Below, one piece after another: positions 1 to 64,000 of a stretch of DNA of 64,000 nucleotides (position 1 is its first letter; every line of letters starts with the position of its first letter). Under the pieces are notes generated by a model. That model was not told where the DNA came from. It saw only the letters and a program-made list of their open reading frames with translations, and did no database searches. The stretch comes from a virus (taxonomy: Duplodnaviria > Heunggongvirae > Uroviricota > Caudoviricetes), in the IMG/VR virus record IMGVR_UViG_2565956721_000002; one strand, given 5' to 3'. A program made the translations under genes and the position numbers.

Positions 1-760
1 TATACTTCCCGTTAGCCAGGTCATATGCAGCCTTGACAGCTTTCGGTGTGGCGGCCAGCACTTCAGACGTGCTGTTAGTGGCACTACTGAGCTGAACTAA
101 TCCCTTTTGCGTTGTGCTTGCATCCTGCGCCGTATACTTGCTTTTCGCCAGATCGTAGGCTTTTTTAACTGCCAGCGAACTCGCAGCAACATCACTTCTG
201 GTACTGGTTACAGAGTCTGAAATATCAATGCCGATCGTGCGGTTGATACGCTCGGATGTATCAATCATCTCTTGAGTAATGGTAGATACGCCAGCAGGGA
301 TATTCACCGTACAAACCAGCAGTTCCCCATCACCTAACTGATATGAATCGGTATAGGTTCTGGCAACAAATTCAGCTGCATGAATATGTGACGCGGTATT
401 CACCTGATAGGTATCTTCTCCAAGAAGGTATCTTCCCTTCAGCACAATTGCATATTTCTTGCCTGCGTTAAGTGCAAGAGAGATATCCTTACGATGCTGA
501 ATAGTTACCTGGTAGAATTCACCAATATCCACTGACGCCGCGCCAGCGGTTTTATCTCCATCCACTGAGGTGATTAACAGGTTCATTCCACCGCCAGGCT
601 TAGGCAAGAAACCAGCATAAAATCCCGGGTCAACAATTCCCCTGAATTTTCGGTTTAGAGCGGCTGACAGATATGGTTCGTGGTATTGCACATCAGCCAC
701 CAGAGCCAACGACTCGGGTGATGGGTAAGTAACCGATGTAACAACTGTAACGTCATTCAT
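1..760 (-). CDS. tail fibre protein, N-terminal constant part; 3' end of gene lies beyond window start
   Basis: Own translation from ATG at 760-758 (MNDVTVVTSV...) stays open to position 1; contains the tail-fibre hallmark ...QLSSATNSTSEVLAATPKAVKAAYDLANGKY. Confidence 0.6.
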   Translation of the reverse strand, partial: MNDVTVVTSVTYPSPESLALVADVQYHEPYLSAALNRKFRGIVDPGFYAGFLPKPGGGMNLLITSVDGDKTAGAASVDIGEFYQVTIQHRKDISLALNAGKKYAIVLKGRYLLGEDTYQVNTASHIHAAEFVARTYTDSYQLGDGELLVCTVNIPAGVSTITQEMIDTSERINRTIGIDISDSVTSTRSDVAASSLAVKKAYDLAKSKYTAQDASTTQKGLVQLSSATNSTSEVLAATPKAVKAAYDLANGKY

Positions 761-771
761 CAAGCATATCC

Positions 772-1206
772 TTATGCTGTAGTCGAGTTTATGGCCATAA
801 CTGCGGTATATGTTTTGCCCACATACAGCGAGTCTTCCTGGACACAAATAATGGCGATTGGCTTATTCTCGTTATCCAGAACAACCAGAGTGTTGAATGG
901 GTAGTTTTTCCCTTCCTGCAACTGACTTTGATCAAGGTCCATTCGGACAGTAATTATCCCGCCTGAGTAGGTTGGGACGAGGTTGATGGTGCAAAATTGA
1001 CTGGTCAGTTCTGCCAGATCGAAAGCCTTTGGCAGTTCTCCAATCTCATAAGTGCCATCTCCTTTCTTAGTAACCAGTGAACTGGTACCGAAAACGGCCT
1101 TGCTGATTAAAAATCGAGAGCCTTTGTTAATGGACGATTCAGCGCGCCGCTGATAGTAATAGTCCAACAACTGACTCTTATAGAGGTTTGTTGAGACGTC
1201 AGACAT
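772..1206 (-). CDS. tail-fibre-associated structural protein (144 aa)
   Basis: ORF immediately upstream of tail fibre gene on same strand; position only. Confidence 0.35.
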   Translation of the reverse strand: MSDVSTNLYKSQLLDYYYQRRAESSINKGSRFLISKAVFGTSSLVTKKGDGTYEIGELPKAFDLAELTSQFCTINLVPTYSGGIITVRMDLDQSQLQEGKNYPFNTLVVLDNENKPIAIICVQEDSLYVGKTYTAVMAINSTTA

Positions 1207-1284
1207 GATTTTCCCTAATCAATGTTGTGAAGCCTCATTGTAAGATAAGTAACTTGTCACCCCGCCCTGCGGACGGGGTGATTG

Positions 1285-2124
1285 TCACGCATCGCTATCC
1301 AACAGCAAATCATCTGCGCGGGTGCGATCAAACGTAGGCGTTGCTTTCACAATAGTGCCGCCCGGCGTTGCAGTGATCGGGGCGTTAATCGACGTAACTT
1401 CAGTAAGCGAAGTTGTATCCGAAGTTTCAAACCAGCAGAATGCTTTTTCGGTATCAGAAATCTCATTCAAAGTGATCATGTCGGCCTGTTCATTTACAAC
1501 AACCGACAAATAGAGCGTAAGCCCATCAAACACTATATGCAGTGGCAGTAGAGGCTTTACGAACTGATTAAACTTTCTGAGAATTTCTTCTGTAATTGCG
1601 GACTGATCTATCGTTCCAGTAATACCCATTGTCCGGGCCAAGTCGTTTATGGGAATACTGATCATTCCTCTGGAAGTCAGAAACATCTCGCCGAATGTGC
1701 CGCCGGTGGTTTCCAGTGTGCTTTCTGGAATCAGGACCGTGCCATAGGGATGACGTTCAAAGTCCACCGGAGCATATATGGGATCCCATAAAACCGATAT
1801 ACCGTTAAATTCGCGATAAATTGTCTGGTTTATAGGGCGTTCAGTACCCTTAAAATGGATCTCATCAAACCGCTGTTGTAACAACATCGGAACGGAAGAT
1901 GAATTCGACGTTCTGATAGTAAAAAACTGGCCAAGTTCATTTGTCCTAGTCTCCAGATCCTCCTTGCTCATGGAGAAAATAGACTTCCGGTTGGTAATTC
2001 GCTCCAACCATGGGTCAACAAAGGTGTCCATCATTGACTGAACCAAATCAGCCAATGATTTATAAAGTAATGACTTTTGCTTAGCTGATGTAAGCCGGTT
2101 ATTAAACCAGGAACGCTGCATCAC
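1285..2124 (-). CDS. baseplate protein (279 aa)
   Basis: Overlaps stop of upstream 477-aa ORF (translationally coupled) inside baseplate block. Confidence 0.35.
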   Translation of the reverse strand: MMQRSWFNNRLTSAKQKSLLYKSLADLVQSMMDTFVDPWLERITNRKSIFSMSKEDLETRTNELGQFFTIRTSNSSSVPMLLQQRFDEIHFKGTERPINQTIYREFNGISVLWDPIYAPVDFERHPYGTVLIPESTLETTGGTFGEMFLTSRGMISIPINDLARTMGITGTIDQSAITEEILRKFNQFVKPLLPLHIVFDGLTLYLSVVVNEQADMITLNEISDTEKAFCWFETSDTTSLTEVTSINAPITATPGGTIVKATPTFDRTRADDLLLDSDA

Positions 2125-3554
2125 TCCTCCTCATACGAAATATTAAAGGTGGAGTTTTCTGTATCCAGATAAACGAAATCGTAAAAGCCGTTGGACTCAT
2201 TCCACTCGACAAATTCCAGATAAAAGTCGCGGAAATAACCCAGCGTTTCTATAAAAGCCCAAACGTCTTTTTTCTTAATCAAGATGTACTTTCCGACGCG
2301 GTTCGGATCAAAGAAAGTTGAGTCGCGCCCAAATTTTGTTTCCAGTGCCGACTTCAGCTCATCGGTCACATTCTCAATGGTCAGGCTTGCCGATATCCGT
2401 CCGGTGATGGTTATCTTAAATGGTAGTTTTCTGACCTCTTTATAAGAGAATTTCTTGTTCAGTTCATTCGGTACCTTCTTAAAGGCAGTCAGGATCATTT
2501 CTTCAAGCTCTGACTGGCTTTTATTTGGATGCCATCCTGAAATAAATATCTTATTGATATTCTGAACATTATAAGCACCATCTAATTTCTCTTGCTGGCC
2601 TTCGCCCCATGCCTTTACCCAGGACAGCCCCGGGATGTTACGAACCAGAAAATACGTATAGTCCCCGCCCCATACGACCTGATCATCATAGGCAAGGTAA
2701 TATTGTGCACGGTTACGTGTGATCTCCGTTGTTTCAGCATCGGTACCTGCGGTTATAGGTGTCGTTGTCTTAACTGAAATCAAATTAGCTAAATTAGCCG
2801 CAGAATTGACAGGCGTCAGGTTTTGGCCAGCAACCAGGGTTATATCGCCGTTGGTGCACCATACCTTAAGCGTAATTGTCGAGCCTTCTGGCGGTATTTG
2901 CCCAATTAGCCCATCGCCGAATCGAACACCCAACTGTTCGGATGGTTTATAAAACTCAACGTAGACCTGGCTTTTACTACCGGCTAACCGGAACATAGTG
3001 CTGGAAGACCACTGCGTGGTCTTACCATCGGTCGTCACGAATACTTCCAGCTTATAGCAGACAGCAGTGAGAGCCTTTGATAACACGACTTCCAGAAATT
3101 CTTTGGCTGCCGTAACGGTATATGTCACCTCCTGGATTTCCAACTGTGCCACTTCTACCGTACCGGTGCCGTCAACCAACCTGCATACATCCATAGTCAT
3201 GTAAGGATACTGGTCGTCAGATATTAAAGGCATGTTTTTGGGGATTACCGCTGGGGCATCTTCACTTGTGGCGGTGATCTCAATCATCCCCGATGACGGT
3301 GTTGGCTTGGTACCAACGTAACTATTCGTTTCTGCCGCTGCCAGGATAGAGGAACGCCGCGTCGCGGTCGATATAAAGCCTTCAGCCAGCGCCGCATCGG
3401 CATACTGAAAGCACCTGTAGACAATCTGGGTAATAAACAATGTCAGCATCGAGACAAATTGAGAGCCGACAAACTTCGACCAGAATGAATCTTTCTCGAC
3501 AAGCTCTTCAAACTCTGCACGAATACTGTCTTTAGTCGGTGTTGTTTTACTCAT
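2121..3554 (-). CDS. baseplate protein, gpJ-like (477 aa)
   Basis: Size and position between gpW-like gene and tail fibre genes; 4-nt overlaps with neighbours. Confidence 0.4.
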   Translation of the reverse strand: MSKTTPTKDSIRAEFEELVEKDSFWSKFVGSQFVSMLTLFITQIVYRCFQYADAALAEGFISTATRRSSILAAAETNSYVGTKPTPSSGMIEITATSEDAPAVIPKNMPLISDDQYPYMTMDVCRLVDGTGTVEVAQLEIQEVTYTVTAAKEFLEVVLSKALTAVCYKLEVFVTTDGKTTQWSSSTMFRLAGSKSQVYVEFYKPSEQLGVRFGDGLIGQIPPEGSTITLKVWCTNGDITLVAGQNLTPVNSAANLANLISVKTTTPITAGTDAETTEITRNRAQYYLAYDDQVVWGGDYTYFLVRNIPGLSWVKAWGEGQQEKLDGAYNVQNINKIFISGWHPNKSQSELEEMILTAFKKVPNELNKKFSYKEVRKLPFKITITGRISASLTIENVTDELKSALETKFGRDSTFFDPNRVGKYILIKKKDVWAFIETLGYFRDFYLEFVEWNESNGFYDFVYLDTENSTFNISYEEE

Positions 3555-3910
3555 AGCACCACGTCCTGTGTGATAGTTATATCCCTGATACGAATGGATA
3601 TTTTCAACTTATCAAAAGCATCTCCCTCGGCTACTGACAAGCCAGAAATCGGTATGTCAGGTAAATCTACCGTCAGTTTTTGCAACAGCATTGCCTCAAC
3701 CGCAATTTGAACATGCGACAAGTTGGTCGGTTCGTGTTTAAACTGCGGTAAAACATTGCCCCATGACGGATCTCCGTATACCTCACCCTGATAAGTGTTT
3801 AGCCACTCATATAAACGAGCGCCCCAGGCCTCCTCCTGGGACTCATACGTTTTTACGCCGGATAACTCCAGCGTCAGCAAAGGATCAATTTCGTTATTGT
3901 TGGCCATCAA
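3551..3910 (-). CDS. baseplate wedge protein, gpW/gp25-like (119 aa)
   Basis: Small ORF directly after tape-measure gene with overlapping stop/start. Confidence 0.4.
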   Translation of the reverse strand: MMANNNEIDPLLTLELSGVKTYESQEEAWGARLYEWLNTYQGEVYGDPSWGNVLPQFKHEPTNLSHVQIAVEAMLLQKLTVDLPDIPISGLSVAEGDAFDKLKISIRIRDITITQDVVL

Positions 3911-6900
3911 TCAACTCTCGCGTAGTCATTCATCAACGGATCATCAATTGACAGTGGTACCGTGCGCATAACGCCCGGCTGAGGCGTGCTGACCTTTACG
4001 ACAGTTCCCTGGCCTTTCGCCGAGTCTTTGGTGTGCTCTTCAATCCTGGCAAGCAATGAGGTCATCTGCGCAAACAGCCGCTTCGTTTCACCATCAAGTG
4101 AAACGGTATTATCAGCCAACTGCATTGTCGGCTTGGCACCGGAGCCGCCAAGGTCACTAATAACCTGTCCGTCTATCTGCATACGACCGGTTGGTTGCTG
4201 CAAATCGTTGGCGGCAGTCGTCACCTGGAACGTGGATGCTGGTTGAGGAGAATTATTTGAGCGCATTCCCCGGGCATTAATGAGTTTGTCATACAGTCCA
4301 TCAATCCCCATTTGTGCGCCGAGCTGGTCAAAGTAACTTGAGTTGCTGGCCACTGGACGCGCCTCTTCAACTGGCGTCGGAGTATCAACATACACATTGC
4401 CAGCTGCTGTTGCGGTCCCATTTCCTCGTGCACGTTCTTCGAGGGTTCCCTGGACGACTTCTCGACGCATCCCCCGACCATTCATGAATTTGTTGACCAG
4501 ATCGTTAACGCCAACAGCATTACCGATTTTGTCTACCAGACCGCCCTTCTCAAACGGGCTATCACCAGGGGTAAACGCCAGGCCAGTAGACTGATCGATA
4601 ACGGCGTTATCAGGCAGTGGTCCCCTCACTCCATATTGCGCCCCCCCCTGTGCTCCTGCCCCTGGTGTATAGATTTCACCACCTAAATAGCGAGCACGAT
4701 GAGTATTGACCTTGATCGCGTACTCACGGTTTTCTTTCGATAAGTCACCTGTGCCTTTTTTCCACCTATTAATAGTGCCAAACCCAGCGTTATATGCAGT
4801 GATGGCCTCGTTTAAGTCTCCATTGGCTTGCTTCAGATACTTGCTCATGAGAAGAGCCGCAGCTTCTGCCGATTTCACAGGATCAAATGCATCCGGTTCC
4901 GATATCCCTGTCTCTTTACGAGCAATACTCGTGAACTGGAACATCCCGAGTGCGCCACCACTTAACTTTCCATCTGGTGATCTTGTAAGCGGAGACTTTG
5001 CGTTAGGATCCCCTCCTGATTCAGTTGCAGCAATCGCGTAAAGAGTGCCTTCAGGAAGACCATATTTATTCTCTAGTTCAGCAAAATACGGAGCTAACTT
5101 ATCGAGATTTGCCTTACCTTCAGCGCCAAGGCTTCCGACTTTTACATCTAAGTTGCCATTATTGTAGGTATCAGCAGCTTTCTGAATGTCATTCCCAGTG
5201 CCGGTGGTATTACGCGACGATGATGACGAGCTATTTTGTCCAATAGCTGAATCAATTTTCCGCACCGCGCTATTGCCCATTTCTACGGCATTTGCATTGA
5301 TAATCTGATTGGCAGTTTCTTTAACTGTTTTATTGCTATCTTTCGCCGTGTCCAGTGCCGCATTTATCACGCGGGTAGCAATATTAGTCTGTTTAGCATC
5401 GGATTCAGTTTTAGAATCAGATGTCTCCTGGTGGCTATTAACCGGAGCTTTTAACTCTGGAGTGATTTCTTTTGCATTAGCCTCGCCGATCGGATTGGGT
5501 ATTTTTGATACAATCATTGCCGCAGGGGTATTTTTAACGGCATCAACCGCTGCATCTAATGCTTTACCGGGTAAATTTTTAACCCCATCCCAAATATTAC
5601 CAGCCGCCTCTTTAATGTGTTTCCCTGGGTTCTTAATGAAGTCAATTGCACTATCAATTGCATCACTGAAAACCTGTTTCAGGTTATCGACAGTAAAGAA
5701 GTCTTTGATGGCATCCAGCTTTTCAAGCAACTTATTAGATGTATCGCTAAACCATGCTGAAACAGCATCACCAATCTTTGCTGTGTAATCATCGAACTTG
5801 GTAGAAATGGTGTCGCCAAGGTTAGAAATATATGTTTCTAAGTTGGTAACCCCGCTATCAATGGCCTGGGCAATACTTTCCGTCGAAAATGATTGCAACA
5901 TATTGCCGATATCCTCAAATCCAAGTGATTTGAGAACATCACCAATAGCACTGCTAATACCAGATACCAGTCCCCCCAAATCAAGAACATTGGCTAACGT
6001 ATAAGCGGCTTTTTGCTGGAATGATGGATCTTGTCCTGATTTAAGCCCAAACGCTCGACGTTGCGCTTCTGTATCATTCCAACCGGTTACCGCATCATAA
6101 ATACCTCCAGCCACTGTGCCGACTAGGGGAATTGCGCGTAACGCCCCTTTACCAACTGCCTTTAATCCAAGTTTACCTGCTGCCCGGGCAGCCAAATCTC
6201 CGCCTTCATGGGCGAGAGTCTTCTTGCCCCCACCGCGTAGCATTCCTACGAGTCTCTTTGCCCCCAGAGCGCCAAAAGCGAGTGCTCCAGCTTTTTTCAG
6301 CATGCCACGCCCCATTAACAACGACGCGACGCCACCGGCCCCCTTCCCTAACAGGCTAAATAGTTTGGACAGCAAGCCGCCCTTCTTTTTCCCGGTGTTT
6401 TTGGCTATCTGATCAAGGGCGCTGAGAATCTTGTCATTGCCCTCTTTAATTTCGCTGGTCTGCTCCTGAAGTTCCTGAACCGTCCGTTTTTGGGTGTTAA
6501 CCTGAACGACATCGGCACTATTTTGCGATTTACGCCTAAAAAAACCTTTTCTACGGCTGTTATCGTCATTGCCACGAATCACATCGGCAATAGACTTTCT
6601 GGCACCATTAAGCGATCCACCAACTTCTTTTGATATCCCGCCAAGCTCCTTCCCTGCTGCCCACAATGGACCAGCAACGGCATAACCTAACGCATCGACG
6701 GCACGAGTCTCTGAAGGGTTACCTATGCCTTCAGCTACTTTTGACAGTTTTTTTAATAAACCTGATTCAGCATTTAGACGCTCATCATCCTCTTTGCGCC
6801 TGGCCTTTTCAGCACGTTCAGCACGGGCATCTTCCGCTGCGGCCTTACTCCCTGACTTTCCAATAAAACGACCACGCGCATCGCGTTGGTTTTGGCTTTT

Positions 6901-7626
6901 TTGCGCACCGCCTTTTTGATCGAACATTTCGCGAGCGTGTTCGGCTGCTTCGGTCCGTTGTGCCTTTATATCCTCTGATATAGCCTTCCTGCGTCTTTTT
7001 TTACCCTTTGGTGTAGTTGATTTGGCCTGCTGTTCCTCTTGAGCAATGCCCTCCTGAACTACACGAGAAACGTCCCCTAAATTAAGCCGTTTCATTGCGT
7101 CAACAATAGGGTCTACTGATGGCGCATTGGCCACAAAGTCTGGCCGGGAATTTTCGATTGTTCGATTTAATGCCGACACACTGCGAGATACTGGGTCAAC
7201 CGTTGCAACGCGTTCCCCTTTCAAATCACGAGCGAGTTTGACCGTTTCTAACCGCTGTGCTTTAACATCCTCTGTTATTGCCTCTCTTCGTCTATTTGGG
7301 GGATTGTGCGCTGTTGGTGCAGCCTGCTGTTCACGGTTAGTGACTTTGTCCTCCCGTATACGAGAAACGTCCCCTAAATTAAGCCGTTTCATTGCGTCAA
7401 CAATAGAGTCCACTGATGGCACATTGGTCACAAAGTCAGGACGTGAATTTTCGATTGTGCGATTTAATGCCGACACACTGCGAGAGACAGGATCAACAGT
7501 TGCAACTCGTTCCCCTTTCAAATCTTCAACAGCTTCCCGAATACCTGCAAGCTCTTCCAGCTCTTTCGCGCTGGCGGTTTCAACTGTCCTTATAACATCG
7601 TCAATATTGGCGTTTTTTCTTTCCAT
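3907..7626 (-). CDS. sit: tape-measure / structural injection transglycosylase (1239 aa)
   Basis: Soluble lytic transglycosylase motif (AIAATESGGDPNAKS...GALGMFQF...AYNAG); Gly/Ala/Lys-rich low-complexity segments; large size typical of tape-measure. Confidence 0.85.
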   Translation of the reverse strand: MERKNANIDDVIRTVETASAKELEELAGIREAVEDLKGERVATVDPVSRSVSALNRTIENSRPDFVTNVPSVDSIVDAMKRLNLGDVSRIREDKVTNREQQAAPTAHNPPNRRREAITEDVKAQRLETVKLARDLKGERVATVDPVSRSVSALNRTIENSRPDFVANAPSVDPIVDAMKRLNLGDVSRVVQEGIAQEEQQAKSTTPKGKKRRRKAISEDIKAQRTEAAEHAREMFDQKGGAQKSQNQRDARGRFIGKSGSKAAAEDARAERAEKARRKEDDERLNAESGLLKKLSKVAEGIGNPSETRAVDALGYAVAGPLWAAGKELGGISKEVGGSLNGARKSIADVIRGNDDNSRRKGFFRRKSQNSADVVQVNTQKRTVQELQEQTSEIKEGNDKILSALDQIAKNTGKKKGGLLSKLFSLLGKGAGGVASLLMGRGMLKKAGALAFGALGAKRLVGMLRGGGKKTLAHEGGDLAARAAGKLGLKAVGKGALRAIPLVGTVAGGIYDAVTGWNDTEAQRRAFGLKSGQDPSFQQKAAYTLANVLDLGGLVSGISSAIGDVLKSLGFEDIGNMLQSFSTESIAQAIDSGVTNLETYISNLGDTISTKFDDYTAKIGDAVSAWFSDTSNKLLEKLDAIKDFFTVDNLKQVFSDAIDSAIDFIKNPGKHIKEAAGNIWDGVKNLPGKALDAAVDAVKNTPAAMIVSKIPNPIGEANAKEITPELKAPVNSHQETSDSKTESDAKQTNIATRVINAALDTAKDSNKTVKETANQIINANAVEMGNSAVRKIDSAIGQNSSSSSSRNTTGTGNDIQKAADTYNNGNLDVKVGSLGAEGKANLDKLAPYFAELENKYGLPEGTLYAIAATESGGDPNAKSPLTRSPDGKLSGGALGMFQFTSIARKETGISEPDAFDPVKSAEAAALLMSKYLKQANGDLNEAITAYNAGFGTINRWKKGTGDLSKENREYAIKVNTHRARYLGGEIYTPGAGAQGGAQYGVRGPLPDNAVIDQSTGLAFTPGDSPFEKGGLVDKIGNAVGVNDLVNKFMNGRGMRREVVQGTLEERARGNGTATAAGNVYVDTPTPVEEARPVASNSSYFDQLGAQMGIDGLYDKLINARGMRSNNSPQPASTFQVTTAANDLQQPTGRMQIDGQVISDLGGSGAKPTMQLADNTVSLDGETKRLFAQMTSLLARIEEHTKDSAKGQGTVVKVSTPQPGVMRTVPLSIDDPLMNDYARVD

Positions 7627-7654
7627 GATCTTATCGCCTACCGTTTCGGTTTAA
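7061..7654. repeat. in-frame tandem direct repeat, period 297 bp, inside sit (about 170 bp of each unit near-identical)
   Basis: acacgagaaacgtcccctaaattaagccgtttcattgcgtcaacaata... at 7061 recurs at 7358; protein shows RVATVDPVSRSVSALNRTIENSRPDF twice, 99 aa apart. Confidence 0.8.
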
Positions 7655-7707
7655 GTTTTTCTTCCAGTTTCTCCAACAGGAAAAACGCATAGGATTCAGT
7701 AAGCCTT

Positions 7708-8589
7708 TCAGCGTCCTGAATCGGTATACCCCCATACAAAACCAGGTTGGACACTAAGGTCTGATAGCTTTTCAATCCCCACCTGTGGAATGAAGTCGGT
7801 AGCCCGAAAGGGCACCCACAGACGGGTATACGCACCCTCTGTGGACTCCTTTGTATCCTGGTTTGGGCATTTGTGCGGCGGGAGACGAAGACGCATTTCG
7901 CCTTTATCGATGTAGCACGGTAAACCATGTTCGAGCTTTTCATGAGCCAGCCGGATGTGTGCCGCCAGCTTCATAAATTCAGTATCAATGGCCATCCGTT
8001 TGATCGTTTCATAACGACGCTCAGCCTGCTCTTCACGAGTACCGCTAACATCGTTATAAAGTTCACACTGATAAGCGAATTCCCAAAAACGCAAATCAAC
8101 GATCGCTTCTTTGAATTCCGCGTCGTCTTCAGGTGGCAATGCTGCTCGGCGCATCTCCAGCATTTCCATTGCCCAACCATCAAGCGGCACGATACGCCAT
8201 TGATAAGGCACGCCCTCTACAGACACCTCAATATCGTCAATGAACGGTTCCACTTCCAGGACCTGGATATCTTCAGCCAGAGCATTCATATCGCAATCGT
8301 AATAATGCTCTTTACCGCAATGTTTACAGGTGTAGGTAAATGTCTCGATCGGTGTTTCGCGGGAGCCAGTAAATATCCACCATAACGCGGTAATCCGGTC
8401 CTGTGCCGTCCATTTCAGTGGATCATGTTTCGCAGCTTCAGCCAGCAAGGCTTTTAAATACGCTGTTGTCTGCTGTTCTTGTTCCTCCGGTGTTATCGAG
8501 TTGAAACGCATCGCATCAGCAATATTTGGCTGACGGAACTGGATTAATTCAGTTGGCCGCGATGGTAGCGGGAAAAGGGGTAAAAGCAT
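7708..8589 (-). CDS. hypothetical virion-module protein (293 aa)
   Basis: ORF upstream of sit on same strand. Confidence 0.4.
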   Translation of the reverse strand: MLLPLFPLPSRPTELIQFRQPNIADAMRFNSITPEEQEQQTTAYLKALLAEAAKHDPLKWTAQDRITALWWIFTGSRETPIETFTYTCKHCGKEHYYDCDMNALAEDIQVLEVEPFIDDIEVSVEGVPYQWRIVPLDGWAMEMLEMRRAALPPEDDAEFKEAIVDLRFWEFAYQCELYNDVSGTREEQAERRYETIKRMAIDTEFMKLAAHIRLAHEKLEHGLPCYIDKGEMRLRLPPHKCPNQDTKESTEGAYTRLWVPFRATDFIPQVGIEKLSDLSVQPGFVWGYTDSGR

Positions 8590-8603
8590 CCTTGCTCCTT
8601 AAT

Positions 8604-9215
8604 TTAAAGCGAAAAACTAAAGCCCAGAAGGGAAGCTAAAGAACTTGAGGATTGGTTAAACGTGCTGTGCAACGCGAAGGTCATTGGGAATGACTTAAAT
8701 TCCGTAACCTGATCCCGCGCATAGGTGACATCGCCGGTAGTGACCGGGAATACCGTCATCTCATTTTCCAGTTTGGTTAAACCGGAGGACAGCAACCGAT
8801 AAATACGCACATTGAGCAAATATTTAGACGGTATATTCCCGGTACCGTCCGGATTGATCACCCGACTTTTTGCCGTCTTAAACCAGTCCAAAACGAGGCC
8901 ATCAACGGTATCCCTGACCATCATTGTTATCTGCCCAGGTGAACGCTCCGTTGGCTGAAGGATATTCCCTCCGCCGATTTTAATCGTTTCATATTCGATG
9001 CTGTAATCGTGGTAGGTAATGTCTTTAGCAAAGAAGTCTGCCCCCTCCAGACCATCAACTTCGACAGAGAACTGCCATCCTTGCGCGAACAGCATTTTGT
9101 TCATGATGATTGACGTCAGCTTGCCAACTTCCCGCTCACCAACGCCGGAGCCAAATAATGTCGTCGTTAATGCCGAAGATACATAAGACTTTACTGAAGC
9201 AACATTAAGCCCCAT
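8604..9215 (-). CDS. hypothetical virion-module protein (203 aa)
   Basis: ORF in same co-directional block. Confidence 0.4.
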   Translation of the reverse strand: MGLNVASVKSYVSSALTTTLFGSGVGEREVGKLTSIIMNKMLFAQGWQFSVEVDGLEGADFFAKDITYHDYSIEYETIKIGGGNILQPTERSPGQITMMVRDTVDGLVLDWFKTAKSRVINPDGTGNIPSKYLLNVRIYRLLSSGLTKLENEMTVFPVTTGDVTYARDQVTEFKSFPMTFALHSTFNQSSSSLASLLGFSFSL

Positions 9216-9225
9216 ATCAGCCCCC

Positions 9226-9816
<591 letters not shown>

Positions 9817-9945
9817 TTACCCGATTCTACGAGTTGTCATTTGTTACCGGTCAGTCTACACATTTCAGATGCTGCGTTAAAAAACCCAAGTACTTCAAGT
9901 AGCACATCGTCATCAACACCCAGCCCCAAGATACGGTGATAAAAT

Positions 9946-10980
9946 TCAAGCCTTAAGAGGCTTTGTGTATGTTCGTGTAATCCATCCAGTAATAAACTCG
10001 TCCCCTGATTTAACCTGCACGAAAAGCCATTGGCGATCTTTTTTATCTAAAACAGCCACTATAGTATTTTTGCCAATGCATTCAATCACCTCACTATTTA
10101 TAGAAGGACTGACGTGTAATCTTACGTTCTCACCAGTTATAAAACGAAAACCATTGAGATCTTCCCAACTAATTTCTTTGTTTTCTTTAATTAATTGTTG
10201 TTTTGATATTGGTTTATCCTCAAACAGAGATATAAAATATGATTCTGCCTTGTGTATTCCCAGCAAGGTTTTCTCTTTTCCGTAATCAATAAAAGCACCA
10301 AACACAACTTGAGAAAATATAACCATTAGTAACCATTGCAGTGGATAAGGAAGCTCTTTAAATGAATCAACAAACTTTGAGCTAGGTTTATTTAATCCTT
10401 TATTTTGAACATTACTTTTGGTGTGTGATGTTTCAGTAGCACCTTCAGCATAAGCCTGCGCAATAGATGAAATCCCCTGCTCTATTATTTGATGTAATGA
10501 AGCATTTCTTGTTCTAGCATAGTGATCTAGTACTTTCTTTATGTCTTGGCTTACATCTATTTTATAACTTGCACTTTGTTGTAATTCTTTAAGTATCGCT
10601 TGCATGTTATTTAAACCAGCTTGCTTATTAAGCACCTCAAGCTGTTTTCGTAATGGCATAGCTATTTCGGCCTGTTTCCTTAGCATTTGAATATATCTAT
10701 TTGCATCATGAGGGAAAAGAGCCTGAGTCTGTTTCTGTAAAATCGCGATATGTTCACGATACTTGCTGCCTATTCCAGCCAAGTTCGGTATACTAGCCAA
10801 TTGTTTTCGAAGAGAGTTACTAATTACAGCTTGTCTATTCAATCTTGGCATATTTTGAAAAGAATGTTTTTCTATTCCTAATTGTTTTTGCAAGATCGCT
10901 ACGTGATCTTTGTATGATGGAATGAGCACTGACTGTTTATACAGCAACTTCAACTCATTAGAATTAGTAATTTTTGTCAT
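9946..10980 (-). CDS. membrane-anchored protein with N-terminal internal repeats and C-terminal SH3b-like domain (344 aa)
   Basis: Repeated KYR(D/E)H(V/I)AILQKQ segments, one hydrophobic helix (LQWLLMVIFSQVVFGAFI), C-terminal SH3b-like stretch; AT-rich DNA. Confidence 0.45.
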   Translation of the reverse strand: MTKITNSNELKLLYKQSVLIPSYKDHVAILQKQLGIEKHSFQNMPRLNRQAVISNSLRKQLASIPNLAGIGSKYREHIAILQKQTQALFPHDANRYIQMLRKQAEIAMPLRKQLEVLNKQAGLNNMQAILKELQQSASYKIDVSQDIKKVLDHYARTRNASLHQIIEQGISSIAQAYAEGATETSHTKSNVQNKGLNKPSSKFVDSFKELPYPLQWLLMVIFSQVVFGAFIDYGKEKTLLGIHKAESYFISLFEDKPISKQQLIKENKEISWEDLNGFRFITGENVRLHVSPSINSEVIECIGKNTIVAVLDKKDRQWLFVQVKSGDEFITGWITRTYTKPLKA

Positions 10981-11054
10981 ATTATTCCATTTCTATAATA
11001 GAATATTACGCAACCAATGTTTTATTGATTGCGTTAATCTTTAACACAGAAAGA

Positions 11055-11531
11055 TCATTTGCCTCGTTTAATACATCCATCCATTTTGGCTTGTTGATAC
11101 AACTTACTTAGCCCAGAAAGAGGGAATGTAGCAATTTTTTCATTATCAACATAAGCATCAATCATATTAGCATTTGAATCTGCTGCATCTTGCCAAAAGG
11201 CATACCACCAAGAATCTCCAACCATTGATCCAAGATTTCTAAAAGGATATTGATCACCATCTATAGTTAATACTATTTTATTCTTGTCAGCATTATACTC
11301 TTTTTTATTATTCGACGAACTTAGCAACAAGCCTAAACTACCTGCACTATCTGGTGAACCATACATGAATCCCATATCACATAAAAAACTTATCTTATCA
11401 CCATTATGATTATGGATTGTATATTCTCTCCCCCCTCTCTCTTCAATTACATTCCATTGTAGAGGATCAATTTTTGCAAATGTTCCTGCTGAAACTAACG
11501 ATACAAATAATAAAAACCATCTCATATTCAT
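11055..11531 (-). CDS. secreted protein with signal peptide (158 aa)
   Basis: N-terminus MNMRWFLLFVSLVSAGTFA is a typical Sec signal peptide; AT-rich. Confidence 0.45.
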   Translation of the reverse strand: MNMRWFLLFVSLVSAGTFAKIDPLQWNVIEERGGREYTIHNHNGDKISFLCDMGFMYGSPDSAGSLGLLLSSSNNKKEYNADKNKIVLTIDGDQYPFRNLGSMVGDSWWYAFWQDAADSNANMIDAYVDNEKIATFPLSGLSKLYQQAKMDGCIKRGK

Positions 11532-11553
11532 TCTTTTCGCTTCTTATCTGTAA

Positions 11554-11904
11554 TTATTCTGCAATATCATTTGCCCATTGCACGGCAGCAAAATGAGTAC
11601 CCAAACCACTCAGGAAAGCAATTACCCCCAAAACAATACTTGCTGCTGTTGATTCAAACAAAGTACCAATACTATAGCCAATAGCTCCCCATACTAAGCT
11701 AAATACAATCATCAATGGTATTGCTAGAAATTTTATTCTTAAACTAAAAATCAGTCCAAGAAAAGAACCGCCAAAGGCCCACCATGATTTAGACATTAAA
11801 CCTATCAGTATTGACAGAATTCCTATTTCAATAAAGAGAATATTAGATTGCTCTTCATTGAATTTCGCATTTGTTACACCTTTACGAACATGTTCAGATG
11901 ACAT
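11554..11904 (-). CDS. small integral membrane protein (116 aa)
   Basis: Three predicted hydrophobic helices; first gene of the AT-rich cassette. Confidence 0.4.
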   Translation of the reverse strand: MSSEHVRKGVTNAKFNEEQSNILFIEIGILSILIGLMSKSWWAFGGSFLGLIFSLRIKFLAIPLMIVFSLVWGAIGYSIGTLFESTAASIVLGVIAFLSGLGTHFAAVQWANDIAE

Positions 11905-12193
11905 GATTAACTATCTCCTGCCACAGATAAAACGCCTTAAAATAACATTTTGTAGCATAAAGTTTCACCATGCAATGGTCAAAATCTTTGACCCATATCA
12001 ATTAAACTCATACATTTTAGTTACCAGAGAAATAATTTACATGGTTGCAAGTTGCTCTAATTATTTTATTTTTTTAGCTTCATATGCTACATTAACTTGC
12101 TTGCGTGCTAATGCATTTTCGGTTTATCCTAAACAGGCATCTTAGTAAAACGGATGCCGGGATTGGAACCCCGGATAATGCAAAAGGCGACAT

Positions 12194-12217
12194 AGACGCC
12201 AAAAGCGTCTTTTTTTG
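12194..12217 (+). terminator. intrinsic terminator-like hairpin plus T-run
   Basis: agacgc-caaaa-gcgtct followed by ttttttt. Confidence 0.5.
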
Positions 12218-12269
12218 TGTCATGCCATCGCACAACCATACGTAGCACATAGCTCCGAGATCAATGGTA

Positions 12270-12360
12270 GTGCTGGCTGGGCTGCCGAAAGGCAGGCCGG
12301 TTCCCTTTTGCGCCGGTAGTTCCAACCCAGTCAGTGCTACCGCCATTGAGATTGGAACCT
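12270..12360 (+). ncRNA. c4: candidate c4 antisense immunity RNA (structured RNA upstream of icd)
   Basis: Non-coding stretch just 5' of icd with a 9-bp outer stem (ctggctggg/cccagtcag) and internal hairpin (ctgcc-gaaa-ggcag); position matches P1 immI; boundaries approximate. Confidence 0.35.
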
Positions 12361-12401
12361 CACGCGGTAGCTCCTTAAATTAGCAAAAGGAGGCTGCCAT
12401 T

Positions 12402-12623
12402 GTGGCTACTATCCCTACCCCTACTCATCCTGAATTTATCTGGCGCTTTTACTCCTGCCAAAAACACCACTATCACTTCGTTATCGCAGCAACAGAAGAC
12501 GAAGCACGCTCTCAATTGCCTGATGGCCCCTGCATTTTTACTGCCCGTTTTTCAACTAACTCGCGCAATTCACTTAGTTACTGGAGCCTCCCCTTCTCTG
12601 CCGACGTTCAGGGGGGTTTATGA
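12402..12623 (+). CDS. icd: Icd cell-division interference protein (73 aa, GTG start)
   Basis: 73-aa ORF whose end overlaps ant start, RBS aaaggagg upstream; matches P1 immI layout. Confidence 0.7.
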   Translation: MATIPTPTHPEFIWRFYSCQKHHYHFVIAATEDEARSQLPDGPCIFTARFSTNSRNSLSYWSLPFSADVQGGL

Positions 12624-14029
12624 AAACACCTCTCGTCACCCGTAATGAAATAGCCGAAGCGATCGCCTTGCATACTGCCTGTATGCCGACACGGGAGATC
12701 CCCGGCGCAATTGCTAACTATTTCATGATAACCAGACGTTTTTATACCCGAACAGATAAGGCTGTGATCAACAGGCTACTGATAGCCGAGATCAGGGATT
12801 ATTTGATTGAACAAGGACGTCTACGTTACGCAACAGTGGCAGCAGAAATGAGAAAGGAGGCACATAGAATGACCGGTAATAATTTAAATGTTGAAAAAAC
12901 AGCACCTGTTGCTTCAGCTACGCCATCACCAGCTGTGAATGTTATCTCCAACACTGGAGACACAATCGACAGCCAGACACTGTTAAAGATGGTCAATGAA
13001 GCGCGTAAGTTATGTGGGGAACCAGAGGTTCGGAACAACAAATTCATCGAAAAAATACTCGACGAATTAGAAGGTGAGGACGGTTACACAAAAAGTGCAA
13101 CCGTGCCGCCAGGTGGCGGTACGCCTATGGTTGTCATAACCATGACCTACAAACAAGCCCTGCGAGTTGCCGCGCGCGAGTCAAAAGCGGTCCGCCGTTC
13201 GCTACATACCATGATTCAGGCATTGGAACCTATAAATGTTGAAAATCATCCTGATGAAATTCCCGTTCTGGAATGGCAGGGAGTACGCGTCGTGACAACC
13301 GAGACTCTTGCTAGAGGGTATGGCACTACACCTACTCGTATTCAGCAGAACTACAATCGCAATGAAGAACGATTTGTAGAGGGTAAACACTTCTTTAAAA
13401 TCAAAGGAGATGAGATAAAAAGTTTGCGACTATCTTTTAGCGAGTTGCAAATTTCCCCCAAGACCAGATCCTTAATACTCTGGACCGAACGCGGAGCGGC
13501 ACGCATGTCTAAGATCGTAGACACAGAGCAAGCGTGGGCATTCTTTGAAAAACTGGAAGACAGCTACTTCCGGCAAAAAGAACAGCAACCGGTCGCAATC
13601 CCCCAGACGCTTCCCGAAGCTCTGCGCCTGGCTGCCGAGCTGGCTGAACAAAAGCAGCTACTGGAACAGAAAACCCACCAGCTAAATCAACAGCTGGTGG
13701 CCGCAGCCCCTAAAGTCGATTTTGCCGACCGGGTATCAGCGGCTAATGGAATCCTGATCGGGAACTTTGCAAAGGTCGTTGGACTTAAGCAAAACGCCCT
13801 TTTCTCATGGTTGCGCCAGAACGGCATTCTCATGGCTTTTGGTGCGCGCAAAAACGTACCGCGCCAGCAGTACATTAACGCCGGGTATTTCACGGTGAAA
13901 GAAGTGGTGCTGGATGATGAAAATGGCTACCAGATACGGCTGACGCCCCAATTAACGGGTAAAGGCCAGCAGTGGTTAACTCGCAAGCTACTTGATGCTG
14001 GTTTGTTAAAACCAGTAGCAATAGGTTAA
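12620..14029 (+). CDS. ant: antirepressor Ant (469 aa)
   Basis: Follows icd with overlap; C-terminal region (IPQTLPEALRLAAELAEQKQ...KGQQWL) shared with downstream KilA, typical antirepressor C-domain. Confidence 0.8.
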   Translation: MKTPLVTRNEIAEAIALHTACMPTREIPGAIANYFMITRRFYTRTDKAVINRLLIAEIRDYLIEQGRLRYATVAAEMRKEAHRMTGNNLNVEKTAPVASATPSPAVNVISNTGDTIDSQTLLKMVNEARKLCGEPEVRNNKFIEKILDELEGEDGYTKSATVPPGGGTPMVVITMTYKQALRVAARESKAVRRSLHTMIQALEPINVENHPDEIPVLEWQGVRVVTTETLARGYGTTPTRIQQNYNRNEERFVEGKHFFKIKGDEIKSLRLSFSELQISPKTRSLILWTERGAARMSKIVDTEQAWAFFEKLEDSYFRQKEQQPVAIPQTLPEALRLAAELAEQKQLLEQKTHQLNQQLVAAAPKVDFADRVSAANGILIGNFAKVVGLKQNALFSWLRQNGILMAFGARKNVPRQQYINAGYFTVKEVVLDDENGYQIRLTPQLTGKGQQWLTRKLLDAGLLKPVAIG

Positions 14030-14042
14030 CAAAAGAAAAAAA

Positions 14043-14067
14043 CCTGCCAGCAAACTGGCAGGTTTCT
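14043..14067 (+). terminator. intrinsic terminator after ant (bidirectional-looking)
   Basis: cctgccag-caaa-ctggcagg flanked by A-run and tttct. Confidence 0.55.
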
Positions 14068-14107
14068 GAGCAGATCGTCCAACCCGATCTGGATCGAGCC
14101 AGAAAAA

Positions 14108-14124
14108 TTTGCTCTAATAAATTT
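14108..14124 (+). promoter_or_regulatory. C1 repressor operator
   Basis: tttgctctaataaattt versus P1 consensus ATTGCTCTAATAAATTT; upstream of kilA-repL. Confidence 0.7.
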
Positions 14125-14194
14125 CGTTTTCTAAGTGCAAAGAATCACCATTTCGAGCTGGTGATTGAAGGTTGATGCAAATTTGGAGAAAAAA

Positions 14195-14995
14195 ATGCAA
14201 CAAACATTCAATGCGGATATGAATATATCAAACCTTCATCAAAATGTCGATCCTTCAACCACTCTGCCCGTTATTTGTGGTGTTGAAATTACGACCGACC
14301 GCGCTGGCCGTTACAACCTTAATGCTCTACACAGAGCGAGCGGACTCGGTGCCCATAAAGCGCCAGCTCAATGGCTAAGAACGCTGTCAGCTAAACAGCT
14401 CATCGAAGAGCTTGAAAAAGAAACTATGCAGAATTGCATAGTTTCGTTCGAAGGCCGTGGCGGCGGCACTTTTGCCCATGAATTGCTCGCTGTGGAGTAC
14501 GCAGGCTGGATTTCTCCCGCGTTTCGGCTGAAGGTAAACCAGACATTTATCGACTATCGAACCGGAAGATTACAACCTGCTATTCCGCAGAGTCTCCCTG
14601 AAGCTCTCCGTTTGGCTGCCGACCTGGCAGAGCAAAAGCAACGGCTGGAGCAAAAAATGCTTATGGATGCACCTAAAGTCGAATTCGCTGAACGCGTTGC
14701 TACCGCCAGCGGGGTTCTAATCGGCAACTATGCCAAAGTGCTCGGCCTGGGCCAAAACTATCTCTTCACCTGGTTGCGTGATAACGGAATTCTGATCGCA
14801 ACCGGTGAACGCAGGAACGTCCCCAAACAAGAATACATATCCCGTGGGTATTTCACCCTTAAAGAAACCGTGATCGATACAAGCAATGGAAGCAGGATTT
14901 CTTTCACGACTCGTATAACCGGCAAAGGTCAGCAGTGGCTGATGAAGCGATTGCTTGATGCTGGTGTGCTGGTACCTGTCGCGGCAACGCGCTAA
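14195..14995 (+). CDS. kilA: KilA (KilA-N domain plus antirepressor-like C-domain), 266 aa from second Met
   Basis: Position between C1 operator and repL; C-terminal domain paralogous to Ant; ORF track start is 14165. Confidence 0.7.
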   Translation: MQQTFNADMNISNLHQNVDPSTTLPVICGVEITTDRAGRYNLNALHRASGLGAHKAPAQWLRTLSAKQLIEELEKETMQNCIVSFEGRGGGTFAHELLAVEYAGWISPAFRLKVNQTFIDYRTGRLQPAIPQSLPEALRLAADLAEQKQRLEQKMLMDAPKVEFAERVATASGVLIGNYAKVLGLGQNYLFTWLRDNGILIATGERRNVPKQEYISRGYFTLKETVIDTSNGSRISFTTRITGKGQQWLMKRLLDAGVLVPVAATR

Positions 14996-15024
14996 CAGAC
15001 GTAGTAAGAACCACCAGCATTGTA

Positions 15025-15870
15025 ATGCTGGCTAAAGTCACTTTCCTGAGCTGTATAACGATGAGCGATTTTACTTTTTCTGGCTATGAATTGGCCTGCT
15101 TTGTAACACACTCCGGTCTATCCCGTAGCGCCGGGCATATCCTGTCGCAATGTGCAAATCTCGCGGCAACAACCAGTGAATACTTCATTCACAAGCCTCA
15201 CCGCCTGATCGCGGCAGAAACTGGTTATAGCCAATCAACCGTCGTTCGTGCATTCCGTGAAGCTGTAAACAAAGGAATCCTGTCTGTAGAGATTGTTATC
15301 GGCGATCACCGTGAACGTCGCGCTAACCTGTACCGGTTTACACCATCCTTTTTGGCCTTCGCACAACAAGCCAAAAATGCGCTGATTGAAAGCAAATTAA
15401 AGATCTCTTCAGCGGCAACCAAGGTTAAAGCTGTTCTCGCTAAGACATTGGCTTTATTTAATTTTTTATCCACACCCCCATGTCAAAATGATACCCCCTC
15501 CCCCTGTCAGGATGACGTGGCAATAAAGAATAAGAAGTCACAAGTTAAAAAAACAAAAAGATCAGTTTCCGGCGGTGCCGGAACGAGCAGACTCAAAAAA
15601 TTGACTTCATGGATCGCTGAGACAAAAGCAAAGGCTGACAATCTGCGGTTATCCAAAAAACGCGCACAAAAACATGAGTTCAAGCAGAAAGTAGAGGCGG
15701 CAGCGCGGAAATATGCTTACCTGAAGAACAAGCGTTCTCCTGATATTGGCGGGGTATCAAACTTCGATAATTTGCCGCATTGCATGACGGTAAACGAAGC
15801 TCTTAATGCGGTTTTAGCCAAAAATAAAGATAACGAAAAATGGGGTATACCGGCAGGATTCAGAGGGTGA
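15025..15870 (+). CDS. repL: lytic replication initiator RepL (281 aa); oriL expected inside gene
   Basis: 281-aa protein recognised as P1 RepL from memory; downstream of kilA under C1 operator. Confidence 0.8.
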   Translation: MLAKVTFLSCITMSDFTFSGYELACFVTHSGLSRSAGHILSQCANLAATTSEYFIHKPHRLIAAETGYSQSTVVRAFREAVNKGILSVEIVIGDHRERRANLYRFTPSFLAFAQQAKNALIESKLKISSAATKVKAVLAKTLALFNFLSTPPCQNDTPSPCQDDVAIKNKKSQVKKTKRSVSGGAGTSRLKKLTSWIAETKAKADNLRLSKKRAQKHEFKQKVEAAARKYAYLKNKRSPDIGGVSNFDNLPHCMTVNEALNAVLAKNKDNEKWGIPAGFRG

Positions 15871-15920
15871 TAGATTGCTCTAATCTGGAGTCACCTGGCG
15901 TTTTCAGTTTGAGGTCGGAG

Positions 15921-16166
15921 ATGCAATCTGATTTTTTACAGTTAGCGATCGCTTTTGCAGGATATGTTTGTATTGGCTTCTGTGTATACATGATCAGCCG
16001 AAAAATGCTTGTCGATATCGACCGCAAAGAACGAGCAGAGGAGATCTTAGTATGGATTTTCTTTGGCGCGGTCTGGCCATTAGGGATCATGTTTGCTGCA
16101 ACATTTCTTCTGATGTGGATATTCACCCTTCCAGGTGATTTCTATAGAAAAAAAGCCAGACATTGA
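15921..16166 (+). CDS. small membrane protein (81 aa from internal Met)
   Basis: Two hydrophobic helices; ORF track start 15840 overlaps repL. Confidence 0.3.
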   Translation: MQSDFLQLAIAFAGYVCIGFCVYMISRKMLVDIDRKERAEEILVWIFFGAVWPLGIMFAATFLLMWIFTLPGDFYRKKARH

Positions 16167-16348
16167 TACAATCGCTGCGGGTGCTTGAGGCTATCTGCTT
16201 CAGGCATTACCCGACAAGCAGATAGAAGAAAGCCCCAGATAAAATTACGCGTCCTGCAAGACGCTTAACATTAATCTGAGGCCATATCTATGCTTAGCAT
16301 ACGTAGATTAGCCCTCTCCCCTTTTTAGGAGCAAGGAATTTTTTACTG

Positions 16349-16981
16349 CTATGCCGCCTTTCCAATTATGGATTCAGCGACCAGAACAACCCCATGCTTA
16401 CTTCGATCTGGGTGTTCACTCCATATCTCGGATTCAGGAATACTTACCCCGTCATAGCAAACACGTTCGCCGTCAAACGGGTAATACTGAGCGGCATCGG
16501 TGTCGAGGATAAACACTTTTAGCTCGGAAGAGCGACGGGCGATGTGTTGCCAAAGAGCTTTTCCACCTTCGTATTGCTCATTATCACTGAGCAAAACAAC
16601 ACCAGCTTTTGAGGCTACGGTTTCGTAAACAAAAGTAGCTAAACCGACATCCCGGACGGTTCCATCAACCACGATACCTTCAATCTGGGCAACATCGCTA
16701 TCCTCCCAGAACTTCCTTACCAGTACGCCTTCAAGCTGCGGGCGACGTTGAAGTTCAAGAGTAGCGACAACCTTATGGCGCATATCACCATCGATAACAG
16801 AAGGCGCAGCCTCTATTACAGCTGCAAATGGGGTTTTGGAATCCCATATAACCTGGTAAAGCACACCCTGGATGGTAACTCCGTCCAGGATCGAAAATCG
16901 ACGAGCGACAGTACCCGGGGAGTACGACATTGGAATCACAGCCATTTTAGAGTCCCCCTTTAACAGTACAGGCACAAACAT
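16349..16981 (-). CDS. hypothetical protein (210 aa)
   Basis: ORF with AT-rich upstream region. Confidence 0.4.
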   Translation of the reverse strand: MFVPVLLKGDSKMAVIPMSYSPGTVARRFSILDGVTIQGVLYQVIWDSKTPFAAVIEAAPSVIDGDMRHKVVATLELQRRPQLEGVLVRKFWEDSDVAQIEGIVVDGTVRDVGLATFVYETVASKAGVVLLSDNEQYEGGKALWQHIARRSSELKVFILDTDAAQYYPFDGERVCYDGVSIPESEIWSEHPDRSKHGVVLVAESIIGKAA

Positions 16982-17073
16982 CTACCTCAATAATTGTAGT
17001 TTATTAGAACATTAATAATCTAACATAAAACTCAAGACAATGTTATCGATGCATTCTTATATAAAATAGTTAT

Positions 17074-17100
17074 AAAAAAAGCTCCCGAAGGAGCTTTAAA
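17074..17100 (-). terminator. intrinsic terminator (bidirectional)
   Basis: gctcc-cgaa-ggagc flanked by aaaaaaa and tttaaaa, just downstream of the 169-aa gene. Confidence 0.6.
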
Positions 17101-17116
17101 ATACAAGGGATGACTC

Positions 17117-17626
17117 TTAATCCCACTCAATCCAGTTGTAGACGATACGAAGTGACGGGCGCACAGCGGCAGTCACATCTTCGGTACTAAAGTCGATTGC
17201 ATCACTGTAGATTTTGCAGTCCAACATTTCAATTGTTGTAGCAGCTTTTGTCACAGCGTTAACCCCGGAAGATTTGGATTCAGGGGTAGCAGCCATCGTG
17301 ATATCAACATAGTCCTTCGCCGCAATGCGATCCTTGATGAACTGAAGAATATCGCCTTCGATAGTCTCCACGCACTGGACCTGGATTTCCCCAGAGTTTC
17401 GAATTGGTCCGTGCTGGTTGAACTTCACACCATTCGGACCATAGTCCTCCACATCCTCGCGTGTCATTTCAGGGATTTGCGACGTGCGAACCAGTACGCT
17501 GATATCTTCATGGCCTGCAAAAGTGAGCTGGAATTCAGAAGATACCAGTCGTTCGCCTTTGGCCGCGTTGGCAGTATAGCGGCCCTTAATAAATTTACGG
17601 TTTCCCTTAGTGTTATTGTGCCCCAT
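17117..17626 (-). CDS. tail tube-like structural protein (169 aa)
   Basis: Size and position downstream of sheath gene. Confidence 0.4.
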   Translation of the reverse strand: MGHNNTKGNRKFIKGRYTANAAKGERLVSSEFQLTFAGHEDISVLVRTSQIPEMTREDVEDYGPNGVKFNQHGPIRNSGEIQVQCVETIEGDILQFIKDRIAAKDYVDITMAATPESKSSGVNAVTKAATTIEMLDCKIYSDAIDFSTEDVTAAVRPSLRIVYNWIEWD

Positions 17627-17637
17627 ATAAAATCCTT

Positions 17638-18219
17638 TTACTGGAACGCCCGAACAATATCGGAGCTGTTATATATCGAAGAACCGGTCAACTGGAGGTT
17701 GACGGTGTTTTTCAGGAAATATCCATTACTGTCCCTTGGCGCATCGAGATCAAAACTTAAGTCCTGGATGGCGACATCGGTGATGTTGATCCGGCGACCA
17801 ATGTTTAGCGTCACGCGCTCCGGGATTCGACCACCAACATTGGCCGCTTTTAGTTCCGGGCTAATCATGGCTGTCAACGCGGCGATAGCGCCTGAAACTT
17901 CAATGAATGGATTGTTCAAAGCAATGAAAGTTACAGGCAGCGTGAACGTCGGCGGAGTCCCCCCTTCCCAAACCATTAAGCTATTCCAACGGGCAACCGA
18001 CGTTGTTTCAGTACCTACTTGCACAAAACCACCCAGAGCACCAGAAACAGATCCCATGGACATACCGGTAAACGGCGCTTCCCAATTCTGGGCCATGTTC
18101 ATTGCCGCTCCCTGGCTGATATATCCGGTAACCTGGTACTGAGAGTTCGTTAAAGTAACTTTCAGAAATGGCGATACACCGTCAGCCTGGCTGTAAACCC
18201 CATAAGGTATAGGTGCCAT
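17638..18219 (-). CDS. virion structural protein (193 aa)
   Basis: ORF in sheath/tube block. Confidence 0.35.
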   Translation of the reverse strand: MAPIPYGVYSQADGVSPFLKVTLTNSQYQVTGYISQGAAMNMAQNWEAPFTGMSMGSVSGALGGFVQVGTETTSVARWNSLMVWEGGTPPTFTLPVTFIALNNPFIEVSGAIAALTAMISPELKAANVGGRIPERVTLNIGRRINITDVAIQDLSFDLDAPRDSNGYFLKNTVNLQLTGSSIYNSSDIVRAFQ

Positions 18220-18254
18220 TCAAGTTAAAGGCCGGAGTTCTCCGGCCTCCTCCT

Positions 18255-19070
18255 TTAGCCAAGGCGCTTACGGCGCAGTTTCATTGACTTTTTGCGGGCA
18301 AGTTTTGCCGCGCCGGTCTGGGCTTTTCGACGCGCTTTTTTCAGCGCCGATTTTTGAGCCGCAGTCAGACGTTTTTTACGCAGGCGTTTACGGATGAGTT
18401 TGATCTCACCGTTACGAACAACCTTCTTAAATGCTTCAGTCAGCATTTCATCAGAAGTGCCAGCAACAACAAACGCCGCTTCCAGTTCGTCGCGGTCGTC
18501 GCTATCTAAACCAGCGATAGAGGCACCAACATCAGCAGCAGCGTCGTCGTCTTCATCGTCAGCCAGTGCTTCGATCAGGTCATCATCTACACCGCATGCT
18601 GCGAGGAAGTCAGCAACATTTGCCCATGCTTCGTTATAGGCATCGTCCTGTTCTTCTGTAACTTCGGAGTCGTCGTCATCAGAGATACCAGCGATAGCCT
18701 GAACGAAACCATCAAGGGAGTCGAAAGTCAGATCACCGCTATCAGCCCAGGAGAAAACGGCGTCGGCCGCATCACTCAACGCATTCTGCATAGCACTTCG
18801 ATTTGCAGCTTCCAGAATCATCTGGTGCGCCTGTTCGACGGTCCATTCTTTACCGTCTTTCCCTTCCAGGATTTGCTCTGGAGCCGGGGCAGATGGAACG
18901 TTATCGTTAGTCTGTGCCGCCGGTTCCGGATTATTATTAATAACCGGATCTGTTGGCGGTTCGGCGCTTGCTCGGGCAGACTCCATCAGCTGCACAGGAT
19001 CAGAGTTCAAAGCGAAACGGGACAGTCCATTCCCCAAAAATGCCCCGGATTGAAAAAAGTTTTTGCTCAT
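18255..19070 (-). CDS. highly acidic protein with polybasic C-terminus (271 aa)
   Basis: Runs of D/E (DDDDSEVTEEQDD, ADDEDDDAAAD) followed by KR-rich tail (RKRLRKKRL...RRKRLG). Confidence 0.4.
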   Translation of the reverse strand: MSKNFFQSGAFLGNGLSRFALNSDPVQLMESARASAEPPTDPVINNNPEPAAQTNDNVPSAPAPEQILEGKDGKEWTVEQAHQMILEAANRSAMQNALSDAADAVFSWADSGDLTFDSLDGFVQAIAGISDDDDSEVTEEQDDAYNEAWANVADFLAACGVDDDLIEALADDEDDDAAADVGASIAGLDSDDRDELEAAFVVAGTSDEMLTEAFKKVVRNGEIKLIRKRLRKKRLTAAQKSALKKARRKAQTGAAKLARKKSMKLRRKRLG

Positions 19071-19079
19071 TGTATTCCC

Positions 19080-20669
19080 TTACTTAATAAGCAGCGGTAC
19101 GCCCTGGATACGACGGGCTACGCCAGTCGGGCAGCAGGCCCAGACTACTTCCCATTTATCGAATTCCGCCTGCGTAACTTTCAGCACATACGGTTCTGTA
19201 CCGTCAGCATCGGGATCACGAGGAGCCACCAGAGCGCCGGAGGCGACAAAGCGATCTAAAAGTTTGGTCATCCCTTTAGTCAGGCCAGCCGCAGTAATAC
19301 CGTCCGGGCTATGCTTCATCTGTCGGGCTAACTGGACAAAGAAACGACTGATTGCATTCATCAGGGATGGGACGTGCTGGAAGTGCAGATAGTTATCCTG
19401 CGTGCAGCAAGTTAAAGCATCGTCGATGATCATCTGGCCAGAGGTGCCAACAGATACTTTATTGAGACGGCCCTTGACCATTGCTTCTTCGTCCGGGGTA
19501 TCTTCCGGATACAGCGGTTGAATTGACGCACGAGCAATGACGGCACGTTCTTCACCAGCCGGTGAGTAATGCCAACCGCCGACATCAGAGTTTTTCTTGA
19601 CGCCACGAGCTTTCGCCGCATACGCCGCGCCAGACAGACCGAAGACCACACGGGATTGGGTCCATTTGTCTTTGCAGGAGAACGGGTAGTGATAGACAGA
19701 ACAGCTTACATAATCGGTACCAAGTAAACCGGTACCCTCAACAGCTGTTAGTGCTTCTGCGTACCTTAATGTCGGTTTGACATCAAAGAAGCCATCAATC
19801 AGGCGATCTGCACAGATTTTACCTAATGCGGTGATAGCCGCATTGTCATAGCAGCCCAGGCCAAGAACAGCGGTGTACATGTACGGCGCATTATTCAGCA
19901 CTTTAACCGCACGCAGGTAAGCAGCGGTTGAGATTTTCGACTGATCGCCATTGGTACCGCCAGTGAATGCCACCGATTTTTTATTTGTTACTTTCGCTGT
20001 AGAAATCAGCTCTTCATTAACAACCGCACGCAGATATTTAGAACGGGCTTCCAGAGCCGTAGGCAGATAACACAAGCGGCCCATGTCATCTTTCGCTTCT
20101 TCCGCCAAAGACACAGTGTGTGTCTCCAGGGTCGTTACCACACCGAGCGAAGTCGTCTGGGTCAGTTTTAAGAGGAAGCGTTCATTACCCGCGCTGTCCG
20201 CTGTTGCCGTTTCGATGGTTAACTCACGGGTAGGTGAAATACACGGATCACCATCATCAACGTAGATAGCAAAGGCTTCGCCGCTATCAAGTTCAATTTC
20301 AGAACCGTATGGCAACGCACTGTTAGCCGGTTCGCCTGATTCATCGAACATAATAATCGGGAACTTCGCATCATCCGGAACAGCACGGACAACATAACCA
20401 GACGTTTGCTGAATAGCTTCGTACACATGGCGAATTGGTTCAAACTGTGAGCCGGAAGACGGCTTCAGCGGTTCGCCAAGAACATCTTCGTAATTGGACT
20501 CAGTAACCGCAAGAACAGTAAACGGCTTGCCACGCGCAAATACGCCAATACCAGCCCACAAGCTGCTATTTAATGCAACACCGGTAGATAACGTCGCATC
20601 GGCATTGATCGGGCTAACCGCGACGCCGGATGCATTACCTAATGACTGTTGAATTGAATATTGAGACAT
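19080..20669 (-). CDS. contractile tail sheath protein (529 aa)
   Basis: Size and composition typical of sheath proteins; adjacent to capsid and tube genes. Confidence 0.55.
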   Translation of the reverse strand: MSQYSIQQSLGNASGVAVSPINADATLSTGVALNSSLWAGIGVFARGKPFTVLAVTESNYEDVLGEPLKPSSGSQFEPIRHVYEAIQQTSGYVVRAVPDDAKFPIIMFDESGEPANSALPYGSEIELDSGEAFAIYVDDGDPCISPTRELTIETATADSAGNERFLLKLTQTTSLGVVTTLETHTVSLAEEAKDDMGRLCYLPTALEARSKYLRAVVNEELISTAKVTNKKSVAFTGGTNGDQSKISTAAYLRAVKVLNNAPYMYTAVLGLGCYDNAAITALGKICADRLIDGFFDVKPTLRYAEALTAVEGTGLLGTDYVSCSVYHYPFSCKDKWTQSRVVFGLSGAAYAAKARGVKKNSDVGGWHYSPAGEERAVIARASIQPLYPEDTPDEEAMVKGRLNKVSVGTSGQMIIDDALTCCTQDNYLHFQHVPSLMNAISRFFVQLARQMKHSPDGITAAGLTKGMTKLLDRFVASGALVAPRDPDADGTEPYVLKVTQAEFDKWEVVWACCPTGVARRIQGVPLLIK

Positions 20670-20729
20670 AACTTTCCCTGTTATGCGCCCCGCGCGGGGG
20701 CGCTATGTTAAACGGAGAGCTTCCCCTGA

Positions 20730-43499: not shown

Positions 43500-44078
43500 A
43501 TGTTGCGCTTTACTGAGGAAGAGTTTCAGGCTTTTAGTGAGCGTCGAAATAAGGGGCGGTCCAGGCCAAAAACCAAAAAGGATCCATTCTTATCGCTTGC
43601 GCCGGTAAAAGAAGTTTCTCCACATGCGAAGGCACTTGCAGCACTTGCAAAGAACCCAGACCTGCGCGACGGAAATTGCGAGCACTTCGAGCAGGTTTTC
43701 ATTTTTGATTACTTCGAACGCAAGCACCCTGACATCTATGAGCTGTTGCATGCAACGCCTAACGGAGGGAAACGTTCAAAAGCAACCGCCGGGAAAATGA
43801 AGGCTGAAGGGCAGAAAAAAGGTTATCCGGACATGAGTCTCGATAAAGCATGCGGTATTTATCACGGCATGCGAATTGAGCTTAAAGAACCAAATGGTAA
43901 AGCCCCGACGAAAGAGCAGATCGCCTGGATGCGCAGGCTTAGAGAGGAAGGTTACTACGTCGTTCTTGCGTACGGTGCAGAACAAGCGATTACCGCCATC
44001 CTGGAATACATAAGTCTTAAAAAGGGTGAGGCTATTGAGCATGTATTGAACGGCGATAAGTGGTTGCATGCTGCTTAA
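43500..44078 (+). CDS. VRR-NUC domain nuclease (192 aa)
   Basis: PD-(D/E)xK-like core GYPDMSL...GMRIELKEPNGK. Confidence 0.5.
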   Translation: MLRFTEEEFQAFSERRNKGRSRPKTKKDPFLSLAPVKEVSPHAKALAALAKNPDLRDGNCEHFEQVFIFDYFERKHPDIYELLHATPNGGKRSKATAGKMKAEGQKKGYPDMSLDKACGIYHGMRIELKEPNGKAPTKEQIAWMRRLREEGYYVVLAYGAEQAITAILEYISLKKGEAIEHVLNGDKWLHAA

Positions 44079-44085
44079 AATAATA

Positions 44086-44101
44086 AATTAATTAGTGCAT
44101 G
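44086..44101 (-). promoter_or_regulatory. weak C1 operator-like site
   Basis: Reverse strand atgcactaattaattt, partial match. Confidence 0.25.
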
Positions 44102-44241
44102 TGCGCTCTTTGTGGTAGTGCACTTTAACATCGGGAGAATAATCGTGTCATCCAAGGTTAATTATGAGTCGCTGGCATCGGTCATGCCGCGTAATGAACA
44201 GGAAACAGATGCTGTAGTGGACCCTGTAATCGCTGAAATGA

Positions 44242-44904
44242 ATGCTCGCCTGGAGGCTGAATTTGCAGCTGAGAATGAACATACCACCCAGGGCGACTAG
44301 GACTGTTTTTTGTGTCGGTAGCGGTCCGTCACTCACTCGTGAGGACTGTGCTGCTATAGAAAAAACTGGCTGTTCAATCATCGCGGTTAACAATTCCTGG
44401 CAGATGTTCGATGACATTTATGCCTTATACGCCGGTGATTTGTCATGGTGGAAGCAATACGGTTCCACCATACCGGGAGGGAGGTTCCGCAAAGTGACAG
44501 CCAACCTGGCGGCGGCGAAATCATTTTCGTTGGAGTACAGGCGATATTGTGGACCGGCGGAAGGGGTAAATAGCGGCGCGCAGGCTATCAGTCTGGCTGC
44601 TGAATCAGGGGCTGAAGTAGTGGTATTAGTCGGCTATGACTGTTCTCTGCAAAACGGCCTTCATTGGCATGGCGCGCACCCTCAAGCCCTACGGAATCCA
44701 ACGCAGGTGTCTATTTCAAAATGGCAACAGCAGTTCCTGGATACCCGCAAAAAACACGCAGATTTACATATTTTGAATGCAAGTAGGAGCAGTGCAATTC
44801 AATGTTTCCCAAGAATAAATTTAGAGGCAGTGATCGCGTTATTATCGTCGGCAGTGGCCCAAGCGCCGCAAACTTTGTTGCGCCGCGCGGAGTGCCGATT
44901 ATAG
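44242..44904 (+). CDS. Rossmann-like protein, paralogue 1 (GSGPS motif; DUF115/MptE-like suspected)
   Basis: VFCVGSGPSL...IIAVNN...GVNSGAQAISLAAESGAEVVVLVGYD; 3' end overlaps next gene by about 100 bp. Confidence 0.4.
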   Translation: MLAWRLNLQLRMNIPPRATRTVFCVGSGPSLTREDCAAIEKTGCSIIAVNNSWQMFDDIYALYAGDLSWWKQYGSTIPGGRFRKVTANLAAAKSFSLEYRRYCGPAEGVNSGAQAISLAAESGAEVVVLVGYDCSLQNGLHWHGAHPQALRNPTQVSISKWQQQFLDTRKKHADLHILNASRSSAIQCFPRINLEAVIALLSSAVAQAPQTLLRRAECRL

Positions 44905-45428
44905 CGGTCAATGGGGCCATCGACTGGCTGAACCGCGCTTCTTATTTTTTCACCCTTGATCCATCCCCAGACAATATGCGGCGCGTTGGTCGTGGCCGCC
45001 GTCGCCGTGGTGTTTGTTATTGCATGGCACTACCCGATGTTAAAGAACGTGAAGTCAGAGATGGCGTTCTGTGCTTCCGTCGTGTGGCTGAACGCGGCAT
45101 GGAGCCAAAAAATACGAATTCTCCCGAGTGGTGGGCGTGGCGCTGGTCCGCACATTTCGGCCTTTGCGAAGATGAGAATGAAATTGCCAGCGGCAATAGT
45201 GCATATGGTGCTCTGAACCTGGCTTTCCATATCGGATTCAAACATGTAGCTCTGGTGGGCGTTGACGCTACGCAAGAACTACGCGTTCACTCCGGCGGCA
45301 CGCCAAAAAATCTAAGTCACCTGCCTTTGTTATTCCAGTCTGCGCGTGAACAGATTGACGTTGTTTCATGCGGGAAAATGGGAGGTATTCCGCAGATGAC
45401 TCTTAAAGAATGGCTGAAGAATACATGA
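44802..45428 (+). CDS. Rossmann-like protein, paralogue 2 (GSGPS motif)
   Basis: [10 protein letters not shown]...IIAVNG...[24 protein letters not shown]. Confidence 0.4.
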
Positions 45429-46102
45429 TGGCACCCACAATTTATCACCGTATCGACGGTACCAAATACAGGAATGTCTGGGTTGTTGGTGATCTGCATG
45501 GTTGCTACACCAGACTGATGTCCGAACTCCATCGTGTGGATTTTGACCCGGCGCAGGATTTACTGATATCGGTCGGCGACCTTATCGATCGCGGTACTGA
45601 AAATGTCGAATGTCTGGAACTATTGCAGATGCCCTGGTTCAGGGCAGTGATGGGGAACCATGAGCGGTTGATGCTCGATGCGTTAAGTCCTGATGGCAAC
45701 GTGAATAACTGGCTAATGAATGGCGGACAATGGTTCTTCATGCTGGACACTGATCAGGAAATATTAGCCAGGGCGCTGGTGGAGCTGGTAAAGCGTCTGC
45801 CCTATATCATTGAGTTGAACACCGGGCAAGAAACTATCGTTATAGCCCATGCCGACTATCCGGATAATGAATACCAATTCGGTAAGGAGGTGCCGCTTTT
45901 CAACGTTGTCTGGGCGCGCGAGCGTATCAGTGATTCGATGGATGATATTGGTGGCGAAATTTCGGGCGCAGATCGTTTTATCTTTGGTCACACTCCGGTG
46001 AAAAGCCCGAAGACATTCTGGAATCAGCAGTATATCGACACTGGTGCCGTATTTTGCGGAAACCTGACATTGATGAAAGTGAAAGGTGATGGTGCAGCAT
46101 GA
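45410..46102 (+). CDS. calcineurin-like Ser/Thr protein phosphatase (lambda PPase family)
   Basis: Motifs GDLHG, GDLIDRG, GNHE. Confidence 0.7.
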
Positions 46103-46800
46103 AGATTGCTTTAGTTCTTCGCTCTGGTGGTGACTATAACGCTTCCGATGTGCAGTGGCTGGTTAATCAACTGCCAAAAGACTATGAAATTATTTGCCTG
46201 ACAGACCTGAAGTGTTTACATGTACCTGGCGTCAAAGTTATCCCATTGATCAACCAGTGGCAAAAGTGCCGTGGCTGGTGGGCGAAAATCGAGTTGTTCC
46301 GACCGGATATAACCGATGATCTGTTCTATCTGGATTTGGACACGGTTATTGCCGGTGATATACGCCCAATCCTAGAGCATCCACCAACCAGCTTCACCAT
46401 GCTTAGGGATTTTTACCATCCACAATATCGTGGTAGCGGTGCCCTGTGGATACCAAATAGTGTTAAAGCGCATATCTGGAGTTCATTCTGGCAAGATCCG
46501 GAAGGTTGGATTTCTCGTTGTGTCACTACTGAGTGCTGGGGTGACCAGGGGTTCTTACGAAAGGTTATGGGCGATGATACACCAGCATTTCAGGATCTGT
46601 ATCCAGGATGGTTTGTAAGTTACAAGGCCGATGTTGTGGAACCTGGTTCAAAATATGCGAGCGCGCGTTACTCCAGGGGGAATGGGGCATTACCAAAAGA
46701 CTGCCGAATAATCTTTTTCCACGGCAAACCGCGACCTCGCGAAGTGTCAGAGGATTGGCTCCCCCTTATCAGCTCATTTTTTGAGCGAGAATCAGAATAA
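46099..46800 (+). CDS. hypothetical protein, possible nucleotide-sugar transferase fold (233 aa)
   Basis: DxD-like YLDLDTV motif; overlaps phosphatase gene stop. Confidence 0.35.
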
Positions 46801-46801
46801 T

Positions 46802-46818
46802 ATTGCTCTAATAATTCC
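46802..46818 (+). promoter_or_regulatory. C1 repressor operator
   Basis: attgctctaataattcc. Confidence 0.6.
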
Positions 46819-46826
46819 ATATTTTT

Positions 46827-46856
46827 AAAACGTGATGTACACTCATCACGTTTTTT
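46827..46856 (+). terminator. intrinsic terminator flanked by two inverted C1 operators
   Basis: cgtgatg-tacac-tcatcacg followed by tttttt. Confidence 0.6.
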
Positions 46857-46870
46857 ATTAGAGCAATCTA
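46854..46870 (-). promoter_or_regulatory. C1 repressor operator (inverted)
   Basis: Reverse strand agattgctctaataaaa. Confidence 0.55.
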
Positions 46871-46881
46871 CAAGGTGCACT

Positions 46882-47100
46882 ATGTGGCCATTCCGACGGA
46901 AATATCACTACTGGCTGATCGCCTTTGTTACGCCGACCGGCGGTATCAGGCATGTCATCACCAGGTATCGCAACAAGAGACTCACCTTAGCCAGAATTTT
47001 ACAGGCTGCCATAGGTGAGGGACTGGATACAAATTGCGTAGTCCTTCCTCCTTCATACTTAGGAAAAATGACCGAAGCACAAGCTAATACGGAACTTTGA
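46882..47100 (+). CDS. small hypothetical protein (72 aa)
   Basis: ORF only. Confidence 0.25.
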   Translation: MWPFRRKYHYWLIAFVTPTGGIRHVITRYRNKRLTLARILQAAIGEGLDTNCVVLPPSYLGKMTEAQANTEL

Positions 47101-47101
47101 A

Positions 47102-48364
47102 ATGATCACTTCAGCACAAAACCAATCAATCGAAAATGTATCTATCCCTGACGTCCTGAATGCCGGTATCCCGGCCATTATCCAGAACATCCGGGCCGCG
47201 CAACGCCGCGTTAGTTGTGATGACCTCACAGCGCGTTTTTTTGATAATGCGGTTCAGTCAGCGGAGATGCTTCACGCACAGCTTATTGATGTTTATAACG
47301 CAGAAGCTGATAGCCATAACTCCCTGGTAGATGCAGCTGAAAATATGCAGTTGGATCTCGGTCTGAAGGGTAAAGAAATTGAAGAGCTTCAGCTACAAAT
47401 TGAACATTTGAAACGCCAGCAACAGGACGCGATCGACAATGCGACGCATGACGCCAACCAGCGTGCTGATAATGCCGAACGTATAAGCATTGAGCTGGAA
47501 ACAAAACTCAATGAAATGACCGCGATGGTTGAACTGCGGAACTCACAGATTTCAACGCTAAAATCTCAATATAAAGAGATCATGAAACTTGATCCTTTTA
47601 ACCTTGAGAAACGCTATAACAAAGCTAAAAGCGAGCGACAGGAACTGCGTAAGCAGGTCGCCGACCTTAACCAACAGCTCAAAAAAACTATTAAAGATGC
47701 AAGCGAAGCGCGCGTGGCATTTGCTAATAAAAAAGCAGAGGTTACCGCGCTGGTTAATGAGAATGCCAAATTTGCGACGCTCAAGAAGGAAATGTATGGC
47801 ATTACTGAGCGCCGTTTCCCTGCAAGCAAACTTCATCCGACGTTAGGGCAAATCTCCTTCTTCCCGCGCCTCCTGGCTTATGGGATCTCATCGCCTAAAG
47901 AGTTCAATAACGAGCGTCCTTATATCGTTTCTAAGCTGGACTTTGCTTATCAGTTCTGCTGCGACATGGGCTATGCCATTGATATCCGAATCAACGAATG
48001 GTTGATGCCAAACTTCCAGCCGTTGGCAATTTTCCGCGAGTTCCAGCCGGAAGGTTGGGTAGAGTTCTTCCATGAATTGATCTGTAAAGAGATGGAAAGC
48101 CGCCGCCCGGAATTGGTCCGTCGAGTTGAGTGGGCGCAAGAGGTTATGTTGGCAGATGCAGAGCTGCCGTTCGAACCGGAATTCATTGATGATCTGGCAA
48201 CTAAAGGGTTGCATACCCTGTTTGATGTGGTTACCCGCCGTCATGAGCAGTTGGTTGTCGAATTGGGTTTAGAGGAAACAGCGGCAAGAAGACTTCTCGA
48301 TGTTTGCTATGCACGTAGCGATGCATGGGAAAAAGAGAACGGCGGCACTATTTACGTCCGCTGA
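47102..48364 (+). CDS. coiled-coil protein with C-terminal globular domain (420 aa)
   Basis: N-terminal half heptad-like and Q/E/K-rich; no recognised catalytic motif. Confidence 0.4.
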   Translation: MITSAQNQSIENVSIPDVLNAGIPAIIQNIRAAQRRVSCDDLTARFFDNAVQSAEMLHAQLIDVYNAEADSHNSLVDAAENMQLDLGLKGKEIEELQLQIEHLKRQQQDAIDNATHDANQRADNAERISIELETKLNEMTAMVELRNSQISTLKSQYKEIMKLDPFNLEKRYNKAKSERQELRKQVADLNQQLKKTIKDASEARVAFANKKAEVTALVNENAKFATLKKEMYGITERRFPASKLHPTLGQISFFPRLLAYGISSPKEFNNERPYIVSKLDFAYQFCCDMGYAIDIRINEWLMPNFQPLAIFREFQPEGWVEFFHELICKEMESRRPELVRRVEWAQEVMLADAELPFEPEFIDDLATKGLHTLFDVVTRRHEQLVVELGLEETAARRLLDVCYARSDAWEKENGGTIYVR

Positions 48365-48436
48365 TAGTTACAGCGTCACTTTTAATGCTGGTGGAGTGCG
48401 CCCACCAGCATTTTTTTCGTCCAATGAGGAGGGCAT

Positions 48437-48943
48437 TTGAGTATTTTCAATAAACACGCACACCAGGAACGTCCGTATATCGTCATAGTCGATATTGATG
48501 GAACAATATCAGAGGCAACTGAAGACAGACTGCATTTGCTTCCGCCACCAGGTAAAGGTGCATTAACAAAGGACTGGAACGAGTTTAATCTCGCCTGTGA
48601 CACCGATACTCCCATCACTCCGGTTATTGATATGGTGCGCCAGTTATTTAACGTTTACACGGTCTGGTTTGTAACCGGGCGCTGTGAGATCGCAAGGGAT
48701 AAAACACGAGCCTGGCTGCGGAAGTACGTAACAAACGGGGCTGAGCCTTTGCTATCTATGCGTCCTGCCACCGATGACAGAAATGACGGTCCAGCAAAGA
48801 TTGATCTCCTGAAGAAAATTGGTCTAAGTAAAATTGCGTTCGCGCTGGAAGATAAGATTGAAGTGGCGCGTGTTTTCAGGAGTCACGGCGTACTTACGTT
48901 AATGGTCAGGGAGTATGAAAACGCGCTTCTCCATCAACAATAA
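48437..48943 (+). CDS. HAD-superfamily phosphatase-like protein (168 aa)
   Basis: Motif I IVIVDIDGTIS (DxDGT); small Rossmannoid size. Confidence 0.5.
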   Translation: MSIFNKHAHQERPYIVIVDIDGTISEATEDRLHLLPPPGKGALTKDWNEFNLACDTDTPITPVIDMVRQLFNVYTVWFVTGRCEIARDKTRAWLRKYVTNGAEPLLSMRPATDDRNDGPAKIDLLKKIGLSKIAFALEDKIEVARVFRSHGVLTLMVREYENALLHQQ

Positions 48944-48959
48944 TTGCTCTAATAAATAT
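48943..48959 (+). promoter_or_regulatory. C1 repressor operator
   Basis: attgctctaataaatat. Confidence 0.65.
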
Positions 48960-49137
48960 TGATTTTTAAAACAGAGAAAGTGAAAATAAAAACATGCCGC
49001 AAGGCGCGGCATGTATCCAATCAATCACAGGAGCTGAAAATATGAACACGGCATTCAAAATCATTATGGCCGCGATCTATTTCTGGCTGTTCTCTATCAC
49101 TTTTGGCGGCATCGTCGCGCATGGGTAAGGGGGATGC

Positions 49138-49866
49138 ATGAAAGGCGAAGTGAAAGAGCGCGGCATGATTTTCAACGATGAGATGGTCCGAGCCATCCTC
49201 GAAGGAAGGAAAACGCAGACGCGGCGGATAATGAAAAATCAGCCTGCGGAAGTTGGTCCAGAAGCACCAGTGATGGTTAGGGAAATTGGTGCAGGTTTTC
49301 AGTGGTACGGGGCTGATGGTGTAAGCAGTGTTTTCAATTGCCCCTTTGGTATCGTCGGCGATCGAATTTGGGTTCGTGAAACATGGGCGATATTAGGCAA
49401 TGAAGATGGTTGCAGTGTGGACTGGAACGACAACCTTTGTCGTGGCGATGAGAAGAACGCAGCAAGGATTTATCGGGCCAGTTGTGAGCAAAAGCCTGGT
49501 GATTACGGTTTATGGTCGATACCCGATGATGCCGACTGGAAACCTCACACTGTGAATGAAAAGTTTGATGGTGGGTGGCGTCCATCAATTCACATGCCGC
49601 GATGGGCATCACGCATCCTGTTGGAAATTACCAACGTGCGCGTTGAGCGGTTGAACGATATCAGCGAATGCGATGCAAGGGATGAGGGCGTTCCGCCTGC
49701 TGGAAGTTTGCTTCCTGATCACCCGGGAACATTCCTTACTCCCAAGGGGGATTTCGCAATGGCCAAGGTTGCGTTCCAGCGTCTGTGGGAATCCATCTAT
49801 GGTGAAGAAAGCTGGAACGCTAATCCCTGGGTGTGGGTAATCGAGTTTAAGCGCATTCAGGAATAA
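49138..49866 (+). CDS. conserved phage protein with N-terminal GRKTQTRR motif (242 aa)
   Basis: MIFNDEMVRAILEGRKTQTRR recurs in prophage proteins; fold not certain. Confidence 0.35.
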   Translation: MKGEVKERGMIFNDEMVRAILEGRKTQTRRIMKNQPAEVGPEAPVMVREIGAGFQWYGADGVSSVFNCPFGIVGDRIWVRETWAILGNEDGCSVDWNDNLCRGDEKNAARIYRASCEQKPGDYGLWSIPDDADWKPHTVNEKFDGGWRPSIHMPRWASRILLEITNVRVERLNDISECDARDEGVPPAGSLLPDHPGTFLTPKGDFAMAKVAFQRLWESIYGEESWNANPWVWVIEFKRIQE

Positions 49867-49949
49867 ACCGTGAGTATGCATCAAATCGTCAGTTTTTCAG
49901 GTGGACGAGCATCGGCCTGTCTCGTTCATCTGTTCGAATAGGTAGTGGC

Positions 49950-50153
49950 ATGACAATCGTAAAAACCCATACCGGCACCGTGATCACCAAAGACGGTCCG
50001 CAGGTAAAAAAACTGCACCAAACAGAGCGGATGTGGGTCGTCGGCAAAAACGAGTTTTACCACAAAGAAACTGGACGCCGCCATTTTGCAGAAAATACGC
50101 GCCGCCGACTGCTGTTAGACACCATCAAGCCTATCGAGGTGAAGCATGTTTAA
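49950..50153 (+). CDS. small hypothetical protein (67 aa)
   Basis: ORF in tightly packed + strand array. Confidence 0.3.
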   Translation: MTIVKTHTGTVITKDGPQVKKLHQTERMWVVGKNEFYHKETGRRHFAENTRRRLLLDTIKPIEVKHV

Positions 50154-50385
50154 ACAGAACGAAAAGGCTATCGCTCAAATTGCTGATTATATCCCGCGTG
50201 CGTGCCGGGGTATGCAGTTGCAGGAAGCCAAAGCGCGCCTGGAGAAAAAAATTGCGCTCTATATTGATGACGGCTGTGATGCTGCTGTTCTTAACGCAGC
50301 GTTCGCGCCAGCTCTTAACAGTCATACGCGGGAGTCTTTTTTTTCGCGCATCGCAGCGCAGATCCGTAAAGGAGGCAACCAGTGA
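50146..50385 (+). CDS. small hypothetical protein (79 aa) ending ...QIRKGGNQ
   Basis: C-terminal motif and junction sequence shared with next gene. Confidence 0.35.
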   Translation: MFKQNEKAIAQIADYIPRACRGMQLQEAKARLEKKIALYIDDGCDAAVLNAAFAPALNSHTRESFFSRIAAQIRKGGNQ

Positions 50386-51107
50386 GCGAAATTAACTATA
50401 AAGAACTGCGCGAGGCGGCGAAACAGGCAACGCAAGATGAATGGGTAGCATATATTTTGCCGGGTCATAACGGCATTTATCCTGCGCGCACGTCTGAGGG
50501 TAGGCATTGCGGATACTTTATTGACTGGCCTAGCGTCTGTCAGGGGCGGGAGAGCATCAACATGAGCATCAGAACCTACGCAGTGAATTGCAATGACGCA
50601 TGGCTAAACACCGAAGGTGATGACATCTCCGGCTCATACGTTAAGTACAAAGACCATCAGGAAGTGGTTGCCGCTCTTGAGGCCAAGTGCGCGGCGCTGG
50701 CGGCGGAGAATGAGCTGGCTCGTAAGGCAGTTCAGGCATTCTGCGATGTTGTTGGCGACAACACCGAGGTTATCGCTGAGGAGGTTGGGCGAGATGGCGT
50801 TCTGGTTATTTTGGGGGCCATGAAGGCAACAGGAAATATTTCAGCCACCGATGCTTTTCTGGCTGAAATTCGTGCGGAAGCACGCAACGAGGGGATTAAC
50901 TATACCGCCAGCCGTCTTGCTGCTGCGTTCAATCACGGATTTATCAATAAATCTTTGCGTGAAGTTTTCGACGTTACACGCATGATTTTGTCAGCGAAAG
51001 AAGAGTTGGCTAATGAACCGCATCCGATTGATGGCCTGTCCGGTGAATATGCGGAGAAATCCCTTGAAGAATGGGCGGAACAGATTCGCAAAGGAGGCAA
51101 GCAGTGA
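50382..51107 (+). CDS. Ea22-like prophage protein (241 aa, GTG start)
   Basis: N-terminus MSEINYKELREAAKQATQDEW typical of lambdoid Ea22 family; RBS aaaggaggcaaccaGTG. Confidence 0.5.
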   Translation: MSEINYKELREAAKQATQDEWVAYILPGHNGIYPARTSEGRHCGYFIDWPSVCQGRESINMSIRTYAVNCNDAWLNTEGDDISGSYVKYKDHQEVVAALEAKCAALAAENELARKAVQAFCDVVGDNTEVIAEEVGRDGVLVILGAMKATGNISATDAFLAEIRAEARNEGINYTASRLAAAFNHGFINKSLREVFDVTRMILSAKEELANEPHPIDGLSGEYAEKSLEEWAEQIRKGGKQ

Positions 51108-51403
51108 GTGTATATCTTATTGATAAACGTCGACGTGGGCAACAAATACCACCTGTAGGAATTCCGAATCACACATGGTTTTGCGTACTTGATATCGATG
51201 GTATGGATGCGTTGGTTGACACTCGTCATTACTGCGATACCGCAACAGCTACTCCGGCGAAAGCAAAGAAAATGGCTGCTCTGATAGAAAACTGGACTCC
51301 ACCTGATGGTTGGTGCAATGGGAATGATCGAGATTGGCATGAAAAAATGAAGGGCTATATCTGCGATTTCTTACGTAAATGCAACGGATTCAGGGTGATG
51401 TGA
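51104..51403 (+). CDS. hypothetical protein (100 aa, GTG start)
   Basis: RBS aaaggaggcaagcaGTG identical in form to previous junction. Confidence 0.35.
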   Translation: MSVYLIDKRRRGQQIPPVGIPNHTWFCVLDIDGMDALVDTRHYCDTATATPAKAKKMAALIENWTPPDGWCNGNDRDWHEKMKGYICDFLRKCNGFRVM

Positions 51404-51404
51404 C

Positions 51405-51713
51405 ATGAACAAGATTGACTATCAGGCACTGCGTGAGGCGGCAGAGAAGGCAACGTGGGGAGACTGGGACTCATATAAACCACACCGTGGCGCACGTGGT
51501 TATGAGGTCCGACTAAGTAGTCAGGCCATTGCGCAACACGTTCTGAAAAACAACGCTGAATTTATTGCTGCCTTTAATCCAAAGATTGCTTTGGCACTAC
51601 TGGATGAACGGGAAAGGAACCAGCAATACATCAAATCACGCGACCAGGAGAACGAGGATATTGCGCTAACTGACGGTGTAATTGTTAATAAGAAAGAAGG
51701 AAACGCGGCATGA
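51405..51713 (+). CDS. Ea22-like N-terminal domain protein (102 aa)
   Basis: ALREAAEKAT...ALLDERERNQQYIKSRDQENEDIALT matches lambda Ea22 N-region from memory. Confidence 0.55.
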   Translation: MNKIDYQALREAAEKATWGDWDSYKPHRGARGYEVRLSSQAIAQHVLKNNAEFIAAFNPKIALALLDERERNQQYIKSRDQENEDIALTDGVIVNKKEGNAA

Positions 51714-52174
51714 CCACTATTACCAATAAGAAACAGTATCCCAGCGAGCAATATCTTAATGAGCTGATCACCAACATAGAGTTTGCCGCAAGGGCACCAG
51801 TTGAAGTCGTGAGAGCAATGGCAGCAGAGCTACAGAAGCGGCGCGAAGCTGATAGTGCAGAACCAGTTGCTTATATTTTCAAACATCCGGCCGGGAAATT
51901 ATTCTGGGCTTTAACGGATGAAAGCAATAAAGAGCAAGCGGACGTTATTCCTGTTTATGCTGCCGCGCCTGCGTCGGTTGTGCCGGATAATGCATCAGAG
52001 CCTCTTGCTTATGCTTACAAAGAGCTTACGCCTGAGATTATGCGCAACCATTTAGCTGTATTCGAGCGATATGGAATAGCCCCAAACGATAGCACTACCA
52101 CAATTCAGGCACTGCGAATCGCGCTGGATGGTATAGAGCGGAGCGACGCCATGCTTCAGGGTAAAGGAGGGTGA
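51710..52174 (+). CDS. hypothetical protein (154 aa)
   Basis: N-terminus MTTITNKKQY paralogous to 52887 gene start. Confidence 0.35.
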   Translation: MTTITNKKQYPSEQYLNELITNIEFAARAPVEVVRAMAAELQKRREADSAEPVAYIFKHPAGKLFWALTDESNKEQADVIPVYAAAPASVVPDNASEPLAYAYKELTPEIMRNHLAVFERYGIAPNDSTTTIQALRIALDGIERSDAMLQGKGG

Positions 52175-52175
52175 T

Positions 52176-52391
52176 ATGGCTATTGCCGCAAGTTACACAA
52201 TGCATCTCTATTGTGACTGCCGTCAGTGCACGGAAGGTGTATATCCAGTGCCAGACTTCGGTGAGTATATAGGTACGTCATGGGCTGGCTGTGCAAAAGA
52301 GGCCCGTAAAGACGGGTGGCGAATAAGCAAAGACAAAACGCGTGCTTTTGCGCCAGGGCATAAAATTTTGAGGAGCAACAAAGGAGAGTGA
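52176..52391 (+). CDS. small Cys-containing protein (71 aa)
   Basis: ORF; CDCRQC motif. Confidence 0.3.
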   Translation: MAIAASYTMHLYCDCRQCTEGVYPVPDFGEYIGTSWAGCAKEARKDGWRISKDKTRAFAPGHKILRSNKGE

Positions 52392-52392
52392 T

Positions 52393-52611
52393 GTGCCTAC
52401 ATTATTCAGAAAAGAATATCCGCGAAAAAGTAGAGCGACAGAATTTTTGTTTCTCATTCTGTTTATCGTGTTGATGATACCGATATCCCCGTTAATTCTG
52501 GTATGGGGAATCGGAAAAATAATTGAGCCAGTTATTGAATTGTATAACGACGTGGTATGGGCTCCGTTCAACACACTGCACAATAAAATTAATCCGTATA
52601 AGGAAAACTGA
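52393..52611 (+). CDS. small membrane protein (72 aa)
   Basis: One hydrophobic helix. Confidence 0.3.
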   Translation: MPTLFRKEYPRKSRATEFLFLILFIVLMIPISPLILVWGIGKIIEPVIELYNDVVWAPFNTLHNKINPYKEN

Positions 52612-52612
52612 T

Positions 52613-52876
52613 ATGGCAACTTTGACAAAAAAAGAACAGGCATGGTTGAACGAATTACAGGACGTTCTTGATCGCTGTCCATCACCGAAAAAAATTGGTT
52701 TTTACACCATTGGCGATAAAAGCATTTACCTGTATGACCTGCGCCGCATGGATGAAATCATGGAGGCTCTTGATAATCGTTCGTCAATGGATTGGTGTGT
52801 TGCTGTCCATGATATGAATGCCGGATTTGATGAAAAGATTTTATTCCCCTCATCAGTTGAAAGTACAGCAGGATAA
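52613..52876 (+). CDS. small hypothetical protein (87 aa from ATG 52613)
   Basis: RBS aaggaaaa; abuts previous stop. Confidence 0.35.
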   Translation: MATLTKKEQAWLNELQDVLDRCPSPKKIGFYTIGDKSIYLYDLRRMDEIMEALDNRSSMDWCVAVHDMNAGFDEKILFPSSVESTAG

Positions 52877-52886
52877 GGACTAACAC

Positions 52887-53774
52887 ATGACCACTATTAC
52901 CAAAGAGCGACTGCTGACAATCAGGCAGTGGCGCGAAACATACGGACCTGGTAGCAACGTTGTACTGCCAGCAGAAGAAGCGGAAGAACTGGCACGAATT
53001 GCTCTGGCATCGCTGGAGCAGAATGTACTATCGGGCAACTCTCCGCTTATTCCTGGTGAAGTGTTGTCCGCAATCCGGGAGGTTGCCAGGATTCGTGCCG
53101 ATTTCGATGATTTTGACGGTGACAGGCGAGGTATCGGTGATTGTCTGGATGAGGCCGAGCAAGAGCTTATCGTTACCATTAACAAATATGCCAGTCAGTT
53201 GGCAGCAGAACCGATAGCGACTAATGACGTTCGAGAGCAAACAGCCGTTCCGCCAATACAGGCTGATGTCGCGCAAGCAATTGAAAATCTCAAGCAGAAG
53301 TTAGTGGAATGCAATCGCTATAACTACTGCGCAGATGCAGTGAAGAACGTAGAGGATGCCTGCCGTGCTGTTAGCTATAGCCAAGCCGACAATCAGCCAG
53401 CATCTGGCAACCAGGCTGCCGAATCCAATCGCGGTAATGAGTGGACTGGCAATCCTGATATTGATAACGCCATCATCATGCTCGACCGCATAGATACGCT
53501 GGAAAATTGCGATGATGACCGTATTGAGGCTGTTAAGGCTGTTTTGCGTAGACTGGCTGGCAACTCTCCGGTAACTCCGGATAGTTGGATAAGCTGTAGT
53601 GAGCGAATGCCCGCTCAAGATGATTGGATTTTAATTTATTCAAAGCACGGCGAGTATATGGCAGGCCAGGTGCAAGGGGAATACGTGGAGTTGAGCGACG
53701 GCACTTTATCGTGGTTAGGGAACGCCTTGTTCTGGATGCCGCTACCAGAACCGCCGCAGGAGGTGAATCAATGA
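52887..53774 (+). CDS. DUF551-type prophage protein (295 aa)
   Basis: C-terminal WISCSERMP...WLGNALFWMPLPEPP resembles DUF551 of lambdoid ead/ea22 regions. Confidence 0.45.
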   Translation: MTTITKERLLTIRQWRETYGPGSNVVLPAEEAEELARIALASLEQNVLSGNSPLIPGEVLSAIREVARIRADFDDFDGDRRGIGDCLDEAEQELIVTINKYASQLAAEPIATNDVREQTAVPPIQADVAQAIENLKQKLVECNRYNYCADAVKNVEDACRAVSYSQADNQPASGNQAAESNRGNEWTGNPDIDNAIIMLDRIDTLENCDDDRIEAVKAVLRRLAGNSPVTPDSWISCSERMPAQDDWILIYSKHGEYMAGQVQGEYVELSDGTLSWLGNALFWMPLPEPPQEVNQ

Positions 53775-53838
53775 GCTGGCCTGAAGCATTCACCACGGTA
53801 GGAATTGTGATGGCGGCAGCACTGGGTTTGTATTCAAT

Positions 53839-54090
53839 TTGTCGCTGGTGGTAACGATGGGAAAAATAACTTTTGTAGTCGAATTTGAGGATGGCAAAGA
53901 GCCACCTGTTAGCGCCAATCTTGATGTTGCTGGTGGCAGGCTTGTTTCGGTTCTATTTGGTGACTACCGAGATGACTTCTTCCAACCAGAAGAAGTTGAT
54001 GTAGTGCGAGAGGCATTAAACGAGTTAAGTGTTGATAACGATGATGCTCATGCGGAAATCATCCAAAAAATGGAACTGCTAACTCACTAA
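53839..54090 (+). CDS. small hypothetical protein (83 aa)
   Basis: ORF only. Confidence 0.3.
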   Translation: MSLVVTMGKITFVVEFEDGKEPPVSANLDVAGGRLVSVLFGDYRDDFFQPEEVDVVREALNELSVDNDDAHAEIIQKMELLTH

Positions 54091-54268
54091 ATTATCAATT
54101 ATGGTGCTATCACCTACGACACCGAGAGAAAATTTATAATGTCAAAAGTAAATGTTTTGATTTTTTCAGCAATTGTTGGCTTTGGTTTTACTGCCGGAGT
54201 GCAGATTTATATTACGTGGGAAAAAATCATCAACTACGCATGGAGTTGTTTTATTAAGTGAGGTAAGT

Positions 54269-54562
54269 ATGTGGAGAGGTAATAGTCATGGCAAAAGCCA
54301 GATGATACTTACCGAATATCAGTTTGACCATAAAACCAATAAATCACGTTCAGTATATTTGCTTCGGCACAATAGCCGCGTAAGGAATACCGTGCTGGAG
54401 CAAAATCTGACTGTTGAAATAGATAATTACGGGGGCTTCAAGCCAACAATTTCGCTTGATGATTTTCCTCGTGGTTTAAGCGAAAGAGAAGCAATGCTGA
54501 AATTAGCAGAATGGCTACAAAGATTAAGCATTGCTATTGAAGATAACTGGTCTGAACCTTAA
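54269..54562 (+). CDS. small hypothetical protein (97 aa from internal ATG)
   Basis: RBS gaggtaag before ATG 54269. Confidence 0.3.
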   Translation: MWRGNSHGKSQMILTEYQFDHKTNKSRSVYLLRHNSRVRNTVLEQNLTVEIDNYGGFKPTISLDDFPRGLSEREAMLKLAEWLQRLSIAIEDNWSEP

Positions 54563-54568
54563 ATTTAT

Positions 54569-54943
54569 ATGATGACACTAAAACATTTTCTTGACCGCCC
54601 ATTATGGGCGGCAGCCGCAGGCTATGACTTTAATTATATGGATTGCATGTCTTATACCGCCAATGCATACGACTATTCCTTCAGTCTGCTGCTTAATTCT
54701 TTAAGAATATTGCCGCAAACAGAAGTTGGAGAGCTTCATTTATGGCTATTGGGCTTTATCGCGGCTGGAGTTGGTATTGCTGTATGGCCTTTTATTTTCT
54801 GGCTGGTGGCTGTTGTAGTGTGGTTTAAGTGCAAGACGTACCGGAGAAAGTATTTCTTAGGTGATGGAATGACTGATATTGCCAAAATGAACATTGAAAA
54901 ATGGACTAAGGAATGTGAAAAGAAATGGCGCAAAAAGAAATGA
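54569..54943 (+). CDS. membrane protein (124 aa)
   Basis: Two hydrophobic helices. Confidence 0.35.
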   Translation: MMTLKHFLDRPLWAAAAGYDFNYMDCMSYTANAYDYSFSLLLNSLRILPQTEVGELHLWLLGFIAAGVGIAVWPFIFWLVAVVVWFKCKTYRRKYFLGDGMTDIAKMNIEKWTKECEKKWRKKK

Positions 54944-55857
54944 CCAGAATCACTGAAGAGCGTATATCAGAGATTATTTCCCGTATCGAAATGTATGGTC
55001 ACGGTGCTGGATATACGGCAGATGAAGTATTGGCACTTGCCCAAATGGCTTTGGCGGCTTGCAAAGATGATAAAAAAATGAAGTTTATCGACTTGTTAGT
55101 GAAGGAACTGCCTAAGTGCGGCGGGTGGCCTGATGGAATGAGTTATTGTTACCTACCCAGTGTCAATTTAATGGCACCATGCGCGACTTTTGCTTTTGGC
55201 TCAGACCACAAAAAAGACACTTTCTTTGGGCGCAATTTTTGTTGTGAGATTGAGCTTCCAATTGGTGACCTTGATAGCGATGAATACCAGTCAGTTGTCA
55301 CTCGCGAACAATACGAATCAGCTCTCATAGCGTCGCAGAAAGTCGAGTTCAATGGTGATGAACTTGAAAGTAAGACTTACAGGTTGGATTTTGGGCAATG
55401 GCTGGAACAGCAACGCGGGAAAATCGATGTGGACTGTGGTTGTGTGTCCACTGAAACATTCATGCACTGGCTGCGGGTAGCTTACGAGGCTGGCAACTAT
55501 CCGGATATTCCGGATAGTTCGGTGCCAGCACCAGGAAAGGGCGTCACCGGTGAACGTATCCGAATTAAGCCGCATGTTTATCGCGAACTGGTTAACCGTC
55601 TCCACGATACAGCGATCAAGTGTGCTGGCACCCAGCAATTACGAGAAAGAATTAGCCGTGTTTTGGGCGACGTTATTACACCAGATCATCATAAACAAGC
55701 CGAGAAAAGTGGCCTGGAAAGGTGTCACCTTGAGGCGGCATTAAACATTAAGCCGGGGCATACGCTTGGCATTATTGATGCACTATTGGTTCATAAGATG
55801 GCCAGGGCTTTATTGCCGCTGGTGGATGCTGGCGATACAAGCGAGGGTGAAGTATGA
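54925..55857 (+). CDS. hypothetical protein (310 aa)
   Basis: ORF overlapping neighbours. Confidence 0.4.
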   Translation: MAQKEMTRITEERISEIISRIEMYGHGAGYTADEVLALAQMALAACKDDKKMKFIDLLVKELPKCGGWPDGMSYCYLPSVNLMAPCATFAFGSDHKKDTFFGRNFCCEIELPIGDLDSDEYQSVVTREQYESALIASQKVEFNGDELESKTYRLDFGQWLEQQRGKIDVDCGCVSTETFMHWLRVAYEAGNYPDIPDSSVPAPGKGVTGERIRIKPHVYRELVNRLHDTAIKCAGTQQLRERISRVLGDVITPDHHKQAEKSGLERCHLEAALNIKPGHTLGIIDALLVHKMARALLPLVDAGDTSEGEV

Positions 55858-56216
55858 GAGTTGCAGATCACATCAAACACCTTGAAAGAATTATCGAAAA
55901 CGGTGAACTCTTAAGAGATCAGATGAGACGCACGGCAGAAGTCAGAGAGGCGATAATCCGCAGTCAGGCTGGTAAATTAAAGCAATTATCAGAGATTAAC
56001 GCGCTATACAAGAACAGACGTAACCGGGCGGCGCTGCGGCTTCAGAAAGCACGTAATGAAATTAAATTGGTGGAGGCAAAACTGAAAAAACAGATTCAGC
56101 GTTACGATCAGCAAGATGCTTTTTATGCCGCCATCAAGGCGGCTGCTAATGAAATAGGCATCTGGAAGTTGCTGGTGGAGAAAGCAAAGACGAAGTTAAA
56201 TGCCAACGAAAGCTGA
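55854..56216 (+). CDS. coiled-coil protein (120 aa)
   Basis: Heptad-rich, basic. Confidence 0.35.
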   Translation: MRVADHIKHLERIIENGELLRDQMRRTAEVREAIIRSQAGKLKQLSEINALYKNRRNRAALRLQKARNEIKLVEAKLKKQIQRYDQQDAFYAAIKAAANEIGIWKLLVEKAKTKLNANES

Positions 56217-56877
56217 ACTACAGGTACCCACCAGCACATACAGAAAATGATTGTTTCCACATCAAGGAGATTTTAATGTTTCACTGAACATTAAGTAAGC
56301 CAGTGCATAATTCCATTTTTTACTGACCTTAAAAGCAAAATCAAAACGATGATGAGGATGATCGCCAGAATCTGGCTAATAACAGGCGCATCTAAAAATG
56401 CACTCAGGAACTGAAAAAAAGCAGTCATTAAGGTGGTTCCTTGTCAAATGTAAAGGAGCACTTGCTCACGTTGACGTAGAAACCCAACCCCTATATAGTT
56501 GGATTCGGTGAAAGAAAGTCGTTAACGTGAGCTTACGGCACATGTTTTCGGAACAACATCAGGGAACGGCTAATTCCTTGATGCGGATGGGGTCTGTAAT
56601 GCAGACCCTATCTATTAACGTCATGATTGCATCTCAAATTTTCTCCTTATCTTCATTAATCAAAATTCATTTCATTTGTGAAACATCACAATATTTAGAA
56701 AATGGCCCTCTTGCAAGTGCATAACTTTGTGGATAAATCAGGAAGAAAAAAGTTGATTCTGCGCACGGCAAGGCAGATAAGCTGTGCACAAAAATCAATG
56801 GGAAAAGAAAAAAAATTAAAAGTTACTTTGCTGGTTAAATAATAGTCGTTACGCAATTGTTCTGGATGGGATTTGAT

Positions 56878-57129
56878 ATGCACGATTGGAATATTGCAGC
56901 TAAAAGTCAGGAAGAACGGGATAAGGTTAACGTTGATCTGGCTGCCAGCGGTGTGGCGTACAAAGAGCGATTGAACATACCTGTCATAGCTGAACAGGTA
57001 GCCCGCGAGCAACCAGAGAATCTGCGCACCTATTTCATGGAACGGTTACGGCACTATCGGCAGTTAAGCCTCCAGTTGCCAAAAGGGAGCGATCCGGTGT
57101 ATCAGAACGAGGATGCACCAAAAAAATAA
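56878..57129 (+). CDS. hot: homologue of DNA polymerase III theta subunit (83 aa from internal Met)
   Basis: [33 protein letters not shown] closely resembles E. coli HolE. Confidence 0.75.
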
Positions 57130-57216
57130 CGGCAAGATGGGGGAGAAATGTGATTAGCCCCCAGCGTGGCGCGCCTACAAACCCCGCTTTCACAAACTAT
57201 GCCTTTTCAATGTATA

Positions 57217-57232
57217 CTGTATGAATAAACAG
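57217..57232 (+). promoter_or_regulatory. LexA (SOS) box upstream of humD
   Basis: ctgtatgaataaacag fits CTGT-N8-ACAG. Confidence 0.6.
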
Positions 57233-57252
57233 TATTATTGAGGTAAAACGCT

Positions 57253-57642
57253 ATGGGCTTCCCTTCTCCTGCGGCGGATTATGTTGAAAGCCGAATTTCT
57301 CTTGATCAGCAGATAATTAGACATCCTTCAGCGACCTACTTCATGCGGGCAGCTGATAGCCATCACCGTGAGGGAATATTGCAGGGTGCTTTGCTGGTGG
57401 TTGATTCCTCGCTTACTCCGGTTGATGGTTCTCTGCTTGTGTGCGCTATGGAGGGTGAATATCGCATAAAGAGATACAGGAAGTATCCGCGCCAGCACCT
57501 GGAGGACTTAAGCACCGGGAAGAAAGAGGCGTTACCAGTAGATGACGATGGATACACGGGCAGTAATGCTGTTTTTGGTGTGATCACTCATGTCATCAAT
57601 GATGCCCGAAGTGGGGAATTTGATGATTGTCCGGTTATTTAA
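57253..57642 (+). CDS. humD: UmuD'-like S24 peptidase-family protein (129 aa)
   Basis: LexA/UmuD C-domain pattern; SOS box upstream. Confidence 0.75.
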   Translation: MGFPSPAADYVESRISLDQQIIRHPSATYFMRAADSHHREGILQGALLVVDSSLTPVDGSLLVCAMEGEYRIKRYRKYPRQHLEDLSTGKKEALPVDDDGYTGSNAVFGVITHVINDARSGEFDDCPVI

Positions 57643-57714
57643 GCTGCAAAGTGCTGGTGCTTTATGCCTGTGAAGTTTATAATTGTGTACACATAACGAG
57701 TACACGAGGTGTTT

Positions 57715-57936
57715 ATGCAATCCATTAACTTCCGTACCGCGCGTGGCAACCTTTCTGAAGTGCTCAACAATGTTGAAGCCGGGGAAGAGGTTGAAATCAC
57801 CCGCAGGGGCCGTGAGCCAGCAGTAATTGTCAGCAAGGCTACTTTCGAAGCCTACAAAAAAGCGGCGCTGGATGCTGAATTTGCATCCCTGTTTGACACC
57901 CTGGACTCCACCAACAAGGAACTGGTTAACCGATAA
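57715..57936 (+). CDS. phd: antitoxin Phd (73 aa)
   Basis: [32 protein letters not shown]... recognised as P1 Phd. Confidence 0.9.
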
Positions 57937-58316
57937 TGAGGCATATATCACCGGAAGAACTTATTGCGCTTCATGATGCGAATATAAGCCGCTACGGCGG
58001 CCTGCCGGGAATGTCAGATCCGGGTAGGGCAGAGGCCATTATCGGGAGAGTTCAGGCCAGAGTTGCCTACGAAGAGATCACCGACCTTTTCGAAGTCTCC
58101 GCCACCTACCTGGTGGCTACGGCGAGAGGGCATATATTCAATGATGCCAATAAGCGTACCGCGCTAAACAGTGCGCTGCTATTTCTACGCCGTAACGGGG
58201 TGCAGGTATTTGATTCACCTGAACTGGCAGACCTTACTGTAGGCGCTGCGACTGGTGAAATCGCCGTATCTTCAGTAGCAGAAAAGCTACGTGAACTATA
58301 TGGTTCCAAGACTTGA
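57936..58316 (+). CDS. doc: toxin Doc (Fic-family kinase, 126 aa)
   Basis: Recognised as P1 Doc; start overlaps phd stop. Confidence 0.9.
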
Positions 58317-58335
58317 GTAGTGGAGTTACGAAACA

Positions 58336-58611
58336 ATGTCGAAAATTAACTTAAGAACCGAATCTGCGGTGTTCAAGAATCCTACGTTTAACGTACCCAA
58401 ACAAACGCTTGATGAACTTGTGCCGATTGATAGCAGGTTTGTTATTCCTGCGGAACTGGTCGAGAACTGCAAAGAGAAGCAAAAGTCGTTAAAGGAAATA
58501 TCGCCTTCTGAAATCCTCTCCCGCAGTGATGTAAGTAAGGAGGAGGTTTTAAGGGCGATATCTGCATCTACTGCTACCACGCTACGTAGATTGTATGGTT
58601 CTGCGGAGTAG
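58336..58611 (+). CDS. hypothetical protein (91 aa)
   Basis: ORF after doc. Confidence 0.35.
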   Translation: MSKINLRTESAVFKNPTFNVPKQTLDELVPIDSRFVIPAELVENCKEKQKSLKEISPSEILSRSDVSKEEVLRAISASTATTLRRLYGSAE

Positions 58612-58795
58612 ATTAATGGCACGCAAATACAACAAATTGTCCCGTGAAGCGTTAAAGATGCTTCTTGATGGCGTGAGTCGCCGCAAGGTAAAGCAATACC
58701 TGGTTGGTAAGCAAATTGGAGTCAGGACCGCTATTGCTGTGTTATGCCGTCAGGAAATGGTTGTGCTTAAACAGAGAATGCCGGGCAGCAGATAA
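58595..58795 (+). CDS. small basic protein (66 aa)
   Basis: ORF only. Confidence 0.25.
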   Translation: MVLRSRLMARKYNKLSREALKMLLDGVSRRKVKQYLVGKQIGVRTAIAVLCRQEMVVLKQRMPGSR

Positions 58796-58822
58796 AGCCC
58801 AATCAGTGATGAAAGGTGTGAT

Positions 58823-59866
58823 GTGAAAGCCGTAATTACTCCCTTTGTACAGAAAGAGCTTGGCCTCGCCACGTTCAAAGTGGATCAGGAGGTCAGAAAG
58901 CTGGTGGAGGCTGGCCGTAAATTTATTATGGAGCCGGTGCCGCGTGAGTTAATCGAGCACATGGAAGACGGCCTCGTTGTTACCGAGCAAACCATGGCAA
59001 CAAATGAGGCGTTGCAGCCGTTTTTTAACAGCGATGAACTGTTTCGCCGTATTGGCGGAATTGACGCGCTGGTGGCGTGGTTGCGTAGGAAAGAGGGTCA
59101 ATGCCAGGCCGCAGATCGTAGTTGGTGTGACAATCATATTGTCCACGCTGAACGAGACAATAGCGCGGTGTTGTTGTGCTGGCATCACGATAACCATTAC
59201 CGGATGCGTGGTTTTAATGAGCTGAAAGAAACGCTGCACAATAATCGCGTTAACTGGATACTGGATGTCGCCCGTCAGGAAATGGGCCTTTCAAATAGCC
59301 ATGATTTAAGTATTCAGGAGCTGTGCTGGTGGGCTTTCATGCGCAACATGATGCACCTGATGCCGGAAGAAGTCTGCCGCATATCAATAAATAAGATGAA
59401 GGCTACTCCGCAGGATAGCGGACCTCTGAAAGAGGCGGATATTCGCCCGTATGACGATCGCGCTACAGCATATGTTCAGATGATGGAAGAACGCGCCGCG
59501 CCGATGCGTGCAAAAGTATGCCCTGTGGATGTTGACTCCGACCCTGGCATGGCGCATTTCAAAATACCAAAACTGCGATCGCTAAAATTACCTGAGTACA
59601 TGGACTTTGTTGCTTCCCGTCCGTGCTGTGGGTGTGGAGCTGCGGGAGCTGGCGCTCACATTACGCCTTATATCGTTCGTCATAGTCGATTATGCGCGCA
59701 TGACATTTACGCAATTCCTCTGTGCCAGTCATGCCAGCGTGATATTGAGCGTGACCGCGATAATTGGGAGAAGACGCACGGTAGGTTGGCGATGCATCAA
59801 CGATTGTTCTTTGATTACGCGCTTGGAGTGGGCGTTATCACAAGTCATTCGTCGAGTGTTAGATAA
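58823..59866 (+). CDS. hypothetical Cys-rich protein (347 aa)
   Basis: C-terminal Cys/His cluster ([13 protein letters not shown]...LCAHD...CQSCQ) suggests metal binding. Confidence 0.4.
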
Positions 59867-59867
59867 A

Positions 59868-59884
59868 ATTGCTCTAATGTATTG
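59868..59884 (+). promoter_or_regulatory. C1 repressor operator upstream of lpa
   Basis: aattgctctaatgtatt. Confidence 0.6.
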
Positions 59885-59954
59885 CTATTTCTTTAATCGA
59901 GGGTATTATATTCCACGTTGATTAGTTGACATGGGCTAATCAGTAGGTGACAGG

Positions 59955-60407
59955 ATGTTACTTAACTGGCAGGGACGCCACTTCATGGAAATAAATCACT
60001 CACGAATAACATCGTACGAGATTGCGGATTACATGATCCGCACTAAATCTCTTCTATCAGCGAAAGAACTCGCAGCAATTCTTGAAAAGGAATACCCGCA
60101 TCTGGATGTCGATAAGCGCGATGTTTATCTGCGCTTAAAGGCTATCGCTGTGTCTAAGTATTCGTCTGTTTTGATAGATGACAGTACACGCCCACGTAGA
60201 TTTCAGATCCACTCTCTGAATCCTGAATTCTTTCGCCGTAGCCGCGCTCCGCGCCGGTTTGATGAAAAACTCCAGAACGAACTCTATATGACGCAGGACG
60301 AAAAGGAACGCCGGGAGCACCAGCCTTGGGTAATGGCGCGTCAACTTTTCAATAAGGTGGCCCGTCAGCACCGTCATTACGGTAATGCCACATCCGCACG
60401 TATCTGA
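59955..60407 (+). CDS. lpa: late promoter activator candidate (150 aa)
   Basis: Position between C1 operator and pacA; size; sequence not independently recognised. Confidence 0.5.
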   Translation: MLLNWQGRHFMEINHSRITSYEIADYMIRTKSLLSAKELAAILEKEYPHLDVDKRDVYLRLKAIAVSKYSSVLIDDSTRPRRFQIHSLNPEFFRRSRAPRRFDEKLQNELYMTQDEKERREHQPWVMARQLFNKVARQHRHYGNATSARI

Positions 60408-60492
60408 TTGATTGCTTGCCCGTTCCGGGCCTTTTGACATGTGACTTTCGTTACCCTCGCGTCAAAAAGAGTTTTTACGAAAGGAAGCATAA

Positions 60493-61686
60493 GTGACCTG
60501 GGACGATCACAAGAAGAATTTTGCTCGCCTGGCGCGAGATGGTGGTTACACCATCGCACAGTATGCCGCCGAGTTTAATCTTAACCCTAATACCGCACGT
60601 CGTTATCTCCGTGCCTTCAAAGAAGACACCAGGACTACGGACAGCCGCAAGTCAAATAAGCCAGTCAGGAAGCCACTAAAAAGCATGATCATTGATCACT
60701 CTAATGATCAACATGCAGGTGATCACATTTCGGCTGAAATAGCGGAAAAACAAAGAGTTAATGCCGTTGTCAGTGCCGCAGTCGAGAATGCGAAGCGCCA
60801 AAATAAGCGCATAAATGATCGTTCAGATGATCATGACGTGATCACCCGCGCCCACCGGACCTTACGTGATCGCCTGGAACGCGACACCCTGGATGATGAT
60901 GGTGAACGCTTTGAATTCGAAGCTGGCGATTACCTGATAGATAACGTTGAAGCGCGGAAGGCCGCGCGCGCTATGTTGCGTCGGTCCGGGGCCGATGTTC
61001 TGGAAACCACTCTTCTGGAAAAGTCTCTTTCTCATCTCCTTATGCTGGAGAACGCCAGGGATACGTGTATTCGCCTGGTGCAGGAAATGCGCGATCAGCA
61101 AAAAGACGATGATGAAGGTACTCCGCCTGAATACCGTATCGCGAGCATGCTAAACAGCTGTTCCGCGCAGATAAGCAGCCTGATCAACACCATTTACAGC
61201 ATCCGGAATAACTATCGAAAAGAAAGCCGGGAGGCGGAAAAGCACGCTTTGTCTATGGGGCAAGCTGGCATTGTTAAGCTGGCATACGAACGAAAGCGTG
61301 AAAATAACTGGTCAGTGCTGGAAGCAGCTGAATTCATCGAGGCGCATGGCGGGAAAGTGCCGCCCCTGATGCTGGAGCAAATCAAAGCCGATCTGCGTGC
61401 TCCTAAGACCAATACCGATGATGAGGAAAGGCAAACAGCCGTCGGTGGCCCTTCTCTTGAAGATCTGGACAAAGTTGCGCGAGAACGGGCCGCCAACCGC
61501 CGCGCCGATGCCGCATTGTGGATTGAGCAGCGTAGGGAAGAAATCGCCGATATCGTTGATACAGGCGGTTATGGAGATGTTGATACTGAAGGTGTATCAA
61601 ACGACCCATGGCTGGAACAAGACCTGGACGAAGACGAGGAGGAAGACGAAGAAGTTACCCGCAAGCTATACGGGGATGATGATTAA
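60493..61686 (+). CDS. pacA: terminase small (pac-recognition) subunit PacA (397 aa, GTG start)
   Basis: Contains pac site in 5' region; acidic C-terminus; recognised as P1 PacA. Confidence 0.85.
60686..60844 (+). promoter_or_regulatory. pac: pac packaging site (four plus three TGATCA/G hexamers with Dam GATC)
   Basis: tgatca at 60686, 60693, 60705, 60720 and tgatcg/tgatca at 60816, 60828, 60839. Confidence 0.8.
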
Positions 61687-63170
61687 TGGCCAGAAGTTGC
61701 GTAACGGATCCACGTTGGCGCGAGCTGGTGGCGCTATATCGTTATGACTGGATTGCGGCCGCTGATGTTTTGTTCGGCAAAACACCTACCTGGCAGCAGG
61801 ATCTGATTATTGAGTCTGTGCAGGAACAGGGTAGCAAGACATCTGTTTCGTCTGGTCACGGTACCGGGAAATCAGACATGACTTCTATCATGATCATGTT
61901 GTTCATAATCATGTATCCAGGTGCCCGTGCCATTATCGTTGCGAACAAAATTCAGCAGGTAATGACCGGTATATTCAAGTACATCAAGATAAACTGGGCT
62001 ACTGCCACCAGCCGTTTCCCATGGCTTGCTGATTATTTTGTTCTGACAGAAACCGCTTTCTATGAGATTACTGGTAAAGGTGTATGGACTGTAGTACCGA
62101 AGGGCTTTCGTCTGGGAAGTGAAGAAGCTCTCGCCGGTGAACACGCAGATCATCTTCTGTATATTATCGATGAAGCCTCCGGTGTCAGTGATAGAGCTTT
62201 CGGTATCATCACCGGTGCTCTTACCGGACAGGATAACCGCATCTTATTGCTGTCACAGCCTACACGCCCAAGCGGCTATTTCTACGATACACACCATAAA
62301 CTGGCCAAGCGTCCTGGTAACCCTGATGGCGTTTATACGGCGATCACGCTTAACAGTGAGGAATCACCGTTGGTAACGCCAGCATTTATCAAAATGAAGC
62401 TGGCGGAGTACGGCGGGCGTGATAACCCTATGTACATGATTAAGGTACGCGGCCTATTCCCTAAATCACAGGATGGCTTCCTTCTTGGACGTGATGAGGT
62501 TGAACGTGCAACGCGGCGGAAAGTCAAGATTGCAAAAGGATGGGGCTGGCTTGCATGTGTGGACGTTGCTGGTGGTACGGGACGGGATAAGTCCGTTATC
62601 AATATCATGATGGTGTCCGGCCAGCGAAATAAACGCCGTGTAATCAACTATCGAATGCTGGAATACACAGACGTTACAGAAACGCAGCTTGCCGCCAAAA
62701 TTTTCGCAGAATGTAATCCTGAGCGATTCCCAAATATCACCATAGCGATAGACGGCGATGGCCTGGGTAAAGCAACGGCGGATCTGATGTACGAGTATTA
62801 TGGTATTACCGTACAGCGTATACGCTGGGGTAAAAAGATGCATAGCCGTGAAGATAAGAGCCTGTACTTTGATAAACGTGCTTATGCCAACGTTCAAGCC
62901 GCAGAGGCCGTAAAATCTGGTCGTATGAGACTGGATAAGGGTAATGAAACTATTGAGGAAGCGTCGAAAATCCCTGTAGGGATTAACTCCGCAGGTCAAT
63001 GGAAGGTGATGAGTAAGGAGGATATGAAGAAAAAACTCAACCTGCACTCACCAGACCATTGGGATACATATTGTTTCGCTATGCTGGCTGATTATGTTCC
63101 CCAGGATGAAGTGCTTAGCGTCGAAGACGAAGCGCAGGTTGATGAAGCTCTGGCATGGCTTAATGAATAA
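61686..63170 (+). CDS. pacB: terminase large subunit PacB (494 aa)
   Basis: Follows pacA with overlapping start; recognised as P1 PacB. Confidence 0.8.
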
Positions 63171-63194
63171 CTCATTGACCATGCCGGATAGAAA

Positions 63195-64000
63195 CTATTG
63201 CGCGCTTTCGGGGTTGTCGTTTACTGGCTGCCCCTTCTTAGTTTTACGGCTGCGCGTAACTGATGCGGCTGATTTGACCTTTTTCTCTTCGCGAGTGATG
63301 GCAATTTGTTTTTTTACATTTTCAATATCTGCCAGGCGATATATTTTTGCCTGCGGCCAGCGGTCGCAGATGATCGGTTCTATAGAGTCATAAAGGCTAA
63401 ATTTTGCTTTCTCGAATTCACCGTTGATGATGATTCCATCACGGAGAGTTTCATCGCAGATAAACACACCACACAGCGGCACATGGTAACTAACTGATTT
63501 ACCATCATTGTAGTTAGGGCTACTGGAAATGTAGTGGACGCGCAGCATTGTTTCGCTAAAGCCGTGTACACGCATACGGAATTTTTCATCCTCCGGGTAC
63601 TGCTTCATTAGCTCTTTTGTTGCTTCCAGGTTCTCTATGTATTTCGCACTGTGCTCATTGATCCCCGCGCTTTTCTGGATGCGAATGTCCTTATCAATCA
63701 GATGAATAATGCGGCCAGCGGTCATGTTGACGCTGTTCACAGCTTCTGTCTGATAAGTCGTAACCTTACGCACACCGCGAAGGATGTTAGGCACAGGATA
63801 TAAAATAGTCTTTGGGATATTGAGGTCTGGGTACTGTTCCAGTTCCCGCGCCATTAAAGTCCATTTATCAATTTCAGCCTGAATGCTGTCCGTTTCTTTG
63901 AACGGTAGAACGACAACCGGGCGTACAGGACGACCGTCGCTGGCGGCATCAACGTGTTGGGCGCGTGCAACAGCTTTTTTTAGAAAGAGATCCCTGAAGC
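63195..64000 (-). CDS. c1: C1 repressor of lysogeny, 3' portion (N-terminal codons lie beyond window end)
   Basis: Own translation stays open beyond track ORF start 63854 (...FRDLFLKKAVARAQHVDAASDGRPVRPVVVLPFKETDSIQAEIDKWTLMARELEQ...); recognised as P1 C1. Confidence 0.85.
   Translation of the reverse strand, partial: FRDLFLKKAVARAQHVDAASDGRPVRPVVVLPFKETDSIQAEIDKWTLMARELEQYPDLNIPKTILYPVPNILRGVRKVTTYQTEAVNSVNMTAGRIIHLIDKDIRIQKSAGINEHSAKYIENLEATKELMKQYPEDEKFRMRVHGFSETMLRVHYISSSPNYNDGKSVSYHVPLCGVFICDETLRDGIIINGEFEKAKFSLYDSIEPIICDRWPQAKIYRLADIENVKKQIAITREEKKVKSAASVTRSRKTKKGQPVNDNPESAQ

Follow-up and report, generated by a model that had tools for sequence, protein, structure and literature searches.

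The sit gene of the P1-like phage-plasmid analyzed here carries an in-frame repeat near its 5' end, which raises the questions of whether this repeat is real, how it arose, and whether it alters the length of the phage tail. The gene lies in a 64,000-nucleotide stretch of DNA (the window, whose positions are used throughout) from the virus record IMGVR_UViG_2565956721_000002.

The sit gene and its repeat units

The initial annotation assigned the gene to sit of a P1-like element, and this assignment was borne out by comparison with P1. Outside of the extra unit, the encoded protein is ~95% identical in amino acid sequence to P1 Sit (YP_006507; 1067/1126 identities by BLASTP), and the order and sizes of the ORFs at 2121-9792 agree with the P1 annotation of the bplA-pmgA-sit-pmgB-tub-pmgC late operon (Table 1). 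The profile phrog_2533 matched the window Sit over its full length (2517 bits, profile positions 34-1130 covered), and the lytic transglycosylase domain in the C-terminal third of the protein was recognized by PF01464 with E = 5.9e-26 (90.8 bits, compared with a cut-off of 21.3). In addition, the initial 25 kb of the window has 99.9% identity to ~97-kb P1-like plasmids of E. coli. The sit product is predicted from its sequence to be the tape-measure protein (TMP), or structural injection transglycosylase, of a P1-like phage-plasmid.

The P1 record describes the 1140-aa YP_006507 as a 'putative structural injection transglycosylase; putative tail ruler'. P1 Sit was found in virions by LC-MS/MS and is a predicted TMP (PMC9024508), P1 sit is essential as assayed by CRISPRi (PMC10695390), and in cryo-EM studies of P1, Sit was assigned as the TMP although it is unresolved in the maps (PMC12810830).

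A direct repeat of 168 nt (7060-7227 and 7357-7524) was detected, with 92% identity and a spacing of exactly 297. At an offset of 297, the best 168-nt segment had 154 matches, compared with a maximum of 72 in 30 shuffled sequences. Tandem Repeats Finder called no repeat in the window, because there are only two copies and these have 78% identity. When the full units 1 and 2 are compared, 232/297 nt (78%) and 70/99 amino acids (71%) are identical, and identity falls to about 62% in the unit tails (the last ~130 nt). The units are arranged head-to-tail in a single register, the repeat is in frame, and the reading frame of sit is intact. Each unit contains a conserved head motif and a basic patch (KKRRRK / NRRRE). 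The 35 codons that precede unit 1 match the unit ends at 32-33/105 nt, which is the chance level.

Based on these results, an in-frame tandem duplication with a period of 297 bp, as originally proposed, is confirmed as two in-frame units. Its placement at 7061-7654 was correct as to the repeat itself and incorrect as to the register, which was off by about 133 nt and extended beyond the sit start codon (7626); that span takes in the unique 35 codons plus 28 nt ahead of the ATG and omits the diverged tail of unit 2. The view that the repeated peptide ends at MKRLNLGDVSR had to be abandoned, as the repeat continues past '...LGDVSR' in diverged form (IREDKVTNREQQAAPTAHNPPNRRREAITEDVKAQRLETVKLARD in unit 1, VVQEGIAQEEQQAKSTTPKGKKRRRKAISEDIKAQRTEAAEHARE in unit 2) over the full 99 amino acids.

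The predicted length of 1239 aa, 99 aa more than P1 Sit, proved exact: P1 Sit has 1140 aa, and it lacks precisely 99 aa. When the two genes are aligned, reference P1 sit contains one unit and does not share the two-copy repeat. The two proteins have the operon context, the SLT domain, and the N-terminal 35 residues in common; the window Sit differs by having one more 99-aa unit (aa 36-134), the C-terminal 43 residues of which are strongly diverged from the P1 unit. At the nucleotide level, the P1 unit is identical to unit 2 of the window at 275/297 positions and to unit 1 at 235/297.

Table 1. Positions of sit, its repeat units, and related features in the window
Feature	Coordinates	Strand	Description
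sit CDS	3907..7626	minus	1239 aa; from ORF list and translation; similar to P1 Sit YP_006507; PHROG 2533 match
SLT lytic transglycosylase domain of Sit	4729..5088	minus	aa 847-966; Pfam PF01464
Unit 2	6928..7224	minus	aa 135-233; counterpart of the single P1 unit
Unit-2 head, conserved 168 nt	7057..7224	minus	92% identical to unit-1 head
Unit 1	7225..7521	minus	aa 36-134; extra 297-bp unit, missing in reference P1; diverged tail IREDKVTNREQQAAPTAHNPPNRRREAITEDVKAQRLETVKLARD
Unit-1 head, conserved 168 nt	7354..7521	minus	LKGERVATVDPVSRSVSALNRTIENSRPDFV..MKRLNLGDVSR; 92% identical to unit-2 head
Non-repeated Sit N terminus, 35 codons	7522..7626	minus	MERKNANIDDVIRTVETASAKELEELAGIREAVED; identical in P1 and window
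pmgB homolog	7708..8589	minus	directly upstream of sit; 293 aa; position and size as P1 pmgB

Two other ORFs of this region were noted. An antisense ORF that overlaps the repeat and the sit start (7127-7654, plus strand, 175 aa, TTG start) is most likely spurious; it was set aside, since it has no independent support and the gene that contains it is conserved and essential. After pmgC, the window contains a 344-aa ORF (9946-10980, minus strand) where P1 has simC (264 aa), and phage phi456 has yet other genes in place of P1 simC; both arrangements agree with the variable 'region 4' (simC, simB, simA) described for P1-like plasmids (PMC9603915).

Copy number and recombination at the repeat

The sit N-terminal region was found in 479 records of PLSDB plasmids, and the unit-1 tail was found in 137, twice in 8 of them. 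Among complete E. coli genomes, sit was present in 470, and the unit-1 tail was present in 198 (twice in 9). Three of the 20 sit-carrying records in the phage collection contain the unit-1 tail (phi456, 673R5, and 813R1), one of them (813R1) twice. At 80 IMG/VR loci, there were about 20 alleles with two copies and about 60 with one, and no locus of these 80 contained the unit-1 tail twice. The extra unit thus occurs at a frequency of 29-42% among sit carriers, and its tail is at least 99% identical in 131 of the 137 PLSDB records that carry it. The repeat region of phi456 (OR339795), vB_EcoM-673R5, pXH989-OQX, and pRIVM_C029554_1 is 98.8-100% identical to that of the window (1101-nt query). 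The two-unit alleles in the databases show no difference from the window allele, and they carry generic annotation. The duplication is an old, diverged one and not a recent event, and it is a common allele that is not peculiar to the window genome.

Three records with a doubled unit-1 tail (pXH989-OQX, pRIVM_C029554_1, and phage 813R1) were inspected directly, and three tandem units were verified in each. In pRIVM_C029554_1, the annotated sit CDS (WP_225104282) has 4017 nt and encodes a Sit of 1338 aa. The unit spacing was exactly 297 nt in all complete multi-unit alleles examined. In the record of phage vB_EcoM-813R1 (L002, ON470617.2), sit and its neighbors are broken into short CDSs, and the unit spacing is 296, not 297, which points to frameshift sequencing errors; the three-unit structure is still discernible in this record.

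These counts also bear on whether the duplication is an assembly artefact in the form of a mis-expanded repeat, a concern raised in the initial annotation. Beyond the general risk that tandem repeats pose in assemblies, nothing was found in favor of this explanation, to which we assign a negligible probability. The copies differ at 65/297 positions, so that reads place unambiguously, and the reading frame is intact. Identical or near-identical two-unit alleles are present in 137 plasmids, 198 genomes, ~20 IMG/VR contigs, and 3 phages, and they come from many laboratories and sequencing platforms, with hundreds of these records being independent and complete. Sit may legitimately have 1140, 1239, or 1338 aa, and the repeat can mislead short-read assembly and annotation. 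A search of the literature found no paper that notes this 1140/1239/1338-aa series or a length difference in Sit of P1-like elements.

The two-unit Sit is functional, because phi456 has the two-unit form and forms plaques on MC1061 (PMC10967188). Phage JL22 has the one-unit form of sit.

Every unit was then typed at the 65 sites (head, 17; tail, 48) that separate unit 1 from unit 2 of the window. The middle unit of the three-unit alleles is a clean chimera, with the start of the head from unit 2 and the rest of the head and the entire tail from unit 1. In L004, the middle unit is of unit-2 type at the first 13 head sites (2222222222222 followed by 1111+tail1), and in L005 and L002 it is of unit-2 type at the first 11 (22222222222 followed by 111111+tail1). 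Since these two breakpoints differ, at least two independent expansions have occurred. The single units are the reciprocal chimera of these middle units. Most of them, including that of P1, have unit-1 states at roughly the first six sites of the head and unit-2 states after these ((1/2)11111 followed by 22222...+tail2), and the single units of L024, L028, and L077 have other breakpoints, which implies several independent deletions. L024 is elsewhere identical to the window, and by this comparison it looks like a recent deletion derivative. All of the breakpoints of the one-copy and three-copy alleles fall within the 168-nt head. Several two-unit alleles (L019-L022 and L030) have mosaic unit-1 heads, a sequence pattern that indicates gene conversion.

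The 1.4 kb of sit downstream of the repeat (window ~5480-6880) was also compared among these alleles. This segment falls into two flank classes that are ~13% apart at the nucleotide level, with indels (noted for loci L008, L009, L013, L014, L028, L035, and L049-L055 and for phi456), and have a divergence of 2% or less within each class. One-unit and two-unit alleles are found in both classes, showing that sit is a recombination mosaic. On distance clustering of the same 1.4 kb, copy number is interspersed, even inside clusters at 0.5% distance.

The chimeric middle and single units, together with a copy number that does not follow the flank phylogeny, therefore show recurrent unequal crossing-over within the 168-nt head. 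As judged by these alignments, the sit repeat locus is a recombination-driven 1/2/3-copy polymorphism, and the chimeric units of the one-copy and three-copy alleles uphold the earlier suggestion of recombination at an internal repeat. Unequal homologous exchange in the 168-nt head repeatedly gives rise to three-unit alleles with a middle unit made of a unit-2 head and a unit-1 tail, and to one-unit alleles in which the start of the unit-1 head is followed by the remainder of unit 2. Head variants are also shuffled by gene conversion. The sit repeat is in this respect a recombination-prone site.

Age and relatives of the units

Between units 1 and 2, dS reaches 0.86 in the tail and 0.30 in the head; for the window compared with P1 across the remainder of sit, it is 0.12. 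Because its divergence from unit 2 exceeds that among P1-like sit alleles, the extra unit is either old or imported. By this measure, the unit types split before the present-day P1-like sit alleles did, or one of them was imported from a more distant lineage. The extra unit now resides on many different sit backgrounds.

Distant Sit homologs (P0019 and P0024) have a single unit, with the one in P0019 being 31% identical to unit 2 of the window, and the deep ancestral state was therefore probably one unit. Removal of one contiguous 297-nt block from a two-unit allele yields the common single-unit allele, so a loss in the P1 type and a gain in the other lineage fit the data equally well. We looked for a single-copy allele with a unit-1-type tail, because it would have pointed to exchange between two divergent alleles; none was present among the about 60 single-copy alleles.

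Relatives of the unit outside of Sit were sought by several approaches. A profile of the unit, searched against 1.84 billion representatives, found Sit proteins only, which places the unit outside any wider domain family. No Pfam family matched the unit (a Snurportin1 match on the basic patch, with E = 0.09, was rejected as noise), and the PHROG families that matched it have no known function. A homolog search in which Sit aa 1-335 served as query yielded fragments for the most part and a single distant relative, and a search of genome contigs returned two useful loci along with two tiny fragments at 100% identity. For aa 1-420, the AlphaFold2 model contains helices and coil only, at a mean pLDDT of 43 (very low confidence, which is usual for tape measures). 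In this model (pLDDT 43), each unit consists of three short helices, a ~30-residue Pro/charge-rich coil, and a ~25-residue helix that runs into the next unit.

The same searches bear on whether the unit is a discrete binding module, contacting PmgB, tail terminator or completion proteins, or the DNA end via KKRRRK / NRRRE, in which case copy number would affect assembly or ejection (their stoichiometry or efficiency) and not tail length. The conserved head motif and basic patch in each unit are compatible with this reading, and the N terminus of the TMP is the head-proximal end in lambda and T4 tails. The pmgB gene is directly upstream of sit, and its P1 product has been proposed, as a suggestion only, to be a chaperone of the tape measure (PMC9024508). 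Arguing against a binding module are the lack of a Pfam match, the PHROG families of no known function, a unit profile that finds Sit proteins only, and a model in which no fold is predicted. This reading is pure speculation, and we regard it as improbable.

Some of the matches were unusual in their make-up. P0021 (1009 aa, from the representative library) opens with the last part of unit 1, then has unit 2 and Sit up to '...GKELGGI', followed by ~780 aa unrelated to Sit; this arrangement reflects either a gene hybrid or an assembly error. P0020 (493 aa) has the first 26-34 residues of Sit (MERKNANIDDVIRTVETASAKELEELAG) at 100% identity and is otherwise unrelated; it may be a recombinant. The first 26-34 residues of Sit were also found at 100% identity in the two tiny fragments, one on a 337-bp Acinetobacter idrijaensis contig (L088) and one on a contig of a Bacillota MAG (L089), both of which are probably contamination.

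Tail length and the ruler question

Sit has a predicted role as a ruler, and its length can be compared with that of the P1 tail. The latter has 53 rings with a rise of 40 Å, a sheath of 2100 Å, and a total length of 2450 Å (PMC10304247). At 1.5 Å per residue, 1140 aa span 171 nm, compared with a P1 tube of about 212 nm, which makes Sit appear too short to work as a ruler that is purely helical; the P1 ratio is about 1.85 Å per Sit residue. A further 99 residues would correspond to 149 Å (3.7 rings) at the helical 1.5 Å and to about 185-190 Å (4.7 rings) at the P1 ratio, the gain per residue being uncertain because P1 departs from the 1.5 Å rule. By this analysis, the extra 99 aa probably lengthen the tail slightly, by ~15-19 nm or 4-5 rings of 40 Å.

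In the lambda and T4 tape measures gpH and gp29, in-frame insertions and deletions shift tail length proportionally. In work on the TP901-1 TMP (summarized in PMC5099701), a 29% duplication in its N-terminal part led to about 30% longer tails with a normal titre. The TP901-1, lambda gpH, and T4 gp29 variants each have an in-frame change in the extended N-proximal part of the TMP, as does the window sit. They differ from it in having been engineered and their tails measured, whereas the sit variant is natural, segregates at a frequency of 29-42%, and belongs to a contractile tail of unusual length.

Natural evolution of TMPs by duplication and loss of units has been described (Belcaid et al. 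2011, as cited in PMC5099701), and tandem repeats and homorepeats are found in TMPs (PMC13585406). In these natural cases, length shifts through gain or loss of internal units, as in sit. The repeats described there are for the most part either short (about 11 aa) or homorepeats and come mainly from siphophages, whereas the sit unit, with 99 aa, belongs to a myophage, in which it varies between 1 and 3 copies and its crossover junctions are explicit. Tape-measure genes are known to evolve by gain and loss of repeats, with a textbook effect on tail length, and the sit case is ordinary in kind.

The explanation that we favor, with some reserve, is that the window carries the two-unit allele of a 1/2/3-copy polymorphism produced by unequal recombination at sit and that each added unit extends the ruler. 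Sit would lie in the lumen of the tail tube as a length ruler, and the 99 extra residues, predicted (at pLDDT 43) to lack a globular fold and to divide about equally between short helices and Pro/charge-rich coil, would make this ruler longer and delay capping of the tube. The added 150-190 Å would bring two-unit tails to about 57-58 rings, compared with 53 in P1, and three-unit tails to about 61-62.

The main alternative, which we consider less probable, is that the polymorphism is real and tail length is unaffected. The N-terminal 35-235 segment would then act as a flexible spacer that takes no part in measuring (it might be folded back, sit in the neck, or serve only after ejection). In such a spacer, 99 extra amino acids would be tolerated, and their frequency would drift via recombination. 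The very low confidence with which this region is predicted and its ~30-residue Pro/charge-rich coils are consistent with a spacer, as are a dN/dS of about 0.5 in the unit-1 tail, which suggests relaxed constraint, a ratio of tail to Sit length in P1 that does not match a simple helical ruler, and the circulation of one, two, and three copies on near-identical backgrounds. The unit head, however, is under strong purifying selection (dN 0.05, dS 0.30), and the unit-1 tail is nearly invariant across the PLSDB records. In addition, the tape measures that have been tested (lambda gpH, T4 gp29, and that of TP901-1) scale proportionally, N-proximal changes included.

If the ruler extension that we favor is correct, sit offers a ready natural allelic series for the control of length in ultra-long contractile tails, in a phage with established genetics and cryo-EM, and it bears on how a tube of about 212 nm can be measured with 1140 residues. 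Roughly one in three circulating P1-like phage-plasmids, a group that is important in E. coli for carrying resistance genes, would then differ from the textbook P1 virion. As a more tentative proposal, P1-like phage-plasmids may keep a recombination-driven tail-length polymorphism (~53, 57-58, and 61-62 rings), in which the long allele has spread because length matters for getting to the membrane across different host envelopes, such as those with O-antigen or capsule. An unchanged tail would also be informative, as it would identify the ~200 residues at the Sit N terminus as a part of the protein that does not measure.

Published descriptions of the relevant phages were consulted for tail dimensions. 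The phi456 paper (PMC10967188) contains TEM images and gives no tail length, and the JL22 paper gives head size and no tail length. Phages 673R5 and 813R1 were found only in a preprint that deals with phages present in the genomes of clinical isolates. For P1 itself, Sit has been held to fit a '120 nm' tail (PMC9024508), compared with the 2100-Å sheath seen by cryo-EM (PMC10304247).

What the first reader, a model, noticed from the sequence alone, without database searches (positions are those of the whole stretch)
46871..48960. Operator-flanked module with a coiled-coil protein and a HAD-type phosphatase
A 72-aa ORF, a 420-aa coiled-coil protein and a 168-aa protein with a DxDGT HAD motif are bracketed by C1 operators at 46854 and 48943. 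HAD phosphatases of this size include polynucleotide 3'-phosphatase-like enzymes that heal nuclease-damaged RNA. Next to phage-encoded tRNAs, a tRNA or nucleotide repair role is conceivable but unproven.
Basis: inference. Interest (0 to 1): 0.4.

Follow-up and report, generated by a model that had tools for sequence, protein, structure and literature searches.

The report
Phage P1 pmgR-pmgS-pap operon
This stretch is the already annotated pmgR-pmgS-pap gene cluster of a P1-type phage, and its small phosphatase is a kinase-less relative of the phosphatase half of T4 polynucleotide kinase, so the finding is real but ordinary.

Summary
The three ORFs, the DxDGT motif and the C1 operator sites are all present. 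The region is 98.5% identical to phage P1 and 99.8% identical to a P1-like phage. There it is annotated as pmgR, pmgS and pap, with operators OpmgRa/OpmgRb (Op86a/b) upstream and OpmgT (Op88) downstream.

The "bracket" is not a unit. The downstream operator belongs to the promoter of the next operon. A second upstream operator was not mentioned. A conserved intrinsic terminator separates pmgS from pap.

The tRNA-repair idea is not supported:
- No kinase domain or RNA ligase was detectable in the 64-kb window.
- The tRNA genes lie about 13-15 kb away.
- Published in-frame deletions of pap and pmgS give no plaque defect.
- In other phages, stand-alone Pap homologs sit among DNA nucleases and dNMP kinases.

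PmgR is a published essential head-completion factor. PmgS is a coiled-coil protein with a C-terminal (HhH)2-like domain, always paired with pmgR.

Verdict: already known, low interest.

The parts
46802..46818 (+). C1 operator OpmgRa (former Op86a), overlapping the predicted -35 of promoter PpmgR
   Evidence: Operator consensus match with 3 mismatches. Same position as the annotated protein_bind feature in P1 AF234172. Conserved in divergent P1-like loci L004 and L005.
46827..46854 (+). Hairpin followed by a U-run, lying between the two operators. Probably the intrinsic terminator of the upstream pmgN-pmgQ operon. Its U-tract overlaps OpmgRb.
   Evidence: RNA fold gives -13.4 kcal/mol, z -4.55, with 0 of 200 shuffles as stable. 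The stem is kept with different sequence in L005 and L004. The terminator role is inferred.
46851..46867 (-). C1 operator OpmgRb (former Op86b)
   Evidence: Operator consensus match and P1 annotation.
46882..47100 (+). pmgR, 72 aa. [quoted passage not shown]
   Evidence: 98.5% nucleotide identity to P1, where it is annotated PmgR. phrog_3177 at E 4e-47. Deletion gives unjoined heads and tails and is complemented in trans (PMC9024508). A 35%-identical homolog precedes the PmgS homolog in the distant element L003.
47102..48364 (+). pmgS, 420 aa. Layout: a long antiparallel coiled coil (about residues 41-236), a small beta-rich domain (about 238-304), then a helical region ending in an (HhH)2-like domain (about 359-412). 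The start codon lies 1 nt after the pmgR stop.
48384..48419 (+). Intrinsic terminator (11-bp stem, 7-nt loop, U7) between pmgS and pap
   Evidence: Terminator scan. Fold gives -18.1 kcal/mol, z -4.31. Identical in P1 and kept, with some base changes, in the 79%-Pap relative L005.
48437..48943 (+). pap, 168 aa, TTG start behind a GGAGG ribosome-binding site. A stand-alone PNKP-type DxDxT (HAD) phosphatase.
48943..48959 (+). C1 operator OpmgT (former Op88). It belongs to the promoters of the next operon (pmgT and following genes) and is not part of this unit.
   Evidence: Operator match with 1 mismatch. P1 annotation shows overlap with promoters P1pmgT and P2pmgT.

Best explanation
The region is the pmgR-pmgS-pap gene cluster of a P1-type phage or phage-plasmid (Punavirus).

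**Regulation.** Transcription starts at the C1-repressed promoter PpmgR, which is guarded by two operators, so the genes are silent in the prophage and switched on after derepression. The promoter is a prediction taken from the P1 annotation.

**PmgS.** Its start codon lies 1 nt after the pmgR stop, suggesting translational coupling. It is a dispensable coiled-coil protein with a C-terminal (HhH)2-like domain. Because the pair is always found together, it probably acts with PmgR through DNA or protein contacts (inferred).

**Pap expression.** A conserved intrinsic terminator after pmgS lets only read-through transcripts reach pap (inferred). This, together with the TTG start, would keep Pap levels low.

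**Pap chemistry.** Pap is a stand-alone, Mg2+-dependent DxDxT acyl-phosphatase homologous to the C-terminal 3'-phosphatase domain of T4 polynucleotide kinase-phosphatase. Proposed residue roles:
- D19 is the nucleophile that forms the aspartyl-phosphate intermediate.
- D21 is the general acid-base.
- T80 and K121 hold the phosphate.
- D139 holds the metal.

The chemistry is inferred from conserved residues and was not assayed.

**Pap role.** The most likely substrate is a 3'-phosphate on DNA or oligonucleotide ends, or on 3'-mononucleotides. Removing it would clear blocked ends for exonucleases, polymerases or ligases, or feed nucleotide salvage. This would be a dispensable accessory function that host enzymes may cover. 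The role is inferred from the gene company of homologs in other phages.
For: **Identity.**
- 98.5% nucleotide identity over 2.5 kb to P1, and 99.8% to vB_EcoM-813R1.
- The P1 record annotates pmgR, pmgS, pap and the three operators at exactly matching positions.
- Operator matches number 10 against 0.25 expected.

**PmgR and PmgS.**
- The pmgR knockout gives unjoined heads and tails, and plaque formation is rescued in trans (PMC9024508).
- pmgS and pap are non-essential by in-frame deletion and by CRISPRi.
- The pmgR-pmgS pair is kept at 35% and 27% identity in a distant 97-kb element that lacks pap.

**Pap family.**
- PF25109 at E 7.8e-12; PHROG families.
- The best natural-protein PDB sequence hit is Pnkp1 4xrp.
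- hhalign probability 95.4%, E 1.9e-8, and BLASTP E 7e-6 against T4 PseT residues 154-296.
- D19, D21, T23, R31, D57, R109, D113, K121 and D139 are invariant across 17 sequences including T4; T80, R82 and D117 are at least 90% conserved.
- The roles of the T4 equivalents D165, D167, S211, K258 and D278 are taken from PMC3592404.

**Stand-alone architecture is the norm.**
- 7949 cluster representatives match at E 0.001 or better. The best 150 are nearly all 140-200 aa. Four of the roughly 300-aa ones tested carry an AAA_33 kinase domain.

**Gene company of homologs.**
- A dNMP-kinase-family gene (phrog_139, E 1e-45 to 1e-51) lies within about 1 kb downstream in 6 of 7 sampled GenBank phages, immediately adjacent in 5.
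- It lies within 1.6 kb downstream in 21 of 54 non-P1 IMG/VR loci, and directly adjacent in 16.
- Exonuclease, endonuclease VII, phosphoesterase or DNA ligase genes lie alongside.
- A DEDD exonuclease gene is inserted between pmgS and pap in a divergent P1-like element.
Against: - No enzymatic data exist for Pap or any stand-alone homolog that I could find.
- The Pap model is of low overall confidence: pLDDT 60, with the 22-59 cap region below 50. The fold match rests on the core only.
- In P1-like elements Pap has none of the DNA-metabolism neighbours seen elsewhere. No dNMP kinase is present in the window. Context transfer from other phages is therefore indirect.
- The sampled loci are not phylogenetically independent, and 31 of 54 IMG/VR loci showed no dNMP kinase with my narrow profile.
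- T4 Pnkp phosphatase itself acts on both RNA and DNA ends, so homology does not separate RNA from DNA substrates.
- The terminator read-through model and the PpmgR promoter are predictions.
- The PmgS-PmgR interaction and any DNA binding by PmgS are untested.
Confidence: 0.6

Rival explanations
1. RNA or tRNA repair. Pap would heal 2',3'-cyclic or 3'-phosphate ends of tRNAs cut by host anticodon nucleases or toxin RNases, so that they can be religated, possibly in concert with the phage tRNA genes.
For: - Pap is homologous to the phosphatase domains of two bona fide RNA-repair enzymes, T4 Pnkp and Pnkp1.
- T4 Pnkp phosphatase removes RNA 3'-, 2'- and 2',3'-cyclic phosphates (PMC3592404).
- P1 carries tRNA genes.
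- Ppp, three genes upstream of pap, is a lambda-phosphatase homolog. Lambda phosphatase has 2',3'-cyclic phosphodiesterase activity (PMC2190708 abstract).
Against: - No 5'-kinase domain is present in Pap or elsewhere in the window, and no Rnl1/Rnl2-like ligase was found by phmmer or profile search. These searches have limited sensitivity.
- From general knowledge, the host ligase RtcB needs a 3'-phosphate or cyclic phosphate end. A lone 3'-phosphatase would produce 3'-OH/5'-OH ends that neither ligase type can join.
- The tRNAs are about 13-15 kb away in other operons.
- Among the best relatives, only a few are fused to a kinase.
- Neighbours of stand-alone homologs are DNA or nucleotide enzymes.
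- There is no plaque defect on deletion.
Confidence: 0.1
2. Virion morphogenesis module. All three genes, including Pap, would serve head completion, as the historical 'pmg' (putative morphogenetic) naming and the PHROG label 'PmgS-like head morphogenesis' suggest.
For: - pmgR deletion blocks head-tail joining.
- pmgS is tightly linked to pmgR and co-conserved with it.
- The genes share a C1-controlled promoter region.
Against: - pmgS and pap deletions and knockdowns give normal plaques.
- PmgS is not mentioned anywhere in the main text of the virion-proteome study.
- pap is absent from the distant element that keeps pmgR-pmgS.
- pap is separated from pmgS by a terminator.
- A nucleic-acid phosphatase fold has no known assembly role.
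- The 'head morphogenesis' label traces to a name, not to an experiment.
Confidence: 0.1
3. Counter-defence or signalling phosphatase. Pap would dephosphorylate a small nucleotide carrying a 3'- or 2',3'-cyclic phosphate, for example a defence-system messenger or pAp-type molecule, rather than polynucleotide ends.
For: - T4 Pnkp phosphatase accepts the mononucleotide 3'-TMP (PMC3592404).
- Pap sits in an early, repressor-controlled, dispensable accessory region, next to other host-interaction-type genes: a Ser/Thr phosphatase homolog (Ppp) and PmgQ, whose PHROG family is labelled glycosyltransferase.
- The stand-alone clade has an insertion of about 18 residues after the DxDGT motif (HRLHLLP...W.xFN) that T4 lacks. 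This could alter specificity.
Against: - There is no direct evidence.
- Antirestriction activity was unchanged in the deletion set that included pap.
- The context in other phages points to bulk DNA or nucleotide metabolism.
Confidence: 0.07
4. Generic class B/C 'acid phosphatase', which is the original meaning of the gene name pap.
For: - The P1 record calls it a putative acid phosphatase.
- There is a weak Pfam hit to PF03767 Acid_phosphat_B (E 0.02).
Against: - The PF03767 score of 14.9 bits is below the 27-bit cut-off, whereas PF25109 scores 46 bits against a 27.6 cut-off.
- Reading the sequence directly, the N-terminus (MSIFNKHAHQERPYIV...) shows no hydrophobic signal-peptide-like stretch, as would be expected for periplasmic or lipoprotein acid phosphatases.
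Confidence: 0.03

Closest known systems
Bacteriophage P1 pmgR-pmgS-pap with operators OpmgRa/OpmgRb (Op86a/b) and OpmgT (Op88), GenBank AF234172 / NC_005856
   Same: Same genes, same order, same operator positions and same pmgS-pap terminator. Nucleotide identity is 98.5% across the whole finding.
   Different: Only point differences within the finding. Downstream of the finding, the pmgT-position ORF is 242 aa here against 309 aa in P1. The window matches vB_EcoM-813R1 more closely, at 99.8%.
T4 polynucleotide kinase-phosphatase (PseT/Pnkp), C-terminal 3'-phosphatase domain (PDB 1ltq, 5uj0)
   Same: Same DxDxT HAD fold and a full set of equivalent catalytic residues. Pap to T4 equivalences are D19=D165, D21=D167, R31=R176, D57=D187, T80=S211, R82=R213, R109=R246, D113=D250, D117=D254, K121=K258 and D139=D278.
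   Different: Pap has no N-terminal P-loop 5'-kinase domain. It has an insertion of about 18 residues after the DxDGT motif. D277 is replaced by E138. Identity is only about 26%. There is no partner RNA ligase nearby.
Stand-alone PNKP-type phosphatases of Drexlerviridae, Kagunavirus-like and Autographiviridae phages (phrog_415; usually mislabelled 'polynucleotide kinase')
   Same: Same single-domain architecture of about 140-190 aa, 35-41% identity, and the same HRLHLLP insertion.
   Different: Those genes typically sit directly upstream of a dNMP kinase and beside exonuclease, endonuclease or ligase genes. The P1-type gene instead follows pmgS and has no such neighbours.
(HhH)2 domains such as the RAD51C N-terminal domain and the NusA C-terminal acidic repeat (for PmgS residues about 350-412)
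   Different: Fold-level resemblance only, at 19% identity. No Pfam hit was found for this PmgS itself. The rest of PmgS (coiled coil plus beta domain) has no structural counterpart in PDB or BFVD.

Membership tests
P1 (Punavirus) pmgR-pmgS-pap locus | Near-identical nucleotide sequence and gene order to the annotated P1 locus | tested here: met
   Identity is 98.5% over 2501 nt to AF234172 and NC_005856. All 19 phage records matched are P1/P7-like. The annotation table matches ORF for ORF.
P1 (Punavirus) pmgR-pmgS-pap locus | C1 repressor operators at the pmgR and pmgT promoters | tested here: met
   Sites at 46802-46818, 46851-46867 and 48943-48959 match the 17-nt consensus. There are 10 matches in the window against 0.25 expected. 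Positions equal the P1 protein_bind features. Binding itself was not tested here.
PNKP-type HAD phosphatase domain (Pfam PF25109; T4 Pnkp C-terminal domain) | Profile score above the curated family threshold | tested here: met
   46.0 bits against a 27.6 cut-off, E 7.8e-12. phrog_415 at E 3.3e-57 and phrog_505 at E 4.3e-17, the latter matching profile positions 156-292 of 295.
PNKP-type HAD phosphatase domain (Pfam PF25109; T4 Pnkp C-terminal domain) | DxDxT motif with nucleophile Asp and general acid-base Asp (T4 D165, D167) | tested here: met
   D19-I-D21-G-T23 aligns to D165-V-D167-G-T169. D19, D21 and T23 are invariant in 17 sequences. Roles are from PMC3592404.
PNKP-type HAD phosphatase domain (Pfam PF25109; T4 Pnkp C-terminal domain) | Phosphate-binding Ser/Thr and Lys, and metal-binding Asp (T4 S211, K258, D278) | tested here: met
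   T80, K121 and D139 align to S211, K258 and D278. Roles are from PMC3592404.
PNKP-type HAD phosphatase domain (Pfam PF25109; T4 Pnkp C-terminal domain) | Closest three-dimensional fold is the Pnkp phosphatase domain | tested here: met
PNKP-type HAD phosphatase domain (Pfam PF25109; T4 Pnkp C-terminal domain) | Mg2+-dependent 3'-phosphomonoesterase activity on nucleic-acid ends or 3'-nucleotides | not testable with these tools
   Needs an enzyme assay.
Bifunctional polynucleotide kinase-phosphatase / RNA healing-and-sealing system (T4 Pnkp + Rnl1 type) | P-loop 5'-OH polynucleotide kinase domain fused to or next to the phosphatase | tested here: not met
   Pap is 168 aa and a single domain. 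The T4 kinase domain and a 5-sequence kinase profile found nothing in the six-frame ORFs of the window, with best E 0.79. Fused relatives do exist elsewhere.
Bifunctional polynucleotide kinase-phosphatase / RNA healing-and-sealing system (T4 Pnkp + Rnl1 type) | Partner RNA ligase encoded by the same element | tested here: not met
   phmmer with T4 Rnl1 and Rnl2 against all window ORFs of 40 aa or more gave a best E of 0.17. This covers the 64-kb window only and is a single-sequence search, so a very divergent ligase could be missed.
Class B/C bacterial acid phosphatase (PF03767) | Profile score above the family threshold | tested here: not met
(HhH)2 domain proteins (for PmgS C-terminus) | Two helix-hairpin-helix motifs forming a five-helix domain | tested here: inconclusive

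The most novel reading that the evidence does not exclude
Pap and the lambda-phosphatase-type Ppp, encoded three genes upstream, could together form a kinase-less 3'-end-healing pair. Ppp would open 2',3'-cyclic phosphates and Pap would remove the resulting 3'-phosphate. This would let P1 neutralise damage by host RNases or DNases that leave phosphorylated 3' ends, such as anticodon nucleases, toxin RNases or defence nucleases, using host enzymes for the remaining steps. That would be an RNA or DNA repair strategy different from the T4 Pnkp-Rnl1 pathway.
Probability: 0.07. Interest if true: 0.5.

Novelty: already known. Interest (0 to 1): 0.15.

Why it matters
It matters little as a discovery. 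The genes, the operators and the phosphatase homology are all already in public P1 annotation and protein-family libraries.

Three smaller points have value:
- The stand-alone PNKP-type phosphatase is very common: 7949 cluster representatives and more than 1100 phage records. It is routinely mislabelled 'polynucleotide kinase' although it lacks the kinase.
- Its recurrent placement next to dNMP kinase and DNA nucleases suggests a role in DNA-end or nucleotide metabolism rather than tRNA repair. This is cheap to test biochemically.
- PmgS, the constant partner of the essential head-completion factor PmgR, has a coiled coil plus (HhH)2-like layout that could guide work on how P1 finishes its heads.

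Tried and rejected
- **PmgS against PDB by sequence.** Only coiled-coil noise, with best E 0.13.
- **PmgS against NCBIfam.** Only SMC/Rad50 coiled-coil segments far below cut-off. Rejected as compositional.
- **PmgS model against the BFVD viral structure library.** No hit at E 0.001 or better. AFDB50 was not available.
- **Profile search for more PmgS relatives.** The family stays confined to P1-like elements of about 90-100 kb plus one 27%-identity clade.
- **PmgR.** No Pfam or NCBIfam family.
- **P-loop protein next to Pap homologs as a split polynucleotide kinase.** Rejected. Similarity to the Pnkp kinase covers the 19-residue P-loop only, the PDB search was uninformative, and PHROGs assigns it to dNMP kinase at E 1e-45 to 1e-51.
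- **T4 R176 equivalent.** The pairwise alignment suggested Pap K40, but the 17-sequence alignment places invariant R31 there. I adopt R31.
- **Literature.** The Lobocka 2004 P1 genome paper could not be read. A search for T4 phosphatase alanine-scan residues found nothing.
- **Promoter for pap.** The promoter scan found no convincing separate promoter between pmgS and pap.
Full report
**What is there**

The window carries three consecutive + strand ORFs:
- 46882-47100, 72 aa.
- 47102-48364, 420 aa.
- 48437-48943, 168 aa, with a TTG start behind a GGAGG ribosome-binding site.

The 168-aa protein carries D19-I-D21-G-T23.

A search with the P1 C1-operator consensus ATTGCTCTAATAAATTT, allowing up to 3 mismatches, gives 10 sites in the window against 0.25 expected from shuffles. 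Three of them are at 46802-46818 (+), 46851-46867 (-) and 48943-48959 (+). Two things were missed: one of the two upstream operators, and a strong intrinsic terminator between the second and third genes (48384-48412 plus U7, -18.1 kcal/mol, z -4.3).

**Identity**

Megablast of 46700-49200 against phage genomes gives 19 records, all P1/P7-like. Identity is 99.8% to vB_EcoM-813R1 and 98.5% to P1 itself.

In the curated P1 record the stretch is annotated as follows:
- pmgR, pmgS and pap.
- Operators OpmgRa and OpmgRb (former Op86a/b) at the predicted promoter PpmgR.
- Operator OpmgT (former Op88) overlapping the two predicted promoters of the next operon, which begins with pmgT.

The 'bracket' is thus two neighbouring C1-controlled operons, not a closed module. 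The window as a whole is P1-like, with C4 antisense RNA, three tRNAs and other P1 features.

**What is published**

- pmgR: an in-frame deletion abolishes infectious particles. Lysates contain tails and incomplete heads, and plaque formation is rescued in trans. [quoted passage not shown]
- pmgS, pap, ppp and pmgQ: in-frame deletions were made in the same study and fall among the 24 mutants with no plaquing or antirestriction defect.
- A CRISPRi screen also scores pmgS and pap as non-essential (PMC10695390).

**Pap**

Family evidence:
- Pfam gives PF25109 (HAD_PNKP) at 46 bits against a 27.6 cut-off. The acid-phosphatase family behind the gene's old name scores 14.9 bits against a 27 cut-off.
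- PHROGs gives two families labelled 'polynucleotide kinase'. One match covers positions 156-292 of a 295-position profile, which is the phosphatase half.
- The best natural protein in PDB by sequence is Pnkp1 of the Pnkp1/Rnl/Hen1 RNA-repair complex.

Structure:
- An AF2 model from a 9-sequence alignment is only moderately confident: pLDDT 60, core 70-85, residues 22-59 below 50.

Residue mapping against T4 PseT, fetched from NC_000866:
- hhalign gives 95.4% probability and BLASTP gives E 7e-6 over T4 residues 154-296.
- In a 17-sequence alignment including T4, these Pap residues are invariant: D19, D21, T23, R31, D57, R109, D113, K121 and D139. T80, R82 and D117 are at least 90% conserved.
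- They correspond to T4 D165 (nucleophile), D167 (general acid-base), S211 and K258 (phosphate contacts) and D278 (Mg2+). Those roles are described in PMC3592404.
- They also correspond to R176, D187, R213, R246, D250 and D254. I recall several of these as essential from earlier T4 mutagenesis, but I could not retrieve that paper.

Pap is therefore a member of the PNKP-type phosphatase family by every sequence and fold criterion I could test. Catalysis itself is untested.

**Why not tRNA repair**

- Pap has no kinase domain.
- The T4 kinase domain, a five-sequence kinase profile, and T4 Rnl1 and Rnl2 find nothing among all six-frame ORFs of the 64-kb window.
- The tRNA genes are at 33429-35658, about 13-15 kb upstream and separated by many genes on both strands.
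- From general knowledge, a lone 3'-phosphatase would turn 3'-P/5'-OH breaks into 3'-OH/5'-OH ends. Neither classical ligases nor RtcB can join those.

**What the relatives say**

A full-library profile search finds 7949 cluster representatives at E 0.001 or better. The best 150 are nearly all 140-200 aa. Four of the roughly 300-aa ones that I tested carry AAA_33 kinase plus HAD_PNKP. The stand-alone form is therefore the common one, and it is widely mislabelled 'polynucleotide kinase' in phage records (1175 records).

Sampled GenBank contexts:
- The homolog is followed by a P-loop gene in 6 of 7 phages from Drexlerviridae, a Kagunavirus-like phage and Autographiviridae.
- I first suspected that gene was a split polynucleotide kinase. 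It is in fact a dNMP-kinase-family gene: phrog_139 at E 1e-45 to 1e-51, confirmed with my own profile. Similarity to the Pnkp kinase covers only the 19-residue P-loop.
- Upstream neighbours are exonuclease, phosphoesterase or endonuclease genes. In Pseudomonas phage MR4 a DNA ligase follows.

IMG/VR loci:
- Of 80 loci, all 26 P1-like ones have PmgS upstream and no kinase.
- Of the 54 others, 21 have the dNMP kinase within 1.6 kb downstream, 16 of them directly adjacent, and 2 are true kinase fusions.
- These loci are not phylogenetically independent.
- Where the kinase is absent, neighbours still include exonuclease, endonuclease VII, RNA polymerase or a dNTP pyrophosphohydrolase-like protein.

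In one divergent P1-like element (Pap 58% identical), a DEDD 3'-5' exonuclease (PF16473, E 3e-50) and a 101-aa ORF are inserted between pmgS and pap.

Together this points to DNA-end or nucleotide metabolism. The likely job is removing 3'-phosphates that block exonucleases, polymerases or ligases, or dephosphorylating 3'-mononucleotides. That is my preferred reading of Pap's role, held with moderate confidence. In P1 itself none of these neighbours is present.

**PmgS and PmgR**

- The pmgS start codon lies 1 nt after the pmgR stop.
- PmgS relatives are confined to P1-like elements, apart from one clade at 26-28% identity, one member of which lies on a 97-kb contig.
- In that element a 75-aa protein 35% identical to PmgR sits directly upstream, and no pap follows. 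The conserved unit is therefore pmgR-pmgS, with pap as an add-on.
- The PmgS model (pLDDT 75) shows helices 41-160 and 168-236 forming a long hairpin, then a beta-rich region at 238-304, then a helical C-terminus.
- Nothing matches the whole protein in PDB or BFVD.
- A DNA- or protein-contact role alongside PmgR is an inference only.

**Regulatory anatomy**

- Between the two pmgR operators lies a hairpin at 46827-46854 (-13.4 kcal/mol, z -4.6) followed by a U-run that overlaps OpmgRb.
- Its stem is kept with different sequence in two divergent P1-like loci.
- It looks like the terminator of the upstream pmgN-pmgQ operon, placed so that transcripts from PpmgR, which would start inside the stem, escape it. 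This is inferred.
- The pmgS-pap terminator is identical in P1 and maintained in the 79%-Pap relative.
- No separate pap promoter was detected. Read-through plus the TTG start would therefore give low Pap expression. This too is inferred.

**Verdict**

The family assignment of the phosphatase is supported. The tRNA-repair interpretation and the 'bracketed module' idea are not supported. Everything essential is already in the P1 literature and family databases, so novelty is 'already known' and interest is low.

Noticed in passing
window 46827-46854 (+), between operators at 46802-46818 and 46851-46867: A stable hairpin plus U-run sits between the two pmgR operators, and its U-tract overlaps OpmgRb. 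The stem is conserved with sequence changes in divergent P1-like loci L005 and L004. It is probably the terminator of the upstream pmgN-pmgQ operon, nested inside the pmgR promoter-operator region.
   Followed up: partly
window 48384-48419 (+): A conserved intrinsic terminator lies between pmgS and pap. The P1 note says the operators control 'pmgR and pmgS', so pap expression probably depends on read-through.
   Followed up: partly
window 48992-49014, and ORF 48994-49128 (+): A GC-rich hairpin lies just downstream of the OpmgT promoters and has a T-run only on the minus strand. It overlaps the start of a small hydrophobic ORF (MNTAFKIIMAAIYFWLFSITFGGIVAHG from an internal ATG), which is annotated 'membrane protein' in phage SJ46.
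   Followed up: no
L004:4135-5001 (divergent P1-like contig, Logan SRR27421428): A DEDD 3'-5' exonuclease (PF16473 Rv2179c-like, E 3e-50) and a 101-aa ORF are inserted between the pmgS and pap homologs.
   Followed up: partly
L003:5764-7287 (97-kb contig, Logan SRR5240340): A distant P1-like element keeps a pmgR-pmgS pair (35% and 27% identity) but has no pap. The conserved unit is therefore pmgR-pmgS.
   Followed up: partly
L010-L015 and 21 of 54 non-P1 IMG/VR loci (L043-L096): Stand-alone Pap homologs in Drexlerviridae, Kagunavirus-like and Autographiviridae phages lie directly upstream of a dNMP-kinase-family gene (phrog_139), and often downstream of exonuclease or phosphoesterase genes. 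The phosphatase is commonly mislabelled 'polynucleotide kinase'.
   Followed up: partly
Public records ON470617.2 (L002), MH160767.1 / NC_050153.1: There are annotation errors. In ON470617 the product names are shifted by one gene: 'Ppp' is on pmgQ, 'PmgS' is on pap, and '3'-phosphatase, 5'-polynucleotide kinase' is on the pmgT-position gene. pmgS is also split into two CDS there. In MH160767 and NC_050153, one of the genes under the match carries the label 'RNA-directed RNA polymerase L'; by position it is probably the pmgS homolog, but I did not check which gene.
   Followed up: no
window 45410-46102 (+), ppp: This lambda-type Ser/Thr phosphatase homolog (PF00149; NF008516 at E 6e-82) also shows weak similarity to the metallophosphoesterase module of bacterial Pnkp (TIGR04075, E 7.7e-11, far below cut-off). 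It lies three genes upstream of pap.
   Followed up: no
window 49138-49866 (+): The first large gene after OpmgT is 242 aa here, as in vB_EcoM-813R1, whereas P1 pmgT is 309 aa. The region downstream of the finding seems to differ from P1. The ORF has no Pfam or NCBIfam family, and its best PHROG is phrog_874 (unknown function).
   Followed up: no
window 16179-16353 (+), 12137-12215 (+), 12260-12347 (+): Rfam finds a sok antitoxin RNA (89.6 bits), an isrK-like RNA and the C4 antisense RNA of the P1 immunity region.
   Followed up: no

Follow-up and report, generated by a model that had tools for sequence, protein, structure and literature searches.

A variable early operon of P1-family phage-plasmids with a left part resembling the lambdoid exo-xis region

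P1-family phage-plasmids have a known variable locus between pap and hot, described as pmgT-pmgU-pmgV in P1, as the C1-controlled 'hea operon' in P7 and as 'variable region 8' in a survey of P1-like phage-plasmids, where JL22 is listed as having 'pmgT replaced by a gene cluster' (PMC9603915). About 30% of P1-like phage-plasmid genes are classed as 'recombining genes' (PMC10879196). A second described system is the exo-xis ('ea') region of lambdoid and Stx phages (PA2 gp23–gp16, lambda ea22, P22 ead/eaA). The full Ea22 architecture comprises an N-terminal segment, a long coiled coil and a C-terminal domain (PMC10834534). In experiments, Ea22 proteins of lambda and Stx phages favour lysogeny and form tetramers (PMC7093339, PMC10834534); the E. 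coli yfdQRST cluster, in which YfdS is a DUF551 protein, damps replication initiation (PMC4776307).

The window analysed here is a 64,000-nucleotide stretch of viral DNA (IMGVR_UViG_2565956721_000002), in which positions 49950–56216 hold fifteen tightly packed + strand genes (g2–g16), matching the original count of about fifteen. Neighbouring genes are mostly joined through ATGA/GTGA overlaps or 1-nt gaps. The block lies between pap (48437–48943) and hot (56857–57129) of the P1 backbone, with HumD, Phd and Doc downstream, and its flanks are about 98% identical to P1 NC_005856 (98.2% for 47000–49832 and 97.8% for 55482–57132), bearing out the P1-like backbone that had been proposed. The features of the operon are as follows.

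48943–48959, + strand: C1 repressor operator (P1 OpmgT/Op88; P7 Op(hea)), one mismatch to the operator consensus
48994–49128, + strand: operon leader, a 44-aa ORF call, predicted membrane protein; annotated in p91 and SJ46 ('membrane protein')
49138–49866, + strand: g1, 242 aa, opens the operon and is the unbroken counterpart of P1 PmgT residues 1–232; phrog_874, no Pfam match
49950–50153, + strand: g2, 67 aa; phrog_1226, 96% aa identity to PA2 gp23
50146–50385, + strand: g3, 79 aa; phrog_1344, 90% aa identity to PA2 gp22
50382–51107, + strand: g4, 241 aa, Ead/Ea22-family variant whose C-terminal region is its own; PF13935, phrog_368 and phrog_614
51104–51403, + strand: g5, 99 aa, DUF7739; PF24881, E=7.6e-19
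51405–51713, + strand: g6, 102 aa, truncated Ea22 chimera; PF13935
51710–52174, + strand: g7, 154 aa; phrog_6847, 98% aa identity to PA2 gp20
52176–52391, + strand: g8, 71 aa, Cys-rich; phrog_926, 93% aa identity to its PA2 homologue
52393–52611, + strand: g9, 72 aa, DUF4014, hydrophobic; PF13198, E=1.7e-25, 92% aa identity to PA2 gp18
52613–52876, + strand: g10, 87 aa; phrog_1714
52887–53774, + strand: g11, 295 aa, EaA-like multi-module protein with C-terminal DUF551; PF04448, residues 233–291
53857–54090, + strand: g12, 77 aa; phrog_3876, among comparators only in P1-like plasmids and SJ46
54269–54562, + strand: g13, 97 aa; phrog_1258, P1-family elements only
54569–54943, + strand: g14, 124 aa, predicted membrane protein; phrog_2638, P1-family elements only
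54925–55857, + strand: g15, 310 aa, its C-terminal ~165 aa a module conserved across the P1 family; PmgU corresponds to the last 111 aa
55854–56216, + strand: g16, 120 aa, closes the block, coiled coil predicted; 100% aa identity to P1 PmgV

The operator sits right behind the pap stop codon and just ahead of the PpmgT promoter region; 48934–48994 has one mismatch in 61 nt to the OpmgT/PpmgT region of P1. There are ten operator-consensus matches in the window, where 0.25 are expected. Genes g1–g16 form one close-packed + strand unit starting at this operator and promoter, almost identical to those of P1, and the unit is therefore expected to stay off in the plasmid prophage and to come on upon C1 inactivation or infection. 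The block had been placed between C1-regulated modules; it lies instead inside a single C1-controlled transcription unit. Judging from the packing and the absence of above-chance + strand terminators, transcription from PpmgT probably covers all 16 genes, and internal promoters could hide in the gaps of 82–178 nt (g1/g2, g11/g12 and g12/g13). The block is a variable, dispensable early operon of P1-family phage-plasmids.

The P7 hea operon (AF503408, upf86.8 to upf90.8) resembles the window in its position between pap and hot, in the C1 operator right after the pap stop codon, and in its terminal genes, which correspond to the g15 C-terminal module (Upf89.5 C-terminus, PmgU) and g16 (Upf90.8, PmgV); Upf89.5 residues 270–432 are 98% identical to g15 residues 148–310. 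It also contains an Ead/Ea22-like gene (Upf88.3, annotated as 'similar to Ead of P22'). However, the cassette set differs, most of g2–g5, g7–g10 and g12–g14 being missing from P7, and the g11-type and g15-type modules are fused in one 432-aa protein. Ea22 and DUF551 genes are annotated at the locus in the D6 and RCS47 records, and g8 homologues are present in both. Nucleotide identity to the window is 99.9% over 47000–51670 and 52609–58306 in IncY P1-like plasmids (for example E. coli p91, NZ_CP023381) and in phage vB_EcoM-813R1 (ON470617). In records of the p91 type RefSeq already gives two genes the label 'ead/Ea22-like family protein' and another the label 'DUF551 domain-containing protein', and RefSeq plasmids with these Ea22 and DUF551 labels cover 85% of the block at 99.9% identity. 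The departure is at 51671–52608 (the g6 tail, g7, g8 and g9), where p91 has 289 bp; here the window resembles pF16EC0211, FDAARGOS_1289 and PA2, not p91.

Genes g2–g11 are a version of the Stx-type lambdoid exo-xis region. They are syntenic with that region of Stx phage PA2, in which the order g2, g3, Ea22, g7, g8, g9 (DUF4014) and, further on, DUF551 is identical; the g2, g3, g7, g8 and g9 products are 90–98% identical to those of PA2, whereas the Ea22 and DUF551 genes are 44–50% identical to their counterparts. At the nucleotide level, block segments match PA2 at 92–95% identity. In both systems, interchangeable C-termini follow an Ea22 N-terminal and coiled-coil module, and both are expressed early under repressor control, although the repressor is P1 C1 in the window and CI at pL in the lambdoid regions; the window also has two Ea22-type genes (one truncated) rather than one. 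The PA2 block is flanked by recombination genes on one side and by an antirepressor and the prophage integration end on the other, unlike the window block, beside which exo and xis are absent. The orf60a-orf63-orf61 cassette, conserved next to exo in lambda, was not found, and tblastn of all window genes against lambda 27700–32100 placed only g6, on ea22. An orf63-family gene is present at the P1-family locus in plasmid NZ_CP069885. The block is matched by 516 phage records, mainly Stx-converting and other lambdoid phages. Within phages, its right third (53775–55481) occurs only in the P1 family, and g12–g16 are P1-family specific. Colinearity with P1, which would have refuted the original proposal, is not seen, and the gene order follows PA2; the lambdoid affinity therefore stands.

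One account of this affinity is that a lambdoid ea/Ea22 module was recently inserted in a P1-like backbone, where it serves as an anti-defence or host-takeover island. The block is missing from reference P1, and the close, order-preserving protein matches to PA2 point the same way, as do the shared modules in 2,041 of 5,426 complete E. coli genomes; these are mostly chromosomal, so the lambdoid pool is larger and the likelier donor of individual cassettes. However, identity to PA2 is lower than that to the P1 backbone, and there is thus no sign of a recent single insertion. The ends of the stretch absent from reference P1 (window 49833–55481; 5,649 bp) bear on this directly.

49832/49833: left end of the stretch absent from reference P1, by alignment to P1
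55481/55482: right end of the stretch absent from reference P1, by alignment to P1

Both flanks join at P1 record position 85182 with microhomology of at most 1 bp. P1 PmgT consists of residues 1–232 of g1 (99% identical) followed by an out-of-frame read of g15 past the junction, and PmgU is 95.5% identical to g15 residues 200–310. P1 pmgT (a fusion) and pmgU (a remnant) are thus products of a deletion, and reference P1 is the derived state. An intact P1 junction is found in only three of the 12 phage records matched, all of them P1, and in five of 218 matching plasmids, the array being present in the other 213. Between them, pap and pmgV enclose 1,623 bp in P1, 7,273 bp in the window and 4,511–9,101 bp in seven other P1-family loci (those with both genes placeable); P7, D6, SJ46 and RCS47 each have an array at the locus, and it is multi-kb in every non-P1 P1-family genome examined. 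The ancestral long form is secure for intact g1 and g15, which leaves the intervening cassettes of the P1 ancestor unspecified.

A recent insertion fits poorly with these data, as the P1 junction is a deletion scar breaking two genes that are intact everywhere else, arrays are the rule among the plasmids and in P7, D6, SJ46 and RCS47, and g12–g15 are P1-family specific. As a single event it is largely refuted. The original prediction of mosaic acquisition survives as to mosaicism and the lambdoid affinity of the left two-thirds; gain of a lambdoid block by the P1 backbone does not, given the P1-family-only right third, the arrays in other P1-family genomes, the Ead-like gene already annotated in P7 and the derived deletion state of P1.

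The block is highly mosaic and, from comparison of its sequence with those of relatives, evolves through cassette exchange at short conserved joints and through deletion. Two features illustrate these processes.

51592–51670, + strand: conserved Ea22 nucleotide patch encoding LLDERERNQQYIKSRDQENEDIALT, ending at the universal breakpoint 51670/51671
49876–49941, + strand: what a deletion left of a PAPS-reductase (PP-loop) gene, 21 codons reading MHQIVSFSGGRASACLVHLFE and a stop codon

The Ea22 patch is found at 82–100% identity in p91, pF16EC0211, FDAARGOS_1289, SJ46, P7, RCS47, D6 and PA2, and all of the alignments stop at 51670. The starts at 51710 and 52887 (g7 and g11) share an exact 18-nt repeat, CATGACCACTATTACCAA (chance expectation ~4e-4 such repeats in 7.4 kb); the two proteins, previously proposed to have paralogous N-termini, are without significant similarity past the five residues MTTIT. 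A 32-nt linker is common to g11 and g15, and N-terminal paralogy is better supported for this pair (39% over 46 aa, E=9e-4; both match phrog_3323). The g3 product ends in QIRKGGNQ, and this coding tail doubles as the g4 ribosome-binding site; copies of repeat D2 lie at 50359–50386 and 51081–51108.

It is an accordion-like array, in which cassettes and protein modules are exchanged at the 79-bp Ea22 patch, the 18-nt MTTIT start, the g11/g15 linker and gene ends that double as the ribosome-binding site of the following gene, with illegitimate deletion removing material. Three scars of such deletion are seen. Reference P1 lost 5.65 kb, which gave the pmgT fusion and the pmgU remnant. In the window and in relatives of the p91 type, the PAPS-reductase gene was reduced to the stub, 789 bp being absent relative to pF16EC0211 (L010, 2695–3483); an intact copy is upstream of g2 in Stx phage PA2 also. 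Finally, the window alone lost an Ea22 C-terminus and a Upf89.0-type gene, giving chimera g6. With two scars in the window, others at the same locus in reference P1 and P7, a truncated g6 and a block dispensable in P1, the region could be read as largely decaying cargo, a gene-fragment graveyard with no selected function in this element. Yet comparison with homologues from independent elements shows 14 of the 15 genes at full length, open reading frames, translational-coupling overlaps and ribosome-binding sites are all kept, and dozens of plasmids from various hosts and countries have near-identical arrays; we consider decay highly improbable.

Both predicted Ea22 N-terminal domains are confirmed above the PF13935 (Ead_Ea22) cut-off of 27 bits, in g4 (residues 2–133, E=1.4e-16, 61.7 bits) and g6 (E=1.5e-24, 87.6 bits), although the two motifs originally quoted are both from g6, with g4 reading ELREAAKQAT. 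BLAST alignment of g4 to lambda Ea22 is limited to residues 1–21, and its ~110 residues past the Pfam match are unrelated to the lambda Ea22 C-terminal domain. The g6 product aligns to lambda Ea22 residues 1–66 (E=1.5e-19) and is without the complete three-part Ea22 architecture. By direct translation it ends at residue 88 of a 185-aa p91-type Ea22 parent, with 13 foreign codons fused on; these last 13 aa (DGVIVNKKEGNAA) were once the end of a gene of the P7 Upf89.0 type. No record in the three collections searched has the chimera junction as contiguous sequence, and it is unique to the window. The DUF551-like module, also foreseen, is at residues 233–291 of g11 (E=3e-10, 41.2 bits, cut-off 22). 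There are at least 8,000 homologue clusters of g11, named 'DUF551' or 'Phage EaA', on plasmid-sized and chromosomal contigs alike, and modules of g11 recur in P7 Upf89.5 and D6 orf104. The 848 homologues of g15 vary from 182 to 437 aa and have the C-terminal half in common.

Pfam labels in the block are of the DUF type or Ead_Ea22 only, and all PHROGs matched are families of unknown function except for g9, with an uninformative label. NCBIfam and PDB sequence searches gave nothing significant for block proteins, no fold match was found, AlphaFold models of g11 and g15 are of too poor quality for use, and no block protein has a characterised close homologue in Pfam, PHROGs, NCBIfam, PADLOC or PDB searches. 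For the putative anti-defence role, PADLOC-DB v2 (E≤0.01) has no match among the ten proteins scanned (g1, g3, g4, g5, g7, g10, g11, g13, g14 and g15) and none of the top-ranked literature results links Ea22 to anti-defence; we regard a recently inserted lambdoid island of this kind as unlikely. Experiments on the Ea22 and DUF551 families implicate only the lysis-lysogeny decision and host replication (PMC7093339, PMC10834534, PMC4776307).

The P1 names pmgT, pmgU and pmgV ('putative morphogenetic') imply a virion morphogenetic function, which the P1 and RCS47 annotations and the UniRef name 'Morphogenetic protein' on g15 homologues repeat, and CRISPRi knock-down of pmgU reduced plating ~5-fold. 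But pmgU, like pmgT and pmgV, was scored non-essential (PMC10695390), and P1 makes virions despite the 5.65 kb deletion and broken pmgT and pmgU. An early C1 operator heads the operon, and the closest late promoter in the P1 annotation, LPhot, is downstream of pmgV; viable relatives vary freely in gene content, and the left part has its homologue in a lambdoid early region that is non-structural. Virion morphogenesis is accordingly a very doubtful role, and we infer that the products are not virion proteins and that none is needed for lytic growth.

We favour with good confidence the reading that this is the known variable early accessory operon, exo-xis-like in g2–g11, shaped by cassette swaps and deletions and encoding putative accessory modulators. 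By analogy with lambda and Stx Ea22 and with the yfdQRST cluster, the products would modulate the phage-host relationship early after derepression. These comparisons suggest that textbook P1 resembles a deletion mutant here.

The genes flanking the block are those of P1: homologues of pap, hot, humD, phd and doc surround it, and the window matches the P1 reference NC_005856 at 98.2% identity in 47000-49832 and at 97.8% in 55482-57132. Both flank alignments converge on one P1 position, record coordinate 85182, inside pmgT; 5,649 bp of the window (49833-55481) are therefore absent from P1, and the block is not colinear with it, as refutation of the original prediction would have required. We also note that the window has no lxr, with 67 bp (57133-57199) between hot and humD in place of the 696-bp lxr interval of P1 (12835-13530 in L004, our NC_005856 excerpt). 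The same is true of plasmid p91 (NZ_CP023381), since it is colinear with the window across this interval.

Fifteen plus-strand genes (g2-g16) are present within 49950-56216, preceded by g1, the first gene of the operon. Genes g2-g11 are tightly packed, with ATGA or GTGA overlaps or gaps of 1 nt, and larger gaps occur only at g1/g2 (83 nt), g11/g12 (82 nt) and g12/g13 (178 nt), the last of which contains a 40-codon ORF (54139-54261). Together with the Pfam and PHROG assignments, this bears out the original prediction of a gene array containing Ea22 and DUF551 modules. The Pfam matches are:

50382-51107, plus strand: g4, Ead_Ea22 (E=1.4e-16)
51104-51403, plus strand: g5, DUF7739 (E=7.6e-19)
51405-51713, plus strand: g6, Ead_Ea22 (E=1.5e-24)
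52393-52611, plus strand: g9, DUF4014 (E=1.7e-25)
52887-53774, plus strand: g11, DUF551 in residues 233-291 (E=3e-10)

Each gene has a PHROG family and all are of unknown function with the exception of g9, whose label ('released from the phage upon host infection') is uninformative. There are indeed two Ea22 genes as had been proposed, but the two motifs quoted for them are both from g6. The suggested paralogy of g7 and g11 through their MTTIT starts comes down to an exact 18-nt repeat, with protein similarity ending there, and an N-terminal relationship of g11 with g15 is better supported. The G+C content is 0.33-0.42 in g9, g10, g12-g14 and the 40-aa ORF, and 0.44-0.51 in the other genes, and the lower-G+C cassettes (52393-52876 and 53857-54943) are consistent with a separate origin.

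The left part of the block has clear lambdoid affinity. Genes g2-g11 match 516 phage records, chiefly Stx-converting and other lambdoid phages, and Stx phage PA2 is 92.7% identical at the nucleotide level to 49933-50413 and 95.3% identical to 51710-52624. PA2 genes gp23 to gp16 follow the same order as in the window (g2, g3, Ea22, g7, g8, g9 ... DUF551), with amino acid identities of 96% (g2), 90% (g3), 98% (g7), 93% (g8) and 92% (g9), and in PA2 the array, which is the lambdoid exo-xis ('ea') region, is preceded by recT, exonuclease and ssb. For 53775-55481 (g12-g14 and the 5' part of g15), just ten phage records match, all of the P1 family. Because this right part matches only the P1 family, the block is two-thirds lambdoid in type and one-third P1-specific. 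A DUF1382 gene (lambda orf63 family) lies directly 3' of the g1 homologue in the P1-like plasmid NZ_CP069885 (2459-2650 in its excerpt, L011), so the lambdoid exo-xis repertoire at the P1 locus is wider than that in the window.

The arrangement of the window as a whole was found in no record of the phage, plasmid or complete E. coli collections, in which the best records reach 85% coverage at 99.9% identity. The predicted mosaicism is evident in that the closest relative changes from segment to segment, and four short conserved sequences mark recombination joints:

g1-g6 and g10-g16: closest relative p91
g7: closest relatives pF16EC0211 and PA2
g8-g9: closest relatives FDAARGOS_1289 and PA2
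Joint 1, 79-120-bp patch ending at 51670: encodes the Ea22 motif LLDERERNQQYIKSRDQENEDIALT
Joint 2, 28-nt repeat shared by the 3' ends of g3 and g4: encodes QIRKGG(N/K)Q* and carries the ribosome-binding site and GTG codon from which the following gene is translated
Joint 3, 18-nt MTTIT start: common to g7 and g11
Joint 4, 32-nt linker: 53555-53586 in g11 and 55488-55519 in g15

The Ea22 patch of joint 1 is present in all comparators and all alignments end there. Similarly to g3 and g4 at joint 2, the Ea22 proteins of lambda, PA2, P7 and p91 terminate in a GIRIKGE-type tail. Whereas g11 and g15 are separate genes in the window, they form one fused protein in P7 and D6. One example is D6 orf104, which changes from g11-like to g15-like at the 32-nt linker. 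A second is P7 Upf89.5, a hybrid of four pieces corresponding in order to g11 1-44 (95%), a g7-like segment, g11 49-235 (61%) and g15 148-310 (98%). Both ORFs (Upf89.5, 5029-6327 in P7 excerpt L006; orf104, 7587-8669 in D6 excerpt L009) are in-frame hybrids of g7-, g11- and g15-type sequences.

Two deletion scars are apparent in the window itself. First, MHQIVSFSGGRASACLVHLFE* is encoded in the 83-nt 'spacer' that separates g1 from g2, and it joins the opening ~19 codons of a PAPS-reductase gene to its final codons. Both pF16EC0211 and PA2 have this gene intact, and 789 bp of it are absent from the window. Second, g6 consists of residues 1-88 of the 185-aa Ea22 protein of p91, continued in frame by the final 13 codons of a gene of the P7 Upf89.0 type. 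None of 5,426 complete E. coli genomes has this junction as a contiguous match; the best matches there are two pieces 480-740 bp apart, and the junction is thus private to the window element. The modules on its two sides are very common: 2,041 of the 5,426 genomes have them, in 2,609 chromosomal and 583 plasmid locations. An intact and unannotated 171-aa Upf89.0-type ORF, the type of gene from which the final 13 codons of g6 derive, is present in CP088429 (4784-5299 in excerpt L010) and in MH422554 (5559-6074 in excerpt L002).

Acquisition of the block by a P1-like backbone had been proposed, and this is not borne out, as the P1 junction itself reads as a deletion. Direct translation shows that residues 1-232 of P1 PmgT (309 aa) are 99% identical to residues 1-232 of g1 (49138-49866; 242 aa), and that the remaining 77 residues are g15 sequence read in the wrong frame. 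P1 PmgU (111 aa, with a GTG start) corresponds to the last 111 residues of g15 (54925-55857; 310 aa) with 95.5% identity, and PmgV is identical to g16. In all other family members examined, g1 and the C-terminal module of g15 are intact. Measured between the stop codons of pap and pmgV, the interval is 1,623 bp in P1 and 7,273 bp in the window, and it ranges from 4,511 to 9,101 bp across P7, SJ46, MH422554 and four plasmids; D6 and RCS47 fall outside this comparison because one anchor gene is missing from each. Most simply read, it is reference P1 that has a deletion rather than the window an insertion, and pmgT and pmgU appear to be, respectively, a fusion and a remnant generated by loss of 5.65 kb.

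A 201-bp probe spanning the P1 junction was searched against phage and plasmid records. Of the 12 phage records matched, just the three P1 reference records have it contiguous, as do five of 218 matched plasmids; in the other plasmids the two halves lie apart. Because five natural plasmids have the junction, the deletion is a lineage trait and not necessarily a laboratory artefact. Recombination between repeats was considered as its origin and rejected, as both flanking sequences are kept in P1 and microhomology at the junction is at most 1 bp; the D1 repeat begins 6 bp to the right of the junction. In the Escherichia phage P1 record OP279344.1 (88,362 bp), only probe nt 1-54 matched (around 81342-81395), which suggests a different and larger pmgT deletion in that strain. 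The reference P1 annotation has pmgT and pmgU overlapping in different frames (10489-11558 in L004), and this is explained by the pmgT tail being an out-of-frame read of g15-type sequence and pmgU what is left in frame of its 3' end, to which a GTG start was assigned. The literature searched, which did not extend to the 2004 P1 genome paper, yielded no explicit statement that these two P1 entries arose by deletion.

The pap stop is followed immediately by a C1 operator (48943-48959; one mismatch), and the surrounding 61 nt differ by one base from the P1 OpmgT/PpmgT region. There are 10 C1 operator matches across the window (0.25 expected), and the next one downstream is at 59868. Rather than lying between C1-regulated modules as had been thought, the block thus falls within a single C1-controlled early transcription unit. 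Terminator-like sites on both strands (9, with 8.9 expected) are at chance level so that none stands out inside the block, and we infer that the entire array forms a single transcript. The operon leader between the operator and g1 contains an inverted repeat with a 10-bp stem (48992-49014), which scores as an intrinsic terminator on the minus strand only, where no gene is evident, and overlaps the start of a predicted 44-aa membrane ORF (48994-49128).

Database searches and structure models established no function for the block. PADLOC matched none of the ten proteins scanned (g1, g3, g4, g5, g7, g10, g11, g13, g14 and g15), NCBIfam gave nothing meaningful, with sub-threshold matches for g16 only, and PDB sequence searches with g1, g4, g11 and g15 gave nothing at E<0.3. 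Pfam matches at E<=1 for the unassigned proteins and P7 Upf89.0 were noise only, and guesses that g1 is an ASCH-domain protein and Upf89.0 a PD-(D/E)xK nuclease were not confirmed by this permissive scan. The AlphaFold2 model of g15 (24-sequence alignment) has a mean pLDDT of 51 and is confident only at residues ~50-135; a Foldseek search of the PDB with this low-confidence model gave a best E of 0.68. The g11 model (25 sequences), likewise of low confidence, has a mean pLDDT of 41.

The experimental anchors all concern related proteins. Published studies describe the Ea22 proteins of lambda and Stx phages as favouring lysogeny and forming tetramers (PMC7093339, PMC10834534) and the exo-xis region overall as moving the lysis-lysogeny balance (PMC3824215). 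Overexpression of yfdQRST from an E. coli prophage inhibits initiation at oriC; YfdS has a DUF551 domain, and a yfdS mutant shows H2O2 sensitivity (PMC4776307). In a working model based on this analogy, the block products would act early and in an accessory role, modulating host physiology and the choice between lysis and lysogeny. The results speak neither for nor against an anti-defence role, for which such arrays had been regarded as reservoirs. The 'morphogenetic' label for pmgT and pmgU is contradicted by the early operator, their dispensability (pmgT, pmgU and pmgV are non-essential by CRISPRi; PMC10695390) and the P1 deletion.

A more ambitious reading, which we regard as rather unlikely as a whole, is that the pmgT/hea operon would be a shared array of cassettes, used by P1-like phage-plasmids and lambdoid prophages alike to exchange early-acting effectors of host takeover or counter-defence. 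The Ea22 N-terminal coiled-coil and the MTTIT/EaA-type N-modules would be oligomerisation scaffolds for swappable C-terminal effectors, their conserved DNA serving as the recombination joint, and at least one of g2-g15 would neutralise host defence or reprogramme replication or transcription upon derepression.

The block is no new kind of system. In the GenBank record of P7, Op(hea) is listed with the remark 'predicted to regulate expression of hea operon', and the entry for Upf88.3 reads 'similar to Ead protein of lambdoid bacteriophage P22'. Ea22-like, DUF4014 and DUF551 genes are annotated at the locus in D6 and RCS47, and RefSeq already gives Ea22-like and DUF551 labels to the proteins of near-identical plasmid copies. 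A survey of P1-like phage-plasmids identifies pmgT-humD as one of eight highly variable regions, with pmgT of JL22 'replaced by a series of gene clusters' (PMC9603915). With these annotations, labels and survey, the block is one more example of a feature already known. In P1-like elements, some 30% of genes are classed as recent recombinants with unrelated elements (PMC10879196), and Ea22 is itself modular and mosaic, with one variant having a DUF551 C-terminus (PMC10834534).

As useful by-products, the analysis corrects how pmgT and pmgU of P1 are read and maps clearly where the recombination joints and the scars of deletion lie at this locus. P1 is the reference genome of a large phage-plasmid family that spreads resistance genes; the 'putative morphogenetic' label on its pmgT and pmgU entries is unsupported, and although studies using P1 as a yardstick describe a gene cluster as having replaced pmgT, it is simpler to read the event the other way round. 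As the cassettes are abundant (shared modules are in ~38% of complete E. coli genomes) and all are without known function, they are reasonable candidates for functional screens, and the locus provides a clear small-scale case, with identifiable joints, of gene flow between plasmid-prophages and integrated lambdoid prophages.
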